This document shows, piece after piece, positions 1 through 64,000 of a stretch of 64,000 nt of DNA. A program made the position numbers and the translations under genes. This stretch comes from Alphaproteobacteria bacterium (GTDB taxonomy: Bacteria > Pseudomonadota > Alphaproteobacteria > Rs-D84), in assembly GCA_017528045.1 (NCBI GenBank), contig JAFXPG010000014.1, forward strand, positions 2,252-66,251. Reading direction: 5' to 3'. The first letter of the stretch is position 1, and every line of letters starts with the position of its first letter. The notes under the pieces were generated by a model. The model was not told the origin of the DNA. It worked only from the letters and a program-made list of their open reading frames with translations, and ran no database searches.

Positions 1-2
1 TT

Positions 3-230
3 GATGGACATGTTTTTGAAGATGGGCCAGTAACACACACTTTAAAATGTGAAGCCGAGAACCTTTCTTTAAAATCAAGTAATTGTGTAGGTAAAACAAT
101 TGGAGAATGTGATATGCATTTTTATACTTGTTGGCGTGATGAACAACAAAGAAGAAATGCGGGAAAAGCAAGAGATGAATTCTTTAAAGGTTATTCAAAA
201 GAATTAGTCAGTAAAATATGTAGGTCTTAA
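3..230 (+). CDS. 3' end of a CDS entering from upstream of the window; Cys-rich hypothetical protein fragment (75 codons)
   Basis: Frame 3 is open from the window edge to TAA at 228-230 (...CVGKTIGECDMHFYTCWRDEQQRRNAGKARDEFFKGYSKELVSKICRS*). A hairpin terminator follows. No family recognised. Confidence 0.4.
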   Translation, partial: DGHVFEDGPVTHTLKCEAENLSLKSSNCVGKTIGECDMHFYTCWRDEQQRRNAGKARDEFFKGYSKELVSKICRS

Positions 231-240
231 TAAACAAAAT

Positions 241-263
241 AAAACCGCCAATATGGCGGTTTT
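241..263. terminator. Bidirectional rho-independent terminator between the convergent upstream CDS and rpmH
   Basis: aaaaCCGCCaatatGGCGGtttt: GC stem flanked by an A-run and a T-run. Confidence 0.6.
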
Positions 264-286
264 AAATTTCTTTTATAACCATCAAA

Positions 287-439
287 TTAATTAACGGCAG
301 ATACGGCCAAACGTTTACGACCGCAAGCACGACGACGATTTAATACATCGCGTCCAGATTTAGTTGCCATTTTTTCACGGAACCCATGTGTTTTTACACG
401 GCGTGTTTTAGATGGTTGATATGTTCTTTTTGTTGCCAT
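287..439 (-). CDS. rpmH: 50S ribosomal protein L34
   Basis: Hand translation of the minus strand gives [50 protein letters not shown]. This carries the classic L34 signature (KRTYQPS..R...HGFR.RM.T..GR.VL..RR..GRKRL). At 50 aa it is below the ORF-track cutoff. Confidence 0.9.
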
Positions 440-766
440 AATTTATCCTTTTGCTGCCCCCTATTTAATCATATGTTTTTTAAAAACGCAACTATTTTAT
501 TTAGTTTTTACCAATCCCAGCTTTTTTAAGCCTTCTTTTAATAAAAAATAACAAAAAACTAAACCCATAAATTTCCAAAATGGTAAAAATATGCTAGCAG
601 TTAACATTTTTTGTATTCCTTTATATTGTTGTTTTTATTGTATTAGTAAAAAAAATTTTGTCAAGTATTTGTAGTTAAAAAAATATTATCTTTTTTTGCT
701 TTATTTCTTGACCCAAACAGTAATTTTTTGCTAGTGTGTAAGTATTGGAAAATAAGGGAAAAAGTA

Positions 767-3541
767 ATGTCTGAAATAATTGAAACAAATAATGAAATTA
801 ATGAAATAAAGGTACCAACTTCTCCGATTGAACATGAAATGCGAACATCCTTTTTGGATTACGCTATGTCGGTTATTGTAGATCGTGCTTTGCCAGATGT
901 AAGGGATGGTTGTAAACCTGTGCATCGTCGTATTTTGTACGTTATGAACGAAGTTGCACCTGCAACAAAATCAACTGTTAAATCTGCACGTATCGTTGGT
1001 GATGTTATGGGGCGTTATCATCCACACGGAGATTCTTCTATTTATGAAGCTATGGCTCGTATGGCACAAGATTTCTCTATGGGGGAAATGTTAGTTCAAG
1101 GTCAAGGTAACTTTGGTTCTCGTGATGGTGATAAACCTGCTGCTATGCGTTATACAGAAGCACGTCTTTCTAAATTGGGTGCATCTTTGATGGAAGATTT
1201 AGATAAAGACACTGTTGATTGGCAACCTAATTTTGATGGAACTTTACAAGAACCAATTGTTTTGCCAACTAAATTCCCAAACTTTTTGGTTAATGGTGGT
1301 TCTGGTATCGCTGTTGGTATGGCAACAAATGTACCAACTTATAACTTAGGTGAAGTTTGTAACGGTATTTTGGCTGTATTAGATAACAAAGATATTACAG
1401 ATGATGAATTATTTTCTATTATACCTGGACCTGATTTTCCAACAGGTGGTGTTATTATGGGACATGCCGGGGCTTATAAAGCACACACAACAGGTCGTGG
1501 TTCTATTATAGTTCGTTCAAAAACACATTTTGAAACAATTCATGATCATCCTGCTATTATCGTAGATGAATTACCTTACCAGGTTAATAAATCACAATTG
1601 ATAATCAAAATTGCAGAATTGGTTAAGGATAAACGTATAGAAGGTATTTCTGATATTCGTGATGAATCTTCAAAAGAAGGTTTGCGTGTAGTAATTGAAT
1701 TGAAACGTGATGCAATATCCGAAGTGGTATTAAATCATTTGTTCCAAGATACAGAAATGCAATCTAATTTCCCTGTAAATATGATGGCTTTGAATCGTGG
1801 TCGTCCAATGTTGTTCACTGTAAGGTCTGTGTTAGATGCGTTTATAGAATTTCGTGAAGAAGTTATTCGTCGCAGAACAATATTTGATTTAAATAAAGCA
1901 CGTAATCGCGCACACACTTTATTAGGCTTATCTGTTGCATGTGGTAATTTGGATGAAGTAATTAAATTAATTAAAGAATCTGCAAATCCAGATGAAGCAA
2001 AAACAGCTTTGTTATCACGCGGTTGGGCTGCATCTGATATAGAATCTTATATTAATTTAATTGATGATCCAAACACAGAATATAAAGATGGCATGTTTTA
2101 TATGTCTGAAGATCAGGCAAAAGCAATTTTGGAATTGCAATTACACAGATTGACAGGATTAGAACGTGATAAAATTCATAATGATTTAACTGAATTGGGT
2201 GCTGTAATCAAAGATTTGTTGGCAATATTGGGTAGTCATGAACGTATTGTTCAAATTATTCGTGATGAAACAGCTGCTGTGCGTGATAATTGGTCTCAAC
2301 CAAGACGTACAGAAATATCAGATGCAGAAATTGATATTGATATAGAAGATTTGATTGCACGTGAAGATATGGTTGTAACTGTTTCTAATACGGGTTATAT
2401 CAAACGTGTAAGTTTGGATACATACCGTGCACAAAAACGTGGTGGTAAAGGACGTAATGCAATGACAACAAAAGATGATGATTATGTTGTTAATGTGTTT
2501 GTTGCAAATACACATACACCATTATTGTTCTTCTCTTCTAAAGGTTTGTGTTATAAATTAAAAACATATAAATTACCAGAAGCTTCCGCATCAGGAAAAG
2601 GTCGCCCATTGGTTAATTTATTACCTTTAAGCGAAGGTGAAACAATAACAGCTATTTTGCCTGTTCCAGAAGATGAAGTAAAACGCGTTGCAGAATCAGG
2701 AATTGAACATTTCTTGATGTTTGCAACTGCATCAGGAACTGTTCGTAGAAATCGTATGTCTGATTTTGATTCTATTCGTGCAAATGGAAAAATTGCAATG
2801 AAATTAGATGAAGGTGATACATTGATTTCTGTTTTACCATGTAATGAAAATCAAGATGTATTCTTGTCAACGTATCGTGGTCGTTGCATAAGATTCCCTG
2901 TTCCAGAAATTCGTATCTTTGCAGGCCGTAATTCAACTGGTGTTCGTGGATTATCTTTACAAAAAGATGATTATATTATTGGAATGGCTATGTTGAATCA
3001 TGGTGAATCTGATTCTGTGGTTCGTGCGGCATATGTGAAACAAAGTCGTGCTTTACGTCGTGCACAAACAGGTATAGAAGAAGAAGCTGATGCTGAAGAA
3101 GAAAATACATCGTTGGTTTTGACTGATGAACAAATGGCTAAAATGGCTTTAACCGAAGAATTTATTTTAACTGTTTCTGAAAACGGTTTTGGTAAAAGAA
3201 CATCTTCTTATGAATATCGTTTGACTCATCGTGGTGGTAATGGATTTACTAATATTAAACTGGGTGGTAAAAATACAGCGGTTGCAGGTTCTTTCCCTGT
3301 GAATGATAATCAAGATATTATCATGGTAACAAATGGTGGTAAGATTATCAGAACTCCTGTAAAAGATGTTCGTATTGCGGGTCGTTCTACTGCAGGGGTA
3401 ACTTTGTTCAGAACAGCTGAAGGAGAAAAGGTTGTTTCTGCAATTGCTATTGACCATGAAGAAGAATCTGTTGAAGAACATATAGATGAAAATGTGTCTG
3501 TGACAGAATCTGTGGTCGATAACAACGAAATAGCAGAATAA
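767..3541 (+). CDS. gyrA: DNA gyrase subunit A
   Basis: [40 protein letters not shown] and AAMRYTE (active-site Tyr) motifs, plus C-terminal beta-pinwheel repeats. The ATG at 767 (MSEIIE) preceded by aagggaaaaag is preferred over the ORF-track start at 728. Confidence 0.97.
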
Positions 3542-3558
3542 AAATATGGTGTGCAGGC

Positions 3559-3930
3559 ATGGAAAATAAAAACGAATATTTTATTCCTATCAATGAAGTT
3601 GCAAAACGTCTTGATGTGCCTGCACATACGTTGCGTTATTGGGAAAAACAATTTCCTGGTGCTATACGTCCAACAACTGGTGCGGGGGGGCGCAGATATT
3701 ATCGTCCAGATGTTGTTGAAAAAATTCAAACTATTAAAACTTTATTGTATGATAAAGGTATGACAATTGCTGGGGTTAAAAAGATTTTACATAATGGTTC
3801 TTTTTCTGAAGAAATTGTCGAAATAAAAAAAGAAAATAAGCCAGAATTAAAATCTGTAAATAATATCAATAATGATGAAATTGATGTTGCAATAAATTTA
3901 TTAAAACAAGCAAAAATGTTTTTAGATTAG
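3559..3930 (+). CDS. MerR-family transcriptional regulator
   Basis: N-terminal MerR HTH (IPINEVAKRLDVPAHTLRYWEKQF...GGRRYYRPDVV...IKTLLYDKGMTIAGVKK). Confidence 0.85.
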   Translation: MENKNEYFIPINEVAKRLDVPAHTLRYWEKQFPGAIRPTTGAGGRRYYRPDVVEKIQTIKTLLYDKGMTIAGVKKILHNGSFSEEIVEIKKENKPELKSVNNINNDEIDVAINLLKQAKMFLD

Positions 3931-3944
3931 ATATTTTTTTAATA

Positions 3945-3975
3945 GAAAAAAAGCCGGTGTTTACCGGCTTTTTGT
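3945..3975. terminator. Bidirectional rho-independent terminator
   Basis: aaaaaaAGCCGGTgtttACCGGCTtttt between the convergent MerR gene and the 4000-4533 gene. Confidence 0.7.
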
Positions 3976-3999
3976 TTAAAAAATCATTTAAAAACAGTG

Positions 4000-4533
4000 C
4001 TATAAATCAGCATGTTCAAGTACTGGTTGCCAAATTGATTTAACTTTTTCTTCGTCAGTATTTTTTTCTATTATTTCAAAAGATTTTTGTATGATTTCTA
4101 ATTGTTTTTTACTCCAAGGTAATTGTGCCATTTTATTGTTAAACCATGTTTGTATTGAAACAGATTCTGGATCGTGAATAATATTCATTTGTTCAAAATT
4201 TGCCGATGCCCAATCTGCAACCATTTCATACAGATTAATATCTGGAATTTCTGTTACGTTTTTATAATGTTGAATATGATGTGCTGCAGCAAAATGATGT
4301 AATCTTATAGCATCGTTACACAAATCAATGTGTTGTTGTGTTGGATGAAAATTTTTATGATATGTTTTATAGAAAATGTAAGAATATCCTGTGCGTATTG
4401 GTTCTATAACTTTATCAGAATCGTGTTCTGGAAAATGATACCCCAACAGTGACGCAAAATAATTCATAGATTGCACGTGACATTTAATGCGTGTTTCATA
4501 AAAATCAAAAATATCCTGTACGTTTATATTCAT
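4000..4533 (-). CDS. Hypothetical protein, possibly DUF5662-like (His-rich helical)
   Basis: 177-aa ORF. The block HHFAAAHHIQHY...INLYEMVADWASA resembles the HHPEH...EM.CDW.A pattern I associate with DUF5662. This is weak recall only. Confidence 0.55.
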   Translation of the reverse strand: MNINVQDIFDFYETRIKCHVQSMNYFASLLGYHFPEHDSDKVIEPIRTGYSYIFYKTYHKNFHPTQQHIDLCNDAIRLHHFAAAHHIQHYKNVTEIPDINLYEMVADWASANFEQMNIIHDPESVSIQTWFNNKMAQLPWSKKQLEIIQKSFEIIEKNTDEEKVKSIWQPVLEHADL

Positions 4534-5036
4534 AATTTTGACCTTGTTTGATTAATAATATTAAATATGGATTGATTAGAATTATTTTTAAATACGTCTA
4601 ATTCTGGGTTTGTTTTTATTATATTTAAAATACAATTATATATGTCATTTGCAATTTGATTGTTTTGAGATTTTAAAGATGTAATTAAAAATTTTCTGTC
4701 GCCATCAGGTGTTTCTTGGATTAATCTGTTTTTAATATACATTTCATATGTTTTTTTAAGTAAAGATTGCATTTGCATAGGATTCATAATTTGATTTTTT
4801 TCAGAAACAAAATCTATGCAAAAAAATCCAACATTATTTCCGTTTATATCAAAAAAACTTTTTCCTTTTTCAGGATATACAGATAAGATATTATGATTGC
4901 CATCTGGACGCATATACATACGAATTTGGATGCCATTACGTTCAGTATTAAATTTTTGAAAAAATTCAATTTCTGCATCAGAACAATCAGAACTTGAAAA
5001 TCCGTTTGGAGATCCAAATACAATTAAGCGAGACAT
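4530..5036 (-). CDS. Hypothetical protein
   Basis: 168-aa ORF. Its stop overlaps the start of the downstream gene (ATGA at 4530-4533), so the two form an operon. No family recognised. Confidence 0.55.
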   Translation of the reverse strand: MSRLIVFGSPNGFSSSDCSDAEIEFFQKFNTERNGIQIRMYMRPDGNHNILSVYPEKGKSFFDINGNNVGFFCIDFVSEKNQIMNPMQMQSLLKKTYEMYIKNRLIQETPDGDRKFLITSLKSQNNQIANDIYNCILNIIKTNPELDVFKNNSNQSIFNIINQTRSKL

Positions 5037-5054
5037 TTTTTATCCTTATATTTA

Positions 5055-5129
5055 TGGCAGTCCCAACGGGAATTGAACCCGTGTTACCGGAATGAGAATC
5101 CGATGTCCTGACCGCTAGACGATGGGACC
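5055..5129 (-). tRNA. tRNA-Glu (anticodon CUC)
   Basis: Minus strand reads GGTCCCATCGTCTAGCGGTCAGGACATCGGATTCTCATTCCGGTAACACGGGTTCAATTCCCGTTGGGACTGCCA. Cloverleaf folded by hand: anticodon stem TCGGA/TCCGG, loop TTCTCAT, T-arm ACGGG/CCCGT, encoded CCA. Confidence 0.88.
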
Positions 5130-5240
5130 TTGTATTGTGGTATATTTTATACGTAAAACAGTTTTTTTTCAATCAGATATTTTTTCATTGTATAATGATA
5201 CCAACACTGATAAAATCTTTACAAGAAATGGAAGTGTAAA

Positions 5241-6206
5241 GTGAGAAAAATATTTTTATTATTTTTTATTGTTTTTCAATGTAATGCTTTTGCTGACGAT
5301 TTAGATATAAATAATATTTTACAGATTGTTCGTGAAAATTGTTCAGATATATCAGATGATTTACAAGAAATGAAAAAGATAGCAGGTATAAATACCGCTG
5401 TAACTGCAGTTGGAACCGGAACAGGTATAGGTGCCGTAGCAACAGGAATTGCAAAGAAAAACACAGATGTAAAAGCTGAAAATTTAGAAATAAGATTGAA
5501 AAAATTGCGTAAAATAGAAGCTGAAAATCCGACTTTAACATCTTTTCAAGATTATAAAGGAATGTTAAATTCTTTGCCAGATTATATGGATGCTGATGCA
5601 GTATTAGCAAAATATTCTTCGTTGACAGAAGCTATTTCAGAAGATCAAAAAAGATTGGATGAATTAACAAAAAAATCTGAAAATTTAGGTAATTGGCGAA
5701 CAGGTTTGATGGCAGGAACAACAGCAACAGCTGTTGCAGGAACAGCTATTTCTGCAACAAATAAAGTTGATGAAGATTTAGAAACAAAAGTTAATAATTG
5801 TATAAATTCTGTTGATAAATTACGTGAACAAATTGTTATACATAAATTAAATAATGAAGATGTTTCTTATTATCAAAATATTGTTGATGTTTGCCAAGAT
5901 TATAAATATATAGATTTATCTGTTATAAATAAACGTGCAACTGGTGCATTGGTGTCTTCTGCTGTTGCAACAACCACTGGTGTGACAGGAACAATATTAA
6001 GTGCTATTTCAAACAGTAAAAAAATTAGAGATGATAACAGTGAATCTGGTAAAGAAAAAGAAAAGAATTTAAATACTTCTTCAAATGTTTTAGCAGCAGG
6101 TACAACCATAGCCAGTGCTTCTTCTACTGTATTTAATGCATTACAAATAAAAGAAATAAAGAAAGTAATTGAAACCGCAGAAAAATGCAGTGAACTTTTA
6201 AAGTGA
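5241..6206 (+). CDS. Secreted Gly/Ala/Thr-rich Cys4 protein (cassette partner, paralogue 1 of 2)
   Basis: GTG start and signal peptide MRKIFLLFFIVFQCNAFA. Four G/A/T/S-rich hydrophobic segments. Clear paralogue of 45402-46331, with shared blocks NTAVTAVGTG, LGNWRTGL, INKR.TGA and EKNLNT..NVL and four conserved Cys. Confidence 0.75.
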   Translation: MRKIFLLFFIVFQCNAFADDLDINNILQIVRENCSDISDDLQEMKKIAGINTAVTAVGTGTGIGAVATGIAKKNTDVKAENLEIRLKKLRKIEAENPTLTSFQDYKGMLNSLPDYMDADAVLAKYSSLTEAISEDQKRLDELTKKSENLGNWRTGLMAGTTATAVAGTAISATNKVDEDLETKVNNCINSVDKLREQIVIHKLNNEDVSYYQNIVDVCQDYKYIDLSVINKRATGALVSSAVATTTGVTGTILSAISNSKKIRDDNSESGKEKEKNLNTSSNVLAAGTTIASASSTVFNALQIKEIKKVIETAEKCSELLK

Positions 6207-6213
6207 GATAAAT

Positions 6214-7230
6214 ATGAGAAAATATTTTTTTATATTATATGGTTTGTTTGTTTGCTGTAATGGTTATGCAGCAGCACCACATAACTATAAAGCAGACCTT
6301 GAAAATATTTTAGAAGAAGAAAGAATTGCTTTTGATTCAATGGTGGTAGAAGATACTATAAAAAATAATATGCATTCAAATTATTATGATGTTGAAACTG
6401 CTGCAAATACTTATGATATGTTGGCAGAAAAGAATAATGGTTATTTTTCTTTAACAGAATTGTTCTATGTTTGTTTGCAATCTTTTATAGATAAACCGAT
6501 TAATGCGTGGAATGCATGCAAAAGAGATTTTATAGTTCCATTGTTAATGGAATCTGATGAATTATCTTTTATAGATGATGTTATAGTTGAAGCTTACGAT
6601 GGACATTCGTTTAATCAACCATGCAGGCCGCCAGAAACAGAACCAGCAAAAGGTGGTCTGGTTAGAAATGCAATTTGTACAACTGGATATTATGAAGATA
6701 TTGATCCTGCTTTCGAAAAGGCTATGATTACTAAATTTAGAACAGAAGGCGGTTGTGCTTATGTTAACGATGGTAATGGGAAAACTTGTTATGGTGTAGC
6801 AGGAAGAGTTCATCCAGAAGTATATAGAAAAGATTTTTCCAGAGCTGATGCCGAAAGAATTGGATACACACATTATTATACAAAGTATAATATAGATAAA
6901 TTGCCTGATGCTATACGAGGTGATGTTTTTATGGCTGTATGGGGGACAGGTAGTGCTTCTAGATCTATTAAGTTATTACAAAAAGTAATGGGAATATACC
7001 AATCGGGTGAAATTGATGAAGAAACAATATCTGCTGCAGAAAATTATGCCGGCAATTTAAGAAAAGAATTCTTAAAAGCAAGATGGAATAATATGAAACA
7101 TAATGGAAATTTTTCAAATGGTTGGGCAAAAGCTTTTATCGTATATCTAAAGAATGGTTGTCATACGGTTCCTTCAATACCATTAGAACGCAATGAAGAA
7201 ACAGTTGCAGAATGTAAAAAAATGCAATAA
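6214..7230 (+). CDS. Secreted protein with C-terminal GH108-type (COG3926) N-acetylmuramidase domain
   Basis: Signal peptide MRKYFFILYGLFVCCNGYAAA. The C-terminal half FRTEGGCAYVNDGNGKTCYGV...GDVFMAVWGTGSASRSIKLLQKVMG...GEIDEETISA matches the GH108 pattern (EGG..D..G.T.YG...D.A.N.G...A...LQ...G...DG.IG..T). Confidence 0.72.
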   Translation: MRKYFFILYGLFVCCNGYAAAPHNYKADLENILEEERIAFDSMVVEDTIKNNMHSNYYDVETAANTYDMLAEKNNGYFSLTELFYVCLQSFIDKPINAWNACKRDFIVPLLMESDELSFIDDVIVEAYDGHSFNQPCRPPETEPAKGGLVRNAICTTGYYEDIDPAFEKAMITKFRTEGGCAYVNDGNGKTCYGVAGRVHPEVYRKDFSRADAERIGYTHYYTKYNIDKLPDAIRGDVFMAVWGTGSASRSIKLLQKVMGIYQSGEIDEETISAAENYAGNLRKEFLKARWNNMKHNGNFSNGWAKAFIVYLKNGCHTVPSIPLERNEETVAECKKMQ

Positions 7231-7280
7231 TTTATCACTGGTTTTTATGTTGATAATAAACAATCTTTATTAAAATTATT

Positions 7281-8321
7281 TTAATACTTTTGTTTTTGTA
7301 GTTGTTTTAATAATGTATGTTCTATTGTATAAGAAGATAATTCTGTTGCTGATTGTTTATATGCTTCAAAGTTTTCACTTGGTTCTTTGTATGTTATTTT
7401 ATCTTGTTGGATTAATTGTGGACCAACTGCACCCAGTTCTGGTTTTAATGAATCTATGCTATGATTTAATTCATGTGCAAGTATGGTAATCATATTATAA
7501 AAAAAGTTATTACTTAAATTTTTTGAATTTTTTATATTATTAAAATGCAATCTTATGAATGATACAGGCTTGGAACATGGATAAGTAGAAGGAGATTTCA
7601 TAAATTCGTGCTTTATTTTCTTTATTTCTTTATCTGATAAACCTTGTGGAATTTCCAGTCTGTAACCAACAGTTTGATAACCTTTTTCTCTGCTGTCTTG
7701 ACATTTAGGTTTTATATCAGATTTTTTCCAATCGTCTATTATTTTAACAGAAATTCTGTCAGGGCCTAACCCGTAATCTGAACAAAAATCAGCAGTCAAT
7801 GCATTAAACAATTTTTGGTATGCTTGTTTTTCATAATCTTTTTCGGCTTTTCGTGCAGCATTAACCAATTTTTTGTTTTTATTTAACCTTTGTATCCAAT
7901 CGTATGCGACTTGTTCAGATAAATCAAATCGGTTTAAAGTAAGATAATAAAAAGCTTCACGTATTTCTTCTTCAGGTACACGATTCTTTATGTTTTTTGC
8001 AAGTTTTTTTGAAAAACTGTTAAAAGCACCTTTTATAAAATCTAAATCTTGAGATGCTGCCATTTGAAATATAGATAAGTTTCTTGGTCTATATTTGTCT
8101 AAACTAATAGCTTTTTTTAATCTTGATATGTATTCATCAACTGTGAAATCGTGTATTTCTAACATTTTTTTACACATAGGATGAATTTGTGACTTTATAT
8201 CAGATTGTTCTTGTTTTGTTTTTGCTTTTTTATATTGTTCTAATAATTTTATATTATCTCGAACTATTTGTATTTCAATATTACTTCTGCTTTTGTTAAA
8301 AATTATTGATTTATCTTTCAT
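7281..8321 (-). CDS. Hypothetical protein with C-terminal HExxH zinc-metallopeptidase motif
   Basis: 346-aa Lys/Glu-rich ORF with an ILAHELNHSID motif near the C-terminus. Family not recognised. Confidence 0.6.
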   Translation of the reverse strand: MKDKSIIFNKSRSNIEIQIVRDNIKLLEQYKKAKTKQEQSDIKSQIHPMCKKMLEIHDFTVDEYISRLKKAISLDKYRPRNLSIFQMAASQDLDFIKGAFNSFSKKLAKNIKNRVPEEEIREAFYYLTLNRFDLSEQVAYDWIQRLNKNKKLVNAARKAEKDYEKQAYQKLFNALTADFCSDYGLGPDRISVKIIDDWKKSDIKPKCQDSREKGYQTVGYRLEIPQGLSDKEIKKIKHEFMKSPSTYPCSKPVSFIRLHFNNIKNSKNLSNNFFYNMITILAHELNHSIDSLKPELGAVGPQLIQQDKITYKEPSENFEAYKQSATELSSYTIEHTLLKQLQKQKY

Positions 8322-8372
8322 TTTGTTTACCTTATCTAGTATAATATTATCATATAAGCAAGGAAATATATA

Positions 8373-9050
8373 ATGAAAAAATTGATGATATGGGATTTTG
8401 ATGGTGTTATTGCTGACAGCGAAAAATTATGGGTTCAATGTTGGGATGAAATATTAGTTAAAGAGAAAAATATAAAATTGACTGATTTAGAAAAACAAAA
8501 TTTATTGGTTGGTGTTTCTGATAAAACCCGCAAAGAAAGACTTGAAACCCTTATACCAAATTTAAAATTAGATGATGATTTTATCAAGAAAATTAGTGAT
8601 ATGGAAGTTTATATGGGAACTAATTTTATGACGGCTATACCTGGGGTTGAAGATGTTATGAAAAATAATAATTTTGAACATTGTATTGCAACAGGTGCAA
8701 CCAAGGAACAGCATGAATGGAAAATGACACAATTCAAATGGATTGAAAAATATATGACATCAAAAGATTTTTTTACGGTAGATATGGTCGAACATGGTAA
8801 GCCTGCACCAGATTTGTTTTTATTAGCAGCAAAAACAAAAAATTATTCATCAGAAAATTGTATTGTTATTGGTGATAGTGTTAATGATTTTATTGCTGCA
8901 AAATCTGCTAATATGAAATGTATAGCCTTTATTGGTGCAACTGGCAACAATAACAAAGAATATCGTAAAGTATGTGAACAACATAATGTTGATGCGATAT
9001 GCGAAAATATGGAAGAAGTGAATAAATTTATTTCTGGTTTACAGAACTAG
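8373..9050 (+). CDS. HAD-IA family hydrolase (beta-phosphoglucomutase-like)
   Basis: Motif I MIWDFDGVIADSE and motif IV GDSVNDFIAAKSANM. Confidence 0.85.
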   Translation: MKKLMIWDFDGVIADSEKLWVQCWDEILVKEKNIKLTDLEKQNLLVGVSDKTRKERLETLIPNLKLDDDFIKKISDMEVYMGTNFMTAIPGVEDVMKNNNFEHCIATGATKEQHEWKMTQFKWIEKYMTSKDFFTVDMVEHGKPAPDLFLLAAKTKNYSSENCIVIGDSVNDFIAAKSANMKCIAFIGATGNNNKEYRKVCEQHNVDAICENMEEVNKFISGLQN

Positions 9051-9783
9051 ATTTTTCATTGTTGAAATAAATATTTGCATATTCTGCCATTACATCCACA
9101 ATAATACCTCTGTATCCAAATTTATCCCAATTATGTGAACATGTCACCAATGCAGGTTTAAAATCTTCAAAAGCTGTTTGATCCCAATCTATAAAGAAAG
9201 TGATATCAAAAGTTTTAGTATCTAACATAAAATTCTGCCAAATATCATGTTGAAACCATCCATATAAAAATCCAGGTTTCGCATCAGGTGTTGGTTTTAA
9301 ATCACGTATTTCTTGTGGGTCTGATTTTCCAATAACGTATAAAAAATTCGCAAGTTGTTTTGCGATATGTGTTTGATGTGCACCAATTACAGATGGTTTT
9401 ATATCTGTTAATAAAGTTCCCTTGGCAAATTCATATTCACGGATATAGATGTTTTTGTATTGTATAATTTTCATCTTAGGAATTTTTATAGGTGAAATAT
9501 CATAAAAAACATCTGTTATGCGTTTTTCACGCAAAGCTGTTTCTTTACCATCATTAAGCAAAGGAAATTTAAAAACACGTTCATCATTTAAAATAACAAT
9601 AAAATTTTTACAACCGTACCCAACAGTAGTTGTTATTTTTCTTTTTTTCATATTGCGTGAAATATCACGTATATAACGAACATATTCATGTGTTTGAGGA
9701 AAACGTATCATTGTTCTTATTTTGTCGCGTAAAGACTTTTTTGCTATGAAAGCACAAACAATATTTGATAAAAAATGTCTCAT
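9028..9783 (-). CDS. Kinase-like protein (APH/choline-kinase-like fold, tentative), paralogue 1 of 3
   Basis: Basic N-terminal helix (AFIAKKSLRDKIR), a GW.Q.D...NF block and an IDWD motif. Paralogous to 13075-13764 and 15521-16240. Confidence 0.65.
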   Translation of the reverse strand: MRHFLSNIVCAFIAKKSLRDKIRTMIRFPQTHEYVRYIRDISRNMKKRKITTTVGYGCKNFIVILNDERVFKFPLLNDGKETALREKRITDVFYDISPIKIPKMKIIQYKNIYIREYEFAKGTLLTDIKPSVIGAHQTHIAKQLANFLYVIGKSDPQEIRDLKPTPDAKPGFLYGWFQHDIWQNFMLDTKTFDITFFIDWDQTAFEDFKPALVTCSHNWDKFGYRGIIVDVMAEYANIYFNNEKSSSVNQK

Positions 9784-9797
9784 TTTATTTACCTTAA

Positions 9798-10718
9798 TTA
9801 TTCATTATCAAACAAACCTGTTTGACGTGCAACATTCCACCAATATTCAGAAAATACAGGTCTTCTGGATTTTTCCATCCATGGTTTCATAAAATCAGAA
9901 TAATGTAAACAGACCAAATTATGTTTTAAATCATCTAATTCTGCTTCTGAATAAATTTTAAATATGCGTGAACCATGTGAAAGTTGAAAGTTATATCTTA
10001 ATGGTAAAAATTGAATTCGTCCAACCAGTGTTGTGTTTAATACATCTTGGTCAGGATTTTTAAAATCATTTTCAACAGAAGCTTTTATCCATTTAGGATA
10101 AAATTTTTCTTTACGAATCTTATCTAAGTCCATTAATAAAAATCCAGAGTTTATATACTTATCTGTTCTGGTTGGTACAGCGGCAATTACATTTTTCCCC
10201 AGATCTAATTCGTACACATCAATTAAATCATTGAAAAATATCATATCTATATCTGCATATATTATTCTGGATACGTTTGGTAATAATTTTGGTAACATTA
10301 ATCTGTACCACATGGCAACAGGCCAACCACGACGATTTGATTTATCAAAATCATTATTACCATATATAAAATGCACAGAAGATTTTGTTCCTTTTACAAT
10401 ATTGCGAATAATATTTTGTAAATCTTTATCTACGTCTTTATTGATAATGCAATAAACATCATAATCACAACGGTCTTTAGATGCTGTTAATAAAGATTTT
10501 AGTGTGACAGCTGCCTTTTTACATCCGTTTGCGTCAAAACAAAAAGCCACAGGAATTTTTACGGGGTATTTTTGACGAGGTATTCTGGTTTGAGCAACTG
10601 TAGAAATTAAACCGTGATATCTTACTTTGTCGCGATTTAAACGTCTAGCTGCTTTTGTTTTTCCAAAAGCGCCAGCAACAGTTGCACAAATTTGACGGAA
10701 TTTACTGTATTTATACAT
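9798..10718 (-). CDS. Glycosyltransferase family 8 (LPS/LOS-type)
   Basis: RIIYADIDMIFFNDL (DxD) and NSGFLLMDL motifs typical of GT8. Start taken at the internal ATG (MYKYSKF); the ORF track extends to 10769. Confidence 0.8.
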   Translation of the reverse strand: MYKYSKFRQICATVAGAFGKTKAARRLNRDKVRYHGLISTVAQTRIPRQKYPVKIPVAFCFDANGCKKAAVTLKSLLTASKDRCDYDVYCIINKDVDKDLQNIIRNIVKGTKSSVHFIYGNNDFDKSNRRGWPVAMWYRLMLPKLLPNVSRIIYADIDMIFFNDLIDVYELDLGKNVIAAVPTRTDKYINSGFLLMDLDKIRKEKFYPKWIKASVENDFKNPDQDVLNTTLVGRIQFLPLRYNFQLSHGSRIFKIYSEAELDDLKHNLVCLHYSDFMKPWMEKSRRPVFSEYWWNVARQTGLFDNE

Positions 10719-10888
10719 AAAACAACCTTTGTTCTGCCTGTTTAAAGCGTAAAATAAAAAAGACTGCAAGGCAAGATAAAATTAAAAAAACGGTTGTTTT
10801 ATGGGAATTTTGATTTATAAAAATATATAAACATTGTTTATTTTGTTGTTTTATGATAAAATACCTGTGATAAAACAAAGGAAATAAA

Positions 10889-11158
10889 ATGGAATTTTTA
10901 AATATTATTTTAAATTCATCGGTGTTTATGGGGTTGTTAGCTTTTGTGTTTACAGTGTTTGGTGTCAGATGCTTAATTTATGGTGTATTGGGTGGAACAT
11001 CAACAATTTTAAGAATTATGGCAACTATTGTTTGTGCTGCAATAGCATATTATTGTTGGAAATTGGCAATATCCGCAAATGGTGCGAATATGATAGATCG
11101 TTTTATATTTGATTCTTGGCATGATCTGGTCGGTTTAATAAAATCTATAAATTTATAA
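10889..11158 (+). CDS. Small membrane protein (2-3 TM), hypothetical
   Basis: 89-aa hydrophobic ORF followed by a strong terminator. Confidence 0.5.
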   Translation: MEFLNIILNSSVFMGLLAFVFTVFGVRCLIYGVLGGTSTILRIMATIVCAAIAYYCWKLAISANGANMIDRFIFDSWHDLVGLIKSINL

Positions 11159-11163
11159 ATTAT

Positions 11164-11192
11164 AAGCCCAGTTGAAAAAACTGGGCTTTTTT
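11164..11192. terminator. Bidirectional rho-independent terminator
   Basis: AAGCCCAGttgaaaaaaCTGGGCTTtttt. Confidence 0.7.
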
Positions 11193-12150
11193 ATGCTGGG
11201 TTAAATTTAAATTTTGGTTGTCGACAACGTGGACAAATCCAATCGTCTGATATGTCTTCAAATGCGGTTCCTGGCATTATACCATTTTCTGGATCTCCGA
11301 TTTCTGGATCATAAACATATCCACATACAGAACAAACATATTTTCCTGTTTTGGTTTTAAATGTAATATCACCAACAGGCAATGTTTTTGGCGGATTGTT
11401 TAAATCTACAATTCTTTTTTGTTCCAAATTTTCGTACCCCAAAGGTGTATGTGTTGATAAGTATACAGTCGGATGAGAAACAACAAAATTACGAATGCGA
11501 TTCAACGTATCACGCGCCATTGGTAAATCTTCGTAAACAATTGATAGTTTGTTTTTATATAATGCTTCATCTGTATAAGTTACATCACCATGAATCAAAT
11601 AAAATAATCCATCATTTTCAACAATAACAATACTGTTTCCTTTGGTGTGTCCTGGTGCTTTTATATAATATATACCATCTGTTATTTTTTGATGTGCTGG
11701 AAAATTATAATAAGGTCCATCAGTAAAATGTACAGGAATAATATTTGGAATGTTTTTGATTTCATCTGCATCACATTCATCAGCATTTACGTAAATTTCT
11801 GCTTTTGGAAAACTTTTTAATTCGCCAGTATGATCGCTGTGTTTATGTGTAATTAAAATTTTTGTTATTTGTTCAGGTTTATATCCTAAATCTGTTAATG
11901 CATCCATATAAGATTTAATATTTTGTCCTGTATAAATAACAGATTTTTCATTTGGATTTTCTTCTGGAACATCGGGTGATAAGCCTGTATCTACTAAAAT
12001 AACTTCTTTCCCTGTATCAATTAGATAATTTTGTAACCCAGAACGATATTTTACAGAAGAATCAAATTTTTCCATTCCTTCTTCACCACCAAAAGCAAAA
12101 GCTTGTGTCATAAATCCGTTTGTGCGGAATTTTATTGCTTGTATTTTCAT
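11191..12150 (-). CDS. MBL-fold metallo-hydrolase fused to a C-terminal rubredoxin domain
   Basis: HKHSDHTGE (HxHxDH) motif. C-terminal [40 protein letters not shown] is a canonical rubredoxin (CxxC...CPxC). Confidence 0.85.
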
Positions 12151-12440
12151 CTTTTCTTCCTTTTTTTATTTTGTCTTTGGTAATATGCCGTTAAAACATA
12201 TACTAATATTACGAAACTAAGACTTAAAATAGCCGTGAAAATTACACCGATTTCTGGACTTTCAAGTAATACATAACCCAGATAACATAAATCAGAAATA
12301 ACCCACGATGCCCATGAAGCTAAACTTAAATCATCAGCAGATTTGGTTTTTATTATCTTAATAATTTGTGGCATATAAGATATTATTTCTAGTGTTGTAT
12401 AAACAGATAAAAGCGCGAATGCAATCATAGATTTAGTCAT
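12147..12440 (-). CDS. SemiSWEET / PQ-loop family transporter
   Basis: 97 aa with 3 predicted TM segments and a PQ motif ([19 protein letters not shown]). Stop/start overlap (ATGA) with the MBL-rubredoxin gene. Confidence 0.72.
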
Positions 12441-12553
12441 ATAAAAACCTTTTGTTCAGGAATTGTATCATATTTTTAAATATCTAAACAATATCTTATT
12501 TTTTATTGACTATTTTACAATAGTGTATAAACATAATCATTGGTGGTAATAAA

Positions 12554-13012
12554 ATGAAAAAACAATATAATTTTAAATATATGTATGCTGAAAAAAATCG
12601 AGTTCAAACACGTTCTTTTTATCGTCGCAATAAACTTATTATGCAGGGTGTTGGTGCGGATCTTTGGAAGGATTTGTGTGAATTAGAATTAAAAGTAAAA
12701 AATTATGATTTTTGGACGCCTAAGACCAAGTATATTAAAATAAAGCAAATGATAAAAGAATACGAATTATCACAACAAAAAATTAAAAATGTTCGACAAG
12801 AAGAACGATATAAACAAAATATGGAAACGGCTCGATGGTTGCGTAAGAAGAAAGAAGGTTATTATATACAACAAAAATACGCAAAAAATGAACGCTATAT
12901 ACTGGACTTATTGTATTCTCATCTGGAATATATGAAAAAAATAAATTTGAACGATTTAAAATATATTTACCATGAAATAAAAAATTCTTTTTATGAACAA
13001 AACGTCAGATAA
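12554..13012 (+). CDS. Hypothetical Lys-rich protein
   Basis: 152-aa ORF. No motif recognised. Confidence 0.4.
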   Translation: MKKQYNFKYMYAEKNRVQTRSFYRRNKLIMQGVGADLWKDLCELELKVKNYDFWTPKTKYIKIKQMIKEYELSQQKIKNVRQEERYKQNMETARWLRKKKEGYYIQQKYAKNERYILDLLYSHLEYMKKINLNDLKYIYHEIKNSFYEQNVR

Positions 13013-13074
13013 AGTAAACTATTTTTTTATGTTGTTCATGTAAATGTTTGTGTATTCTTGCAATAAATAAGATC

Positions 13075-13764
13075 TTAAAAATACATTGTGTATTTTATTT
13101 TTTTTGTTCGTTGGTGAAGATCTTCTTTGAAACGTTTGCCAAAGTCACAAAAAGTTGTGCCTTCCCAATCGATAAATGCTTTTATTTTTAATGTTTTTGG
13201 ATCCATTATAAAATTATACCATAAATCATTTTGATACCATCCGTACATAAAAGATGGTTTTTTATGTGGTGTCGGTTTCAAATCACGAATTTCTTTTGGG
13301 TCAGCTTGTCCGATTTCATATAAGAATTTAGCCAACTGTTTTATGATGATATCTGCATATTTTATACGTTTTTTGATAGAAAAAGAGTCTAAAGATACAC
13401 CTCTTATAAATTCATATTTCCTTACTGTTATATTATTCCAGTTAATTATTTCCATTTTTGGAATTTTTATAGAAGACAAAGGACGCAACGCATCTGTGAT
13501 TCTTTTTTCTCGTATTGCTATTTCTTTACCGTCTGTTTTTATAGGAAATTTAAAAACCATACTATCATCCACAATGACAACGAAATTATGACAACCAAAA
13601 CCAATAGATGTTTTTATTTTAGGATGTTTTTTTGTGCTATGAGATTTAGCAAATTCTATCATTTTTACTATAGTGTTATGATATTTTAATTGCATACGAA
13701 TACGGTTGCGTCTATTACGGTTTGGAATAAAGCCACATATAATATTTATAAGCAATTTTTTCAT
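13075..13764 (-). CDS. Kinase-like protein, paralogue 2 of 3; C-terminus truncated by a frameshift at a homopolymer
   Basis: Same architecture as 9028-9783 and 15521-16240. The conserved family tail (LLQEYTNIYMNNIKK*) lies in another frame downstream of the A8/T8 tract at 13098-13105 and ends at 13019. Confidence 0.7.
   Translation of the reverse strand: MKKLLINIICGFIPNRNRRNRIRMQLKYHNTIVKMIEFAKSHSTKKHPKIKTSIGFGCHNFVVIVDDSMVFKFPIKTDGKEIAIREKRITDALRPLSSIKIPKMEIINWNNITVRKYEFIRGVSLDSFSIKKRIKYADIIIKQLAKFLYEIGQADPKEIRDLKPTPHKKPSFMYGWYQNDLWYNFIMDPKTLKIKAFIDWEGTTFCDFGKRFKEDLHQRTKKIKYTMYF
13098..13105. repeat. Homopolymeric T8 (A8 on the coding strand) inside the 3' end of the kinase-like paralogue 2
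   Basis: Counted directly in tattttaTTTTTTTTgttcg. A +1 or -2 slip restores the conserved C-terminal tail. Confidence 0.9.
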
Positions 13765-13866
13765 TTATTTTCCTTGTTTATGATAATATTCCTAGTATAA
13801 AATAACAGATGGGTATTTTCAATAGATTATATTTTATTATTTTAAATTAGTTAAAAAGGTTTGATT

Positions 13867-14547
13867 ATGGCTGATGTAATAAAATCAAAAGGTTGGAATT
13901 GGCAAATAGTATCAGATGATTGTACGAGTGTGTGGAAAAATCCTGCATCGGAAACTTTTTATTTGGTGTCACGTTGGAAAAATCAACATAAACAAAGTTT
14001 TTTAGATATGGGATGTGGTTTAGGACGACATTCGGTTTTATTTGCAAAAAATGGTTTTAATGTATCAGCATTTGATATTAGTGAAAATGCTATAGAACGA
14101 ACATGTGATTGGATGCAAGAACAAGGGTTAAATATAAATGCTAAAGTTGGTGATATGTTAAATATCCCTTTTGAAGATAATAGTATGGATTGTGTTTTAT
14201 GTATAAATGTTATATCTCATACAGATACTAATGGGGTGTATAAAATAGCAGATGAATTAAAACGTGTGCTTAAACAAAATGGGGAATGTTATTTAACTTT
14301 AGCTTCGAAAGATACGTGGGGATATAAACAAAATTGGCCAGTCGTTGATGAAAATACTAAATTACGTGATGAAGAAGGTCCGGAATATATGGTTCCGCAT
14401 TTTTATGCTGATTATGATTTAATATCCAAAATATTTAAAGATTTTGAGATTTTGGATATAAAGCATATTGGTACATTTTATACACACAACAATCAAAGTT
14501 ATGAAAGTTATCATTGGCATTTGTTGATAAGAAAAAGTAATGTTTAA
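13867..14547 (+). CDS. Class I SAM-dependent methyltransferase
   Basis: Motif I FLDMGCGLGRHSVLFAKNGFNVSAFDIS. ATG at 13867 preferred over TTG at 13861. Confidence 0.85.
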   Translation: MADVIKSKGWNWQIVSDDCTSVWKNPASETFYLVSRWKNQHKQSFLDMGCGLGRHSVLFAKNGFNVSAFDISENAIERTCDWMQEQGLNINAKVGDMLNIPFEDNSMDCVLCINVISHTDTNGVYKIADELKRVLKQNGECYLTLASKDTWGYKQNWPVVDENTKLRDEEGPEYMVPHFYADYDLISKIFKDFEILDIKHIGTFYTHNNQSYESYHWHLLIRKSNV

Positions 14548-15455
14548 TTTTTTTCATGGCCAAAGAAACGCATTAAAACTTTACCTGTGATGTGTAAAAT
14601 GTTTGATGGAATATCTTGAATATTCATGTCTTTTTGATATTTATACATATCTGGTGCGTTTGATGATATTTCTGATAAAACCGCATTTGCATCACCAGAT
14701 AAATAAAGTTCAAGTATTTTTTGATATTTTTTATCAAACCATTTAAAGCCTGTGCGACCAAGAATTTGTCCAACACGTCCAGAACTTAAATGGAATATTT
14801 TTCCAATCTCTTCGTGTGTTAACGGTTCGTGTTTGTTATATTTGCTGATAATTTCTTTGTCGAAATTCGGGTCTGAAAACGATTGGAGTTCCATGTAATT
14901 ATCAAATTTATTGTTTGGATTTCCATAGGTTCCTGTATACAACAATATAAAATGGTGTGCACGTGGTTTGCAAGATTCAAAATATAATTTATAAAAATAT
15001 TCTAAAAATGCCTTTGTAGCCATTATATCAATATCTGTATTTATAAAATTATTAAACAGTTGTTTTTTATACCATGTTTCAAAAACACCTGATTCAGAAA
15101 TAAATTTAAATATTTCCAAATTATATGGGATTAAATTTTGAATTTGTTTGCATTTGCGTTCAAATGCTATTTTTTGTTCAGCTTGTTGAAAAACTTCTTC
15201 TTTGCGTTGGTGTTTCAAAACTGTTGGAAATTTTCTGATTTTTGCGTATAAATCCAATATGCTATCTGGTGTTGGTATGCCTTTTTGTTTGCGTATATAC
15301 GTAAGATGTATAATGTTTTCCAGATATTTGCCGTCTTCGCTGTCTTTTTCTGGTTGGTGGCCTTGCTTTTTACAATTGTGTAAAATTTCTGTTAATTTTT
15401 TTAATATTTTTTCATTCATATTTTTTATTTTATTGGCACTTGATATTTCTGACAT
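14544..15455 (-). CDS. Hypothetical protein with sigma-70 region-4-like HTH near the C-terminus
   Basis: LTHEEIGKIFHLSSGRVGQILGR resembles the region 4.2 pattern (LT..EIG...G.S.ERVRQI). The rest is unrecognised. Confidence 0.55.
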   Translation of the reverse strand: MSEISSANKIKNMNEKILKKLTEILHNCKKQGHQPEKDSEDGKYLENIIHLTYIRKQKGIPTPDSILDLYAKIRKFPTVLKHQRKEEVFQQAEQKIAFERKCKQIQNLIPYNLEIFKFISESGVFETWYKKQLFNNFINTDIDIMATKAFLEYFYKLYFESCKPRAHHFILLYTGTYGNPNNKFDNYMELQSFSDPNFDKEIISKYNKHEPLTHEEIGKIFHLSSGRVGQILGRTGFKWFDKKYQKILELYLSGDANAVLSEISSNAPDMYKYQKDMNIQDIPSNILHITGKVLMRFFGHEKN

Positions 15456-15520
15456 TGAAAAACCTTCTTGTTAAAAATATTTTAACATTTTTTATAATGA
15501 TATCAAGTTTAACAAATAAA

Positions 15521-16240
15521 TCATTTTTCATATAATTTTAAATATTCTTGTAAAATGCTTGTCATTACAGAACGATAATCTTTTTCATAAGTAAACAAAT
15601 AACAAAAATCATTAAAACCAACATCTTCCCAATCTATGATTGCTATTATATCAAATGTTTTCGGATTCATTATAAAATTGTATTTTATATCATTTTGACA
15701 CCATCCGTGTAATATTGAAGGTTTTTTATTTGATGATGTTTTATATTTACGAAGTTCTTTGGGGTCGTTTTTACTGATAATATATAAGAACTTAGCCAAT
15801 TGTTTAGCAATTTTTATTTCTATATCGTGTGGAACTTTTTTAGGATGAAAGTATTCAAGATTTATTCCTGATATATATGGGTATTTACGAACAGCTATAC
15901 CGTCAAAATCTAATATTTCCATGTCTGGTATTTTAATTGGTGAAATTTTGCGAAATACATCTGTGATTTGTTGTTCTCGTAAAGATTTTTCATATCCATT
16001 GTTGTTTTTTGGAAATTTAAATACGTATTTATCATCAGCTGTCACAACCAAATTACGTGACCCATGTCCAATGACTTTTTTTATGTTTTTAAAATTACCT
16101 TGAGATTTAACAAATTTTACACATTTGTTAACATAGTTCCAATTTTCTAACAAAAAACGAACACGGTTACGACGATGACGATCAGGAATAAATTTACAAA
16201 TAATGTTAATAAATATTTTTTTCATATGTTTTATTGCCAT
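15521..16240 (-). CDS. Kinase-like protein, paralogue 3 of 3
   Basis: KFIPDRHRRNRVR N-terminal helix, GWCQNDIKYNF, IDWED, and tail ILQEYLKLYEK. Confidence 0.65.
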   Translation of the reverse strand: MAIKHMKKIFINIICKFIPDRHRRNRVRFLLENWNYVNKCVKFVKSQGNFKNIKKVIGHGSRNLVVTADDKYVFKFPKNNNGYEKSLREQQITDVFRKISPIKIPDMEILDFDGIAVRKYPYISGINLEYFHPKKVPHDIEIKIAKQLAKFLYIISKNDPKELRKYKTSSNKKPSILHGWCQNDIKYNFIMNPKTFDIIAIIDWEDVGFNDFCYLFTYEKDYRSVMTSILQEYLKLYEK

Positions 16241-16373
16241 AAGAAACCTATATATAAAGTTTTTATGACCCTTATTTTTTTATTGTTTCTTAGGAATATT
16301 TTCTCATAAAAGCAAGAATAAATCAAGAAATAAGCTGAAATTTTTAACCGTGGTTATATTTTTTTAAACATGA

Positions 16374-16400
16374 TTTAAAAAAACTTGTCTTTCGACAAGT
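16374..16400 (-). terminator. Rho-independent terminator downstream of the HD-domain gene
   Basis: ACTTGTCtttcGACAAGT hairpin flanked by A and T runs. Confidence 0.6.
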
Positions 16401-16404
16401 TTTT

Positions 16405-17085
16405 TTATTCATACTTAGATAATAAATCTTTCCAGATTTGTGGTGCATTAATTTCATCAAAATAAGTTTTAAGGAAATAAACGATGGTTTTATGTTTTTC
16501 GTTTATGTATTTACGCCCTGGTTCTGTAGTACATATATCACGCAGTTTTAATATCTTGTCAAAGAAATGATTAACTGCGGGAGAATATGATCGTTGTCTG
16601 TATTGTTCTACGGTTATTTCACCAGGAATACAATTTGGATCGAAAAAAGGTTCATCACTGCCCGAACGATATTCGATACAGCGTAATAATCCAATACATC
16701 CAGAAGCATCGCACATATCTGCATCTGATACAATTTCTGCTTCGATGCAGTTTGGTTTTATTCCTTTTAATCTTTTGCTGTATCCAATAGTTTTTATTAT
16801 TTCAATGGCTTTATCACAAGTGTCTTTATCAAATTCAGATCCTGATAAAATTCGTCTGGTGTTTGTTAATAAACGTTCTGATTCTGGTCCAAATAATTTA
16901 TAATCATCACAATCATGTAATAAAGCCCCCAGTGCAACTAAATCACGATTTGCATTTGGAATTTCATCACAAAAACGCATGGCTGTGTCATAGACCCTAA
17001 ACACATGTTTGTCATCATGACCAATAGAATTGTTGCCTAATAATTCAGAAACAGAATTTTTTATGTATTCAATTTTTGTCATCAA
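16405..17085 (-). CDS. HD-domain phosphohydrolase
   Basis: GHDDKHVFRV ... GALLHDCDD ... SDADMCDA pattern (H..HD..D). Confidence 0.8.
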   Translation of the reverse strand: MMTKIEYIKNSVSELLGNNSIGHDDKHVFRVYDTAMRFCDEIPNANRDLVALGALLHDCDDYKLFGPESERLLTNTRRILSGSEFDKDTCDKAIEIIKTIGYSKRLKGIKPNCIEAEIVSDADMCDASGCIGLLRCIEYRSGSDEPFFDPNCIPGEITVEQYRQRSYSPAVNHFFDKILKLRDICTTEPGRKYINEKHKTIVYFLKTYFDEINAPQIWKDLLSKYE

Positions 17086-17164
17086 AAACCTTTTTTGATT
17101 TATTTTACAGATAATTTTAATTCAAGTTTATTGTTGTTGTGTTATTATTAATAATAAAATTTTT

Positions 17165-17806
17165 TTATTCTATTGGACGACGTTTAGATTTTATTTGTTC
17201 TTCAAAAATCATATCGTCTTTCAATAATTTAGGTATGTTTTTAAATATTTCATCAATTGGATTATGATACATTTTTTCACAATAAACACTGTGTATAATT
17301 GGCAGATATCCGCATTTTATATAACACAGTATTTTTCGCATTATTTGATTTTGAGAGCATATTAAATGTAATTCTTGAAAATTGTGTTTCTTGAACAGCT
17401 CACAACTAACAAAACATTCATCACTAGAATTATATACACCATTATAAGGCATGAATTCATTGTTTGCATCATTTGCAAAAATATCTTGTTCTGGTATGCC
17501 ATGATTTATTAAATATTTTAATCCAGATTCAGATAAAGATATTAAATCAATTGTTCCGTTTTCTTGATGTTTGGAACCCGGAACATATATTTTAACATTG
17601 TTATTTTGTTTTAAAAATTTATATAATTCAATGCCGGCATCTAATCGTGTTTTGAATTCATGATTTGGCAATAACCCATCTTGTAAAGGATGTTGTGCTG
17701 CAATTTCTATCAATATACCATCACCAAAAGATTTTGCGTGTTTCATATTAATTGATGCATCATTATATAATTTTATCCATTTGGTATATATATCATATAT
17801 TTTCAT
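17165..17806 (-). CDS. Hypothetical protein, DUF218/YdcF-like (tentative)
   Basis: TRLDAGIELYK...IYVPGSKH...SLSESGLKYLINHGIPEQDIF resembles the YdcF pattern (RL..a..ly...sGg...sEA..m..yL...GVp...I). Confidence 0.5.
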   Translation of the reverse strand: MKIYDIYTKWIKLYNDASINMKHAKSFGDGILIEIAAQHPLQDGLLPNHEFKTRLDAGIELYKFLKQNNNVKIYVPGSKHQENGTIDLISLSESGLKYLINHGIPEQDIFANDANNEFMPYNGVYNSSDECFVSCELFKKHNFQELHLICSQNQIMRKILCYIKCGYLPIIHSVYCEKMYHNPIDEIFKNIPKLLKDDMIFEEQIKSKRRPIE

Positions 17807-17974
17807 AATATTATTCTCTTTTTTACAATCTTAGCATAAAAAGCATTTTTTTGCCATATGTATCCGTATATGTAAAGAATATTTCTTGTTTTAATTGATT
17901 GTTGAAATGCCAGTTGAATAAAATATTTGAATTTTTTATCTGAGTTTATTATTCTGGTGCAAAAAGGATATTAT

Positions 17975-18520
17975 ATGAATATATACGATATAAATATAAT
18001 TGATAAAGATGGTAATTCTGTTTCATTGAATAAATATAACGGCAAAGTTCTTCTGATTGTTAATACGGCGACAGAATGTGGTTTTACTCCACAATATGAA
18101 CCATTAATGGAAATATATAATAAATATAAATCTCAAGGTTTTGAAATACTTGATTTCCCATGTAATCAATTTGGACACCAGGCACCTGGATCTGCCGATG
18201 AAATATCAAATTTTTGTACGATGCATTTTGGTGTAAATTTTCCACAATTTGCTAAGGTTGAAGTTAATGGCGAAAACGCATCACAGTTATTTAAGTATTT
18301 AAAATCTGTTGCGCCATTTTCTGGATTTGATATGTTACAACCAATGTCAAAAGAAATGGATATGATGTTGCGAAATTTTGATGAAAATTATGATAAAAAT
18401 CCGGATATAAAATGGAACTTTACGAAATTTTTGGTTGATAAAAATGGTAAAGTTGTTGCGAGATTTGAACCAACCGACGATATGAATAAAATAGATTCTG
18501 CAATCGCGAATTTGTTATAA
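17975..18520 (+). CDS. Glutathione peroxidase family protein
   Basis: LLIVNTATECGFTPQYEPL...ILDFPCNQFGHQAPG...WNFTKFLVDKNG are canonical Gpx/BtuE motifs. ATG at 17975 (MNIYD) preferred over the upstream TTG. Confidence 0.9.
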   Translation: MNIYDINIIDKDGNSVSLNKYNGKVLLIVNTATECGFTPQYEPLMEIYNKYKSQGFEILDFPCNQFGHQAPGSADEISNFCTMHFGVNFPQFAKVEVNGENASQLFKYLKSVAPFSGFDMLQPMSKEMDMMLRNFDENYDKNPDIKWNFTKFLVDKNGKVVARFEPTDDMNKIDSAIANLL

Positions 18521-18562
18521 AGAATTAAAAAACACCCAAACGGACGCGACAAACCCAATATT

Positions 18563-18586
18563 AAAACGCACCATAAGGGTGCGTTT
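18563..18586. terminator. Hairpin terminator between the gpx gene and tRNA-Gln
   Basis: aaaACGCACCataagGGTGCGTttt. The T-run is better on the minus strand, that is, after tRNA-Gln. Confidence 0.5.
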
Positions 18587-18592
18587 GAATAT

Positions 18593-18666
18593 TGGTTGGA
18601 GCGCACGGATTCGAACCATGATAAAGAGAACCAAAATCTCTTGTCCTACCATTAGACGACGCTCCA
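18593..18666 (-). tRNA. tRNA-Gln (anticodon UUG)
   Basis: Minus strand reads TGGAGCGTCGTCTAATGGTAGGACAAGAGATTTTGGTTCTCTTTATCATGGTTCGAATCCGTGCGCTCCAACCA. Acceptor TGGAGCG/CGCTCCA, anticodon stem AGAGA/TCTCT, loop TTTTGGT, encoded CCA. Confidence 0.9.
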
Positions 18667-18779
18667 ATGACTGGACATATTATATATAGTTTATTGGCTT
18701 TTGCAATAAAAATTTTTATATATAAAATATCCCCAATTAAATATTTATAAAATTTATTAAATTTTTTAATGATTTGTTC

Positions 18780-18826
18780 TTGACATCGTTTTAAATATGA
18801 ATATAATCGTTAAAGTTTTTAATGAT
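18780..18826 (+). promoter_or_regulatory. Putative sigma70 promoter of the efflux operon with an overlapping palindromic (MarR-type) operator
   Basis: TTGACA (18780-18785), 16-nt spacer, TATAAT (18802-18807). A 9-3-9 palindrome ATCGTTAAA-gtt-TTTAATGAT lies at 18806-18826. Confidence 0.45.
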
Positions 18827-18858
18827 TTAGATATTTAAATAATTAAAAGGTGTGTTAA

Positions 18859-19308
18859 ATGACTCATGCAGAAGTGACACAATTAATGGCTGAAAATATG
18901 CGTATTATTGGTCGTTTGTCCAGCAGGTTAAATCCATTATTTGAACAAACAACCAAAAATTCCAGACAACAAATGTCTGTTTTGGTGCGTTTATATTTGG
19001 CTGGAAAAATTAAATTGAAAGATTTTGCAAATCGTGAAGTTATTTCAACAGCTAATTTATGCAGTGTGTTTCGTAAATTAGAATCTGATAAATTGGTTGT
19101 GCGTTCTATTGATTCAAATGATCACCGTGATACTTGGTATGAGGTAACAAAATCTGGTAAAGTTTTGGCTGAAAAATTAATAGACAAATTTATGTTGGAA
19201 TTAGAAAAAATTTGTAAAGTTTTGCCAAAAGAAGATGAAGATGCTTTGGCTGAAACAGTAAGAACTATGAATGGTATTTTGAAAAAAATGGAGTTAGCAA
19301 ATGCGTAA
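18859..19308 (+). CDS. MarR-family transcriptional regulator
   Basis: 149 aa with a winged-helix core (QMSVLVRLY...LKDFANREVISTANLCSVFRKLESDKLVVRSIDSNDHRDTWYEVTKSG). Stop overlaps the TolC-like start. Confidence 0.85.
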   Translation: MTHAEVTQLMAENMRIIGRLSSRLNPLFEQTTKNSRQQMSVLVRLYLAGKIKLKDFANREVISTANLCSVFRKLESDKLVVRSIDSNDHRDTWYEVTKSGKVLAEKLIDKFMLELEKICKVLPKEDEDALAETVRTMNGILKKMELANA

Positions 19309-20611
19309 ATTTTTGTTGTATGTTTTTTGTGTTTTGATGGTTGTACCAAATGCTTTTGCAATGGATTTATCTTTGGATGAAGCTATTGATAAAATTGTTG
19401 CAGAATCTAATGATTTAAAAGCTGCGGATGCTAATGTTACAAAAGCAAAAGCTCAATTAAAATCTGTTAATGCAAATCGTTGGATGTCTATTGATGGAAC
19501 AATGGCATATATGAATTTGTTTGATCCTACAGATCCAACAAATTCCCAAGGTATAAAAATTCCATCAGATATAGGTGCGATATTACAACATTCTCCATTA
19601 CCATTGGGCGAAATTCCTGATAATATATTTTCTGCAGAAATACAAGTTACACAACCAATATATACATTTGGAAAAATAGGAAATGCTGTTGATGCTGTTC
19701 ATGATGCAATAGATATGTCAAAATCCGCAAAAGAATTAACTAAACGCGAAGTTAAATATGCTGCTGCTAATTTGTATTGGACAGCTAAAATGACAGATGA
19801 AATTGTTGCAGCCAGTGAGCGTAATTTGAATAATGCGCGCAGTGCAAAGAAAAAATTGACTGCCGCTGGTCGTGCTAATCGCAGTAATTTGATTAAAATT
19901 GAATCTGATATTGCATCAAAAGAAATAGATTTATCTGATGCACAATTTAATCGTGATACAGCTTACAGAATGTTAAAAATTATGGCTGGTATTGATGAAA
20001 ATGAAGATGTTGTTTTAACAGATAATTTCCCAGATAAATTTGAACCTTTGGAAATAAAAGAATTAAAGTCTAATCCAGAATGGGATATTTATCAAAAACA
20101 AATAAAAATGTATGAATCTAATGCGTCATCAAAACGTTCAGGTGCTTATCCAACATTGGCAGCGGTTGGTTCTTACTCTTATTATTCTATGGGATCATCT
20201 GTTGATAATATGTTTGATAAAGAAGGTGCACAAGGTGCTTATTGGGGGTTGGCTTTGAAAGTCCCTTTGTTTAATGGTGGTTTGCATTCTGCAAATGCTA
20301 CAATTGAAGCGATGAATGCCGAAACTGCACGTCAAGATTTGGATAAATCTAAAAAATTAAAAACAGAAGAATATAATACTGCAGTTAAAAAATATAAACA
20401 TTTATGTGATGATTTGGGCAAATTAAACGAAGCTTATTCTTTGGCACAGAAAGCATATGATGTTTCTGTAAATCGTTTTGCAGCAGGTCAAACATCTGCA
20501 ATTGAATTATCTGATGTGTCCAGTGCTTTATACAGAATGGATATGGCTTTGTTAAATGCAAAATACAATATTGTAATGTCAAAAGAATCTGTTAAAAAAT
20601 TGGGTGAATAA
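19301..20611 (+). CDS. TolC-family outer-membrane efflux protein
   Basis: Signal peptide, LSLDEAIDKIVAESNDLKAA start and two repeated coiled-coil/beta halves typical of the TolC/OEP family. Confidence 0.85.
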   Translation: MRKFLLYVFCVLMVVPNAFAMDLSLDEAIDKIVAESNDLKAADANVTKAKAQLKSVNANRWMSIDGTMAYMNLFDPTDPTNSQGIKIPSDIGAILQHSPLPLGEIPDNIFSAEIQVTQPIYTFGKIGNAVDAVHDAIDMSKSAKELTKREVKYAAANLYWTAKMTDEIVAASERNLNNARSAKKKLTAAGRANRSNLIKIESDIASKEIDLSDAQFNRDTAYRMLKIMAGIDENEDVVLTDNFPDKFEPLEIKELKSNPEWDIYQKQIKMYESNASSKRSGAYPTLAAVGSYSYYSMGSSVDNMFDKEGAQGAYWGLALKVPLFNGGLHSANATIEAMNAETARQDLDKSKKLKTEEYNTAVKKYKHLCDDLGKLNEAYSLAQKAYDVSVNRFAAGQTSAIELSDVSSALYRMDMALLNAKYNIVMSKESVKKLGE

Positions 20612-21233
20612 AATGACTAAGACTGAAAGAATAGAAAATATTGTTAAAAAATTAAAAACACGTAAATCTAAAGGTATAATTTATACAATTGTTATTTTTT
20701 GTGTTGCTGCTTTGTTTGGATACAGATTTTATGCCGTTTCACAAGAAAACAATTTTGAAGTTTTTAATATTATTCGTGACAATATGGAAAACGGTTTACC
20801 TGTTGAAGTTTTAAATATGGAAAAAACAGATGGTGTTTTAATGGAGCCTTTGACTGTGAAAAATAATACAGCATATGTATCTGGTGCTCGTATTAAATAT
20901 TTTAAATCGGGTCAAAAAATGGATAATTGTAAAATTGTTTCTGTATCTTCAGAAATAGATTTAGATTCGGGTATGTATGTTATAAAAACTGATAAGTGTG
21001 TGGATGGTTTACATTATGCAGAAAATAAAAAGAATGGTTTTTATGTTCCTGTATCTGCAATTCGTGGAAATTCTGTATACGTTGTAAATAATGGTGTTGC
21101 ACAAATTCGTGATATAGTTATTGATAATCGTGATGCACAAAATGTTTTGATAAAATCTGGGTTAGAATCTGGAGATATTGTTATTTTATCAAATGTTCAA
21201 AATAATCAAAAAATTAAAATTATAAATAAATAA
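20604..21233 (+). CDS. Unusually short (209 aa) periplasmic adaptor (MFP)-like protein
   Basis: N-terminal TM anchor. The C-terminal YVPVSAIRGNSVYVVNNGVAQIRDIVIDNRDAQNVLIKSGLESGDIVILS matches the beta-barrel/MP-domain end of RND adaptors. There is no obvious alpha-hairpin. Positioned between the TolC and RND genes. Confidence 0.6.
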   Translation: MNKMTKTERIENIVKKLKTRKSKGIIYTIVIFCVAALFGYRFYAVSQENNFEVFNIIRDNMENGLPVEVLNMEKTDGVLMEPLTVKNNTAYVSGARIKYFKSGQKMDNCKIVSVSSEIDLDSGMYVIKTDKCVDGLHYAENKKNGFYVPVSAIRGNSVYVVNNGVAQIRDIVIDNRDAQNVLIKSGLESGDIVILSNVQNNQKIKIINK

Positions 21234-21248
21234 ACAAAGGAAAAAGAA

Positions 21249-24200
21249 ATGTTAAAATTTTTTATTCGCAGACCTGTCACAACAATTATGTTTGTTTTGT
21301 TCTTTGTTATTTTGGGAATAGTTTCTTTCCCAAAAATGAATATAGAAAGAACTCCTTCTGTTGATTTTCCTTATGTTACAGCAACGTTTATTTATCCTGG
21401 GGCATCCAGCGAAGAAATAGAAACACAAGTTGTTAAAAAAGCAGAAAATGCAATGTCTGAAGTTGCAGGTATAAAAAAGATTACATCTCAAGTTTACGAA
21501 AATAGTGCTTTTGTTATTTCTGAATTTAATTTGGGTGTAAATGTTGATGATAAAGCAAACGAAGTTAAAGCAAAAATAGATGGTTTAGCAAATGAATTTC
21601 CAGATGATTTGAAAAAACCGGTAATTGAAAAATTAAATCCTTTGCAAACTTCCGTTTTGGATATAGTTATCAGCGGTGGTAATCCAAGAGATGTTGAAAA
21701 GTATGTATCGGATACATTATCTAATAAAATTACAGCCGTTAAAGGTGTTGCATCTGTGAATACTTTTGGTGGTTTACAACGTGCTGTACGTATTGCGATG
21801 GATCCTGATTTAATGGCTGCACGTGGGGTTACAATAACAGATATTGTTTCTGCTATAGCTACACATAATTTAAATGTTCCTGGGGGAAAGATAGAAACAT
21901 CCATTAATTCTGAAAATGTTCGTTTCGTTGGTGAATTCCAAAACGTTAAAGAAATTGAAAATTTGGAAATAACGACAGTCGAAGGTGAAACTTTTAAACT
22001 TTCTGATGTTGCCAATATACACGATGCTGCGCGTGATATAGAAAAAGGTGCAATACATAATGGTGAAAATGTTGTTATTATGTCTGTTGTTAAAGCAAGT
22101 GACGGTAATGCAATAAAGATATCAAATGCTTTACATAAAAAAATACCAGAATTGGAATCTGATTTAAGAAATCATTTTGCAGATGCAAAAATGGAAATTG
22201 TATCTGATTCTTCTGTCCATATTTCAGAAGATACAAATGATACTATCAACGGTATTATTTTAGGGGTTATATTTACCATTATAGTTTTATTAGCATTTAC
22301 ACGTAATTGGCGTTCTACAATTATTGCTGGTGTTGTGATACCTGCATCTTTGTTATCAGGATTCTTTTTAATGAATGGTTCTGGATTTACAATTAATACA
22401 ATGACTTTGTTGGCTTATGCTACTGCGTTGGGAACGTTGGTATCAAATGCGATTATTTTGATTGAATCTGCATTAACAGAATTACGCGCAGGAAAAACAC
22501 CGGATATAGCAGCAGAAGAAGGAACTAGAAAAGTTGCGGTGCCTGTTTTAGCAGGTGTTGGGACTAATGTTGTTGTGTTCTTGCCTTTGGCGTTTATGGG
22601 GGGAATTGTTGGTCAATTCATGTTGCAATTTGGTATGACAGTTGTTTATTTAACATTGTTATCTTTATTATTTTCTTTTACTTTAACACCAATGATGATT
22701 GCAAAATTATTAAGATTGCCAGCACATAAACAAACAAAACAAGATTTGAAAGAAATTAAAATACATAATGAACAATCTCGTTTGCGCAGTTGGTATGATT
22801 ATCAATTTAAACATCCTTTTATTGTTATTTTGGGTGCTTTAGTTGTTTTAATAATGTCAGCACAATTGATGAAGTTTGTTGGAAATGAATTTTCCCCTTC
22901 TACTGATGCTAATGAAATAACAATTACTGCACGTACACCGATGGGAAGTGTGTATGCAAAAACTGAAGCAATAGCAAAAGAAATAGAAAACAGAATTTCT
23001 AAATTTCCAGAAGTAGAATCTACAACTATCAAAATAGGGGATAGAGGTGTTCAAAATATAAACATTAAGGCAACATTGGTTGATGTTGAAAAACGTGGTA
23101 TATCTGATAAAAAATTAGCACAAAAAATGTTGCCTGTTTTAGCTGATATCAGTGATGCTGAAATTCAAATTCGTGCAGGGGAAAATATCAGTGGGTCTGG
23201 TATCAGTTCAGATATTGTTTTGAATATTTATGGTGAAGATGATGCTAAACGTAATGCTTATGCAAATCAAATTGTGGATATGGTAAATAAAATTGATGCT
23301 GTACAGAGTGCTGTATTAGCACAACAAATTCCTGCAAATGAAATTCGTTTTGTTCCAAACAGTGAAAAGATGAATTTCTGGGGTGTAAAAAATGCTCAAG
23401 CAGGTTCTACATTACGTACATCTTTATTTGGAAATGACAATTATAAATATAAAGAAAAAGGTGATGAATACCCAATGATTTTGGAATTTGATAAACAATT
23501 TAAAAAACAATCTATGTTTGACAGTGTTTATGTAAATTCTCATAAAGGTATGGTGGCTCTTTCTCAATTGGGAAATATAGAAAATGTACCTGCTACATCC
23601 AATATTTATCGTATTAACAAAGAACGTGTTACAGAAATAGATATCAATATAGGTAAATCTACAATTGGACCGGTCCAAGCTGAAATTCAAAAACATTTGG
23701 ATGCAATTAAGTGGGAAAATGGATACAGTGCTTCTTTTGCTGGAATGTCTGAAATTCAAGGTGAATCTACAGCGGAAATTGCACAAGCGTTCTTGTTGGC
23801 TACAATATTAACATTTATGTTATTAGCCGCAATTATGAATTCGTTTATACATCCTTTTACAATTGCAACTTCTATAATAACCAGTTTTGCAGGTGTATTT
23901 GTAGTATTGTTCTTATCTGGGGCTTCTATGAATGTTGGTGCTATGTTAGCTTTTATTATGTTGGTTGGTTTGGTGGTTAATAATAATATTTTGGTATTGG
24001 AACCAACTGTTGTTCGTGTTCAAAAAGGTGAAGATGCAAAAATTGTATTGTGGCAAGAATTAATGGATAAAAAACGTATGATTTGGATGACCACAATTGC
24101 TGTTGTTGCAGGTATGATACCTCAATTATGGGCAAATGATGGACTGAAAGTTGCTATGGGTGCAGTTATGATTGGTGGTATGTGTGCATCTTTGATATGG

Positions 24201-24275
24201 ACTTTCAGTTTAACACCAGCTTTATTCTTTGTAATGGAAAAGTTACGTAAGAAAATATACGGACAAAAACACTAA
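21249..24275 (+). CDS. RND efflux transporter (AcrB/HAE1 family)
   Basis: 1008 aa with an MLKFFIRRPVTT..MF start and a 12-TM / two-large-loop layout typical of AcrB. Confidence 0.95.
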   Translation: MLKFFIRRPVTTIMFVLFFVILGIVSFPKMNIERTPSVDFPYVTATFIYPGASSEEIETQVVKKAENAMSEVAGIKKITSQVYENSAFVISEFNLGVNVDDKANEVKAKIDGLANEFPDDLKKPVIEKLNPLQTSVLDIVISGGNPRDVEKYVSDTLSNKITAVKGVASVNTFGGLQRAVRIAMDPDLMAARGVTITDIVSAIATHNLNVPGGKIETSINSENVRFVGEFQNVKEIENLEITTVEGETFKLSDVANIHDAARDIEKGAIHNGENVVIMSVVKASDGNAIKISNALHKKIPELESDLRNHFADAKMEIVSDSSVHISEDTNDTINGIILGVIFTIIVLLAFTRNWRSTIIAGVVIPASLLSGFFLMNGSGFTINTMTLLAYATALGTLVSNAIILIESALTELRAGKTPDIAAEEGTRKVAVPVLAGVGTNVVVFLPLAFMGGIVGQFMLQFGMTVVYLTLLSLLFSFTLTPMMIAKLLRLPAHKQTKQDLKEIKIHNEQSRLRSWYDYQFKHPFIVILGALVVLIMSAQLMKFVGNEFSPSTDANEITITARTPMGSVYAKTEAIAKEIENRISKFPEVESTTIKIGDRGVQNINIKATLVDVEKRGISDKKLAQKMLPVLADISDAEIQIRAGENISGSGISSDIVLNIYGEDDAKRNAYANQIVDMVNKIDAVQSAVLAQQIPANEIRFVPNSEKMNFWGVKNAQAGSTLRTSLFGNDNYKYKEKGDEYPMILEFDKQFKKQSMFDSVYVNSHKGMVALSQLGNIENVPATSNIYRINKERVTEIDINIGKSTIGPVQAEIQKHLDAIKWENGYSASFAGMSEIQGESTAEIAQAFLLATILTFMLLAAIMNSFIHPFTIATSIITSFAGVFVVLFLSGASMNVGAMLAFIMLVGLVVNNNILVLEPTVVRVQKGEDAKIVLWQELMDKKRMIWMTTIAVVAGMIPQLWANDGLKVAMGAVMIGGMCASLIWTFSLTPALFFVMEKLRKKIYGQKH

Positions 24276-24332
24276 ACTTGATATTTTGAAAATTTGTTCT
24301 ATATTTTAGATGGTGTGTGTAAAAGGAAAAAT

Positions 24333-24989
24333 ATGAAAAAAGAAAATGTTGTTTCTGGAATTAAAACTGCTGCTGTTGTTGCAACGGCCGTGTTGACATT
24401 GAATTCTTGTGGAAATAGAAAAATGTCTGAAAAACAAATGCAAATTGTTGAACAAAAAACAGATAGTGCACAAAGGGTTCATCCAGGATACAAAATGGCA
24501 TCTGGGTTATATGATTTGTGCGAAATTAAAATTAGAGAATATCGTGAATCTAATAGAACTTTGGTTAGAAAAACAGCACAAGGATATATAAAAAGATATA
24601 TTAAAGATATAAATTTACGTAATTTTATGTTAAATTCTATCCAAGATGAAGCTTTAATGCAAAAAGCATTTTTTGAAGATGTTGATTCAGAATTAGACAG
24701 TGTGGAATCTAATACTGTTGATACAATGTCTTATATTCGTAAAAACGAAAGATGGTTTAATGATTTAATGATGTATTTAACATATATGTATGATGAAAGA
24801 CAATTGTTGAACAGTGAATTTTTCAAAGTTTTGAATAATAAAGATTTAAGAGGAATCTTTGAATATAATACACGTAATATTGAAAAATTGAAAGAATATT
24901 CAGATTTTACTGCTGAACGTAAAAATTCAATTCATAACGAAATCCGCAATAAATATGTGGAAGAAGCAAAACATTTAAAAATAAGATAA
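24333..24989 (+). CDS. Putative lipoprotein, hypothetical
   Basis: MKKENVVSGIKTAAVVATAVLTLNSC is lipobox-like. Start taken at the internal ATG. Confidence 0.55.
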   Translation: MKKENVVSGIKTAAVVATAVLTLNSCGNRKMSEKQMQIVEQKTDSAQRVHPGYKMASGLYDLCEIKIREYRESNRTLVRKTAQGYIKRYIKDINLRNFMLNSIQDEALMQKAFFEDVDSELDSVESNTVDTMSYIRKNERWFNDLMMYLTYMYDERQLLNSEFFKVLNNKDLRGIFEYNTRNIEKLKEYSDFTAERKNSIHNEIRNKYVEEAKHLKIR

Positions 24990-24993
24990 TTTC

Positions 24994-25590
24994 ATGTTAC
25001 AAAAAAAAGATATAGTCGTTTTCGATTTTGATGGAACATTGTCAGCCAGTGATTCTAATTATGAATTTTTTAAATATTGTTTTAAACATTCTTTAAGACC
25101 TTGGTTGTTTTTGCCTTGTGTTTTTGTTGGAATGATTGGTTCTTGTGTTGATAAGTCTGGAATATGGTGGCGTGAAATTATACGTAATTTTATTACGCCA
25201 AAAATGGTTAAAGATTATTCTAAAGATGTTATTAAATTACATAAACAAAATCGTTTTGGTTGGGCAAAAGAACAAGTTGCTAAAGAAAAAAATGCAGGTA
25301 ATATCGTTGTTTTGATTTCTGCCAGTACAGATTATTTGATTCCTGGTTTAGTTAAAGATATGAATTTTGATGCTGTATTCTGTTCAAAAATGGATATTGA
25401 CAAGCCTTATAAATATAAATTTTTATGTTGGGGAAAAAATAAAGTTATCGCCTTAGATAACTGGGCCAAAGAAAATAAAATTATTCCAAATGTAGTTCGT
25501 TCCTATTCTGATTCTAAATCTGATATGCCGATGATGGAAATTGCAAAAGAACAAGTTTGGATAGATAAAAAAACTGGTCTCAGAAAATAA
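24994..25590 (+). CDS. HAD-IB family hydrolase
   Basis: VVFDFDGTLSASDS, ISASTDYLI and YSDSKSDMPMM motifs. Confidence 0.75.
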   Translation: MLQKKDIVVFDFDGTLSASDSNYEFFKYCFKHSLRPWLFLPCVFVGMIGSCVDKSGIWWREIIRNFITPKMVKDYSKDVIKLHKQNRFGWAKEQVAKEKNAGNIVVLISASTDYLIPGLVKDMNFDAVFCSKMDIDKPYKYKFLCWGKNKVIALDNWAKENKIIPNVVRSYSDSKSDMPMMEIAKEQVWIDKKTGLRK

Positions 25591-25592
25591 TT

Positions 25593-26798
25593 TTATTTAA
25601 TATACTTTGATACACTTTTTAAAGCTTTTATTAATAAAACGGTCATTAATAAAACAAAAATCAAAGTTACTGTAATTCCAAAATCATCCATTAAAAATTT
25701 TGATATTATAAGTCCAATTGCCCCAAATACAGTTGATACCATCGAACGGGTTGATAATACGGTACCACGTTCATTAGATTTGATACTGTGATGAACCAAT
25801 GTGTTATATTGTAAATTATTTAACATTCTGAAAGATGGTGTAATCGCCATAATTGCACATGCAATATATATTACTGGCATACTGGAAACATGAGTTGCCA
25901 ACAAGCCCATAATTACACCAATGATAATTGTTGCAATTGTGATAATTGAAGTTCGTATCTCTCCAAATTTTTCACATATTTTATATGCATATTTAGATAA
26001 TAATATTGCAAATAATTGATTCATTCCAATATAAAAACCAAACAATTCTACTGGGATATGTGTCGTTTCCATAATTGGTTGTAAAATCCAAAATAATATA
26101 ATTGTAAAAGCACCAAATAATGAAGGAAATAAAATTAAATTACGCAGTCTTGGTGCTTTTAATGTGTTTGTTGTAATTGATATAGCATCTACCAGTGCTT
26201 CTTTATGTTTTACAACACGTTTGATTTCTAATAATTCAGGTAAAAACATTAAAGCGATTATACCAATTAACGCAAATACAGATTCAATCCATAATATGTT
26301 TGCACCGATAAATCCATATAATATTCCGCCCAAAATCATTGCTGTGAATTCTGCAATTCCTGCCCATGTAGTAATATTTCCAAATTCTTTTAAAAATTGT
26401 TTTTGTGTTTTATTACGTTTTAATAAATCATAAGTGTACGCTTCTAAAGTTCCTGAAAATAATGCGCTTGATATACCAAGTAAAGCTTCCCCCGCAACCA
26501 AAGCCCAAAAACCATATGCAATAGCTATTGTCACATATCCAGCCAAAGCAAACATTGCACCAGAAAGCATAACGCGTTTACGACTTAAACAATCACTCAT
26601 ATAGCCTGATGGAATTTCAAATAAAAATGCAGCCAATCTGAATATGCCTTGGATTAAAAAGAAATCACCAACAGTTATCCCTTTTTGAGTATAAACCAAA
26701 ACAATAACTGGAACAACTAACATAAAATTATGACAAAACCATCCAAGTTTTAGCCATTTTAATCCATGTTTTACTGATTTATCCAATTTTTTTTGCAT
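25593..26798 (-). CDS. MFS transporter
   Basis: 401 aa, about 12 TM segments, and the SGYMSDCLSRKRVML loop motif (G....D..GR[KR]). Confidence 0.8.
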   Translation of the reverse strand: MQKKLDKSVKHGLKWLKLGWFCHNFMLVVPVIVLVYTQKGITVGDFFLIQGIFRLAAFLFEIPSGYMSDCLSRKRVMLSGAMFALAGYVTIAIAYGFWALVAGEALLGISSALFSGTLEAYTYDLLKRNKTQKQFLKEFGNITTWAGIAEFTAMILGGILYGFIGANILWIESVFALIGIIALMFLPELLEIKRVVKHKEALVDAISITTNTLKAPRLRNLILFPSLFGAFTIILFWILQPIMETTHIPVELFGFYIGMNQLFAILLSKYAYKICEKFGEIRTSIITIATIIIGVIMGLLATHVSSMPVIYIACAIMAITPSFRMLNNLQYNTLVHHSIKSNERGTVLSTRSMVSTVFGAIGLIISKFLMDDFGITVTLIFVLLMTVLLIKALKSVSKYIK

Positions 26799-26890
26799 AA
26801 TTATTTATGCTATCATAAAATAGGAAACAAATCAATTGCTGAAAAGTAAATAAATGATATATTATTATAAACGGAAAAATGGTGATAAAT

Positions 26891-27718
26891 ATGGCAATAA
26901 TAATGGATGGTATTGAATTAAGAAATCGTATATTAAATGATTTGCAAATACGTACAGAAAATATGGCTATAAAACCCAAATTGATTGCAATTTTAGTTGG
27001 TGATGATATGGCCAGTAAAATTTATGTTCGTAATAAAGAAAAATATGCATCTGTTGCTGGTATAGAAACACAAATTATTCGTATGCCAAATGAAACAGAT
27101 ACAAAAACAATAGTTGAAAAAATTCATGAGTTAAATTCAGATAAATCTGTTTCAGGAATATTGGTTCAATTGCCTTTGCCAAAACATATTGATACACATG
27201 TTGTTTTAAATGCTGTAGATGTCAATAAAGATGTTGATGGTTTTACTGATGCAAATGTTGGAAAAATGTATGGTGCTGGTAAAGAATTTATAACACCATG
27301 TACACCACGTGGAATATTAGCTTTGTTAAATGCGTATGATATAGATATTGCTGGAAAAAATGCTGTCGTTATAGGTCGATCAAATATAGTTGGAAAACCA
27401 ATGGCACAAATGTTAATGATGCAAAATGCTACTGTGACAATTTGTCACAGTAAAACAAAAAATATTTCTGATTTTACACGTAAGGCTGATATAGTTATCG
27501 CAGCAACTGGAAAAATTAAAATAACAGGTGATATGTTAAAAACTGGTTGTGTTTTGATTGATGTTGGTATGCAACGCGATGAAAAAGGTAAGTTATGCGG
27601 TGATGCTGATTTTGATTCATGTTCACAAGTTGCTGGTTTTATAACACCTGTACCTGGTGGTGTTGGCCCAATGACCATTGCAGGTTTGATGATGAATCTT
27701 GTTGATTTAGCACAATAA
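26891..27718 (+). CDS. folD: Bifunctional methylenetetrahydrofolate dehydrogenase/cyclohydrolase
   Basis: ILVGDD.AS..YV..K, GILVQLPLP, VDGF, TPCTP.G, GRSNIVGKP and PVPGGVGPMT motifs. Confidence 0.95.
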   Translation: MAIIMDGIELRNRILNDLQIRTENMAIKPKLIAILVGDDMASKIYVRNKEKYASVAGIETQIIRMPNETDTKTIVEKIHELNSDKSVSGILVQLPLPKHIDTHVVLNAVDVNKDVDGFTDANVGKMYGAGKEFITPCTPRGILALLNAYDIDIAGKNAVVIGRSNIVGKPMAQMLMMQNATVTICHSKTKNISDFTRKADIVIAATGKIKITGDMLKTGCVLIDVGMQRDEKGKLCGDADFDSCSQVAGFITPVPGGVGPMTIAGLMMNLVDLAQ

Positions 27719-27788
27719 CGTATACCTTTACGAATTGAATCACAGGCCTTTTTATGGTATAATTTTACCAACACAAAAGGTCTTTTTT

Positions 27789-30700
27789 ATGCCAGATTTT
27801 ATACCTTATTCAGAAAAACAACAAATATTGCCTGTTGAAGTATGGGAAAGAGAGCGTTGCTTAGATTTAGATTGCCAGACTGCAAAAGTAGCGACAGCAA
27901 CTATGCGTGCCATTGTAAGCCGTCTTTTAAGCATTGATAAAACAGGCAAATGTAATGTAGATGATTTTGAATTCATAGTTTTTGATAATGACCAACCAAA
28001 TGCAGAGTTTGTGTCTGATAAAAAAACATTAAACCATAAAAATGTTATAGCTATAACAACTGGTATCCAAGGTTTATGTAAAAACGAAGATGAATTGGCC
28101 GGAATTTTAGCACATGAACTGGGGCATTATACATATCATAAAATTTATGGTGAAAATAATAATACAGTATTCCAAGAACGTTTTTCTGATTTACATGCTT
28201 TGGATTTAATGATTGCTGCTGGGTATAATCCTGTGGCTTATTCTAATGTTTGTGAAACTATGCGAGGACATTCGTCTTCATCTTTTTTTGATGTTCATGG
28301 ATCAAGCATGGCACGAAAAGAAGATGTAGATGCATATTTAACAAAACTACATAAAGAGCAGGGATTTTTCAAAGTAGGTGCATCAACCGGTCTGTGGGGT
28401 GATTTTTCTAAAATAATAAACAGTCACACGGACGTATATAAATCGTATTTTAGACAATTATTAGAAAATAATTTTCCAGAAATGTCATGGAATCCTTTCT
28501 ATCAGCCTTCGATAAAACGTATTTTTGATTTGATTTTATCTGAAATGAAAAAAGGCAGGTTTACCAATTATCAACGTGTTAAAGATATGGTTGAATATCT
28601 GGAAAAAGAAGCACCTGCAAAGTTAGAAATAAAAAGTACACAAACTTTTTTGGAACAAGTGGTGGATTTCTGTATTCAAAATCCTTCATTTGGAATGATG
28701 TTGCCAATAGATGATTTATGTCGGGCTTTAAAATCAAAATTTCGTGGTGATAAACCGTTTGAGGTGTTCCCGCCAATAGATCAAGAATTTGCCAAGATAG
28801 ATGAATTTAAGACAACCCGTGATCCGGTGCGTGCTGAAGAGTTGGCAAGATATTTAATGAATAGTCACGATAAAATATTTTCAATTTATTCATTAACAGC
28901 CTTTTTTAACAAACAAACACAATTTAAAATGCCGTTACGTGCCATAGCTAAAGGTCACACAATGCCAACAGATTGGTTGTATTCTGTATATAATGAATCT
29001 GTGCGTAGACATGAGCGTTCTGTAATAGTGGATTTAATACAAGCAATTGGTTTTGATTGTGAATATGAATGGATTACTGATAAAACAAAAGGTTTTTATG
29101 CAGATGAATATTCAGGTAAGATTTTAGCAACTGGTAAAAAAGAAGTCGAAAAAGTAAAGGCACAAAGACAACGTCAAAATGAATATCAAAATAAACATGA
29201 ATCGTTTGGTGATTTTATGTGTGCAATAAATTTACTTTATGAATTCAATCAAGGAAATATATCTGCTGGTGATGTGGTAAATCGTTTGGAACAACATGGT
29301 AAAGAACCAGGTCGTCGTGTGTTATACGATATGGATAGTTTTGTTTATTGGCTAGATTCATCTGTTAAATTGATTGATTACAAACATGAAAATACTTTCT
29401 TAAAATCTGAAATACAAGAATTAAATAACAGTAAAGCTTTTGCGGAAATATATATTAAACCTTTCTTGGCAATAATAAGAACAGCTTTGCAACAGGTGGC
29501 TCCAAAATTGGCATCACAAATACAGTTAGATAAACCGCCACACGATAAAACATTGTTAGAATATTTACAATATGTCTTTGTGAAATTTGTTAATTTAAAA
29601 AGAGATTTTCGTGCTTCTAGTGTATTAGAAGAAAAAGTATCTGATGCTTTATACAGTGTCAGTAAAAAAATGGGTTATCAAGATGACGGTGATTATTATA
29701 TGACATGGAATGTCGAACTTGGACCGGTTGTAAGAATTGTAACAGACGTATATATGGAAAAATTGCATTCGCTGATAATGAATTTTGTAAATGCTGCAAT
29801 AAAAGAAAAAGTATATTCTGAATCAAGTGCTGCTAGAATATTATTGTCGCAATTAGATAAATCTAATAGATCTGGAGATTGGCATGATATTTCAGAAAAT
29901 GAAATTATCAACGTTATACAAAATATATTAAAACAACAGGTTATCCCACAATTACAGTCAGATATTGTTGAAAACACTTATATGCATTTGTCCAAAGGAC
30001 AATGGCTTAGCAGTAATTTAACTGAAGAATTGGATGAAGAAATCAAACAAAAAACAGATTTGCACAAAATCCAACGTTTGTTATATGTGTGTGATATGTT
30101 GCCAAATAATGAACAGGAATTGCTAGAAATATTATACAGACCAACTCCGCAATTAAAAAGAGATGGCTATTCTCTAATGGAGGTCAATTTAAAACAGTAT
30201 CTTTTAACGTATTACATACGTAAGAAAATGCCGATAACAAATTTATATTCATTATTGATTGCAATAAAATCTGATAAAGTTGTGAATTTATCGGATAATT
30301 TCATAGAAGAATTTTCTGATTACATAGATTCAAACGGTTTGATGCCAACTGATTTTAAAGGATTGTATGATTTGCATGCTGTTATGCAAAAATTAAACAT
30401 TTTTTCAAAAGAAAAATTTGGCTATGCAAAAATGCTAGATTTATTAATATCGCACATTGAAAAAATGCCACAACCACTTTGTGAAATATATTCTTGGAAT
30501 TTATTGTCTGGTTTTTATTATGGTGATGACAGTGCTTTAAGATATTTAAATCGAAATTCCACAGATATAGGTTCAACTGTGGCCAGACAAAAATTGATAG
30601 AAATATATTCTGATGCTGTTGCCCAGCGTCTGGGACGTGATGATAGCACCCCTGCGTATTTTGCTAAAATTCAAGAATTAACAGAATTTATTAACCAAAA

Positions 30701-32753
30701 ACATATATTCGATACACATGCATATTTGAATCGTGTTGGGATAAATAAAGTGACCCAGGGTAAATTATACAGATTGATTTCAGATAAAATTCAATCCCAA
30801 GAACATGTTTCTAAATTCTTGGCAAATGATAAAAATGTTGTTTTATCGGATGCTGATGCACAAAGTAAAGATTTATTAGGTCGTGGAATTGAAGAATTAT
30901 TAGACATTCTTGATAGATACGAAAATATATCTTTGTATTCTATTGAATTTTTAAATAGAAAATTAACACAAAAATCTATTGATGATTATCGTAAAAACTG
31001 TATTAGCTGTGTCAGTCATTCAAGTGATTTTAGTGTTATAAATCCGTCCGGTTTGGAAAATTTTTATCACACATTTTGGAGTTCAGGTTTGGAAGTTCGT
31101 GCGATTATTATGAATAAATTATTAAACCGTGCATTTAAAACTTTGGATGAAAAAATCAAATATGTATGCGATATGAATTTTGATAAAAATAACAAATATC
31201 GTAAAGATGCAGAAATAATTTGCGATTGTGTTATTAAATCTTTTGAACCATATGAACAAGATTTGATATTGGCTGCAATTGCTTCAGCAGATGAAAATAA
31301 ACAAGAAGGTCAATCTGCATCACGCAGTGTTGGTGAAGGATTGCGAATGTTCTTTGAAAACATGGGGCCTGCATGGGTAAAATTTGGTCAATTATTATCA
31401 TATGTTCCTGATTTACCATCGGAAATTCGTCGTGATTTGGCTAAATTAAAAGATCGTGCTGATATGCCAGCCAGATGGGATGTTTATACTTGGATGCATG
31501 AAGCAATGCCACAAGAATTATATAATCGCATAGAACGTGTAGAAGATATTGTCGGGGCAGGTTCTTTTTGGATGACAGCAATTGTTCAATTAAAAAATGA
31601 CAAAGGAAAAACTGAAAAGAAGGTTGTTCAATTATTGCGTCCTAATGCAGATGCCAGAGCAGATTCCGGATTTAAAACTATTGAGTTGGCTATAAAGAAA
31701 TTGGCTAAGCAAAATTCTTCTTATCAAATATTGCAAGAAGTTGCACGTCAAGCTCATAGCTCTGCTAAGTATGAAGTAGATGTAGAAATTGGTAATAAAC
31801 AATATGAAAAAGCTAAAGAATTATATGGTGATATAAATGTGAATATAGAAGGAACACAATATACACCACATGTTGCAGATTGGCGTTATTATGGAACAGG
31901 TAAAAACGGAATGTCATATAAAATTATGGATTATGCCGAAGGGGCAACTTTGTCCCGTGTTTATGCCAGTGACGATGAAAGAAGAAAAATGGCTTTGGCA
32001 TATTTTACAATTGAAATGGTTAATTTATTCAAAGGTGATGTTTGGGATATAGACAGACATCAAGGTCAACAGAATTTTGATGTTGTATCACCAACAAATG
32101 TAAATATAAATATTTATGATACTGGGGCACAATTACCCACAGCACCAGATAGAAAAAATAAAATTTTATTTGCTAATATTTTCTTTGATTTAATACAAGA
32201 AATTCAATCTGGAAAATCTATAGATTCGTATTTGTTAAAAATAATAAAACGTTTAGATAAATTACAAAATACTTTACACATAGATATTTCTTATGTTTCT
32301 AATATTCAAAAAGGTTTAATGGCATTGTCTGATATAATTGAATATCAAAAAGAAATAAAAGATGCAGATGGTAATATAATTCAAAAACGTTTAACGTTAT
32401 CTGCTGAAGATTTAAAGCATGCAATCGTAGCAGTTTTGCAAAACCCAAGTGTGGATCAACATATTGGTGTTGTAATTAAAGGAAGAGTAGTTGCTGCAAA
32501 ATTGAAACATATGGATATACAGGGGTTGAAAGATTTATTAAATAATCAATCTGTTGCCCAAGATAATCCCGTAGAAATAACGATTGCTGACAGAGAACAT
32601 GAATCTCAATCGTCTAAATTTAATAAAGTATCAGAAGAAATTGCCGCATTGGATAATCCTGATGATTATATTTTGGGAATTCCAAAAAAACATGTTGATC
32701 AGCGAAATAAAAAACAACCTTTGGTTTTTGATCCTTATCAAAAAGTTGTTTAA
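27789..32753 (+). CDS. Giant (1654 aa) cytoplasmic protein with an N-terminal M48-like zinc peptidase motif and a C-terminal UbiB/ABC1 atypical kinase domain
   Basis: GILAHELGHYTYH...ERFSDLHALDLMIAAGYNP (M48 pattern HExxH ... E..AD ... AGYdP). GPAWVKFGQLLSYVPDLPSEIRRDLAKLKDRADMP plus IVGAGSFWMTAIV...VVQLLRP (ABC1/UbiB pattern GP.fIKlGQ.lS.R.DllP). No signal peptide or TM seen. ATG at 27789 preferred over TTG at 27735. Confidence 0.8.
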   Translation: MPDFIPYSEKQQILPVEVWERERCLDLDCQTAKVATATMRAIVSRLLSIDKTGKCNVDDFEFIVFDNDQPNAEFVSDKKTLNHKNVIAITTGIQGLCKNEDELAGILAHELGHYTYHKIYGENNNTVFQERFSDLHALDLMIAAGYNPVAYSNVCETMRGHSSSSFFDVHGSSMARKEDVDAYLTKLHKEQGFFKVGASTGLWGDFSKIINSHTDVYKSYFRQLLENNFPEMSWNPFYQPSIKRIFDLILSEMKKGRFTNYQRVKDMVEYLEKEAPAKLEIKSTQTFLEQVVDFCIQNPSFGMMLPIDDLCRALKSKFRGDKPFEVFPPIDQEFAKIDEFKTTRDPVRAEELARYLMNSHDKIFSIYSLTAFFNKQTQFKMPLRAIAKGHTMPTDWLYSVYNESVRRHERSVIVDLIQAIGFDCEYEWITDKTKGFYADEYSGKILATGKKEVEKVKAQRQRQNEYQNKHESFGDFMCAINLLYEFNQGNISAGDVVNRLEQHGKEPGRRVLYDMDSFVYWLDSSVKLIDYKHENTFLKSEIQELNNSKAFAEIYIKPFLAIIRTALQQVAPKLASQIQLDKPPHDKTLLEYLQYVFVKFVNLKRDFRASSVLEEKVSDALYSVSKKMGYQDDGDYYMTWNVELGPVVRIVTDVYMEKLHSLIMNFVNAAIKEKVYSESSAARILLSQLDKSNRSGDWHDISENEIINVIQNILKQQVIPQLQSDIVENTYMHLSKGQWLSSNLTEELDEEIKQKTDLHKIQRLLYVCDMLPNNEQELLEILYRPTPQLKRDGYSLMEVNLKQYLLTYYIRKKMPITNLYSLLIAIKSDKVVNLSDNFIEEFSDYIDSNGLMPTDFKGLYDLHAVMQKLNIFSKEKFGYAKMLDLLISHIEKMPQPLCEIYSWNLLSGFYYGDDSALRYLNRNSTDIGSTVARQKLIEIYSDAVAQRLGRDDSTPAYFAKIQELTEFINQKHIFDTHAYLNRVGINKVTQGKLYRLISDKIQSQEHVSKFLANDKNVVLSDADAQSKDLLGRGIEELLDILDRYENISLYSIEFLNRKLTQKSIDDYRKNCISCVSHSSDFSVINPSGLENFYHTFWSSGLEVRAIIMNKLLNRAFKTLDEKIKYVCDMNFDKNNKYRKDAEIICDCVIKSFEPYEQDLILAAIASADENKQEGQSASRSVGEGLRMFFENMGPAWVKFGQLLSYVPDLPSEIRRDLAKLKDRADMPARWDVYTWMHEAMPQELYNRIERVEDIVGAGSFWMTAIVQLKNDKGKTEKKVVQLLRPNADARADSGFKTIELAIKKLAKQNSSYQILQEVARQAHSSAKYEVDVEIGNKQYEKAKELYGDINVNIEGTQYTPHVADWRYYGTGKNGMSYKIMDYAEGATLSRVYASDDERRKMALAYFTIEMVNLFKGDVWDIDRHQGQQNFDVVSPTNVNINIYDTGAQLPTAPDRKNKILFANIFFDLIQEIQSGKSIDSYLLKIIKRLDKLQNTLHIDISYVSNIQKGLMALSDIIEYQKEIKDADGNIIQKRLTLSAEDLKHAIVAVLQNPSVDQHIGVVIKGRVVAAKLKHMDIQGLKDLLNNQSVAQDNPVEITIADREHESQSSKFNKVSEEIAALDNPDDYILGIPKKHVDQRNKKQPLVFDPYQKVV

Positions 32754-32841
32754 TTGAAATATAGTTTATTTAATATAAAAAATCATTGACAAAAACTTAT
32801 GTTGTGCTATTTTTTTTGTAAATTTAAATAAGGGGCTTTTT

Positions 32842-34236
32842 ATGAAACTAAATTTCAAAAAAATGTATTCATTACGTGCAAAAGTTTTTATGTTGGCTGG
32901 TTTTTTAACTGGGATGACGGCGTGTAAAGATGTTAACGAACCAGAAATGAAATCAGGTACACAACAAACTATATCATCTCATTATATTATGAATAATGAA
33001 AATAATGAATCTCAAGATAAGTTTATGAAACATTTATCTGATATAAATAATTCAAAATTTTATATTACACCTGATGCTTACTTTAGACCAGAAATTGGTG
33101 TTTCTGGAAATGTTGCTGGTGTTTATTTCAAAGAATATTCTGAAGATAATGACAATGTTAATGAATCATTATATTGGCCTTCTAATTCCGAAGAATATAT
33201 GGAACGTATTTATAATCCAACAGATACGGTGGCTTTATTCAAAGATAATAAATGGAATTTTTATGTTGGTGGATGTTTTGCAGATCCAGGGGAAGATTGG
33301 AAAATTCGCAATGTTCCAAATTCTGTTTATCAAAATACGTTTTTAAATATGAGCGACAGCGCATTAGCGTTATTGGCAAAGAATCATTTACAATCAGTTA
33401 ATGCTGATCCTGGGCATGTACAACATATTTATCAAGCTATAATAGATGGGTATGGTGTTTGGAGTGCTTGTGGTGATTCTTTAGGAATGTCATCATTGGG
33501 TGCTAAAATTGGTTTGAAACATTCTGATATTGGTTTGTGTGAAGGCACAGAACCTGTGAAAGGAGATTCTACAAAACATGAAATGTTTCCATATTGTGGT
33601 GGTGTAGAACATAAGCGTTTGAATGCATCTTCTGCATCAACTAGGTTCAAAGGAATGGCTCATGTATCTGTTATGCCAACAGAAAAGTCTTTGCATAGTC
33701 CTTCTTATGGTGGAATTACAGGTATAGGATTACAAAAATTTTCAACAGATTCTGCTGGTGCTACTTTTTCTCATGGTTCAGTATCAGACACTTTGTTGAT
33801 GCCTTTTAATAACTGGTATACTGTAAAAGTAATTATGAATCATAATACAAAACAAATAGAATTTTATGCTGAAAATTATCAATCTTCTTTACCAGAAAAT
33901 GTATGGGGATTGTATAATAATACACAAAATAACGTATATACTGTATCTCATTCAAATTTAATACCAGAAATAAATTGGCTTTATACAGAACAAAATACAG
34001 GTATAAATCAATCAATAATGATGTCTATGCCGGATTATTATGGCGAAGAAGAACATATTGCTACTGGGTTAGAAAATGTTTATTGTGCACCAGCTCGTAG
34101 AAGTGCGGCATCTGGTGATGCAGTAGAACCAAATGAAGTTGTTCTTCAAGGTTTTATTAACGAATCTTGTACAGAAAATCAATCAATAAGAGGTATGGAA
34201 ATAGGTTTCGTTTTTGGTGGGGTAAAACAAAGATAA
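32842..34236 (+). CDS. Lipoprotein, hypothetical; possible TbpB/fHbp-like surface-lipoprotein barrel at the C-terminus (tentative)
   Basis: Lipobox LTGMTAC. C-terminal ...GMEIGFVFGGVKQR* resembles the terminal strand of Neisseria-type surface lipoproteins (..VFGAKRQ). Confidence 0.65.
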   Translation: MKLNFKKMYSLRAKVFMLAGFLTGMTACKDVNEPEMKSGTQQTISSHYIMNNENNESQDKFMKHLSDINNSKFYITPDAYFRPEIGVSGNVAGVYFKEYSEDNDNVNESLYWPSNSEEYMERIYNPTDTVALFKDNKWNFYVGGCFADPGEDWKIRNVPNSVYQNTFLNMSDSALALLAKNHLQSVNADPGHVQHIYQAIIDGYGVWSACGDSLGMSSLGAKIGLKHSDIGLCEGTEPVKGDSTKHEMFPYCGGVEHKRLNASSASTRFKGMAHVSVMPTEKSLHSPSYGGITGIGLQKFSTDSAGATFSHGSVSDTLLMPFNNWYTVKVIMNHNTKQIEFYAENYQSSLPENVWGLYNNTQNNVYTVSHSNLIPEINWLYTEQNTGINQSIMMSMPDYYGEEEHIATGLENVYCAPARRSAASGDAVEPNEVVLQGFINESCTENQSIRGMEIGFVFGGVKQR

Positions 34237-34264
34237 TTATGTCAATAAACTGATTTTGAGATGT

Positions 34265-34297
34265 AAAAAAGACCTTGGTGCAAACAAGGTCTTTTTT
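34265..34297. terminator. Bidirectional rho-independent terminator
   Basis: aaaaaaGACCTTGgtgcaaaCAAGGTCtttttt. Confidence 0.75.
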
Positions 34298-34298
34298 G

Positions 34299-35240
34299 TT
34301 AAAAACCACGCATGGATTTTAATCGTTTAATACGATTTTCAACAGATGGGTGTGTTTCACCGATTCCTGCAAACATACGTTTCTTATCTAATGGGTTGGC
34401 AATACAAATATTTCCCATTAATTTACATTTATCTAAAGATTCAACCCTTGGATCAACACTGATTTTTTTCAAAGCAGAAATCAATGCAGCAGGATTTCTT
34501 GTTATGTGTGCAGATTCTGCATCTGCAGCATATTCACGTGTTCTGGATAAAGAAAAGTAAATAATTGGTGCAAATAACAAATTAAAAATTATCAAAGATA
34601 TCCATAAAATTAATATAACAGCATGTGCATTGTTTTGATCGTTGTCGTTACTTCTTCTTCCTGTGTCTGCATATATAAAACTTCTGGCAATTAAATCAGC
34701 CAACAATGTTAAAGCACCTAAGCATGTTATGATTATCACATCTAATCTGACATCACGATTTTTTATATGGCCCATTTCGTGTGCAATAACAGCTTCTAAT
34801 TCTAATGGTGTTAATTTGTTTATGATTCCGCTTGTTAAAGCAACAGATGCATTTTGTGGAGAAGTTCCAGTTGCAAAAGCGTTTAAACTGTTGTCGTTTA
34901 TAATGTATACTCGTGGTGTTGGCATACCAGCAGCCAAAGCAACGTTTTCAACGCATTTAAAAACTTTTTTGTTTTCTGTGCTTTTATCATTTAATTCATG
35001 TGCACCGGCAAAACCAAGCATCATGTCGCTGCCACAAGAATATGAAATAATAGTCCATATTAAACATATACACGCAATAATTGGGAAATATGTTGCTATT
35101 AAAATTAATGCTTCATTAACAGACATCAAAGCGCAAGATATACAAAATATTATTGTTCCCAACACGATTGGAAATAATAAAACCAACAATATAGTTTTTA
35201 TATTGTTGTGTTTTATATGTTGATAAACATCTTTGTTCAT
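34299..35240 (-). CDS. htpX: M48-family zinc metallopeptidase (HtpX-like)
   Basis: TM segments plus AVIAHEMGHIKNRD and EYAADAESA motifs. Confidence 0.85.
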   Translation of the reverse strand: MNKDVYQHIKHNNIKTILLVLLFPIVLGTIIFCISCALMSVNEALILIATYFPIIACICLIWTIISYSCGSDMMLGFAGAHELNDKSTENKKVFKCVENVALAAGMPTPRVYIINDNSLNAFATGTSPQNASVALTSGIINKLTPLELEAVIAHEMGHIKNRDVRLDVIIITCLGALTLLADLIARSFIYADTGRRSNDNDQNNAHAVILILWISLIIFNLLFAPIIYFSLSRTREYAADAESAHITRNPAALISALKKISVDPRVESLDKCKLMGNICIANPLDKKRMFAGIGETHPSVENRIKRLKSMRGF

Positions 35241-35251
35241 GAATTAAATCC

Positions 35252-35806
35252 TTAGAACTTTATTTTTGGTGTATGTTTTACAGCCTCGCGTTCTGATTCA
35301 TCTAATTCAAAATATTTTTCTTCTGTGAAATGAAACATGTTTGCAACAATGTTAGAAGGAAAAGATTTAACTTTGATATTCATGCTTTGAACAACTGTAT
35401 TGTAAAATTGTCGTGCTGCTTGAATTTTTGTTTCTGTATCGGACAATTCTTGTTGTAATTCTAAAAAGTTCGTGTTTGCTTTTAATTCAGGATAACTTTC
35501 TGATAAAGCAAACAAAGATTTTAGCGCACCAGATAAAGCGTTTTCTTCTGCGTTTTTACCTTCTACACCTTTTGCAGACATAGCTGCAGATCTGGCAGAA
35601 ACAACAGCAGACAAAGTTTCTCGTTCGTGTTTAGCATAACCTTTTACAACTTCTACCAAATTCGGAATTAAATCATATCTGCGTTTTAATTGAGTGTTGA
35701 CAGTTGCCCAGGCTTCTTTTATGTTTTGACGTCCTGCAACCAATGAGTTATAGGTTAAAATAAAAAACAAAACTAAACAAACTAATACGATTATAGCAAC
35801 TGTCAT
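35252..35806 (-). CDS. lemA: LemA family protein
   Basis: N-terminal TM, then YNSLV..RQ.I.EAW..V..QLKRRYDLIPNLVE.VKGYA.HE and YPELKAN.NF..LQ.EL are canonical LemA blocks. Confidence 0.9.
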   Translation of the reverse strand: MTVAIIVLVCLVLFFILTYNSLVAGRQNIKEAWATVNTQLKRRYDLIPNLVEVVKGYAKHERETLSAVVSARSAAMSAKGVEGKNAEENALSGALKSLFALSESYPELKANTNFLELQQELSDTETKIQAARQFYNTVVQSMNIKVKSFPSNIVANMFHFTEEKYFELDESEREAVKHTPKIKF

Positions 35807-35884
35807 GATAAATCCTTTTTGTTATATACACATGTGTATTATAGCAATACAATGTATATATTCACAAGAAAAAACGTTTTATAT

Positions 35885-36892
35885 TTATTCTATACCATTG
35901 ATACCTTTTTTACATAATTTTGCATAGATAGGTTTGTCTAAACCGTATGCCTTTATCAGGTTGCTTGGTTTCTGATTGCACCAGAGATCGTGATAGGAAA
36001 CTATGCCGTTTTTAATCGTTTTTATCAGACTACTGGGCAACTCGGCACGTCCGATGCACGAAGACAGGTAAACAAAGCATTCATCGTTGTCGGCTAAGTT
36101 TTCGCACGCAAGGATACGGGCATATACATTAAGGGTCAAATCTGCCTTGCTAGCGTCCTTTGTCCATGGACTGCCACCACCAATCGGACAGGCAGTAGAA
36201 TAAAAGTCACAGGCTAATTTACGTCCTGTAATACCACAGTCTGCGATAGAACCATGATATGTATAACGTCCGGTACCGTTTATGATGATGTGCGCTGGCT
36301 TTTCGCCTAGGACAGAAATCACAAAACCGGTCAAATCTTCATCGTGCAGCATTGGTATTGCCACAATAGCGGTTTCAATCTTGTCGTCGTTCAATGTGAT
36401 TTGTGTCTTGATATCTATGCCAAGATTATCGGATTGACGAGCCTTATCGTACAGGGCTTTGTTCAGCTTTCGGGCTAGGAATAGTTCCCTGTTTATCTTA
36501 CCTTCGCCTTGGCAGGCATAACCAACAAACACCCCTTGATCGCCCCAGCCGTCAGCAACAACCCCACGATTGATATCTGCCGATTGAATGCCAATTAAAT
36601 TGGTAACCTTTATTTGCGCTGGATTGATTGCAAGATCGCCCCATATTGATGCGTACCGGTCATCATAGCCGATTTCGGCAAGGGCGGCCTTAACATATGC
36701 GGTCAAATCACCGAGTGGGGCAGAGGTGGTAACTTCGCCACCAAGGACGACATTGTTGTCTTTTATCAAGACTTCAACGGCATATTTGACCTGTGGATCT
36801 TGTTCTATTAACCGATCCAAAATGTAACTGGAAATGTAATCGGCGACTTTATCTGGGTGTCCAAGCGACACCGCTTCTGCTGTTCTTTGCAT
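35885..36892 (-). CDS. metK: Divergent, short (335 aa) S-adenosylmethionine synthetase (MetK-family) protein; visibly GC-richer than its surroundings
   Basis: GHPDKVADYIS, GDQGVFVGYA, DCGITGRK and GGGS.W.KDASKAD match the MetK motifs GHPDK.AD, GDQG.MFGYA, D.GLTGRK and GGGAFSGKD.SKVDRS. About 50 aa shorter than E. coli MetK. Confidence 0.8.
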   Translation of the reverse strand: MQRTAEAVSLGHPDKVADYISSYILDRLIEQDPQVKYAVEVLIKDNNVVLGGEVTTSAPLGDLTAYVKAALAEIGYDDRYASIWGDLAINPAQIKVTNLIGIQSADINRGVVADGWGDQGVFVGYACQGEGKINRELFLARKLNKALYDKARQSDNLGIDIKTQITLNDDKIETAIVAIPMLHDEDLTGFVISVLGEKPAHIIINGTGRYTYHGSIADCGITGRKLACDFYSTACPIGGGSPWTKDASKADLTLNVYARILACENLADNDECFVYLSSCIGRAELPSSLIKTIKNGIVSYHDLWCNQKPSNLIKAYGLDKPIYAKLCKKGINGIE

Positions 36893-37066
36893 AATTCACT
36901 CCTTTGGTTTTTGCAGTAAGAACCAAAGGTGGATTCATGTAGCTACCAACACAGGCAGAATTGCACTGTGCAAAATGCGGCATAAAGTATAGGAAAATTT
37001 GCATATAACAACTCCTTGTTTAGTCCATTTAAAGGTAGGACAAGTCAGGTTAAATCCACCTTGATT
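36893..37066 (-). promoter_or_regulatory. Structured ~170-nt 5' leader of the MetK-like gene (candidate riboswitch or translational attenuator)
   Basis: A 10-bp long-range helix pairs AAGGTGGATT (37053-37062 on the plus strand as aatccacctt) with 36926-36935. A local hairpin CCTTTGGTT-N11-AACCAAAGG (36901-36929) has a 3' arm that contains the AAAGGAG ribosome-binding site. Confidence 0.4.
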
Positions 37067-37072
37067 AAGAAT

Positions 37073-37101
37073 AGTATAACAAACCTCGATAAAAAAATCA
37101 A
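37073..37101 (-). promoter_or_regulatory. Sigma70-type promoter for the MetK-like gene
   Basis: Minus strand TTGATT (37096-37101), 17-nt spacer, TATACT (37073-37078). Confidence 0.5.
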
Positions 37102-37211
37102 TACATAATGGGCCGTTTGAGACAGAAGTGGTATGCAAATATGTACAAATTTGGTTGGTTCTGGTTGTATGTAATGTAGTTTGTGGCAATTTTGCAACAA
37201 AAACAGACATT

Positions 37212-37235
37212 AAAAAATCCGCAGAAATCTGCGGA
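37212..37235 (-). terminator. Rho-independent terminator immediately 3' of tRNA-Asn
   Basis: Minus strand TCCGCAGatttCTGCGGAtttttt. Confidence 0.7.
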
Positions 37236-37240
37236 AATCT

Positions 37241-37316
37241 TGGCTCGGGCAACTGGACTCGAACCAGTGACATACGGATTAACAGTCCGTTGTTCTACCG
37301 ACTGAACTATGCCCGA
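37241..37316 (-). tRNA. tRNA-Asn (anticodon GUU)
   Basis: Minus strand reads TCGGGCATAGTTCAGTCGGTAGAACAACGGACTGTTAATCCGTATGTCACTGGTTCGAGTCCAGTTGCCCGAGCCA. All four stems pair, the loop is CTGTTAA, and CCA is encoded. Confidence 0.92.
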
Positions 37317-37321
37317 ATAAC
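37279..37321. repeat. Left copy of a 43-bp exact direct repeat (tRNA-Asn nt 1-38 plus 5 bp upstream); att-like
   Basis: ttaacagtccgttgttctaccgactgaactatgcccgaataac is identical at 43058-43100. Confidence 0.9.
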
Positions 37322-37330
37322 AGGGCATAT

Positions 37331-37357
37331 AGTATACCTGTTAGTCGCAGAAGTCAA
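37331..37357 (-). promoter_or_regulatory. Island-borne promoter reading into the intact tRNA-Asn
   Basis: Minus strand TTGACT (37352-37357), 15-nt spacer, TATACT (37331-36); alternatively a 17-nt spacer to TACTAT. Confidence 0.45.
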
Positions 37358-37430
37358 GCATTTTATGAGATTTACGAGAAGAAATTCTGGGTGCCTTGAA
37401 AACCGTGGTTTTGACGAGTTTTGTGTCTTT

Positions 37431-37556
37431 GTGTAAACCACGTGTAAAACGTAAATTTTTATACCAAATAACAACGGGAAGTTTTAGGAATTTTACTAAA
37501 AAACTCTACTTATAGGCGATTTTTTACTTCGTGTAACCCTCGTGTAAAACGTAAAA
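37431..37556 (+). repeat. Left-arm iterons: two pairs of GTGTAA(A/C)N units spaced 11 bp, with the pairs exactly 100 bp apart
   Basis: gtgtaaaccacgtgtaaaacgtaaa (37431-37455) and gtgtaaccctcgtgtaaaacgtaaaa (37531-37556). The first 22 bp recur exactly at 42908-42929. Confidence 0.75.
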
Positions 37557-37560
37557 ATTA

Positions 37561-37620
37561 AGACAAAAATATTTGACCATTTAACCTTAAACATCGTTCC
37601 ATATATGGTTTTACTCTACT
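37561..37620. repeat. Left member of an imperfect ~55-bp inverted repeat (partner at 42941-43000)
   Basis: ATTTGACC (37571-78) and CCATATATGGTTT (37599-611), 28 bp apart. The reverse complement of 42941-43000 carries ATTTGACC and CAATATATGGTTT with the same 28-bp spacing. Confidence 0.65.
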
Positions 37621-38050
37621 TTTTGGGGTGCTTTTGGACTAATTTTTCAATTTGTATCAATGTTGGAAAATTTTTAGTCCGTTGTTCTCTGGACGAAAAT
37701 TAAAGGGAGAAAAATATCGTTTTTAGCAGATTTGCTAGTTTGTATTCAATTTGTAGTAGAAAATAATACGAACAGAAACAAAAAAGTTATTCCGTTGTTC
37801 TAATAAAAAGCAAAAAATAGGGGTTTTGTTGGATTAGGTACAAGGTGTTTTAATTTATGTTTTGTGCAAATATTATATTTTATGCTTTTGTATGCCAATG
37901 TATAAAAAATGCAAAAGACATACGAACTAACCGAGAGTTGTCGTTTTAAGCAAAATCACAATTGAAATCAATAATGATGTCATATTTGATTTGTATTGAA
38001 AAAATTCTGTATTAGGATGTAAAATACATAATAAACAAAAGGATTAAAAA

Positions 38051-38425
38051 ATGAAAAAGATATGGTTTTTTATACTTGGAATCGTTACAGGCATTATTTT
38101 AACAATATTATTTGCTGTTATTGTATCTAGCTCTTCAAATGGTGGACGTTCTGGGTTGAACATGTTTGAGCAACCAGGAGATTGTTTGATCAGCAAATCA
38201 AGTTTAAAAGTTTTTCAAGTTTTGGAGCCAACGGCTGCTTTGGCAATGATAAAAGATGATTTTTCATCGGGTGCATATTTGTTAGTCAATCAAGATGGTA
38301 AAACATATTATGATGATCAGGTTATTAAATTGCCATCGGGAAAATGTTTTAAACAAATCGGGACATATCAGTATCCAACAAAAGATGATAGATTAAAAAC
38401 AGTTCCTGTCGTTCAGATAATGTAA
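38051..38425 (+). CDS. Small membrane-anchored hypothetical protein
   Basis: 124 aa with one N-terminal TM segment (IWFFILGIVTGIILTILFAVIV). A terminator follows. Confidence 0.6.
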   Translation: MKKIWFFILGIVTGIILTILFAVIVSSSSNGGRSGLNMFEQPGDCLISKSSLKVFQVLEPTAALAMIKDDFSSGAYLLVNQDGKTYYDDQVIKLPSGKCFKQIGTYQYPTKDDRLKTVPVVQIM

Positions 38426-38434
38426 GAATTAAAA

Positions 38435-38456
38435 CTCGCCAATTTGGCGAGTTTTT
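38435..38456 (+). terminator. Rho-independent terminator
   Basis: CTCGCCaatttGGCGAGttttt. Confidence 0.7.
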
Positions 38457-38487
38457 AATATTTGCATCTATTTGATTATTTAAATAT

Positions 38488-40227
38488 ATGTTTTATAATG
38501 GACGCATGAAAACGAAATCCTATATTGCTGATAATAAAAAACTCATGCTTGAATGGGACTTGGGGCGTAATATTGATTTAGATCCACAAAAAACAGGTAG
38601 AAATTCTAACAAAAAGGCGTGGAGGAAATGTTCTAAGTGTGGATATGAGTGGCAAGCTCAGATAAATAATCGGTCAAGAGGTGCTGGGTGTCCATGTTGT
38701 TCGAAAAGGGCTTTTATACCTGGAGTTAATGATTTAGCTACTGTTTATCCAGAAATAGCAAAAGATTGGCATCCCACAAAGAATGGTACACTTATGCCAA
38801 ATAATATTGGTAGAAGTGCATCTAAGAAAGTTTGGTGGAAATGCCATAAATGTGGGTATGAATGGCAAACTACAGTTTCGGGAAGAACCAGCAGTGTATC
38901 TAAATGCCCAATGTGTATTGGTAGGGTACTGGTTCCTGGGAAAAATGATCTGGCTACAAAATATCCTGGATTAGCGACAGAATGGCATCCAACGAAGAAT
39001 GAACAAATAGCACCTATAAATGTTATGCCTGGAACGCACACGAAATACTGGTGGAAGTGTTCTAAATGCGGGCATGAGTGGCAGGCTTCACCAAACAACA
39101 GAACAACACATAATTCAATATGTCCTCAATGTTCTATAAACACGTATGCTATTGAGGGTGTTAATGATTTAGCAACGACACATCCTGGATTGGCAAAAGA
39201 ATGGCATCCCACAAAGAATGGTAATCTGACACCACAAAAATGTAGATATGGTTCTAGCCGAAAAGTATGGTGGTTGTGTCCTAATTGTGGTCGTGACTAT
39301 CAAGCTAGCATTTATGGTCGTGTTATGGGGTCTGGCTGTAGACGGTGTATACATACAAATCATACATCTTATCCCGAACAGGCTTTGTTTCATTACATTC
39401 AACAGGTCTATCCCGATGCCATCAATAGATATAAAACAGATTGGTTAGGAAGAATGGAATTAGATATTTTTATTCCATCACTTAATTATGCAATTGAATA
39501 CGATGGTTCCAGATGGCATACAAAAAGCACTATTAAACAAGAACAAAAGAAATATGCCTTGTGTCATGATCATAATATTACTCTCCTAAGGGTTAGGGAA
39601 GAGATATCAGAATTAGGAACTGATATAGCAGATCGTGAAATAGGAGTTGTTACAAAAGATGGAAAACCCTGTTTGGAAGCAACCATAATAGAAGTAGTTC
39701 GATTTATAAATTTTTCACTTAAACGTGTGTCAATAAATCTTAAACAAGACGAGTTAAATATTAGAGAAAAATATTTATGCAAACCGAGAGATTCATTACA
39801 AAATAAATATCCAGAAATAGCAAAACAATGGCACCCAGAGAAGAATGGACAGATAACACCAGATATGGTAAAACCTGGTTCGGAAATTAAAGTCTGGTGG
39901 AAATGTTCCAAATGTGGTTATGAATGGCCCTCAAGCATAAAACACAAAACAAGAACAAAAAAAGCCACGTGTCCGGCTTGTTCAAATCAAGTACTGATCC
40001 CTGGGCGAAATGATTTAGCAACGACTCATCCTGAATTAGCAAAAGAATGGCATCCAACGAAAAATGGCGATGTGACCCCAAACAATATTATCACAGGAAA
40101 TGGAAGAAAATACTGGTGGAAGTGTTCTAAATGCGGATATGAGTGGCAGGCAACAATAACTCATAGAAAGTTTTCAAACTCAGGTTGTCCAGATTGTTAC
40201 AAGCGTACAAGAAAGCACAAACACTAA
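38488..40227 (+). CDS. Six-fold zinc-ribbon (DUF4379-type) repeat protein with a central PD-(D/E)XK-like (Vsr/DUF559-like) nuclease core
   Basis: Six modules of the form NDLAT..P.LAKEWHPTKNG.L.P.......KVWWKC.KCGYEWQA....R.....CP.C, four N-terminal and two C-terminal. The central block is ELDIFIPSLNYAIEYDGSRWH...ITLLRVRE. The module DNA is also repeated at nucleotide level (for example about 39167-39215 versus 40013-40060). Confidence 0.75.
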   Translation: MFYNGRMKTKSYIADNKKLMLEWDLGRNIDLDPQKTGRNSNKKAWRKCSKCGYEWQAQINNRSRGAGCPCCSKRAFIPGVNDLATVYPEIAKDWHPTKNGTLMPNNIGRSASKKVWWKCHKCGYEWQTTVSGRTSSVSKCPMCIGRVLVPGKNDLATKYPGLATEWHPTKNEQIAPINVMPGTHTKYWWKCSKCGHEWQASPNNRTTHNSICPQCSINTYAIEGVNDLATTHPGLAKEWHPTKNGNLTPQKCRYGSSRKVWWLCPNCGRDYQASIYGRVMGSGCRRCIHTNHTSYPEQALFHYIQQVYPDAINRYKTDWLGRMELDIFIPSLNYAIEYDGSRWHTKSTIKQEQKKYALCHDHNITLLRVREEISELGTDIADREIGVVTKDGKPCLEATIIEVVRFINFSLKRVSINLKQDELNIREKYLCKPRDSLQNKYPEIAKQWHPEKNGQITPDMVKPGSEIKVWWKCSKCGYEWPSSIKHKTRTKKATCPACSNQVLIPGRNDLATTHPELAKEWHPTKNGDVTPNNIITGNGRKYWWKCSKCGYEWQATITHRKFSNSGCPDCYKRTRKHKH

Positions 40228-40272
40228 CATATTCTAATTGGTTTATTTATCTGTATATCATATGGTTTTAAC

Positions 40273-41136
40273 TTAGACATTATAGTCAAAACAAATCCGT
40301 AAAAATTCTTCACCAAGCTTTGTTGGTCTTGCGGTATTGTAGTGTATTTTTATAGAATCTGCCCCATATTGATCTTTATGTTTCTTATATATAGCGCAAT
40401 CTTCGTATATATAATAATACAAGGGATTTGATAATTTGAACTCAGTATTATTCACTTCGAATAACCCTAGACGAAGCAAATTTTCTAAAGATAAGGTATC
40501 CTGTCGCATCTCTATTTCTGTAGTTGAAATTTTTTCTTCTCCAGAATACTTTGAAAATAGAAGGGGCTCTAAATACGAAAAACTACCTCTGGGTTTTACT
40601 TGTGGATCTGAATCTTTCGTTATAAATATTGTTCCCCATACTTTAAGTCTTTTTGTTATAAAGGATTGTAATACTTGAATATCATTTCTGTTTAGTTGAC
40701 CAATAATACTAACGAAAGCATCTTGATGTGATTGGGCGGTGTCGCGATTCATTGCGCTGGCAATCAATTTTGCAAATAATAATCTTTTTTCTTTTTCGTC
40801 CACATATTTTAAAGATTCTGTTATAGTCGGGTATGTTGATAATTTTGGTGTTATTTTTTTATCTTGTGGAACTTTATTGACTGCATCTACGATTTCTTGT
40901 GCGTAATTTTGTGCCAAATCTGGTGCGTAATTAGCCAATGCATCTTTCATTATTTGTTTAATTTGCCCAGATAATTCTGTTTCAGAATCCAAATTAAATA
41001 TCATAACAGCATTATTCGTTGTTTTATTACCAGCAACATTATCGCCGTTTTTATTTTTTATATTATTGCCAGTTCGTTTCCAATGAAAATTGAAACGTAA
41101 CAAGTTTGAAAGTTTGCAATCTTTAAGTATCATCAT
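40273..41136 (-). CDS. Abi-alpha (DUF4393)-like protein, tentative
   Basis: ...VPQDKKITP...ITESLKYVDEKEKRLLFAKLIASAMNRDTAQSHQDAFVSIIGQLNRNDIQVLQSF matches my recollection of the DUF4393/Abi_alpha core (..elremFanLLasamd....vhpsFveiikqLsp.Ea.iL). By eye only. Confidence 0.55.
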   Translation of the reverse strand: MMILKDCKLSNLLRFNFHWKRTGNNIKNKNGDNVAGNKTTNNAVMIFNLDSETELSGQIKQIMKDALANYAPDLAQNYAQEIVDAVNKVPQDKKITPKLSTYPTITESLKYVDEKEKRLLFAKLIASAMNRDTAQSHQDAFVSIIGQLNRNDIQVLQSFITKRLKVWGTIFITKDSDPQVKPRGSFSYLEPLLFSKYSGEEKISTTEIEMRQDTLSLENLLRLGLFEVNNTEFKLSNPLYYYIYEDCAIYKKHKDQYGADSIKIHYNTARPTKLGEEFLRICFDYNV

Positions 41137-41217
41137 TTTTGCCTTGTTTATATTATGCTAATAATATATATGCTTTAACGTAAAACACAACAAAAATCGT
41201 CTAAATTTAGCAAAATA

Positions 41218-41442
41218 CTAATAATGCGTTTTCTTTTTCCACAATGCAGCCATTTGGGATAGTTTGTGGTACAGCCGGCGGAATAGCCAAGCCTGTTTGC
41301 AGGTTAGATGCCCGTTTTGTCTGTAGTGCACATTCGATTCCAATTCGCGTAAAGATCTGCATGCTGCGAAATAAAGCATGATGAAATCAGTTTTGTTGTT
41401 TGGTTCAATTTCCTGAAAATGTTTATACTGCTTCATAGACAA
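41218..41442 (-). CDS. Hypothetical small protein
   Basis: 74-aa ORF in a GC-richer stretch. No motif. Confidence 0.35.
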   Translation of the reverse strand: MSMKQYKHFQEIEPNNKTDFIMLYFAACRSLRELESNVHYRQNGHLTCKQAWLFRRLYHKLSQMAALWKKKTHY

Positions 41443-41514
41443 TCCTTTTTAAGGTTGTCGTATTTGTCCGTATTTTGAATCAATTGTCCAGTCATTTGTT
41501 AAGTATTTAATATA

Positions 41515-41543
41515 TTGATTTTTCCGCTATTTTATGATATAAT
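41515..41543 (+). promoter_or_regulatory. Sigma70 promoter with extended -10 for the 41663/DUF488 operon
   Basis: TTGATT (41515-20), 17-nt spacer, TG-n-TATAAT (41535-43). Confidence 0.5.
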
Positions 41544-41557
41544 ATCTGACAATTAAG

Positions 41558-41643
41558 GGCGCATTTTTGCGCCGTTTTTATTGCTCGCTAAATCACCCAC
41601 AAAATTTTGCAATTTCGTGGGGCCCGATATGCGGGCTTTTTTT
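41558..41643 (+). promoter_or_regulatory. Leader with three consecutive hairpins, the last a canonical intrinsic terminator about 20 nt before the RBS (candidate attenuator)
   Basis: GGCGCatttttGCGCC (41558-73), CCCACAAAATTttgcAATTTCGTGGG (41596-621), and GCCCGatatgCGGGC followed by T7 (41622-43). Then aaaggag-N6-ATG at 41663. Confidence 0.5.
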
Positions 41644-41662
41644 ATTTAACAAAGGAGTAAAA

Positions 41663-42313
41663 ATGAAAAAATCTGACATTATTATTTCGGATATAACTTG
41701 TATGAAAGAAAAATTTTGTATTGCTGGTTTTGATACTTATGAAAAGCGTATGAAACGACTTATGATTGATGGTGGTTATTGGGATGAAAATCAAATACCG
41801 CGGACGTATTGTCAGATAATGGTTGAAAATGAACCCTTTGATGAACCGCGCGATTATCCGCACAGAACAGAAGATGTTAACATAAACTACGAATCTATAG
41901 AAATTGAAAGATATTTTGAACCTGGTAAAGAATTGGCTGATTGTTTGAAAGATACTGTATCAAAAGATATACAATCGATATTCAATCATCATGTCAAAGA
42001 AAAATCTTATGTTTTACAAAATACTAAATGCCCATCGCTTGGTGCGACAGTAATTTCTGCACGAGATATAGAATTCTTTACAGATGATGGTAAACTGCGT
42101 GCAAGTATAACGGATTTTTCTAAGCAAAAATATGATATGAAAGTCAGTTGCAAATACTTGCGTGATATTTTTGAAAGAACCAAAGATGTCGATAAATTAA
42201 ACTATATGGTTTCTCAGTCACAATATGCGCATTGCAGAATTGGTCTGGCGCGTAAATTTTTGATTCAGGAAAATCATTGCTATTTGATGCTAAATGGGCT
42301 ATTTTTATACTGA
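41663..42313 (+). CDS. Hypothetical protein (216 aa), translationally coupled to the DUF488 gene
   Basis: ATG at 41663 with an AAGGAG RBS; the ORF-track N-terminal extension covers the leader hairpins. Begins MKKSDIIISDITCMKEKFCIAGFD. No family confidently recognised. Confidence 0.65.
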   Translation: MKKSDIIISDITCMKEKFCIAGFDTYEKRMKRLMIDGGYWDENQIPRTYCQIMVENEPFDEPRDYPHRTEDVNINYESIEIERYFEPGKELADCLKDTVSKDIQSIFNHHVKEKSYVLQNTKCPSLGATVISARDIEFFTDDGKLRASITDFSKQKYDMKVSCKYLRDIFERTKDVDKLNYMVSQSQYAHCRIGLARKFLIQENHCYLMLNGLFLY

Positions 42314-42314
42314 T

Positions 42315-42740
42315 ATGACAAAGATATTTACGATTGGTTTTAGTGGCAAAAAGCCAGAAGTTTTTCTGGAAGTGCTGTCAGCGGCACGCATAAGTTGTGT
42401 GTGGGACATTCGGCTTTGGCGGACGAGCACTTATGTGCCATATTATAATGGCGATAATTTGGCAGCAGTGCTGGGTAATCGTTATGAATATCATCCAGAA
42501 TTTGCACCAAGCGGAGAATTTTTGGCTGATTATAAAGATAAAAAACTTGCTTGGGCAGAGTTCGAGCAGAAATATCGCGAATTGTTAAACGCGCGCAACC
42601 CGCTGCGAAATTTTGATACTCATAAACTAGACAGGATATGTTTACTTTGCACAGAAAAGACAGCCGATATGTGTCACAGACGGCTAGCAGCTGAATACAT
42701 CGCAAGCCAAATCCCAGATATTGAAATCGTACATTTATAA
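42315..42740 (+). CDS. DUF488 family protein
   Basis: IFTIGFSGK...F...L....I..VWDIRLW ... LLCTEKTADMCHRRLAAEYI matches the DUF488 pattern (iyTIGhs ... DVR..P ... LlC.E.....CHR..ia..l). The ATG lies 1 nt after the upstream TGA (TGAtATG). Confidence 0.72.
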   Translation: MTKIFTIGFSGKKPEVFLEVLSAARISCVWDIRLWRTSTYVPYYNGDNLAAVLGNRYEYHPEFAPSGEFLADYKDKKLAWAEFEQKYRELLNARNPLRNFDTHKLDRICLLCTEKTADMCHRRLAAEYIASQIPDIEIVHL

Positions 42741-42805
42741 TGCTTAGAACAGGGGACCAAGAATTCGTGTTCCTCATCTTTTTTGACCATGTAAATCACT
42801 TTTGT

Positions 42806-42926
42806 GTGTAGCCGGTGTGTAAACCGTGTGTAGCAAGGACAACGGAACGGCGTTACGGCATTTTGCGGGGTTGAAAAGGTGGTGTAAACTGTGTGTAAAC
42901 ACGTTCTGTGTAAACCACGTGTAAAA
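42806..42926 (+). repeat. Right-arm iterons: seven GTGTA(A/G)NN units in the same orientation as the left arm, mostly 11-bp phased
   Basis: Units start at 42806, 42817, 42828, 42882, 42893, 42908 and 42919. Confidence 0.75.
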
Positions 42927-42940
42927 CGTTATCTGGAGTT

Positions 42941-43000
42941 AAACCATATATTGATAGACTTTTTGCGTAAACGGTCAAATTTCTTTTCTTAATAAGTAGC
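42941..43000. repeat. Right member of the imperfect inverted repeat (partner at 37561-37620)
   Basis: AAACCATATATT (42951-62) and GGTCAAAT (42983-90). Confidence 0.65.
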
Positions 43001-43057
43001 GGTTATTAGCGCATTTTTTCGCAATTATCGTCTGTTAGGGAGGGTGCTCGGTCGCCG

Positions 43058-43100
43058 TTAACAGTCCGTTGTTCTACCGACTGAACTATGCCCGAATAAC
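43058..43100 (-). pseudogene. Orphan 5' half of tRNA-Asn (nt 1-38) with its own upstream promoter; right copy of the 43-bp direct repeat
   Basis: Identical to 37279-37321. No anticodon-stem 3' strand, T-arm or acceptor 3' strand follows. Promoter-like TTGACT-N17-TATTAT on the minus strand at 43108-43136. Confidence 0.85.
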
Positions 43101-43209
43101 GCGACATATAATAACCTTAAAATCCGCACAAGTCAAGGACTTTCTAAACATTTTGCAAAGAAAATTCATATACCGCAAGAATCTGCCTTTTAGGGCATTT
43201 TTTGCCAAG

Positions 43210-43228
43210 GTGTAGACTTGGTGTAGAT
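43210..43228 (+). repeat. Additional GTGTAGA iteron pair outside the island, 11-bp spacing
   Basis: gGTGTAGActtgGTGTAGAtgg. It is followed at 43283-43291 by another tccgttgtt core-like motif. Confidence 0.6.
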
Positions 43229-43482
43229 GGGAAAAAATCAGGTAAAAACACGAGCTTTTTTAGCAAAAATATTCTTTGTTATTCCGTTGTTTCGGCAAAA
43301 GTCTTGTTGTTTGTTGCGCTGTACACATAAAAAACTCCCCAGAAAACTGCCCAGAAAATTTTTGGTGTGTTGGTAAAAAATCCAATAGAATTAGCTGTAT
43401 CGGCCCGGACTGTGGCGGTCATTGGGAAGTAGTGTTTTGAATAAATGTGAAAAGAGAAGTAAAATATTGGAGTTGAACAAAT

Positions 43483-44268
43483 TTATCTTATACGTTTTAT
43501 TTCAATACCAACAACTTGTTCGTGGGTTAATTCTTCGCGTGATACAAATTTAGTAATTGTGTCCATAAGTTCTGTCATATCTTTAAAACCAGAACGTTTT
43601 ATATCAATCTTTTTAAACAAAGATTCAAAGTCCGGTGCAACGTGCATATTTAATATTTCACAAATGATATATTCATCAGGATTTTCTGCATCAAACAGCA
43701 AGAATTTGTCCCCGGTTTTCATCTTTTTACGTTTTTCATCGTATGCACGTAATTCGATATCTTTTTGACCAGATTTTATCATTTCGAAATATTTATTCCG
43801 AACACTCATAGAAAAACGACAGCCCAGATTAGACATAATATGTTTTGCAAAAAAATCACGCATATCGTCAATTTGAATAATTTGTGGGTCTGTTAAACTG
43901 GTAAAGTCTAACCAAACAACAGATATATTTTCATTTCGTTTTTCACAAAATTTTAAGTCAAGATTTTCTGTTTCGTGCGAAATAAAATAATGGTGTTCTT
44001 CGGACCATGCTCCGCGTTTTTCTGCTCGTTGCGGATCTGTGTGTTTGAAAGAATATGCAGCAGGAATTTCTGTGATTAAATTTAACATTTTTAATGAAGG
44101 TTCACCCAATTCTTCAGTCAATTCACGGCGCAGAGCATCCTTAAATTTTTCGCCATCATCCAAACGACCACCAATTGGACCATAGCCATCCTTACCATAA
44201 CGCAATAATGCAACTTTGTCATTGTGTATTGGCAAAATATAGGCAGAATAACTTTTGTTTTTTATCAT
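43483..44268 (-). CDS. NUDIX hydrolase fused to a C-terminal ASCH domain
   Basis: Perfect NUDIX box GRLDDGEKFKDALRRELTEELGE (Gx5Ex7REUxEExGU). The C-terminal MSVRNKYFEMIKSGQKDIELRAYDEKRKKMKTGDKFLLF is ASCH-like. Confidence 0.75.
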   Translation of the reverse strand: MIKNKSYSAYILPIHNDKVALLRYGKDGYGPIGGRLDDGEKFKDALRRELTEELGEPSLKMLNLITEIPAAYSFKHTDPQRAEKRGAWSEEHHYFISHETENLDLKFCEKRNENISVVWLDFTSLTDPQIIQIDDMRDFFAKHIMSNLGCRFSMSVRNKYFEMIKSGQKDIELRAYDEKRKKMKTGDKFLLFDAENPDEYIICEILNMHVAPDFESLFKKIDIKRSGFKDMTELMDTITKFVSREELTHEQVVGIEIKRIR

Positions 44269-44419
44269 ATATAATATCCCTTACCCAGATATTATTTTTG
44301 CATGTTTATTTTGATTTTCAAGGTTTTTATAAACGCTATTTTTATGTATAAGCTTGGTAATAAACATAACAGATCAAGCAATATTGTTATTATATAATTT
44401 TCATATAAGGAGTTGAATT

Positions 44420-45019
44420 ATGATTTATGGTTATATTCGTGTAAGCACAGATAAACAAGATTGCGATAATCAAAAAATAGGTATTGAATATAAAGCATAT
44501 GAATTGGGGTTAAAAATAGATAAATATATAGAAGATGCAGGAATTTCTGGAATAAAAGAACCGGAACAACGTGCATTAGGTGGATGTTTAAAAAAATTAA
44601 AATCCGGTGATATTATTATTTGTTCTGAATTGTCCAGATTAGGACGTAAACTTTTTATGATTATGCGTATTTTAGAACATTGTATGAAATGTGGTGCTAA
44701 AGTTTATACTGTCAAAGATGGTTATGAATTGGGTGATAATATACAATCTAAAGTTATGGCTTTTGCGTTTGGTTTGTCTGCGGAAATAGAACGTGATTTG
44801 ATAAGTCAAAGAACAAAAGAAGCTTTGTTTAAATTAAAACAACAAGGTAAAAAATTAGGTCGTAAATTTGGCAGTAAAAATAAAAAACATAAATTAGATG
44901 GTAAAACAGATATTGTAAAATATTTGTTAAACAAAAAGATTCCAAAGAAAAAAATAGCAAAACATTTAAAAGTAAGTGTGCCAACACTTTATTCTTTTAT
45001 TTACAAAATAAAGCATTAA
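44420..45019 (+). CDS. Small serine recombinase (resolvase/invertase family)
   Basis: MIYGYIRVSTDKQ catalytic-Ser motif, SRLGR, and a C-terminal HTH (IAKHLKVSVPTLYSFI). 199 aa. Confidence 0.88.
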   Translation: MIYGYIRVSTDKQDCDNQKIGIEYKAYELGLKIDKYIEDAGISGIKEPEQRALGGCLKKLKSGDIIICSELSRLGRKLFMIMRILEHCMKCGAKVYTVKDGYELGDNIQSKVMAFAFGLSAEIERDLISQRTKEALFKLKQQGKKLGRKFGSKNKKHKLDGKTDIVKYLLNKKIPKKKIAKHLKVSVPTLYSFIYKIKH

Positions 45020-45252
45020 TCAGCTGTTTTGTCTATGAATTTGAATAAATCTTGTGGAACAGATTTTGTAGCTGTTAAAACTTTTGCTATACTTTCTACG
45101 GACATCCAGCGTGGTTTTCCAGATTTATAAAATCTTTTGCTTTTATTGAAAATAGTTGGATCCAGTCCACAAAATTTAGCAAGACCAGAACATGTTAATT
45201 TGCGTTCTTTTGCAAACATATCTATTGCATGCCATATTTCATCGTGTGTCAT
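45016..45252 (-). CDS. Stand-alone HTH protein resembling the N-terminal domain of alphaproteobacterial S24/repressor-like regulators
   Basis: HDEIWHAIDMFAKERKLTCSGLAKFCGLDPTIFNKSKR....GKPRWMSVESIAKVL. No peptidase domain. Confidence 0.65.
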   Translation of the reverse strand: MTHDEIWHAIDMFAKERKLTCSGLAKFCGLDPTIFNKSKRFYKSGKPRWMSVESIAKVLTATKSVPQDLFKFIDKTAD

Positions 45253-54941: not shown

Positions 54942-56510
54942 ATGTCTAGATATATTTTTGTAACCGGTGGGGTTGTTTCAAGTTTAGGTAAGGGCGTTTC
55001 AGCAGCATCGTTGGGCGCCCTTCTTCAATCACGTGGATATACAGTCCACAGTCGTAAATTCGATCCATATTTAAATATAGATCCTGGTACTATGTCACCT
55101 TTGCAGCATGGTGAAGTTTATGTTACAAATGATGGACATGAAACAGATTTAGATTTGGGATATTATGAAAGATTTTTGGGCATAAAATTGTCCAGAAATG
55201 ATTCTGTATCTGGTGGAAGAATTTATTGGGATGTTTTGAATGCAGAAAGACATGGTGATTATTTGGGAACTACTGTTCAAATGATTCCACATGTTTCAAA
55301 CAAAATTAAAGAATATATTGGTGCACCCACTGGAACAGATTTTGTAATTTGTGAAATTGGTGGGACAGTTGGGGATATAGAACAAAAAATATTTTTAGAA
55401 TCTATTCGTCAATTTGCGAATGATGTTGGTCGCAGAAATGTTATGTTTGTTCATTTGGCTTTGGCTCCATATTTGGAACAAAGTGGTGAACTAAAAACAA
55501 AACCAACACAAATGTCTGTTCGAAGATTATTAGAAAATGGTATCCAGGCAGATATGTTATTTGTTCGTTCGCCAAGAATGTTAACCAGTGATGAACGTGC
55601 AAAGATAGGTATGTTTTGTAATTTGCCTGCTAAAAATGTTATCACCAGTATGAATGTTGATAATATTTACAAAATACCATTGGTATATGATTCTCAACAT
55701 GTTTTTGATATTATGGCAGAACATTTTGGTTTGCCGAATGCAACTGGAGATATGTCTAAATTTAAAAAGATAGAACATTATTTAGATAATGATTTACCAA
55801 CATGTACTGTTGGTGTTGTCGGAAAATATTTTGATGTTGCAGATGCTTATAAATCTTTGAATGAAGCATTATTCCATGCAGGTGTTCAAAATAATGTACA
55901 TATTAACATCAAAAAAATAAATGCAGAAAATTTTAATCCAGAAGATTGCAGTGATGTTGATTGTATTTTAATTCCTGGTGGTTTTGGAACACGTGGTGTA
56001 GAAGGTAAAATTGCGGCTGTTACATATGCACGTGAAAATAATATTCCTTTTATGGGGATATGTTTGGGAATGCAAGTTGCAGTCATAGAATTTATGCGTA
56101 ATGTTGTTGGTGATAAAAATGCTGGGTCAATAGAATTTTCTAAAAATTGTACATCGGTGATAGATATTATGTCTGATTGTGATAAAGATAATATGGGTGG
56201 AACTTTACGTTTAGGTGCTTATCCATGTAATATCAAACCTGGTACATTGGCAGAAAAAATTTATGGTTCAACAAATATATCTGAACGTCATCGACACAGA
56301 TATGAAGTTAATATTAAATATAAAGATGAATTGGAAAAAGCGGGTATGATAATATCTGGAATTTCACCAGATGGAAAATTGCCGGAAATTATTGAAATAC
56401 CTTCGCATAAGTTTTTTATAGCAGGTCAATTTCATCCGGAATTTCAAAGTAATCCGTATGAAGGCCATCCAATGTTCAATGCTTTCATAGCGGCAGCAAA
56501 AAGAAAGTAA
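54942..56510 (+). CDS. pyrG: CTP synthase
   Basis: IFVTGGVVSSLGKG, GICLGMQ and the HRHRYEVN glutaminase motif. Confidence 0.97.
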   Translation: MSRYIFVTGGVVSSLGKGVSAASLGALLQSRGYTVHSRKFDPYLNIDPGTMSPLQHGEVYVTNDGHETDLDLGYYERFLGIKLSRNDSVSGGRIYWDVLNAERHGDYLGTTVQMIPHVSNKIKEYIGAPTGTDFVICEIGGTVGDIEQKIFLESIRQFANDVGRRNVMFVHLALAPYLEQSGELKTKPTQMSVRRLLENGIQADMLFVRSPRMLTSDERAKIGMFCNLPAKNVITSMNVDNIYKIPLVYDSQHVFDIMAEHFGLPNATGDMSKFKKIEHYLDNDLPTCTVGVVGKYFDVADAYKSLNEALFHAGVQNNVHINIKKINAENFNPEDCSDVDCILIPGGFGTRGVEGKIAAVTYARENNIPFMGICLGMQVAVIEFMRNVVGDKNAGSIEFSKNCTSVIDIMSDCDKDNMGGTLRLGAYPCNIKPGTLAEKIYGSTNISERHRHRYEVNIKYKDELEKAGMIISGISPDGKLPEIIEIPSHKFFIAGQFHPEFQSNPYEGHPMFNAFIAAAKRK

Positions 56511-56516
56511 AAAAAA

Positions 56517-56542
56517 GTCCCGATTAAATTCGGGACTTTTTT
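56517..56542 (+). terminator. Rho-independent terminator after pyrG
   Basis: GTCCCGattaaattCGGGACtttttt. Confidence 0.75.
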
Positions 56543-56643
56543 ATTTTAATTCATATAGTGTTGGTTACATAATACGTATTTTCAAACGTTCTGTTTTAAG
56601 GTTTTTCTTAAATAATTCAAAAACTTTTCCTTTATGTACCTTT

Positions 56644-56958
56644 TTATTTACCAAAAATAAAATCTGGATTTGATGATATTGCAATTATAGTATCGATATC
56701 ATCATCTGGTGCAGAATGTTGTTTAATTGTTTTTCCACATTTTTCACATTTATGTGTGATTATGTATCCATCTTTATCCGGGGAGACCGCGATTGGACGC
56801 ATCATGCCACCACAATCGGACATTCTGTCGCCGGGGTTGTTATCTACATGGCAAGACCATAAACATTTTGGACAATGGTTTGTATATCCATTGCCGTTTA
56901 CAAATGCGCCACAATGGGCGCATGTAAAATTCTCAACACGTTTAACAAATGTTTTCAT
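56644..56958 (-). CDS. RNHCP domain-containing zinc-ribbon protein
   Basis: FTCAHCGAFV....YTNHCPKCLWSCHVD...CGG.M and CEKCG. Confidence 0.7.
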   Translation of the reverse strand: MKTFVKRVENFTCAHCGAFVNGNGYTNHCPKCLWSCHVDNNPGDRMSDCGGMMRPIAVSPDKDGYIITHKCEKCGKTIKQHSAPDDDIDTIIAISSNPDFIFGK

Positions 56959-57206
56959 TATAAACCCAACGCATCACGATACATTTTTGTTAATTCGTCT
57001 GCTTCGTCTAATTCATCTGGATCTAATTTACGTAATCTTATCATTTGACGAATGTATTTTGGATCGTATCCTGCAGATTTGGCTTCACTGTAAACTTCTT
57101 TGATATCTGCTGCGATAGCGGCTGTATCTTCGTTTAATTTTTCAATTCTTTCGATAATGCTGATTAATTGTGTGTTATCAATTGCACCATGGTTTGCGTT
57201 TTTCAT
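56958..57206 (-). CDS. gapR: DUF2312/GapR-family DNA-binding protein (alphaproteobacterial hallmark)
   Basis: LISIIERIEKLNEDTAAIAADIKEVYSEAKSAGYDPKYIRQMIRLRKLDPDELDEADELTKMYRDALGL. Confidence 0.8.
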   Translation of the reverse strand: MKNANHGAIDNTQLISIIERIEKLNEDTAAIAADIKEVYSEAKSAGYDPKYIRQMIRLRKLDPDELDEADELTKMYRDALGL

Positions 57207-57302
57207 GACCTTCCTCTTGTTTTTTTATGTATTTTATATAAACTATATGATATATTAACAATTGCAAAAATCAAATAATTTTATATAGAAAAGAGAGAGA
57301 AT

Positions 57303-58673
57303 ATGACAAGATTTACCAAGATTACTGCGTCCATAGGTCCAAATTGTGAAACAGAAGAAGTTTTAACCAGAATGATTAAATCTGGGGTTAATTTATGCCG
57401 TCTGAATTTTAGTCATGATACAGGCGATGTTCAAGGTGCTAAAATTGATATGATACGTTCTGTGTCTGAAAAATTAAATATACCTGTTGGTATTATTGTT
57501 GATATTCAAGGTCCAAAGCACAGAATTGGTAATTTTGAAACAGAAAATCATTATCCATTAAAAATTGGTCAAAAATTTATATTAGATTCAGATCCAACAC
57601 CAGGAAATGAAAATCGTGTTCATTTGCCAGATGTTGATGTTATGAAATCACTTAATGTTGGTGACAGGGTTTTGCTGAATGATGGAAAAATAGAATTAAA
57701 AGTTGATGCTGTATTTGATGATAAAATAGAAACAACAGTTGTTCGTGGTGATGAAATTTGGTCAAGACGTGGTTTTAATTTACCTGATACAGAAATAAAT
57801 ACAGAAATTTTAACACCTAAAGATAAAGCTGATTTGGAATATGCTTTAACAAAAAAGCCAGATTGGATTGCTCTTTCTTTTGTACAACGTGCAGAAGATA
57901 TAGCTTATGTTCGTGATTTTATAAATGAAAGAACATCTTATCCGGTAAAAATTATTGCAAAAATAGAACGTCCAAATGCAGTAGAAAGAATAACAGATAT
58001 AGCAATTGCTGCAGATGCAATTATGATTGCACGTGGTGATTTGGCTGTTGAATTACCATTTGAAATGGTGCCAGCTGTATCTCGTCATATTATACGTGAA
58101 TGCAGAAAATTAAATCGTCCCGTTATAATGGCTACACAGATGTTGTCTTCTATGGTGCATTCTGAATTTCCAACACGTGCAGAAATATCTGACGTTGCAA
58201 ATGCTGCGTATTTAAGAACTGATTCTACGATGACTTCTGAAGAAACAACGATAGGTGATAATCCTGTTAATGTTATAAATACAATGAATAAAATCTTAGA
58301 TTATTCAGATACAGATGCGATAGCTAATCCATACGATTGGTCTCGTGTAGATAATGTTCCAGAAAATGACTGGTCAAGATCTGTTTCTTCTATGGCTTAT
58401 CTGAACAAGGCCGTAGCAATAGTTGTTTTTGCTCGTGATACGGAAATAGCTATGCAAATATCTTGCCGTCGTCCAGATATTCCAATCATAGCAGTATGCA
58501 GCGAAAATGTTATTGCTAATCAATTATGTTTATCACGTGGAATATTCCCAATTTGTGATCCTTATTTGTTTGGCCAAAGAGATGCCTTTAATGCAGTGCG
58601 TCAATTTGGTATAGGAACAGGTAAATTGGTAATAGTTGATGATGATAAAATCAGTTTAAGAACATTAGATTAA
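57303..58673 (+). CDS. pyk: Pyruvate kinase
   Basis: TKITASIGP, NLCRLNFSHD, IIAKIE, IMIARGDL.VE and ATQML.SM motifs. Confidence 0.93.
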   Translation: MTRFTKITASIGPNCETEEVLTRMIKSGVNLCRLNFSHDTGDVQGAKIDMIRSVSEKLNIPVGIIVDIQGPKHRIGNFETENHYPLKIGQKFILDSDPTPGNENRVHLPDVDVMKSLNVGDRVLLNDGKIELKVDAVFDDKIETTVVRGDEIWSRRGFNLPDTEINTEILTPKDKADLEYALTKKPDWIALSFVQRAEDIAYVRDFINERTSYPVKIIAKIERPNAVERITDIAIAADAIMIARGDLAVELPFEMVPAVSRHIIRECRKLNRPVIMATQMLSSMVHSEFPTRAEISDVANAAYLRTDSTMTSEETTIGDNPVNVINTMNKILDYSDTDAIANPYDWSRVDNVPENDWSRSVSSMAYLNKAVAIVVFARDTEIAMQISCRRPDIPIIAVCSENVIANQLCLSRGIFPICDPYLFGQRDAFNAVRQFGIGTGKLVIVDDDKISLRTLD

Positions 58674-58700
58674 AAAAATGGGTTTCAAACCCATTTTTTT
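58672..58700. terminator. Bidirectional rho-independent terminator
   Basis: aaaaaaATGGGTTtcaAACCCATttttttt. Confidence 0.7.
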
Positions 58701-59142
58701 ATCTGGTTTTATATATTTGTTGTTGATTGTGTTTTATATTTTTTTTCAAATCAATAATTACAGGAATCAAAAATACAGCAGAAATTAAAAGCGGTCCAAA
58801 GAACAATTTTGAATTACCGTTAAGTGTTTGATATAAAAATGTCAACGTTCCATTTCCGATCAATCCAGATTGAATAGATGATGGAATAAGATTTTTATAA
58901 TTTTTAATTTTGTATTTTTTTATAATATCTGCGTTTAAGGCTTTTTGATCTTTTAAGCTGTTATAAAATTCATACATAATGGCAGCTGGTAGAAATGTTA
59001 ATAAAAAATTTTGAAAATTTGGATTTGCTATTAAAAAAGGCATGTCGTACAACAAACACCAAAAACAAGCCCCGATACCAGCGCCTTTTATAAGAATTTT
59101 ATTATTTAAATTATTATTTATTTCTTCTTTGTTCATGTACAC
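58699..59142 (-). CDS. Hypothetical membrane protein
   Basis: 147 aa with 3-4 hydrophobic segments. Confidence 0.5.
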   Translation of the reverse strand: MYMNKEEINNNLNNKILIKGAGIGACFWCLLYDMPFLIANPNFQNFLLTFLPAAIMYEFYNSLKDQKALNADIIKKYKIKNYKNLIPSSIQSGLIGNGTLTFLYQTLNGNSKLFFGPLLISAVFLIPVIIDLKKNIKHNQQQIYKTR

Positions 59143-59230
59143 ACAATACTACAAAAAATAAAATTGTCAATTTTAATTATGTATTTTTATGTTGACCCAA
59201 ATACAGTATTTTTACTATCATTTTTTTATT

Positions 59231-60370
59231 ATGAAGAGAGTATTTTTATCATTTATTTGTTTGTTTGGTTTTGTTTTTAATTCGGTTAATGCTGAAGATT
59301 ATAAAGCTGTGTTGGTTGCAGATATTGATTCTGGACAAATTTTATATCAAGAAAAGGCTAATCAATTAAATTATCCGGCATCTTTAACAAAGATAATGAC
59401 TTTGTATTTAACTTTTGATGCGCTGGAACACAATAGATTAAAATTAGATGATTACTTGATAGTATCTCAATATGCAGCAGATGCTCAACCTGTGAAATTA
59501 GGGTTAACTGCGGGCAGTAAAATAAAAGTAGAAGATGCAATTAAAGCAGTTGCGGTACATTCTGCAAATGATGTAGCACGTGTATTGGCGGAAAATTTAC
59601 AAGGTGGAAAAGAAGGTAATTTTGCAAATTTAATGACACGTGTAGCAAATGAAATAGGTTTACAAAATACAAATTTTGAAAATTCTTCTGGTTTACCGAA
59701 TGATGATCATATGTCTACAGCACGTGATATAGCGTTGCTTTCTATGGCTGTATATAAACATTTTCCACAATATTGGAAATATTTTGGGATAAAATCTTGG
59801 ACATACAATGGTAAAACTTATACTAATGGTAATCGTTTACTAGGAACATATCCTGGTTGTGATGGTATGAAAACAGGTTTTACAAATAAATCTAAATATT
59901 CATTGGTTGCAACAGCAAAACGTAATAATCATCATTTGATAGCTGTTGTTTTGGGGGCGGTAAATAAAGATGTTCGTGCAAATGTAGCAACGAAAATGTT
60001 GAATTTGGGTTTCAGTAAAATTGGAAATAAGGGTGTTTCACAAGAAAATGTTGTCAAAGATACTTATGTTGCACCGAATAACAATAATCCTGTGGTTAAA
60101 TATGTACAGCCAACTGTTGAAAAGACAGAAAATTTCAATACAAAATATTCTGCTGGAAATGTTGGTTTACAATGTGGTGCTTTTTCTGTGCAAGAAGCAG
60201 CATTAAAACAAATCAAGAATGTAAAAAGTGCAACTGGTTTAAATTTTGTTATTGAACAAAATGATTCAGGGTTATATCGTGTTCGTGTTAATGGTTTATC
60301 TGAATCTGGGGCTGCAGATGCTAAACAAGCTGCAGTTGCAAAAGGAATAGATTGTTATATATTTCATTAG
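59231..60370 (+). CDS. D-alanyl-D-alanine carboxypeptidase (S11, PBP5-like) with a C-terminal SPOR domain
   Basis: SLTKIMT (SxxK), HSAND (SxN) and KTGFT (KTG). C-terminal VGLQCGAFSVQEAA...YRVRVNGLSESGAADAKQ is SPOR-like. ATG at 59231. Confidence 0.85.
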   Translation: MKRVFLSFICLFGFVFNSVNAEDYKAVLVADIDSGQILYQEKANQLNYPASLTKIMTLYLTFDALEHNRLKLDDYLIVSQYAADAQPVKLGLTAGSKIKVEDAIKAVAVHSANDVARVLAENLQGGKEGNFANLMTRVANEIGLQNTNFENSSGLPNDDHMSTARDIALLSMAVYKHFPQYWKYFGIKSWTYNGKTYTNGNRLLGTYPGCDGMKTGFTNKSKYSLVATAKRNNHHLIAVVLGAVNKDVRANVATKMLNLGFSKIGNKGVSQENVVKDTYVAPNNNNPVVKYVQPTVEKTENFNTKYSAGNVGLQCGAFSVQEAALKQIKNVKSATGLNFVIEQNDSGLYRVRVNGLSESGAADAKQAAVAKGIDCYIFH

Positions 60371-60381
60371 AGAAGTAAAAT

Positions 60382-60972
60382 ATGAATATAAAAATAGAAA
60401 AACTTGTTAAACAATTTGCTAAATTGCCACGTGTTGGAAACAGGGCCGCAACTCGTATAGTTATTGATTTGTTACAAGATAAAACCGGACGAGCAGAAAA
60501 TTTAGCAAATACATTATTAGATGTTTCAAAATCAGTACATCCTTGTCCAAATTGTGGTGTCTTAACAGATTGTGAAATTTGTGAATATTGTTCTGATCCT
60601 GCACGTAAGAACGGTCAATTATGTATAGTTCGTGATTTGTCTGATGTTTTAGTTCTAGAAAAATCAGGTGTTTTTCATGGATGTTATCATGTTTTGGGTG
60701 GAAATTTATCTGGGGTTTCGGGAATTACTCCTGACGATTTGAATATAGCAAACATTAAAGACAGAATACAAAATGAAAATATATCTGAAATTATTTTTGC
60801 TTTACCAAATACAGTAGAAGGTAAAACAACACAACAATATATAATTGCATCAATAGGTGATACAAATATATCTTTTTCTGAATTAGCATCAGGTGTTCCT
60901 TTGGGTGGTGATTTAGATTATATTGATGATGGAACTTTGACTTTGGCTTTTGGGGGACGTAAAAAATTATGA
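60382..60972 (+). CDS. recR: Recombination protein RecR
   Basis: LPRVGNRAATR HhH, Cys4 zinc finger (CPNCG....CEYC) and Toprim (LCIVRD). Confidence 0.93.
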   Translation: MNIKIEKLVKQFAKLPRVGNRAATRIVIDLLQDKTGRAENLANTLLDVSKSVHPCPNCGVLTDCEICEYCSDPARKNGQLCIVRDLSDVLVLEKSGVFHGCYHVLGGNLSGVSGITPDDLNIANIKDRIQNENISEIIFALPNTVEGKTTQQYIIASIGDTNISFSELASGVPLGGDLDYIDDGTLTLAFGGRKKL

Positions 60973-61802
60973 TTGATAAAATTATAAATTTACCGCCTGT
61001 ATCAGAAATGATGCGTGAATCAGGTTTGGAACCTAAAAAACAATATGGTCAAAATTTTTTGTTCGATTTAAATTTAACCAGTAAAATTGCAAAATCTGTT
61101 CCTGATATTAAAAATACAATTGTTGTAGAAATTGGACCAGGACCTGGTGGTTTAACTCGTGCCATTTTAATGGCCGGTGCAAAACATGTAATTGCAATTG
61201 AAAAAGATAAAACAACAGGAAATATTTTATCAAAAATTGTTGAAGCATCGGATGGCAAATTAGATGTTATTTTTGGAGATGCTTTAAAAATTAATTTAAA
61301 TGATTTAGATAAAGAAGGTTATGCAGTTTGTTCAAATTTACCGTATAATGTTGGTACAGAATTATTAATAGGTTGGTTACATAAAATTGCAGATGGTGCA
61401 AATATTAAATCTTTGACTTTAATGTTCCAAAAAGAAGTTGCAATGCGTATTGTTGCAAAAGAAAAAGATTCTCAATATGGCAGATTATCAGTGTTATCTA
61501 ATTTAATAGCAGATACAAAAATTTTATTTGATGTTCCAAATACAGCTTTTGTTCCTCGTCCAAAAGTTCAATCTGCAGTTGTTCAAATTATTCCTAATAA
61601 AAATAAAATTGATAAAATAAAAGATATTACAAAATTGGAAAAATTAACCGCAAAATTATTTGGACAAAGAAGAAAAATGATACGTGGTATTATTAAAACT
61701 GATTGGGAAAAATTTGGGTTGTCTGGGACAGAAAGGGCAGAAGAATTGAATCCTGAATTATTTTTAAAAATATCAAGCATTATAGATAGAAATTTGTTAT
61801 AA
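60969..61802 (+). CDS. rsmA: 16S rRNA (adenine1518/1519-N6)-dimethyltransferase
   Basis: KKQYGQNFLFD, VVEIGPGPGGLT and NLPYNVGT motifs. Confidence 0.92.
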   Translation: MIDKIINLPPVSEMMRESGLEPKKQYGQNFLFDLNLTSKIAKSVPDIKNTIVVEIGPGPGGLTRAILMAGAKHVIAIEKDKTTGNILSKIVEASDGKLDVIFGDALKINLNDLDKEGYAVCSNLPYNVGTELLIGWLHKIADGANIKSLTLMFQKEVAMRIVAKEKDSQYGRLSVLSNLIADTKILFDVPNTAFVPRPKVQSAVVQIIPNKNKIDKIKDITKLEKLTAKLFGQRRKMIRGIIKTDWEKFGLSGTERAEELNPELFLKISSIIDRNLL

Positions 61803-61827
61803 TATGAGTATTTAATGGAGAGAGAAA

Positions 61828-63531
61828 ATGTCTGTATCAACGTTAGTATTTTTTGCCATAGCTTTTGTTGCTGTGTTTTTTATGCGATTGGCACGTATGG
61901 GAACTTTGCTGGCTTTTTTATTAACAGGTATTTTAGCAGGACATCATGTTTTTGGTTTGTTTGAATTGTCTGGTACTTGGAATTTCCTTGGTGATTTAGG
62001 AATTATGTTTTTATGGTTTAACATTGGTTTACAAATTAATATGCAAAGATTATGGCAATTAAGAAGAACTATTTTTGGGCTTGGTGCTTCACAAGTTTTA
62101 ATGGTTGCTGTTATGCTGTTCCCTATTTTAATAGGAATCACATCTTGGACAATGATGGGAACCATAATGATTTCTTTGATTTTAGCAATGTCCAGTACTT
62201 CTGAAGATTTACAAATTTTAATAGATAAAAATCAATTACAAACAAATATGGGACGTCAAACATTTTCTATTTTGTTGTTCCAAGATTTATTATCAATTCC
62301 TTTATTGGCTATGTTACCTATTATGACTGGTAAATCCATAAATTTAGGTGCATCAGCTATTGATATTTTAGTGATGTCTGTAGGTTTAATTTTGGGTGTA
62401 ATTATTGTTTCTAAATTTTTAATTAACCCTTTGATGAGATTGGTTTCCAGATTACAGTCTCAAGAAGTATTTGTTTTAGCGATAATGGTGAATATCGCAA
62501 TATGGGCAGTGTTATTGAATTTAATGGGGTTACCACCAGCACTGGGTGCTTTCTTAGCTGGTATGTTAATGTCAGAAACAGTTTACAGACATCAAGTTAA
62601 TGCTGTTATAGAACCTTACGCAACTTTATTCTTGGCATTCTTTTTCATAGTATTGGGGATGGGAATAAATTTACCTTTCTTAGGACAACATTGGTTCGAA
62701 ATTTTAATTAGTGTTATAGGTTTAGTTTGTATCAAATTTTTTGCTTTATATATCGTTGCACGTGTTCGTCATGTGTCCGGTCGCGAAGCAACATTAATGT
62801 CTATTATCTTAGCACAAGGTGGTGAATTTGGTTTGTTAATTTTACAGACTATGAAGATAAATAAAATCGAAGCTATTCCGGCAGAACATCAAGAATTATT
62901 GATTGCCATCATAATCGTGTCTATTATGGTGACACCTATATTGTTATTGATACATGATCAATTATTAAAAGCAGGTATAATTTTCAATGGCGCAAAAGAT
63001 AAAAAATTATCTCAACCAGTTGAAGAAAATACTCCTGATGTAATTATTTGTGGTTTTGGACGTATGGGACAAATTGTTGCACAAATGTTAGAATCAGAAA
63101 ATATATCTTATGTTGCAATAGATGCAAATGTTGATGAAGTTGTTATGGGGCGTGAAAGTGGTTATAATGTTATTTATGGTGAATCCAGAAAGAAATCTAT
63201 ATTATTATCAGCTGGTTTTAAAAACAGAAAAACAAAAGCTGTTGTTATTTCATTGAATGATGAAAGTGTTGCACGAGATATTGTTCATACAATACATGGT
63301 ATTGCGCCAAAGATGAAAATATTTGCACGTGCTCATAATTTAAAATCTTCAAAAGAATTAATTGGTATGGGGGTAAAAGCGGCAACACCTGAAATCATAG
63401 AATCTTCATTTACATTGGGTGCAAATGTTATGGAAAATATGGGGATATCTAAAAACAAAATTAATAATTTGCTTTCTGATTTACGTGCAGATGGTTATGC
63501 CAATGTTAAAAAACCTGTGAATGTAAAATAG
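61828..63531 (+). CDS. Monovalent cation:proton antiporter-2 (Kef-type) with a C-terminal TrkA-N/RCK domain
   Basis: About 12 TM Na_H-exchanger core, then VIICGFGRMGQIVAQML (Rossmann GxGxxG). Confidence 0.85.
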   Translation: MSVSTLVFFAIAFVAVFFMRLARMGTLLAFLLTGILAGHHVFGLFELSGTWNFLGDLGIMFLWFNIGLQINMQRLWQLRRTIFGLGASQVLMVAVMLFPILIGITSWTMMGTIMISLILAMSSTSEDLQILIDKNQLQTNMGRQTFSILLFQDLLSIPLLAMLPIMTGKSINLGASAIDILVMSVGLILGVIIVSKFLINPLMRLVSRLQSQEVFVLAIMVNIAIWAVLLNLMGLPPALGAFLAGMLMSETVYRHQVNAVIEPYATLFLAFFFIVLGMGINLPFLGQHWFEILISVIGLVCIKFFALYIVARVRHVSGREATLMSIILAQGGEFGLLILQTMKINKIEAIPAEHQELLIAIIIVSIMVTPILLLIHDQLLKAGIIFNGAKDKKLSQPVEENTPDVIICGFGRMGQIVAQMLESENISYVAIDANVDEVVMGRESGYNVIYGESRKKSILLSAGFKNRKTKAVVISLNDESVARDIVHTIHGIAPKMKIFARAHNLKSSKELIGMGVKAATPEIIESSFTLGANVMENMGISKNKINNLLSDLRADGYANVKKPVNVK

Positions 63532-63592
63532 GTATATTATATTTGATTTTGCAACATCTAATTGCTATATTTCTTAAATAAGAAGGAAAAAA

Positions 63593-64000
63593 ATGAAAAA
63601 ATTCTTGAAGTATATAGCAATTATTGTTGCGGTATTTTTATTAGATTTTGTTTCTAAAGCTGGATTGTTAAGTTTTTTAGCTGCTAAATATGGTAGTATG
63701 GTTTTTGATCCAAATACCATTTGTGCAAAATGTAACATAGAAGGTATTTTTATTCCATGGCAGTATATAATAGGTTCTGATTATGGCTTATCAAATCTAT
63801 TTAATATACAATTTGTATGGAATAGTGGTGTTTCTTTTTCTGCTTTAAATGGTGTTATGCCTGTGATATTAAGTTGTTTAACTTCGATTATAATTGCTTA
63901 TTTAATATATTATTTATTTAAAAAATCTTTAACATATGAAAGATTTGCTTTGGCAATGATAATTGGTGGCGCTTTGGGTAATTTGACAGACAGAATTCGT
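63593..64000 (+). CDS. lspA: Lipoprotein signal peptidase II (5' part; runs off the window end)
   Basis: ATG at 63593 after aaggaaaaaa. FVWNSGVSFS and IIGGALGNLTDRI motifs. Open to the end of the window. Confidence 0.85.
   Translation, partial: MKKFLKYIAIIVAVFLLDFVSKAGLLSFLAAKYGSMVFDPNTICAKCNIEGIFIPWQYIIGSDYGLSNLFNIQFVWNSGVSFSALNGVMPVILSCLTSIIIAYLIYYLFKKSLTYERFALAMIIGGALGNLTDRIR

Follow-up and report, generated by a model that had tools for sequence, protein, structure and literature searches.

Positions 5241-7230 of the window, by which we mean the whole stretch of 64,000 nucleotides that was analysed, carry a self-contained cassette of two genes, one copy among several, encoding a conserved partner protein (partner1) and a variable exported cargo (cargo1). 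This two-gene unit is undescribed so far, and looks like a new route for the handling or delivery of variable secreted proteins. We favor, with a probability of roughly 45%, the reading that the cassette works as a system for partner-dependent export or delivery, similar to MafA/MafB in function and unrelated to it in sequence. The initial annotation had described a duplicated secreted cassette at this site; the observation was confirmed, including all four open reading frames of the two copies, and its interpretation was partly supported.

Table 1. Features of the two cassettes of the window and of the neighboring locus L085
Feature	Position	Strand	Description
Tail of a further cargo	3..230	+	C-terminal end of a 477-aa, 15-Cys cargo starting before the window
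Possible extended -10 element, TGTATAAT	5189..5196	+	~45 nt 5' of partner1; candidate, read from sequence
Shine-Dalgarno-like GGAAG	5230..5234	+	6 nt 5' of partner1 GTG; read from sequence
partner1 CDS	5241..6206	+	GTG start, 321 aa; predicted Sec signal peptide, then all-helical protein
Predicted signal peptide of partner1	5241..5294	+	aa 1-18, MRKIFLLFFIVFQCNAFA followed by DD; n-region, h-region and A-x-A by eye
Small-residue helix S1	5382..5456	+	aa 48-72, AGINTAVTAVGTGTGIGAVATGIAK; 68% G/A/S/T; highly conserved family block
Charged helical hairpin S1-S2	5457..5681	+	aa 73-147; length varies in the family
Small-residue helix S2	5682..5759	+	aa 148-173; opens with invariant LGNWRTGL; 65% G/A/S/T
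Helical region with invariant Cys187 and Cys218	5760..5930	+	alignment; AF2 helices 178-203 and 209-223
Small-residue helix S3	5931..6011	+	aa 231-257; 67% G/A/S/T; conserved block
S4 helix and C-terminal amphipathic helix	6066..6203	+	S4 (aa 276-300) follows invariant EK.LNT; invariant Cys316
Spacer	6207..6213	+	7 nt, partner1 TGA to cargo1 ATG; counterpart of the usual ATGA overlap
cargo1 CDS	6214..7230	+	338 aa; signal peptide, N-module, Cys-containing linker, GH108 and substrate-binding half
N-terminal cargo module of cargo1	6322..6561	+	aa 37-116; conserved Cys 87 and 102
GH108 catalytic domain	6709..6951	+	aa ~166-246; PF05838 and PDB 7dnp
Candidate catalytic residues of cargo1	6745-6747, 6769-6771, 6784-6786	+	Glu178, Asp186 and Thr191; family alignment
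Counterpart of the GH108 peptidoglycan-binding half	6952..7128	+	aa 247-305; the 7dnp alignment reaches aa 305
partner2 CDS	45402..46331	+	309 aa; partner1 paralogue
cargo2 CDS	46328..49579	+	1083 aa; dominant large-cargo family; ATG start, ATGA overlap with partner2
G/A-rich hydrophobic segment of cargo2	47735..47866	+	aa 470-513; hydrophobicity scan; in all 51 large cargos
Variable C-terminal region of cargo2	48203..49576	+	aa 626-1083; no Cys; ~90-aa internal repeats
Partner-like genes at L085	944-2068 and 2514-3563 (locus L085)		E 4e-73 and 2e-74; each with a signal-peptide ORF 3' of it (126 and 477 aa)

Conserved pairing of partner and cargo genes

The paralogy of the two partner proteins that had been proposed for the window was borne out at 40% identity over the full length (BLASTP, E 5e-70), and tblastn found no third partner copy within the window. 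The partner family comprises at least 1,328 proteins, forming 436 clusters at 50% identity, and was found only in reduced-genome gut Alphaproteobacteria (Ca. Enterousia and relatives, order Rs-D84); it has no match in Pfam, NCBIfam or PDB. In 80 partner loci taken from GTDB species genomes, a signal-peptide ORF lies on the same strand 3' of the partner gene almost always, wherever the contig permits, and in most of these loci the stop and start codons overlap as ATGA (gap -4). Partner and cargo genes are translationally coupled. Of the spacings given earlier for the window, the overlap in copy 2 was correct and the 8 nt in copy 1 had to be changed to 7 nt.

Partner clades follow cargo class: the partners of GH108 cargos (n=3) form a single clade, and seven of the eight partners of a ~290-residue cargo family group together. 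Besides this unassigned family, the cargo bodies include GH108 muramidase, GH73 glucosaminidase and a YkuD/Tlde1-like domain. In the commonest class, proteins of ~1,000 residues, the N-half is rich in Cys, a hydrophobic segment is present, and the C-termini are shuffled and poor in Cys. Proteins of the trypsin-like type are also found 3' of partner genes, and these do not carry the N-terminal module. The scheme first suggested from the two copies in the window, in which the partner is conserved and the payload varies, holds over the 80 loci. The neighbor-gene survey revealed no third component (any further gene family occurs in 8 of the 79 loci at most), no linked secretion machine, no conserved immunity gene beside the cassettes and no orphan C-terminal cassettes. 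The gene at 7281-8321, which had been suggested as an immunity candidate, gained no support in that role; it is convergent, without a signal peptide and without a homologue beside the GH108 cassettes of relatives. In agreement with the initial annotation, known delivery signatures are absent, the partner and the conserved cargo regions having no Pfam or NCBIfam match of any kind.

The genome carries four or more cassettes in a stretch of about 55 kb. Two of these lie in tandem just upstream of the window start at locus L085, where the 477-aa protein terminates in the peptide encoded at 3-230 of the window, so that the earlier, speculative assignment of this fragment to a further payload proved right. 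The whole genome is expected to measure some 1 Mb or less, and a partner-dependent lifestyle has been proposed for the lineage (PMC12306168).

The first ~80 mature residues of the cargos are a conserved four-helix, two-Cys module. The N-termini of cargo1 and cargo2 share 23% identity in a pairwise comparison in which the signal peptide is counted (E 3e-4), and the weak likeness noted earlier became clear when the profiles of the GH108-cargo N-domain and the large-cargo N-terminus were compared with signal peptides removed (hhalign probability 97.5%, E 6.6e-12 over 80 columns; E 0.51 for the reversed-sequence control). An HMM of the module built from large cargos alone matches cargo1 at E 1.3e-5. 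Among ~8,000 ORFs the module HMM gave 60 matches, every one of them adjoining a partner gene (60/60). The model of the cargo2 module has four helices, with pLDDT about 80-90.

Structure of the partner protein

The possible -10 element upstream of partner1 is a candidate only, because a consensus promoter scan around the gene gave 23 sites against 22.9 expected, i.e., chance level. Throughout a 25-sequence family alignment, partner N-termini are equivalent to that of partner1 and contain no conserved lipobox Cys. The motif blocks quoted in the initial annotation are the most conserved columns of this alignment (with L149 to L156 invariant at the start of S2), and the four Cys it had pointed out (C34, C187, C218 and C316) are invariant. 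They probably form two disulfides, one of which may join Cys187 and Cys218. The four small-residue segments, likewise recognized earlier, contain 60-68% G/A/S/T in partner1 versus 16% in the remaining protein. The AF2 model of partner1 is all-alpha (pLDDT 76; long helices 37-94 and 118-173), partner models being confident in only one of five, and the small-residue helices probably pack into a bundle. The S1-S2 hairpin is shorter in partner2 and reaches ~370-470 aa in P0280 and P0330.

The proposal that the partner is a pore or translocator for its payload gained no positive evidence. An apparent membrane-insertion energy of +2.6 to +4.7 kcal/mol (Hessa scale) marks the small-residue helices as too polar to be transmembrane helices of the classical kind, and a Foldseek search with the partner model matched no pore-forming toxin (best E 0.03). 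We regard a binary membrane-active toxin as quite improbable. In that reading, partner and cargo would act like adjacent secreted proteins of bipartite alpha-pore-forming toxins, the partner helices and the cargo hydrophobic hairpin entering the target membrane and carrying the C-terminal cargo domain across. The four glycine-zipper-like helices with invariant polar residues are consistent with this, as are the partner helices as a whole, which are exported and not predicted as stop-transfer, and Cys-free C-termini suited to unfolded translocation. Known toxins of this kind (YaxAB, XaxAB, AhlABC, Smh, MakA) are also encoded by adjacent genes and have long helices, coiled-coil stalks and apolar helical segments. 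Weak structural matches to the ClyA family (YaxAB, AhlB, SmhB, MakA; E 0.6-1) point the same way but are not significant. Sequence likeness to any pore-forming toxin was likewise not significant, partner and cargo are not mutual paralogues, and the apolar segments lie at the hairpin base rather than the tip. Moreover, GH108, GH73 and YkuD cargos lack a hydrophobic segment, and their site of action is the periplasm or exposed wall, not the cytoplasm.

The GH108 muramidase cargo

Cargo1 has 39 homologues, ~20 of them full length, and its mature chain contains eight Cys spread throughout. The GH108 domain assigned to it earlier was verified by a PF05838 match to aa 176-246 (E 1.7e-7; 32.1 bits versus a gathering score of 21.2) and a match to PDB 7dnp over aa 167-305 (E 9e-6). 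Glu178 of the EGG motif is present and, together with Asp186 and Thr191, invariant in 21 relatives; the triad of TtsA is Glu14/Asp19/Thr28 (PMC6996933). PF09374 is present in the relatives P0137 and P0157, and Pfam makes no such call in cargo1 itself. Cargo1 shares with phage-type endolysins, TtsA (PMC6996933) and PDB entries 7dnp, 2ikb and 2is5 the EGG motif, the Glu/Asp/Thr candidates and a helical substrate-binding half after the catalytic domain. It differs from them in its Sec signal peptide, the ~145-aa N-terminal extension holding the module, the eight mature Cys, a Glu-Thr loop one residue shorter, and its pairing with a partner gene instead of a holin or toxin islet. The same GH108 domain also occurs in another lineage, where it is joined to a different N-terminus and belongs to a different operon, one without a partner gene.

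It is possible that the muramidase acts as a toxin effector. The cassette occupies a broadly syntenic place in relatives at 62% and 51% identity, and the partner clade marks GH108 partner and cargo as an old lineage. This counts against the view of a swapped weapon, and the GH108 cassette looks more like a stable function. The absence of immunity genes and orphan cassettes from the survey weighs against a kin-directed toxin of the classical type. Peptidoglycan is made by the lineage itself (MreB, RodA and MrdA have been reported), so a Sec-exported muramidase must be kept harmless in transit.

These features also suit a function in the producer's own envelope, which we consider rather unlikely. 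The partner would be a periplasmic or membrane-associated scaffold or regulator that tethers envelope proteins through the N-module, and the cargos of the muramidase, glucosaminidase and L,D-transpeptidase classes would serve as autolysins or would remodel the producer's peptidoglycan, for growth, for division or to gate the wall for large proteins, a task that TtsA-type muramidases perform in type 10 secretion. Three peptidoglycan-acting enzyme classes among the cargos, the presence of peptidoglycan in the lineage, the lack of an immunity gene and the age and synteny of the GH108 cassette are in favor, and GH108 enzymes are known as secretion-associated muramidases (PMC6996933). Yet GH108 cargos are rare relative to the partner family and so do not belong to a universal housekeeping set of the lineage; a holin-like component is missing, and the cargo has its own Sec signal, which TtsA lacks.

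Large cargos and their shuffled C-termini

The front half of cargo2 consists of a signal peptide, the N-module (aa ~28-108) and a Cys-rich region with 16 Cys up to aa 470; after the hydrophobic segment follow a 4-Cys stretch, a second hydrophobic helix (aa 604-622) and the variable Cys-free C-terminus. The latter closes with a 'PFYVSSG.AGK' domain that occurs in some other cargos as well, and has no match in Pfam, NCBIfam or PDB. Large-cargo C-termini are shuffled, and cargo bodies are modular. Between cargo2 and P0161, identity falls from 82-100% to 36-48% at a sharp breakpoint near aa 625. Across the large cargos, the N part aligns in all 1,275 pairs and the last 350 aa in 212 of 1,275; C-termini are unalignable in 31 of the 61 pairs whose N parts reach 60% identity or more, and the opposite pattern, like C-termini on unlike N parts, was seen in 19 pairs. 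Their Cys content is 4.8% in the N part and 0.44% in the C part, a skew that fits an oxidizing compartment for the former and translocation of the latter. No recognizable toxin domain was found in the large-cargo C-termini, which counts against an export or delivery role.

The insertion energy of the hydrophobic segment (+1.1 kcal/mol in cargo2, family median +1.2) is within the range of control membrane proteins. The segment is thus as hydrophobic as real inner-membrane helices, and the large cargos may simply be inner-membrane anchored, as a role in the producer's envelope would imply; it is compatible with stop-transfer anchoring, and the J-domain in which cargo P0163 ends (E 5e-7) would suit a cytoplasmic C-terminus. 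Against this, the cargo2 C-terminus has 0 Cys in 461 aa, below cytoplasmic expectation (GyrA of the window has 7 Cys in 937 aa), and extreme C-terminal shuffling with several divergent copies per tiny genome is unusual for housekeeping envelope proteins.

Mosaic C-terminal domains without a toxin signature also suit the reading that the large cargos are variable surface adhesins or antigens. Their role would be attachment to a host cell, be it a bacterium, a protist or the gut epithelium, with C-termini diversifying under host or immune selection, the partner as anchor or assembly factor, and the enzyme cargos opening the wall locally at the contact site. Several divergent copies per reduced genome, the lack of immunity genes, the proposed lifestyle of the lineage and the long variable coiled-coil stalk of some partners agree with this idea, which nevertheless appears improbable: neither adhesin-type repeats nor known adhesin domains were detected, a 400-aa disulfide-rich N-half with a hydrophobic helix is unusual for proteins crossing the outer membrane, and the small enzyme cargos share module and partner without an obvious adhesive part.

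Proposed partner-dependent export or delivery

The reading that we favor, partner-dependent export or delivery, is supported because the gene pairing is conserved, the N-module is partner-restricted, partner and cargo co-diversify and cargo bodies are modular; in addition, at least four cassettes in about 55 kb of a tiny genome represent a large investment. We infer that the Sec-exported partner, a probable four-helix bundle with a variable charged hairpin and two probable disulfides, binds the cargo N-module in the periplasm. As a cognate handling factor, it would escort the cargo beyond the periplasm, whether to the cell surface, into the medium or to a neighboring cell. The cargo1 N-acetylmuramidase would cut peptidoglycan glycan strands, most plausibly of other gut bacteria, which may serve as host, as prey or as a nutrient source for an organism without most biosynthesis. 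The large cargos (~1,000 aa, e.g., cargo2) look like multi-domain exoproteins, whose N-half, rich in disulfides, would keep its fold outside the cytoplasm, whose hydrophobic segment would insert into a membrane, and whose recombining C-terminal region, poor in Cys, would form the variable active part. That cargo1 is Cys-rich throughout, and so a folded cargo, speaks against export; narrow outer-membrane channels are not known to pass disulfide-bonded folded proteins.

Relation to known systems

The precedent for export by one dedicated protein is Neisseria MafA, which alone exports the Sec-dependent MafB via its conserved N-terminal domain (PMC7738311). Like the cassettes, MafA/MafB (PMC7738311; Jamet et al. 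2015, PMC4287609) combines a ~310-320-aa protein, encoded directly 5' of the exported protein, with a Sec-dependent cargo whose N-terminal domain is conserved and whose C-terminus varies; several cognate pairs occur per genome, partner specificity tracks the cargo N-terminal domain, and we count the sufficiency of one accessory protein among the likenesses. There is, however, no sequence kinship (the cargos lack DUF1020), and the partner is all-alpha without a lipobox, in contrast to MafA, an outer-membrane lipoprotein of mixed alpha/beta structure. The cassettes also lack mafI-like immunity genes and orphan cassettes, and many of their cargos act on peptidoglycan instead of being nucleases or other cytoplasmic toxins. 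In function, the cassette pair would resemble TpsB with TpsA as well, the proteins being unrelated.

With polymorphic toxins (Zhang et al. 2012, PMC3482391; Jamet & Nassif 2015, PMC4436062), the cassettes share a conserved N-terminal trafficking part with recombining C-termini, a sharp identity breakpoint past a conserved motif (here a hydrophobic helix, then x-P-E) and multi-copy loci. They differ in lacking an immunity gene, orphan modules and a recognized trafficking domain (Rhs, PAAR, TPS, LXG, MafB), and most of their C-termini match no known toxin domain.

Type VI secretion (T6SS) effector adaptors (Eag/DUF1795, DUF4123) work in the cytoplasm and supply a large secretion machine, unlike the two cassette proteins, which both have Sec signals and no linked machine. 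Their genes are small, conserved and directly 5' of the effector, and the adaptors bind the N-terminal region of the effector and co-evolve with it, an arrangement that the partner and cargo genes resemble.

Cassettes in the window and upstream of it

The window carries two cassettes, each consisting of a partner gene and a downstream gene for an exported cargo, which has an N-terminal module of ~80 residues (N-module) and an interchangeable body. The four ORFs that the initial annotation had assigned to these pairs (partner1 and cargo1 in copy 1, partner2 and cargo2 in copy 2) are all present where it placed them, and the paralogy it had proposed for the two partners extends over their full length (40% identity, E 5e-70). 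Only 7 nt separate the partner stop codon from the cargo ATG in copy 1, and in copy 2 the partner stop and the cargo start overlap as ATGA. No third partner copy was detected within the window by tblastn. The G+C content of the window is ~30%, and gyrA, three tRNA genes and ordinary housekeeping genes are present. A scan for consensus promoters and terminators gave a yield no better than chance.

Features of the two cassettes and their positions in the window
Feature	Position (nt)	Remarks
partner1 CDS, 321 aa, GTG start	5241-6206	ORF
cargo1 CDS, 338 aa	6214-7230	ORF
partner2 CDS, 309 aa	45402-46331	ORF
cargo2 CDS, 1083 aa	46328-49579	ORF
Shine-Dalgarno-like GGAAG, 5' of partner1		from sequence
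Possible extended -10 element, TGTATAAT	5189-5196	5' of partner1; candidate, from sequence
cargo2 variable-region repeats/terminal domain	48290-48750 and 49140-49330	aa ~655-805 and ~940-1000

The same genome continues upstream of the window in locus L085, which contains two tandem cassettes (L085:944-4990). In the first, a truncated signal-peptide ORF of 126 aa comes after a gene for a 374-aa partner-like protein (E 4e-73); in the second, the gene for a partner-like protein of 349 aa (E 2e-74) overlaps that of a 477-aa signal-peptide protein with 15 Cys. Positions 3-230 of the window encode the last 75 residues of this 477-aa cargo, so the Cys-rich fragment at the window's edge, for which the initial annotation had suggested the tail of another payload, is indeed a cargo C-terminus. 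Together with the two cassettes in the window, this gives a genome with at least four cassettes in ~55 kb. The first ~70 residues of the two L085 partner-like genes are nearly identical, which, together with the truncated first cargo, suggests a recent duplication or recombination of tandem copies.

Partner genes and N-module cargos across related genomes

A scan of the GTDB, with one genome per species, returned 296 confirmed partner copies, and 80 loci were fetched. Almost all of these carry the label Candidatus Enterousia or "Alphaproteobacteria bacterium"; their sources are the guts of humans, chickens, horses and ruminants, and nine assemblies have partner copies on two separate contigs. 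Wherever the contig goes on, the partner is followed by a signal-peptide ORF on the same strand, mostly with a 4-nt overlap. The commonest other neighbour family occurs in at most 8 of 79 loci, so the unit has no third component, and no coupled ORF 3' of the cargo is consistent across loci.

The majority of the downstream proteins (~52 of 71) are 900–1,800 aa long and have their first 550–600 residues in common, with similarity collapsing beyond; cargo2 belongs to this class. The small cargos include GH108 proteins (window, L079 and L081), a GH73 glucosaminidase (L074), a protein with a YkuD/Tlde1-type L,D-transpeptidase fold (L006) and a family of ~290-aa proteins that carry no known domain. 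At L053, L004 and L009 the partner gene is followed by a gene for a trypsin-like protease, and these proteases are absent from the N-module matches described here. An N-module HMM, built from the first ~100 mature residues of large cargos only and run on ~8,000 ORFs (80 loci and the window), gave 60 matches, all directly downstream of a partner gene, among them cargo1 (E 1.3e-5) and the ~290-aa family. The likeness of the cargo1 and cargo2 N-termini, which had been noted by eye, is weak in a pairwise comparison (E 3e-4, signal peptide included) and real at profile level: once the signal peptides had been cut off, the GH108-cargo N-domain profile matched the large-cargo N-terminus over 80 columns with a probability of 97.5% (E 6.6e-12), compared with E 0.51 for the reversed control. 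In the AF2 model of cargo2, the N-module forms four helices (aa 36-106, pLDDT ~80–90); it contains two conserved Cys.

In a neighbor-joining tree of the partners, indicative only as it carries no bootstrap support, the three GH108-linked partners (window, L079 and L081) fall into one clade, and seven of the eight partners of the ~290-aa cargo family group together. The data establish a genomic rule of a partner gene, then an N-module cargo, then an interchangeable body. This rule and the co-diversification of partner and cargo together imply that partner and module are linked directly in function, and probably also physically. As the mechanism behind it we prefer partner-dependent handling, in which the partner would escort the cargo and export it, with a probability of roughly 45%.

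The partner is a predicted all-helical protein of an unannotated family

Alignment of 25 partner-family sequences revealed four invariant Cys (34, 187, 218 and 316 in partner1 numbering), and the invariant polar motifs AGINTA, LGNWRTGL and EK.LNT open the small-residue helices. The small-residue segments described in the initial annotation were borne out by composition: the four segments are 60–68% Gly/Ala/Ser/Thr, compared with 16% in the rest of partner1, of which 37% is charged. At least 1,328 homologs of partner1 were found at E <= 1e-3, every one of them unnamed or hypothetical and without a Pfam domain, and when 1.84 billion representative proteins were searched with the partner profile, the matches formed 436 clusters (50% identity). 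Neither Pfam nor NCBIfam matched the partner at E <= 0.1, and neither a PDB profile search nor Foldseek of the AF2 model returned a significant match.

The best AF2 model of partner1 is all-helical (pLDDT 76, pTM 0.63; the other four models were poor), with long helices at residues 37-94, 118-173, 178-203, 209-223, 226-257 and 268-320, and it places the small-residue segments at the base of a charged hairpin. This hairpin is shorter in partner2 and ~370–470 aa in some family members; Pfam scans of the longer members revealed no informative N-terminal domains and only an expanded coiled coil.

Insertion of the partner into the inner membrane as a four-pass protein was considered because all four invariant Cys would then be periplasmic. 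Membrane insertion of the most apolar 19-residue windows in 25 partners, all four helices included, costs +2.6 to +4.7 kcal/mol on the Hessa scale, in comparison with -4 to +2.3 kcal/mol for the membrane proteins of the window and a median of +1.2 kcal/mol for the hydrophobic segment of the large cargos. These energies, which lie above those of the controls, weaken the four-pass model and make an exported soluble protein more likely than one integrated by Sec into the inner membrane; membrane association at a later stage is conceivable. The segments show small-xxx-small spacing only, with 0–2 strict GxxxG per segment, and the partner has no Pfam match at E <= 0.1, either to the Gly-zipper membrane protein families (Pfam Gly-zipper clans) or to any other.

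Another possibility is that partner and cargo constitute a binary membrane-active toxin. The closest structure in the PDB according to Foldseek was a designed helical bundle (E 0.03, with no match significant); ClyA-family toxins appeared at E 0.6–1.0 with TM-scores of at most 0.2, and the PDB profile search gave generic coiled coils only (E >= 0.2). ClyA, YaxAB, Ahl, Smh and MakA showed no significant fold or sequence likeness to the partner. We consider such a toxin improbable.

Large cargos combine a conserved half with shuffled C-termini

The layout of the large cargos (~1,000-aa proteins such as cargo2) is constant and consists of a signal peptide, the N-module and a region of 400–570 aa with 16–30 Cys (4.8% Cys), after which comes a G/A-rich hydrophobic segment of 35–50 aa and then, often, a short stretch with 2–5 Cys and another hydrophobic helix. 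Cys makes up 0.44% of the C-terminal region, and the last 461 residues of cargo2 contain none. Cargo2 and its homolog P0161 are 82–100% identical up to ~residue 600, compared with 36–48% identical or unalignable beyond ~625, with the break falling just past a hydrophobic helix and an x-P-E motif. Among 51 large cargos, the N part was alignable in all 1,275 pairs and the last 350 residues in only 212. When the 61 pairs with at least 60% identity in the N part were compared, their C-termini were unalignable in 31 and at least 60% identical in only four; 19 pairs have like C-termini on unlike N parts, an example being cargo2 and the L038 cargo, which share 25% identity in the N part and 48% in the C part.

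The 51 C-termini matched no Pfam toxin family, giving scattered weak Pfam matches only; large-cargo C-termini likewise matched no NCBIfam family and no PDB sequence. A precomputed PF03536 label on three homologs was not reproduced at E <= 0.01 and was dropped. The one domain that was upheld is a DnaJ J-domain at the extreme C-terminus of the cargo2 homolog P0163 (aa 958-1011, E 5e-7, above the gathering score), implying that this end of the cargo meets an Hsp70, either in the cytoplasm of the producer or in a target cell. For the conserved half of the large cargos, AF2 reached a pLDDT of 66.5 and the best Foldseek match had E 0.12, with no fold assigned. A role as variable surface adhesins is in our opinion unlikely.

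Within its variable region, cargo2 has two internal repeats of ~90 aa (Y.RI.I.D.D.V ... G.FVSSG ... F..WDN...NWL). Its terminal domain (PFYVSSG.AGK ... G.W ... WFNK), which matches no known family, recurs in otherwise different cargos, including P0161, P0165, P0167, P0169, P0174 and P0176.

Cargo1 carries a GH108 domain

The GH108 domain that the initial annotation had recognized in cargo1 was recovered with PF05838 at aa 176-246 (E 1.7e-7, 32.1 bits against a gathering score of 21.2), and cargo1 matched the GH108-type structures 7dnp (E 9e-6, alignment through residue 305), 2is5 and 2ikb (both E 0.012). Glu178 of the EGG motif, expected to be catalytic, is present, and Glu178, Asp186 and Thr191 are invariant in 21 relatives. 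Alignment to the PDB homolog pairs the Glu and the Thr; the loop is one residue shorter, which leaves the equivalence of the Asp uncertain. In TtsA, the lysozyme-like triad is Glu14/Asp19/Thr28 (PMC6996933), to which the candidate catalytic residues Glu178/Asp186/Thr191 correspond, the Asp not with certainty.

GH108 domains also occur with other N-termini in operons that lack a partner gene (L083), which indicates that the enzyme domain is a module recruited to the cassette. At L083:1429-7089, in another lineage of gut Alphaproteobacteria, signal-peptide proteins of 311, 497, 556 and 362 aa are encoded by an overlapping operon that adjoins a prepilin peptidase gene; the product of its fourth gene is a GH108 protein whose N-terminus differs.

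If the partner exports its cargo, the target of the cargo1 GH108 protein would be peptidoglycan of other bacteria, and export past the outer membrane of the producer would account for the cassette doing without an immunity gene. The gene at 7281-8321, put forward as an immunity candidate, does not hold up in that role: it is convergent to cargo1, encodes no signal peptide and has no homolog beside the GH108 cassettes of relatives, and the genes flanking these cassettes (window, L081, L088 and L090) showed no homology among themselves. Conversely, the cassette may serve the cell's own envelope, with the partner regulating autolysins or gating the wall. Three observations speak against export and keep this alternative alive, namely that cargo1 is Cys-rich, that the GH108 cassette holds a stable, syntenic position within its clade, and that the hydrophobicity of the large-cargo segment would suffice for anchoring in the inner membrane. 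We judge an own-envelope role to be rather unlikely, and partner-dependent escort and export is retained as the preferred mechanism.

Comparison with known systems

In logic, the closest known system is MafA/MafB of Neisseria, in which MafB, once exported by Sec, crosses the outer membrane with the help of no other factor than an upstream-encoded protein of ~34 kDa, which acts through the conserved N-terminal domain of MafB with cognate specificity (PMC7738311). Every test for membership in the Maf system came out negative. At E <= 0.1 the partner matches nothing in Pfam or NCBIfam, although either library may have no MafA model; its family lacks a conserved lipobox Cys, and its model is all-alpha in contrast to the mixed alpha/beta MafA. 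The N-termini of cargo1 and cargo2 have no Pfam match, the other scanned cargos gave no match to DUF1020, the N-terminal domain of Maf cargos, and the cassettes have no downstream immunity gene or orphan toxin cassettes.

With polymorphic toxin systems (Zhang et al. 2012), the cassettes have in common only a conserved N-terminal region with C-termini exchanged by recombination. The logic of a conserved partner and a variable payload, which the initial annotation had likened to polymorphic-toxin loci, stands. No cognate immunity gene lies directly downstream of the cargos, and tblastn of cargo C-termini against all flanks revealed, in place of orphan C-terminal cassettes, only pieces of the same or tandem genes. 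The statement of the initial annotation that known delivery signatures are missing agrees with our Pfam and NCBIfam searches, which found no recognized trafficking domain and no Rhs/YD, PAAR, TPS, LXG/WXG or MafB match. In contrast to two-partner secretion (TpsB/TpsA, CdiB/CdiA), the partner is predicted to be all-alpha and not an Omp85-type beta-barrel with POTRA, and no Pfam match, including the TPS domain, was found. Membership of the partner in the ClyA-type alpha-pore-forming toxins was likewise not supported. Concerning type 10 secretion, the partner matches no holin family, and membrane helices of the holin type would be less polar than those of the partner; furthermore, the muramidase or endopeptidase of that system has no Sec signal of its own, in contrast to the signal peptide of the putative cassette muramidase.

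Host lineage and significance

Enterousia belongs to the order Rs-D84, is widespread in human and livestock guts and has genomes of 0.75–1 Mb that lack glucokinase and other glycolytic steps as well as the TCA cycle, respiration and standard transporters. These bacteria have been proposed to lead a partner-dependent life, and no mechanism is known for the interaction with the suspected partner cells (PMC12306168). Enterousia encodes MreB, RodA and MrdA, indicating that peptidoglycan is made. We found no description of the cassette genes in the full-text literature on Enterousia and Rs-D84. With several divergent copies per genome, more than 1,300 family members, and a partner and large cargos that match no annotated domain, the cassettes are the foremost candidate for the machinery of this interaction.

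A broader reading, which is possible though doubtful, is that the partner family represents an unrecognized minimal Sec-dependent export or delivery route in diderms. One all-helical accessory protein would read an N-terminal tag of ~80 residues and move structurally unrelated cargos from the periplasm to the surface or into neighboring cells, with which an ultra-small, metabolically dependent gut alphaproteobacterium would attack, attach to or feed on other cells; as part of this tentative scheme, the cargos would be wall-degrading enzymes and mosaic proteins of ~1,000 aa with a membrane-inserting segment. Should one protein indeed handle or export cargo by recognizing a short N-terminal tag, this would add a new protein-export logic to the small set in diderms, and the tag would be a portable means of exporting or displaying heterologous cargo. 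The partner, the N-module and the conserved large-cargo half are unannotated families, and these three new protein families and a clear genomic rule follow from the conservative readings too.

Genes around the cassettes

Directly 5' of copy 2 lie a gene for a serine recombinase (44420-45019) and, divergently oriented, one for a 78-aa HTH-like protein (45016-45252); a 31-nt imperfect palindrome between the latter and partner2 (45260-45325, 77% complementary) might be an operator. Inversion of copy 2 by the adjoining recombinase was considered and rejected, there being no convincing long inverted repeats around the cassette. The stretch 36000-44300 has a G+C content of 0.33–0.39 compared with ~0.30, begins near a tRNA-Asn gene (37241-37316) and stops just before the recombinase gene. 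One of its products is a 579-aa, 29-Cys protein (38488-40227), and the stretch as a whole may be an integrated element adjoining copy 2.

Near copy 1, the 346-aa product of 7281-8321 (minus strand) has an HExxH motif (AHELNHS) and no Pfam match. A 1625-aa protein with a weak Peptidase_M48 match is encoded directly 5' of the GH108 cassette of L081 (L081:119-4996), and the window encodes a 1672-aa protein with 16 Cys at 27735-32753 (plus strand). Three paralogs of ~230–250 aa on the minus strand (9028-9783, 13075-13764 and 15521-16240) have a common N-terminal motif, I.C.FIP..R..R, the first two being 47% identical (E 3e-67). At 18859-24275, what looks like a MarR-like regulator gene is followed by apparent genes for a TolC-like outer-membrane factor, a membrane-fusion protein and an RND pump, assigned by synteny with L088, where Pfam gives MarR, OEP, RND-MFP and ACR_tran; these genes show the organism to be a diderm equipped for efflux.

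What the first reader, a model, noticed from the sequence alone, without database searches (positions are those of the whole stretch)
37241..43100. 5.7-kb integrase-less island in tRNA-Asn with reversed (5'-half) polarity and a self-supplied tRNA promoter
A 43-bp exact direct repeat (37279-37321 = 43058-43100) consists of nt 1-38 of tRNA-Asn(GUU) plus 5 bp of upstream leader. Those 38 nt run from the 5' end through the last anticodon-loop base.

The complete tRNA (37241-37316, minus strand) sits at the left end. The right copy is an orphan 5' half. The intervening 5.7 kb therefore lies upstream of the intact tRNA. That is the mirror image of the arrangement generally described for tRNA-targeting tyrosine integrases, where the element carries the 3' part of the tRNA and ends up downstream.

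Consistent with this, imperfect homology continues beyond the repeat. Each copy is also preceded on the minus strand by its own sigma70-like promoter: TTGACT..TATACT at 37331-37357, and TTGACT-N17-TATTAT at 43108-43136. The element appears to bring a replacement promoter plus 5' half.

No tyrosine or large-serine integrase is encoded between the repeats. The element therefore looks like a cis-mobilisable (CIME-like) island serviced in trans, or an immobilised remnant. Its cargo is dominated by candidate conflict genes.
Basis: partly seen in the sequence, partly recalled or inferred. Interest (0 to 1): 0.72.

Follow-up and report, generated by a model that had tools for sequence, protein, structure and literature searches.

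The report
Integrase-less defence island in tRNA-Asn
A 5.8-kb island of anti-phage genes with no recombinase of its own sits in the tRNA-Asn gene of an uncultured gut alphaproteobacterium, rebuilds the tRNA with its own 5' half and promoter, and carries the attachment-site features of a family of temperate phages whose integrase most likely moves it.

Summary
In detail: an intact tRNA-Asn(GUU) at 37241-37316 (minus strand) and an exact 43-bp direct repeat (37279-37321 = 43058-43100) covering tRNA nt 1-38 plus 5 leader bases. Each copy has its own sigma70-like promoter.

The host belongs to the reduced-genome gut lineage Rs-D84 (Candidatus Enterousia-like). In fetched relatives, 48 orphan tRNA-Asn 5' halves all end exactly at nt 38. 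Orphan 3' parts start at nt 31/32. The 7-nt anticodon loop is therefore the crossover, and both polarities occur in this lineage.

P4-like tyrosine integrases with an arm-binding domain, carried by lambda-like prophages, sit beside this site in relatives. A 25-nt stretch of their arm sequence, containing the double GTGTAAA motif, is identical in the island. The island's right flank is an 88%-identical, truncated arm of such a prophage, not the ancestral promoter.

One metagenome scaffold carries the island as a tandem dimer with a perfect attP-type junction. Cargo is Abi_alpha, a DuOB/DUF488 pair and a zinc-ribbon nuclease.

Verdict: a CIME-like element, probably phage-serviced, within a widespread family of defence-cassette arrays. 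Reversed polarity is rare but already described. This is a new variant of a known kind.

The parts
37241..37316 (-). Intact tRNA-Asn(GUU). Its 5' half (nt 1-38, 37279-37316) is supplied by the island. Its 3' half (37241-37278) and terminator are chromosomal.
   Evidence: ARAGORN; Rfam tRNA 74 bits; terminator at 37235-37218
37279..37321 (-). Proximal copy of the 43-bp exact direct repeat (tRNA nt 1-38 plus 5 leader bases). The anticodon loop at 37279-37285 is the inferred crossover segment.
   Evidence: crossover inferred from 48 orphan 5' halves ending at nt 38 and orphan 3' parts starting at nt 31/32
37329..37357 (-). Island-borne sigma70-like promoter P1 (TTGACT-17-TACTAT), placed to drive the reconstituted tRNA.
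   Evidence: same geometry as P2 and as prophage P arms. Consensus match only; expression not shown.
37430..37552 (-). Left (P) arm: two copies of the paired arm-type motif (37431-37448 and 37531-37548; TTTACAC-N4-TTTACAC in tRNA sense).
   Evidence: A 25-nt exact match to the L139/L111 prophage P arm at the same offset. The motif sits at -110 to -139 of 41 tRNA copies against a background of 0.017 per 300 nt.
37678..37801 (-). Two extra copies of the core-like sequence AGAACAACGGA (tRNA nt 21-31), at 37678-37688 and 37791-37801.
   Evidence: 5 hits, all in att regions; 0.58 expected by chance
38051..38425 (+). 124-aa protein with a hydrophobic N-terminus; function unknown.
   Evidence: no Pfam, PADLOC or PHROG hit
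38488..40227 (+). 579-aa protein with six DUF4379 treble-clef zinc ribbons around a central endonuclease-like region.
   Evidence: Pfam DUF4379 1e-111; phrog_559 'HNH endonuclease' 3e-44 and homing-endonuclease phrogs
40273..41136 (-). Abi_alpha abortive-infection-type protein.
   Evidence: Pfam PF14337 5e-28; PADLOC PDC-S47 3e-22
41221..41436 (-). Conserved 72-aa two-helix protein ('sp72') with a conserved upstream box. It lies in the segment where modules from different units are joined.
   Evidence: (105 homologues). Function unknown; no Pfam or PDB match.
41663..42313 (+). 216-aa DuOB-family protein, overlapping the start of the DUF488 gene (probable two-gene conflict system).
   Evidence: no direct Pfam hit. 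Homologues at 65-70% identity carry PF22557 DuOB.
42294..42740 (+). DUF488 (N3a subclade) protein.
   Evidence: Pfam PF04343 4e-19; PADLOC PDC-M45C 3e-32
42805..42929 (-). Right (P') arm: four paired-motif matches (42806-42823 and 42817-42834, which overlap, plus 42882-42899 and 42908-42925). Also an inverted core-like copy at 42836-42846. 42907-42929 is identical to 37430-37452.
   Evidence: (family D5). Arm pairs lie 120-139 nt downstream of 21 of 42 orphan halves.
43058..43100 (-). Distal copy of the 43-bp repeat: orphan tRNA-Asn 5' half (43058-43095) plus leader.
43101..43291 (-). Outside the island: truncated P arm of a second, prophage-type element. It holds promoter P2 (43108-43136), a degenerate arm pair GTGTAGA-N4-GTGTAGA (43210-43227) and a core-like copy (43278-43291).
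   Evidence: 88% identity over 231 nt to the P arm beside xis-int in L143 and L164. 90% over the 150 nt upstream of the half. Element-type promoter class..

Best explanation
The segment from 37279 to 43057 (5,779 bp per repeat unit) is an integrated, integrase-less mobile island. It entered the single tRNA-Asn gene by conservative site-specific recombination within the 7-nt anticodon loop (CTGTTAA, tRNA nt 32-38).

Its attachment site carries tRNA nt 1-38, a 5-nt leader, a sigma70-type promoter and arm-type sites. After integration, the functional tRNA is the island's promoter and 5' half joined to the chromosomal 3' half and terminator. The previously resident 5' half is pushed 5.8 kb upstream as an orphan.

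The recombinase is not encoded by the island. The best candidate is the P4-like tyrosine integrase (Arm-DNA-bind_3 + SAM-like + catalytic domains), acting with an HTH_17 Xis-like protein, of lambda-like temperate phages that use the same site in related genomes. The island keeps the core and arm motifs of those phages on both ends. It lies directly next to the truncated arm of such a prophage. It could therefore be excised, integrated or co-excised with a neighbouring prophage, as cis-mobilisable elements are.

The cargo is anti-phage/conflict genes: Abi_alpha, a DuOB + DUF488 pair and a zinc-ribbon nuclease.

Shown directly: the repeats, the fixed breakpoint, integrases beside the site in relatives, shared arm sequence, the attP-type junction in one assembly, and the cargo families.

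Inferred: that the YTACAC pairs are integrase arm sites, that the phage integrase acts on this island, and that the promoters fire.
For: Repeat and tRNA.

Fixed breakpoint: 48 of 48 orphan 5' halves in relatives lose tRNA identity at nt 38/39 (46 exactly, 2 with one chance base). At least 8 unrelated sequence families follow the breakpoint. Five orphan 3' parts in the first locus set, plus six junctions next to the integrases P0024 and P0075, start at nt 31/32. The shared segment is the anticodon loop.

Order: in all tiles holding both a full tRNA and an orphan 5' half in the same orientation, the orphan lies upstream of the full tRNA.

Integrase: a protein of about 406 aa with Arm-DNA-bind_3, Phage_int_SAM_3 and Phage_integrase domains sits about 0.5 kb from the tRNA 5' end in L066, L139 and L111. 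It sits beside an orphan half in L075 and L164. It has 452 homologues. Its context is Xis-like HTH_17, ParB/methylase, GpA terminase and portal, which is a prophage. The IMG/VR contig L143 begins at the 5' half.

Arms: a 25-nt exact match between the island's P arm and the L139/L111 P arm. The arm-pair motif is position-fixed on both sides of att copies and found only with element-type promoters: 41 of 92 against 0 of 54.

Neighbouring prophage remnant.

Activity: scaffold_727 carries a tandem dimer with a 1,043-bp, 100%-identical attP-type junction. The 23-bp arm block is identical at both ends.

Family: 39 of 120 genome tiles hold orphan halves, and units of 2.0-6.9 kb lack any recombinase. 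One MAG (RGIG6772) has both the prophage integrase beside an orphan half and an integrase-less array (L075 and L023).

Empty sites: in other species the tRNA has a different promoter, no arm pair and a housekeeping gene adjacent.
Against: - No integrase of this family is in the 64-kb window, and I could not search the rest of this genome.
- The neighbouring prophage is truncated before xis-int, so a helper may be absent from this strain.
- No empty site or free circle was recovered for this exact strain. All long contigs that are more than 99.9% identical to the window carry the island.
- The tandem dimer could come from unequal crossing-over between repeats, or from the assembler traversing a cycle.
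- The island side of the core (CGGCG...) shows no dyad symmetry with the anticodon stem.
- Arm-site function is inferred only from position and conservation.
- Similar TACAC pairs also occur downstream of some full tRNAs. I read these as arms of conventional-polarity elements, but that is itself an inference.
Confidence: 0.75

Rival explanations
1. Immobilised remnant. The region is what is left of one or more prophages or islands after internal deletions. It was inserted site-specifically in the past but can no longer move in this strain.
For: No integrase or Xis in the island or the window. The adjacent prophage arm is truncated at about 43287, before xis-int. The island is a mosaic of modules. 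The native-promoter orphan half that should close the array is missing from the window.
Against: The 43-bp repeat is perfect, and the 23-bp arm block is identical at both ends. An attP-type junction exists in one assembly. Integrase-less units with intact ends recur in dozens of species with different defence cargo, which looks like a maintained class rather than random decay.
Confidence: 0.17
2. Homology-driven rearrangement. The 5.8 kb was inserted or duplicated by RecA-type recombination through the 43-106 bp of shared tRNA/promoter sequence (Campbell-type or unequal crossing-over), with no dedicated recombinase.
For: Homology extends to 106 nt at 77%. A tandem dimer is the typical product of unequal crossing-over. 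Module exchange at the shared sp72 segment looks homologous.
Against: The breakpoint is identical (nt 38) in 48 copies that are followed by at least 8 unrelated sequences. The reciprocal class starts at nt 31/32, so both share only the 7-nt loop. Position-fixed arm motifs and integrase genes sit beside the site.
Confidence: 0.05
3. The neighbouring small serine recombinase (44420-45019, invertase type) is the enzyme that moves or rearranges the island.
For: It lies 1.3 kb outside the distal repeat. Homologues occur within a few kb of tRNA-Asn in several relatives (L012, L051, L070, L077, L129). The orientation of the tRNA relative to MetK flips between genomes.
Against: It is outside the repeats and absent from most arrays. 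No inverted or direct sites of the invertase kind were found around it. A 7-nt shared segment flanked by arm repeats is the architecture of tyrosine integrases, which are found at the site in relatives.
Confidence: 0.02
4. Assembly artefact (false duplication of a tRNA fragment).
For: The sequence is metagenome-derived, and one scaffold shows a dimer that short reads cannot normally resolve.
Against: The same structure appears in three independent assemblies. Logan contigs end inside the repeat as expected from k-mer branching. The same architecture occurs in many MAGs.
Confidence: 0.01

Closest known systems
CIMEs (cis-mobilisable elements, e.g. those related to ICESt1/ICESt3 of Streptococcus thermophilus; reviewed in PMC5704250, catalogued in ICEberg, PMC6323972)
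   Same: Flanked by functional-looking att sites of a related integrase-bearing element. No integrase, excisionase or transfer genes of its own. Found in tandem (accretion) with the integrase-bearing element or its remnant. Expected to be excised alone or together with the helper.
   Different: The helper here is a temperate phage rather than an ICE. The target is the anticodon loop of a tRNA with the 5' half and promoter supplied by the element. The elements form multi-unit arrays of defence cassettes in genomes below 1 Mb. Mobilisation has not been shown.
Reverse-orientation tRNA integration (Zhao & Williams 2002, J Bacteriol 184:859, cited in PMC6563490 and PMC1635311; archaeal pTN3-like integrases, PMC8371274)
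   Same: The attP carries the 5' part of the tRNA gene, so the reconstituted gene is transcribed from an element-borne promoter.
   Different: Those elements encode their own integrase (in pTN3 the att lies within int). Here the element has none. In the same lineage, integrases 52-70% identical to the reversed-type ones use the same crossover with the usual 3' polarity.
Anticodon-loop class of tRNA integration sites for tyrosine integrases (Williams 2002, NAR 30:866; summarised in PMC8371274)
   Same: A 7-nt anticodon loop serves as the overlap/crossover segment. The identity block runs from the loop to one end of the gene. Integrases have arm-binding domains and arm sites.
   Different: The identity block runs to the 5' end. 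The island side of the core has no obvious stem-like symmetry.
Phage satellites carrying defence systems (P4-like elements, PICIs)
   Same: A small island that depends on a helper phage function and carries anti-phage cargo next to an att site.
   Different: Satellites encode their own integrase, regulators and packaging-hijack or replication genes. None was detected here.
Integron gene cassettes
   Same: Recombinase-less cassettes stacked in direct orientation at one site and serviced by a single tyrosine recombinase encoded elsewhere.
   Different: No attC hairpins and no IntI. The recombination site is a tRNA half. Each unit carries a promoter for the tRNA rather than relying on a platform promoter.

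Membership tests
tRNA-integrated island made by a tyrosine integrase (anticodon-loop sublocation) | Direct repeats consisting of part of the tRNA gene, one within an intact tRNA | tested here: met
tRNA-integrated island made by a tyrosine integrase (anticodon-loop sublocation) | Identity block bounded by the anticodon loop, with a reproducible breakpoint across independent insertions | tested here: met
   48 of 48 orphan 5' halves end at nt 38. Orphan 3' parts start at nt 31/32.
tRNA-integrated island made by a tyrosine integrase (anticodon-loop sublocation) | Integrase gene inside the element | tested here: not met
   Pfam on all ORFs, tblastn, small ORFs
tRNA-integrated island made by a tyrosine integrase (anticodon-loop sublocation) | Empty site with one uninterrupted tRNA in relatives | tested here: inconclusive
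   The exact local junction (full tRNA + right-flank leader) occurs in 15 metagenome contigs. These are relatives at about 90% DNA identity, several of which hold other islands. Clearly empty sites with a native-type promoter exist in other species. None was found for this strain.
CIME-like (cis-mobilisable) element | Both ends are att sites related to those of an integrase-bearing element that uses the same target | tested here: met
   Same core. A 25-nt identical arm block with L139/L111 prophages. Arm pairs at fixed offsets on both sides.
CIME-like (cis-mobilisable) element | No recombination, replication, transfer or packaging genes | tested here: met
   Pfam, PADLOC and PHROGs. sp72 and the 124-aa protein remain of unknown function.
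CIME-like (cis-mobilisable) element | Found in accretion with the helper element | tested here: met
   The window's distal repeat abuts a truncated prophage P arm. The intact configuration appears in L075 and L164 (prophage integrase beside an orphan half). Both occur in MAG RGIG6772 (L023 + L075).
CIME-like (cis-mobilisable) element | Excision or transfer dependent on the helper's integrase | not testable with these tools
   The only indirect evidence is the attP-type junction / tandem dimer in scaffold_727.
Phage satellite (P4-like / PICI) | Own integrase plus helper-exploitation genes (primase/rep, packaging or capsid-redirecting genes) | tested here: not met
Integron cassette | attC recombination site and IntI-type integrase platform | tested here: not met
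   The unit boundaries are tRNA halves. The associated integrase is P4-like with an arm-binding domain.

The most novel reading that the evidence does not exclude
In Rs-D84/Enterousia-type gut Alphaproteobacteria (genomes below 1 Mb), the single tRNA-Asn gene serves as an integron-like platform. Phage-encoded integrases stack and shuffle recombinase-less defence cassettes at the anticodon loop. Each cassette brings a fresh promoter and 5' half so the essential tRNA is always re-expressed. Polarity (5'-restoring versus 3'-restoring attP) has switched within one integrase family. The conserved 72-aa protein found just downstream of tRNA copies would be a new accessory or regulatory factor of this system.
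Probability: 0.3. Interest if true: 0.8.

Novelty: new variant of a known kind. Interest (0 to 1): 0.6.

Why it matters
tRNA genes are the classic landing sites for islands and prophages. In bacteria, restoration of the 3' part from the original promoter is the near-universal rule, so automated island finders are built around it.

This locus, with the roughly 50 related copies recovered here, gives a natural series. The same 7-nt crossover is used with both polarities by related integrases. Recombinase-less mini-islands carrying diverse defence systems accumulate in arrays at that crossover.

That makes three questions testable:
- How attP polarity evolves.
- How far a phage integrase can service foreign cassettes.
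- How genomes below 1 Mb acquire and exchange immunity genes.

It also flags a class of islands (no integrase, 5' fragment) that standard tRNA-fragment and integrase-anchored pipelines would probably miss.

Tried and rejected
1. I scanned metagenomes for an 'attB-specific' pattern (tRNA 3' half + repeat + right-flank leader) as an empty-site test. It returned 15 hits. Mapping showed they are relatives at about 90% DNA identity, some with other islands directly upstream (L009, L016). The right-flank leader is itself an element-type arm. The hits are therefore not clean empty sites.

2. I looked for a decayed third tRNA half or an integrase remnant in the window, using a tolerant regex, short blastn and tblastn. 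None was found.

3. Rfam on 36800-45500 found only the tRNA.

4. I looked for invertase-type inverted sites around 43100-47500. Only a hairpin at 45260-45325 turned up.

5. I looked for a small Xis/HTH ORF in the island's non-coding stretches. None was found.

6. I tested whether the conserved 270-nt segment at 41229-41500 is an RNA. It is instead a conserved 72-aa ORF. Its AlphaFold model is a two-helix hairpin with no informative PDB match and no Pfam hit.

7. A simple 'element versus native' promoter classification is not absolute. One IMG/VR contig has an element-supplied promoter of the native-looking type.

8. I searched IMG/VR for phage genomes with a complete attP. Only contig ends and short units were recovered.

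9. One search was an empty placeholder script.

Full report
**Observation.** The window contains one tRNA-Asn(GUU) at 37241-37316 on the minus strand (Rfam 74 bits). A 43-bp sequence occurs exactly twice, at 37279-37321 and 43058-43100. There are no further copies even with three mismatches allowed, and none in shuffled sequence. It is tRNA nt 1-38 plus five leader bases. Similarity continues at 77% for about 60 more bases on the promoter side only. Consensus scans place TTGACT-17-TACTAT at 37357-37329 and TTGACT-17-TATTAT at 43136-43108. A terminator follows the intact tRNA at 37235-37218. The same structure is present in three independent metagenome assemblies, and short de Bruijn contigs stop inside the repeat.

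**Anatomy.** Between the repeats lie six genes:
- a 124-aa protein of unknown function (38051-38425);
- a 579-aa protein with six DUF4379 zinc ribbons and a nuclease-like centre (38488-40227);
- Abi_alpha (40273-41136);
- a conserved 72-aa ORF (41221-41436);
- a DuOB-family protein (41663-42313);
- a DUF488 protein that overlaps it (42294-42740).

None of these genes is a recombinase, and tblastn with the lineage's integrase finds nothing in the whole window.

Both ends are non-coding and repeat-rich. The paired motif GTGTA[AG][ACG]-N3-5-GTGTA[AG][ACG] occurs seven times in 64 kb, always on the plus strand. Two copies are in the left end, four in the right end and one in the right flank. A 23-bp block is identical at 37430-37452 and 42907-42929. 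Copies of AGAACAACGGA (tRNA nt 21-31) also occur only in these regions.

**Host and family.** An exact-match scan for the tRNA 5' half in species-representative genomes returned more than 120 tiles. Nearly all come from gut or rumen Alphaproteobacteria MAGs, many named Candidatus Enterousia. This is order Rs-D84, whose genomes are mostly below 1 Mb (PMC12306168).

Of the 120 tiles, 39 hold at least one orphan 5' half. Same-orientation units of 2.0-6.9 kb are common. Wherever a full tRNA and an orphan in the same orientation share a tile, the orphan is upstream.

All 48 orphan halves with enough downstream sequence lose identity to the tRNA at nt 38/39. At least eight unrelated sequence families follow that point. 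Orphan 3' parts begin at nt 31/32. Five were found in the first locus set, and more lie next to the integrases P0009, P0024 and P0075. The two classes overlap only in CTGTTAA, the anticodon loop. This is the signature of the anticodon-loop class of tyrosine-integrase sites (Williams 2002, as summarised in PMC8371274).

**The recombinase.** A motif screen of all ORFs in the fetched loci found proteins of about 406 aa with Arm-DNA-bind_3, SAM-like and Phage_integrase domains. They lie about 0.5 kb upstream of, and divergent from, the tRNA 5' end in L066, L139 and L111. They lie beside an orphan half in L075 and L164.

The family has 452 homologues at E below 1e-30. Its genomic context is a lambda-like prophage: HTH_17 Xis-like gene, int, ParB/methyltransferase, GpA large terminase and portal. 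An IMG/VR viral contig starts exactly at the 5' half.

In these prophages the double TTTACAC motif sits about 125 nt upstream of the tRNA. Twenty-five consecutive bases are identical between the island's left arm and L139/L111. Across all loci the pair motif lies at -110 to -139 of 41 tRNA copies and 120-139 nt downstream of half the orphan halves. The background is 0.017 per 300 nt. I therefore read the 'iterons' as arm-type integrase sites. This is an inference from position, orientation and the integrases' arm-binding domain.

**Polarity.** Integrases 71-100% identical to the L139 integrase (P0001, P0002, P0004, L066, L075, L143) sit next to a 5' half with a promoter. This is the reversed polarity. 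P0009 (70%), P0024 (57%) and P0075 (52%) sit in the same position and orientation but next to an orphan 3' part that starts at the loop. This is the conventional polarity. The reaction and insertion point are the same. What differs is which side of attP carries tRNA sequence. Reversed polarity is described as much less frequent (PMC6563490) and seldom seen in bacteria (PMC8371274), but it is known (Zhao & Williams 2002).

**The right flank is not ancestral.** Upstream regions of tRNA copies fall into two groups:
- An element type (CTTGACTTGTGCGG...) that carries the arm pair in 41 of 92 cases.
- Other types, mainly CTTGAAA..., that never carry the arm pair (0 of 54) and abut housekeeping genes. 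These are the empty sites.

Both promoters in the window are of the element type. Window 43058-43287 is 88% identical to the arm beside xis-int in L143 and L164, and the match stops about 100 nt before xis would begin. The island therefore abuts the stump of a prophage of the helper family. The native-promoter half that should end the array is absent from the window.

**Mosaicism and activity.** Three segments of the island match units or modules found in other MAGs:
- 37939-41500 is 97% identical to a unit bounded by its own halves in L120.
- 41229-42124 is 91% identical to L037.
- 42277-43154 is 92% identical to 2-kb units in L023 and L045, and to L054.

The joint lies in the conserved sp72 segment.

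Scaffold_727 of ERZ28653664 carries two complete copies in tandem. The middle junction (right end + repeat + left end) is 100% identical over 1,043 bp, while sister assemblies carry one copy. Reads joining the two island ends therefore exist in that sample. They could come from a true tandem or from a circle. I cannot distinguish these without the reads.

**Cargo across the family.** Other integrase-less units carry a range of defence-type genes:
- OLD-type ATPase/TOPRIM plus UvrD helicase, which is Gabija-like (L105, the closest species representative);
- restriction-modification genes (L023, L085);
- Abi_alpha and AAA_15/21 ATPases (L107);
- Schlafen/AlbA and DUF3644 (L034, L060);
- radical-SAM/CYTH genes (L119).

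The locus is a defence hotspot built from att-bounded units.

**Mechanism and rivals.** The best explanation is a CIME-like island inserted at the anticodon loop and serviced by a phage tyrosine integrase (confidence 0.75). The main rival is that in this strain it is now only a fixed remnant (0.17). Homology-driven rearrangement (0.05), the neighbouring invertase (0.02) and assembly error (0.01) fit the fixed breakpoint and arm architecture poorly.

**Caveats.**
- The locus collection was seeded with the exact 5' half, so counts of 3' orphans are biased low.
- Genome tiles are 8 kb, so large units are not seen.
- Promoter and arm-site functions are sequence inferences.
- No helper integrase was shown in this genome.

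**Novelty.** Each ingredient is known: tRNA anticodon-loop integration, rare 5' polarity, integrase-less att-flanked elements, and defence cargo. New here are the combination, the phage helper, the array organisation in a reduced-genome lineage, and the polarity switch within one integrase family. I rate it a new variant of a known kind, with interest 0.6.

Noticed in passing
window 41221-41436 (-): A conserved 72-aa two-helix protein ('sp72') with 105 homologues and no Pfam or PDB match. In the fetched loci it is usually the first gene 320-660 nt downstream of a tRNA-Asn copy (orphan or full), in the same orientation. It has a strongly conserved upstream box (ACTGGAC...ACGACAACCTTAAAAGGATTGTCTATG). 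Its role is unknown; it could be an accessory or regulatory factor of the att system.
   Followed up: partly
window 35885-36892 (-): The MetK-like SAM synthetase next to the tRNA 3' end has 45% GC against about 31% for the window, and it matches a phage family (phrog_1569, 1e-71). In L070, MetK plus an invertase lie between a full tRNA and an orphan 3' part. MetK may therefore be cargo of a conventional-polarity unit on the other side of the tRNA.
   Followed up: partly
window 43483-45252: Between the prophage-arm stump and the next conserved genes lie a NUDIX-ASCH protein, a small serine DNA invertase (phrog_125) and a 78-aa HTH protein. Homologues of the invertase and HTH recur near tRNA-Asn in relatives. 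No invertase sites were identified.
   Followed up: partly
window 45260-45325: A 31-nt imperfect inverted repeat (hairpin) lies in the 150-nt gap between the HTH gene and the 309-aa/1089-aa gene pair. That pair is the tRNA's direct upstream neighbour in L057 and L021.
   Followed up: no
L039, L046, L097, L104, L129, L164: The orientation of tRNA-Asn relative to MetK is flipped in several relatives. L097 and L164 have an inverted orphan half about 350-440 bp from a full tRNA. This suggests inversions by recombination between inverted att copies.
   Followed up: no
L068, L160, L120, L023, L055; L126, L132, L139, L111, L133, L060, L014: Regions downstream of tRNA copies carry two other repeat families. 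One is TGAWWTCA iterons. The other is inverted pairs GACAYACGGA...TCCGTRTGTC, which are copies of tRNA nt 39-48. They are probably arm or core-type sites of other (conventional-polarity) elements or integrase clades.
   Followed up: no
L164 2006-2081 (+): A full tRNA-Asn variant with a compensatory change in the anticodon stem (ACAATGGA...TCCATAT) sits inverted next to an orphan half with the standard sequence.
   Followed up: no
L051, L100, L113, L115, L142: Tiles carrying this alphaproteobacterial tRNA-Asn are labelled Muribaculaceae (including a 716-kb 'chromosome'), Bacteroidales or Bacteroides fragilis in their records. This is probably mis-binning or mislabelling.
   Followed up: no
window 5055-5129 and 18593-18666: Two further tRNA genes (Glu-CTC and Gln-TTG) are in the window. 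They were not examined for similar fragment repeats.
   Followed up: no
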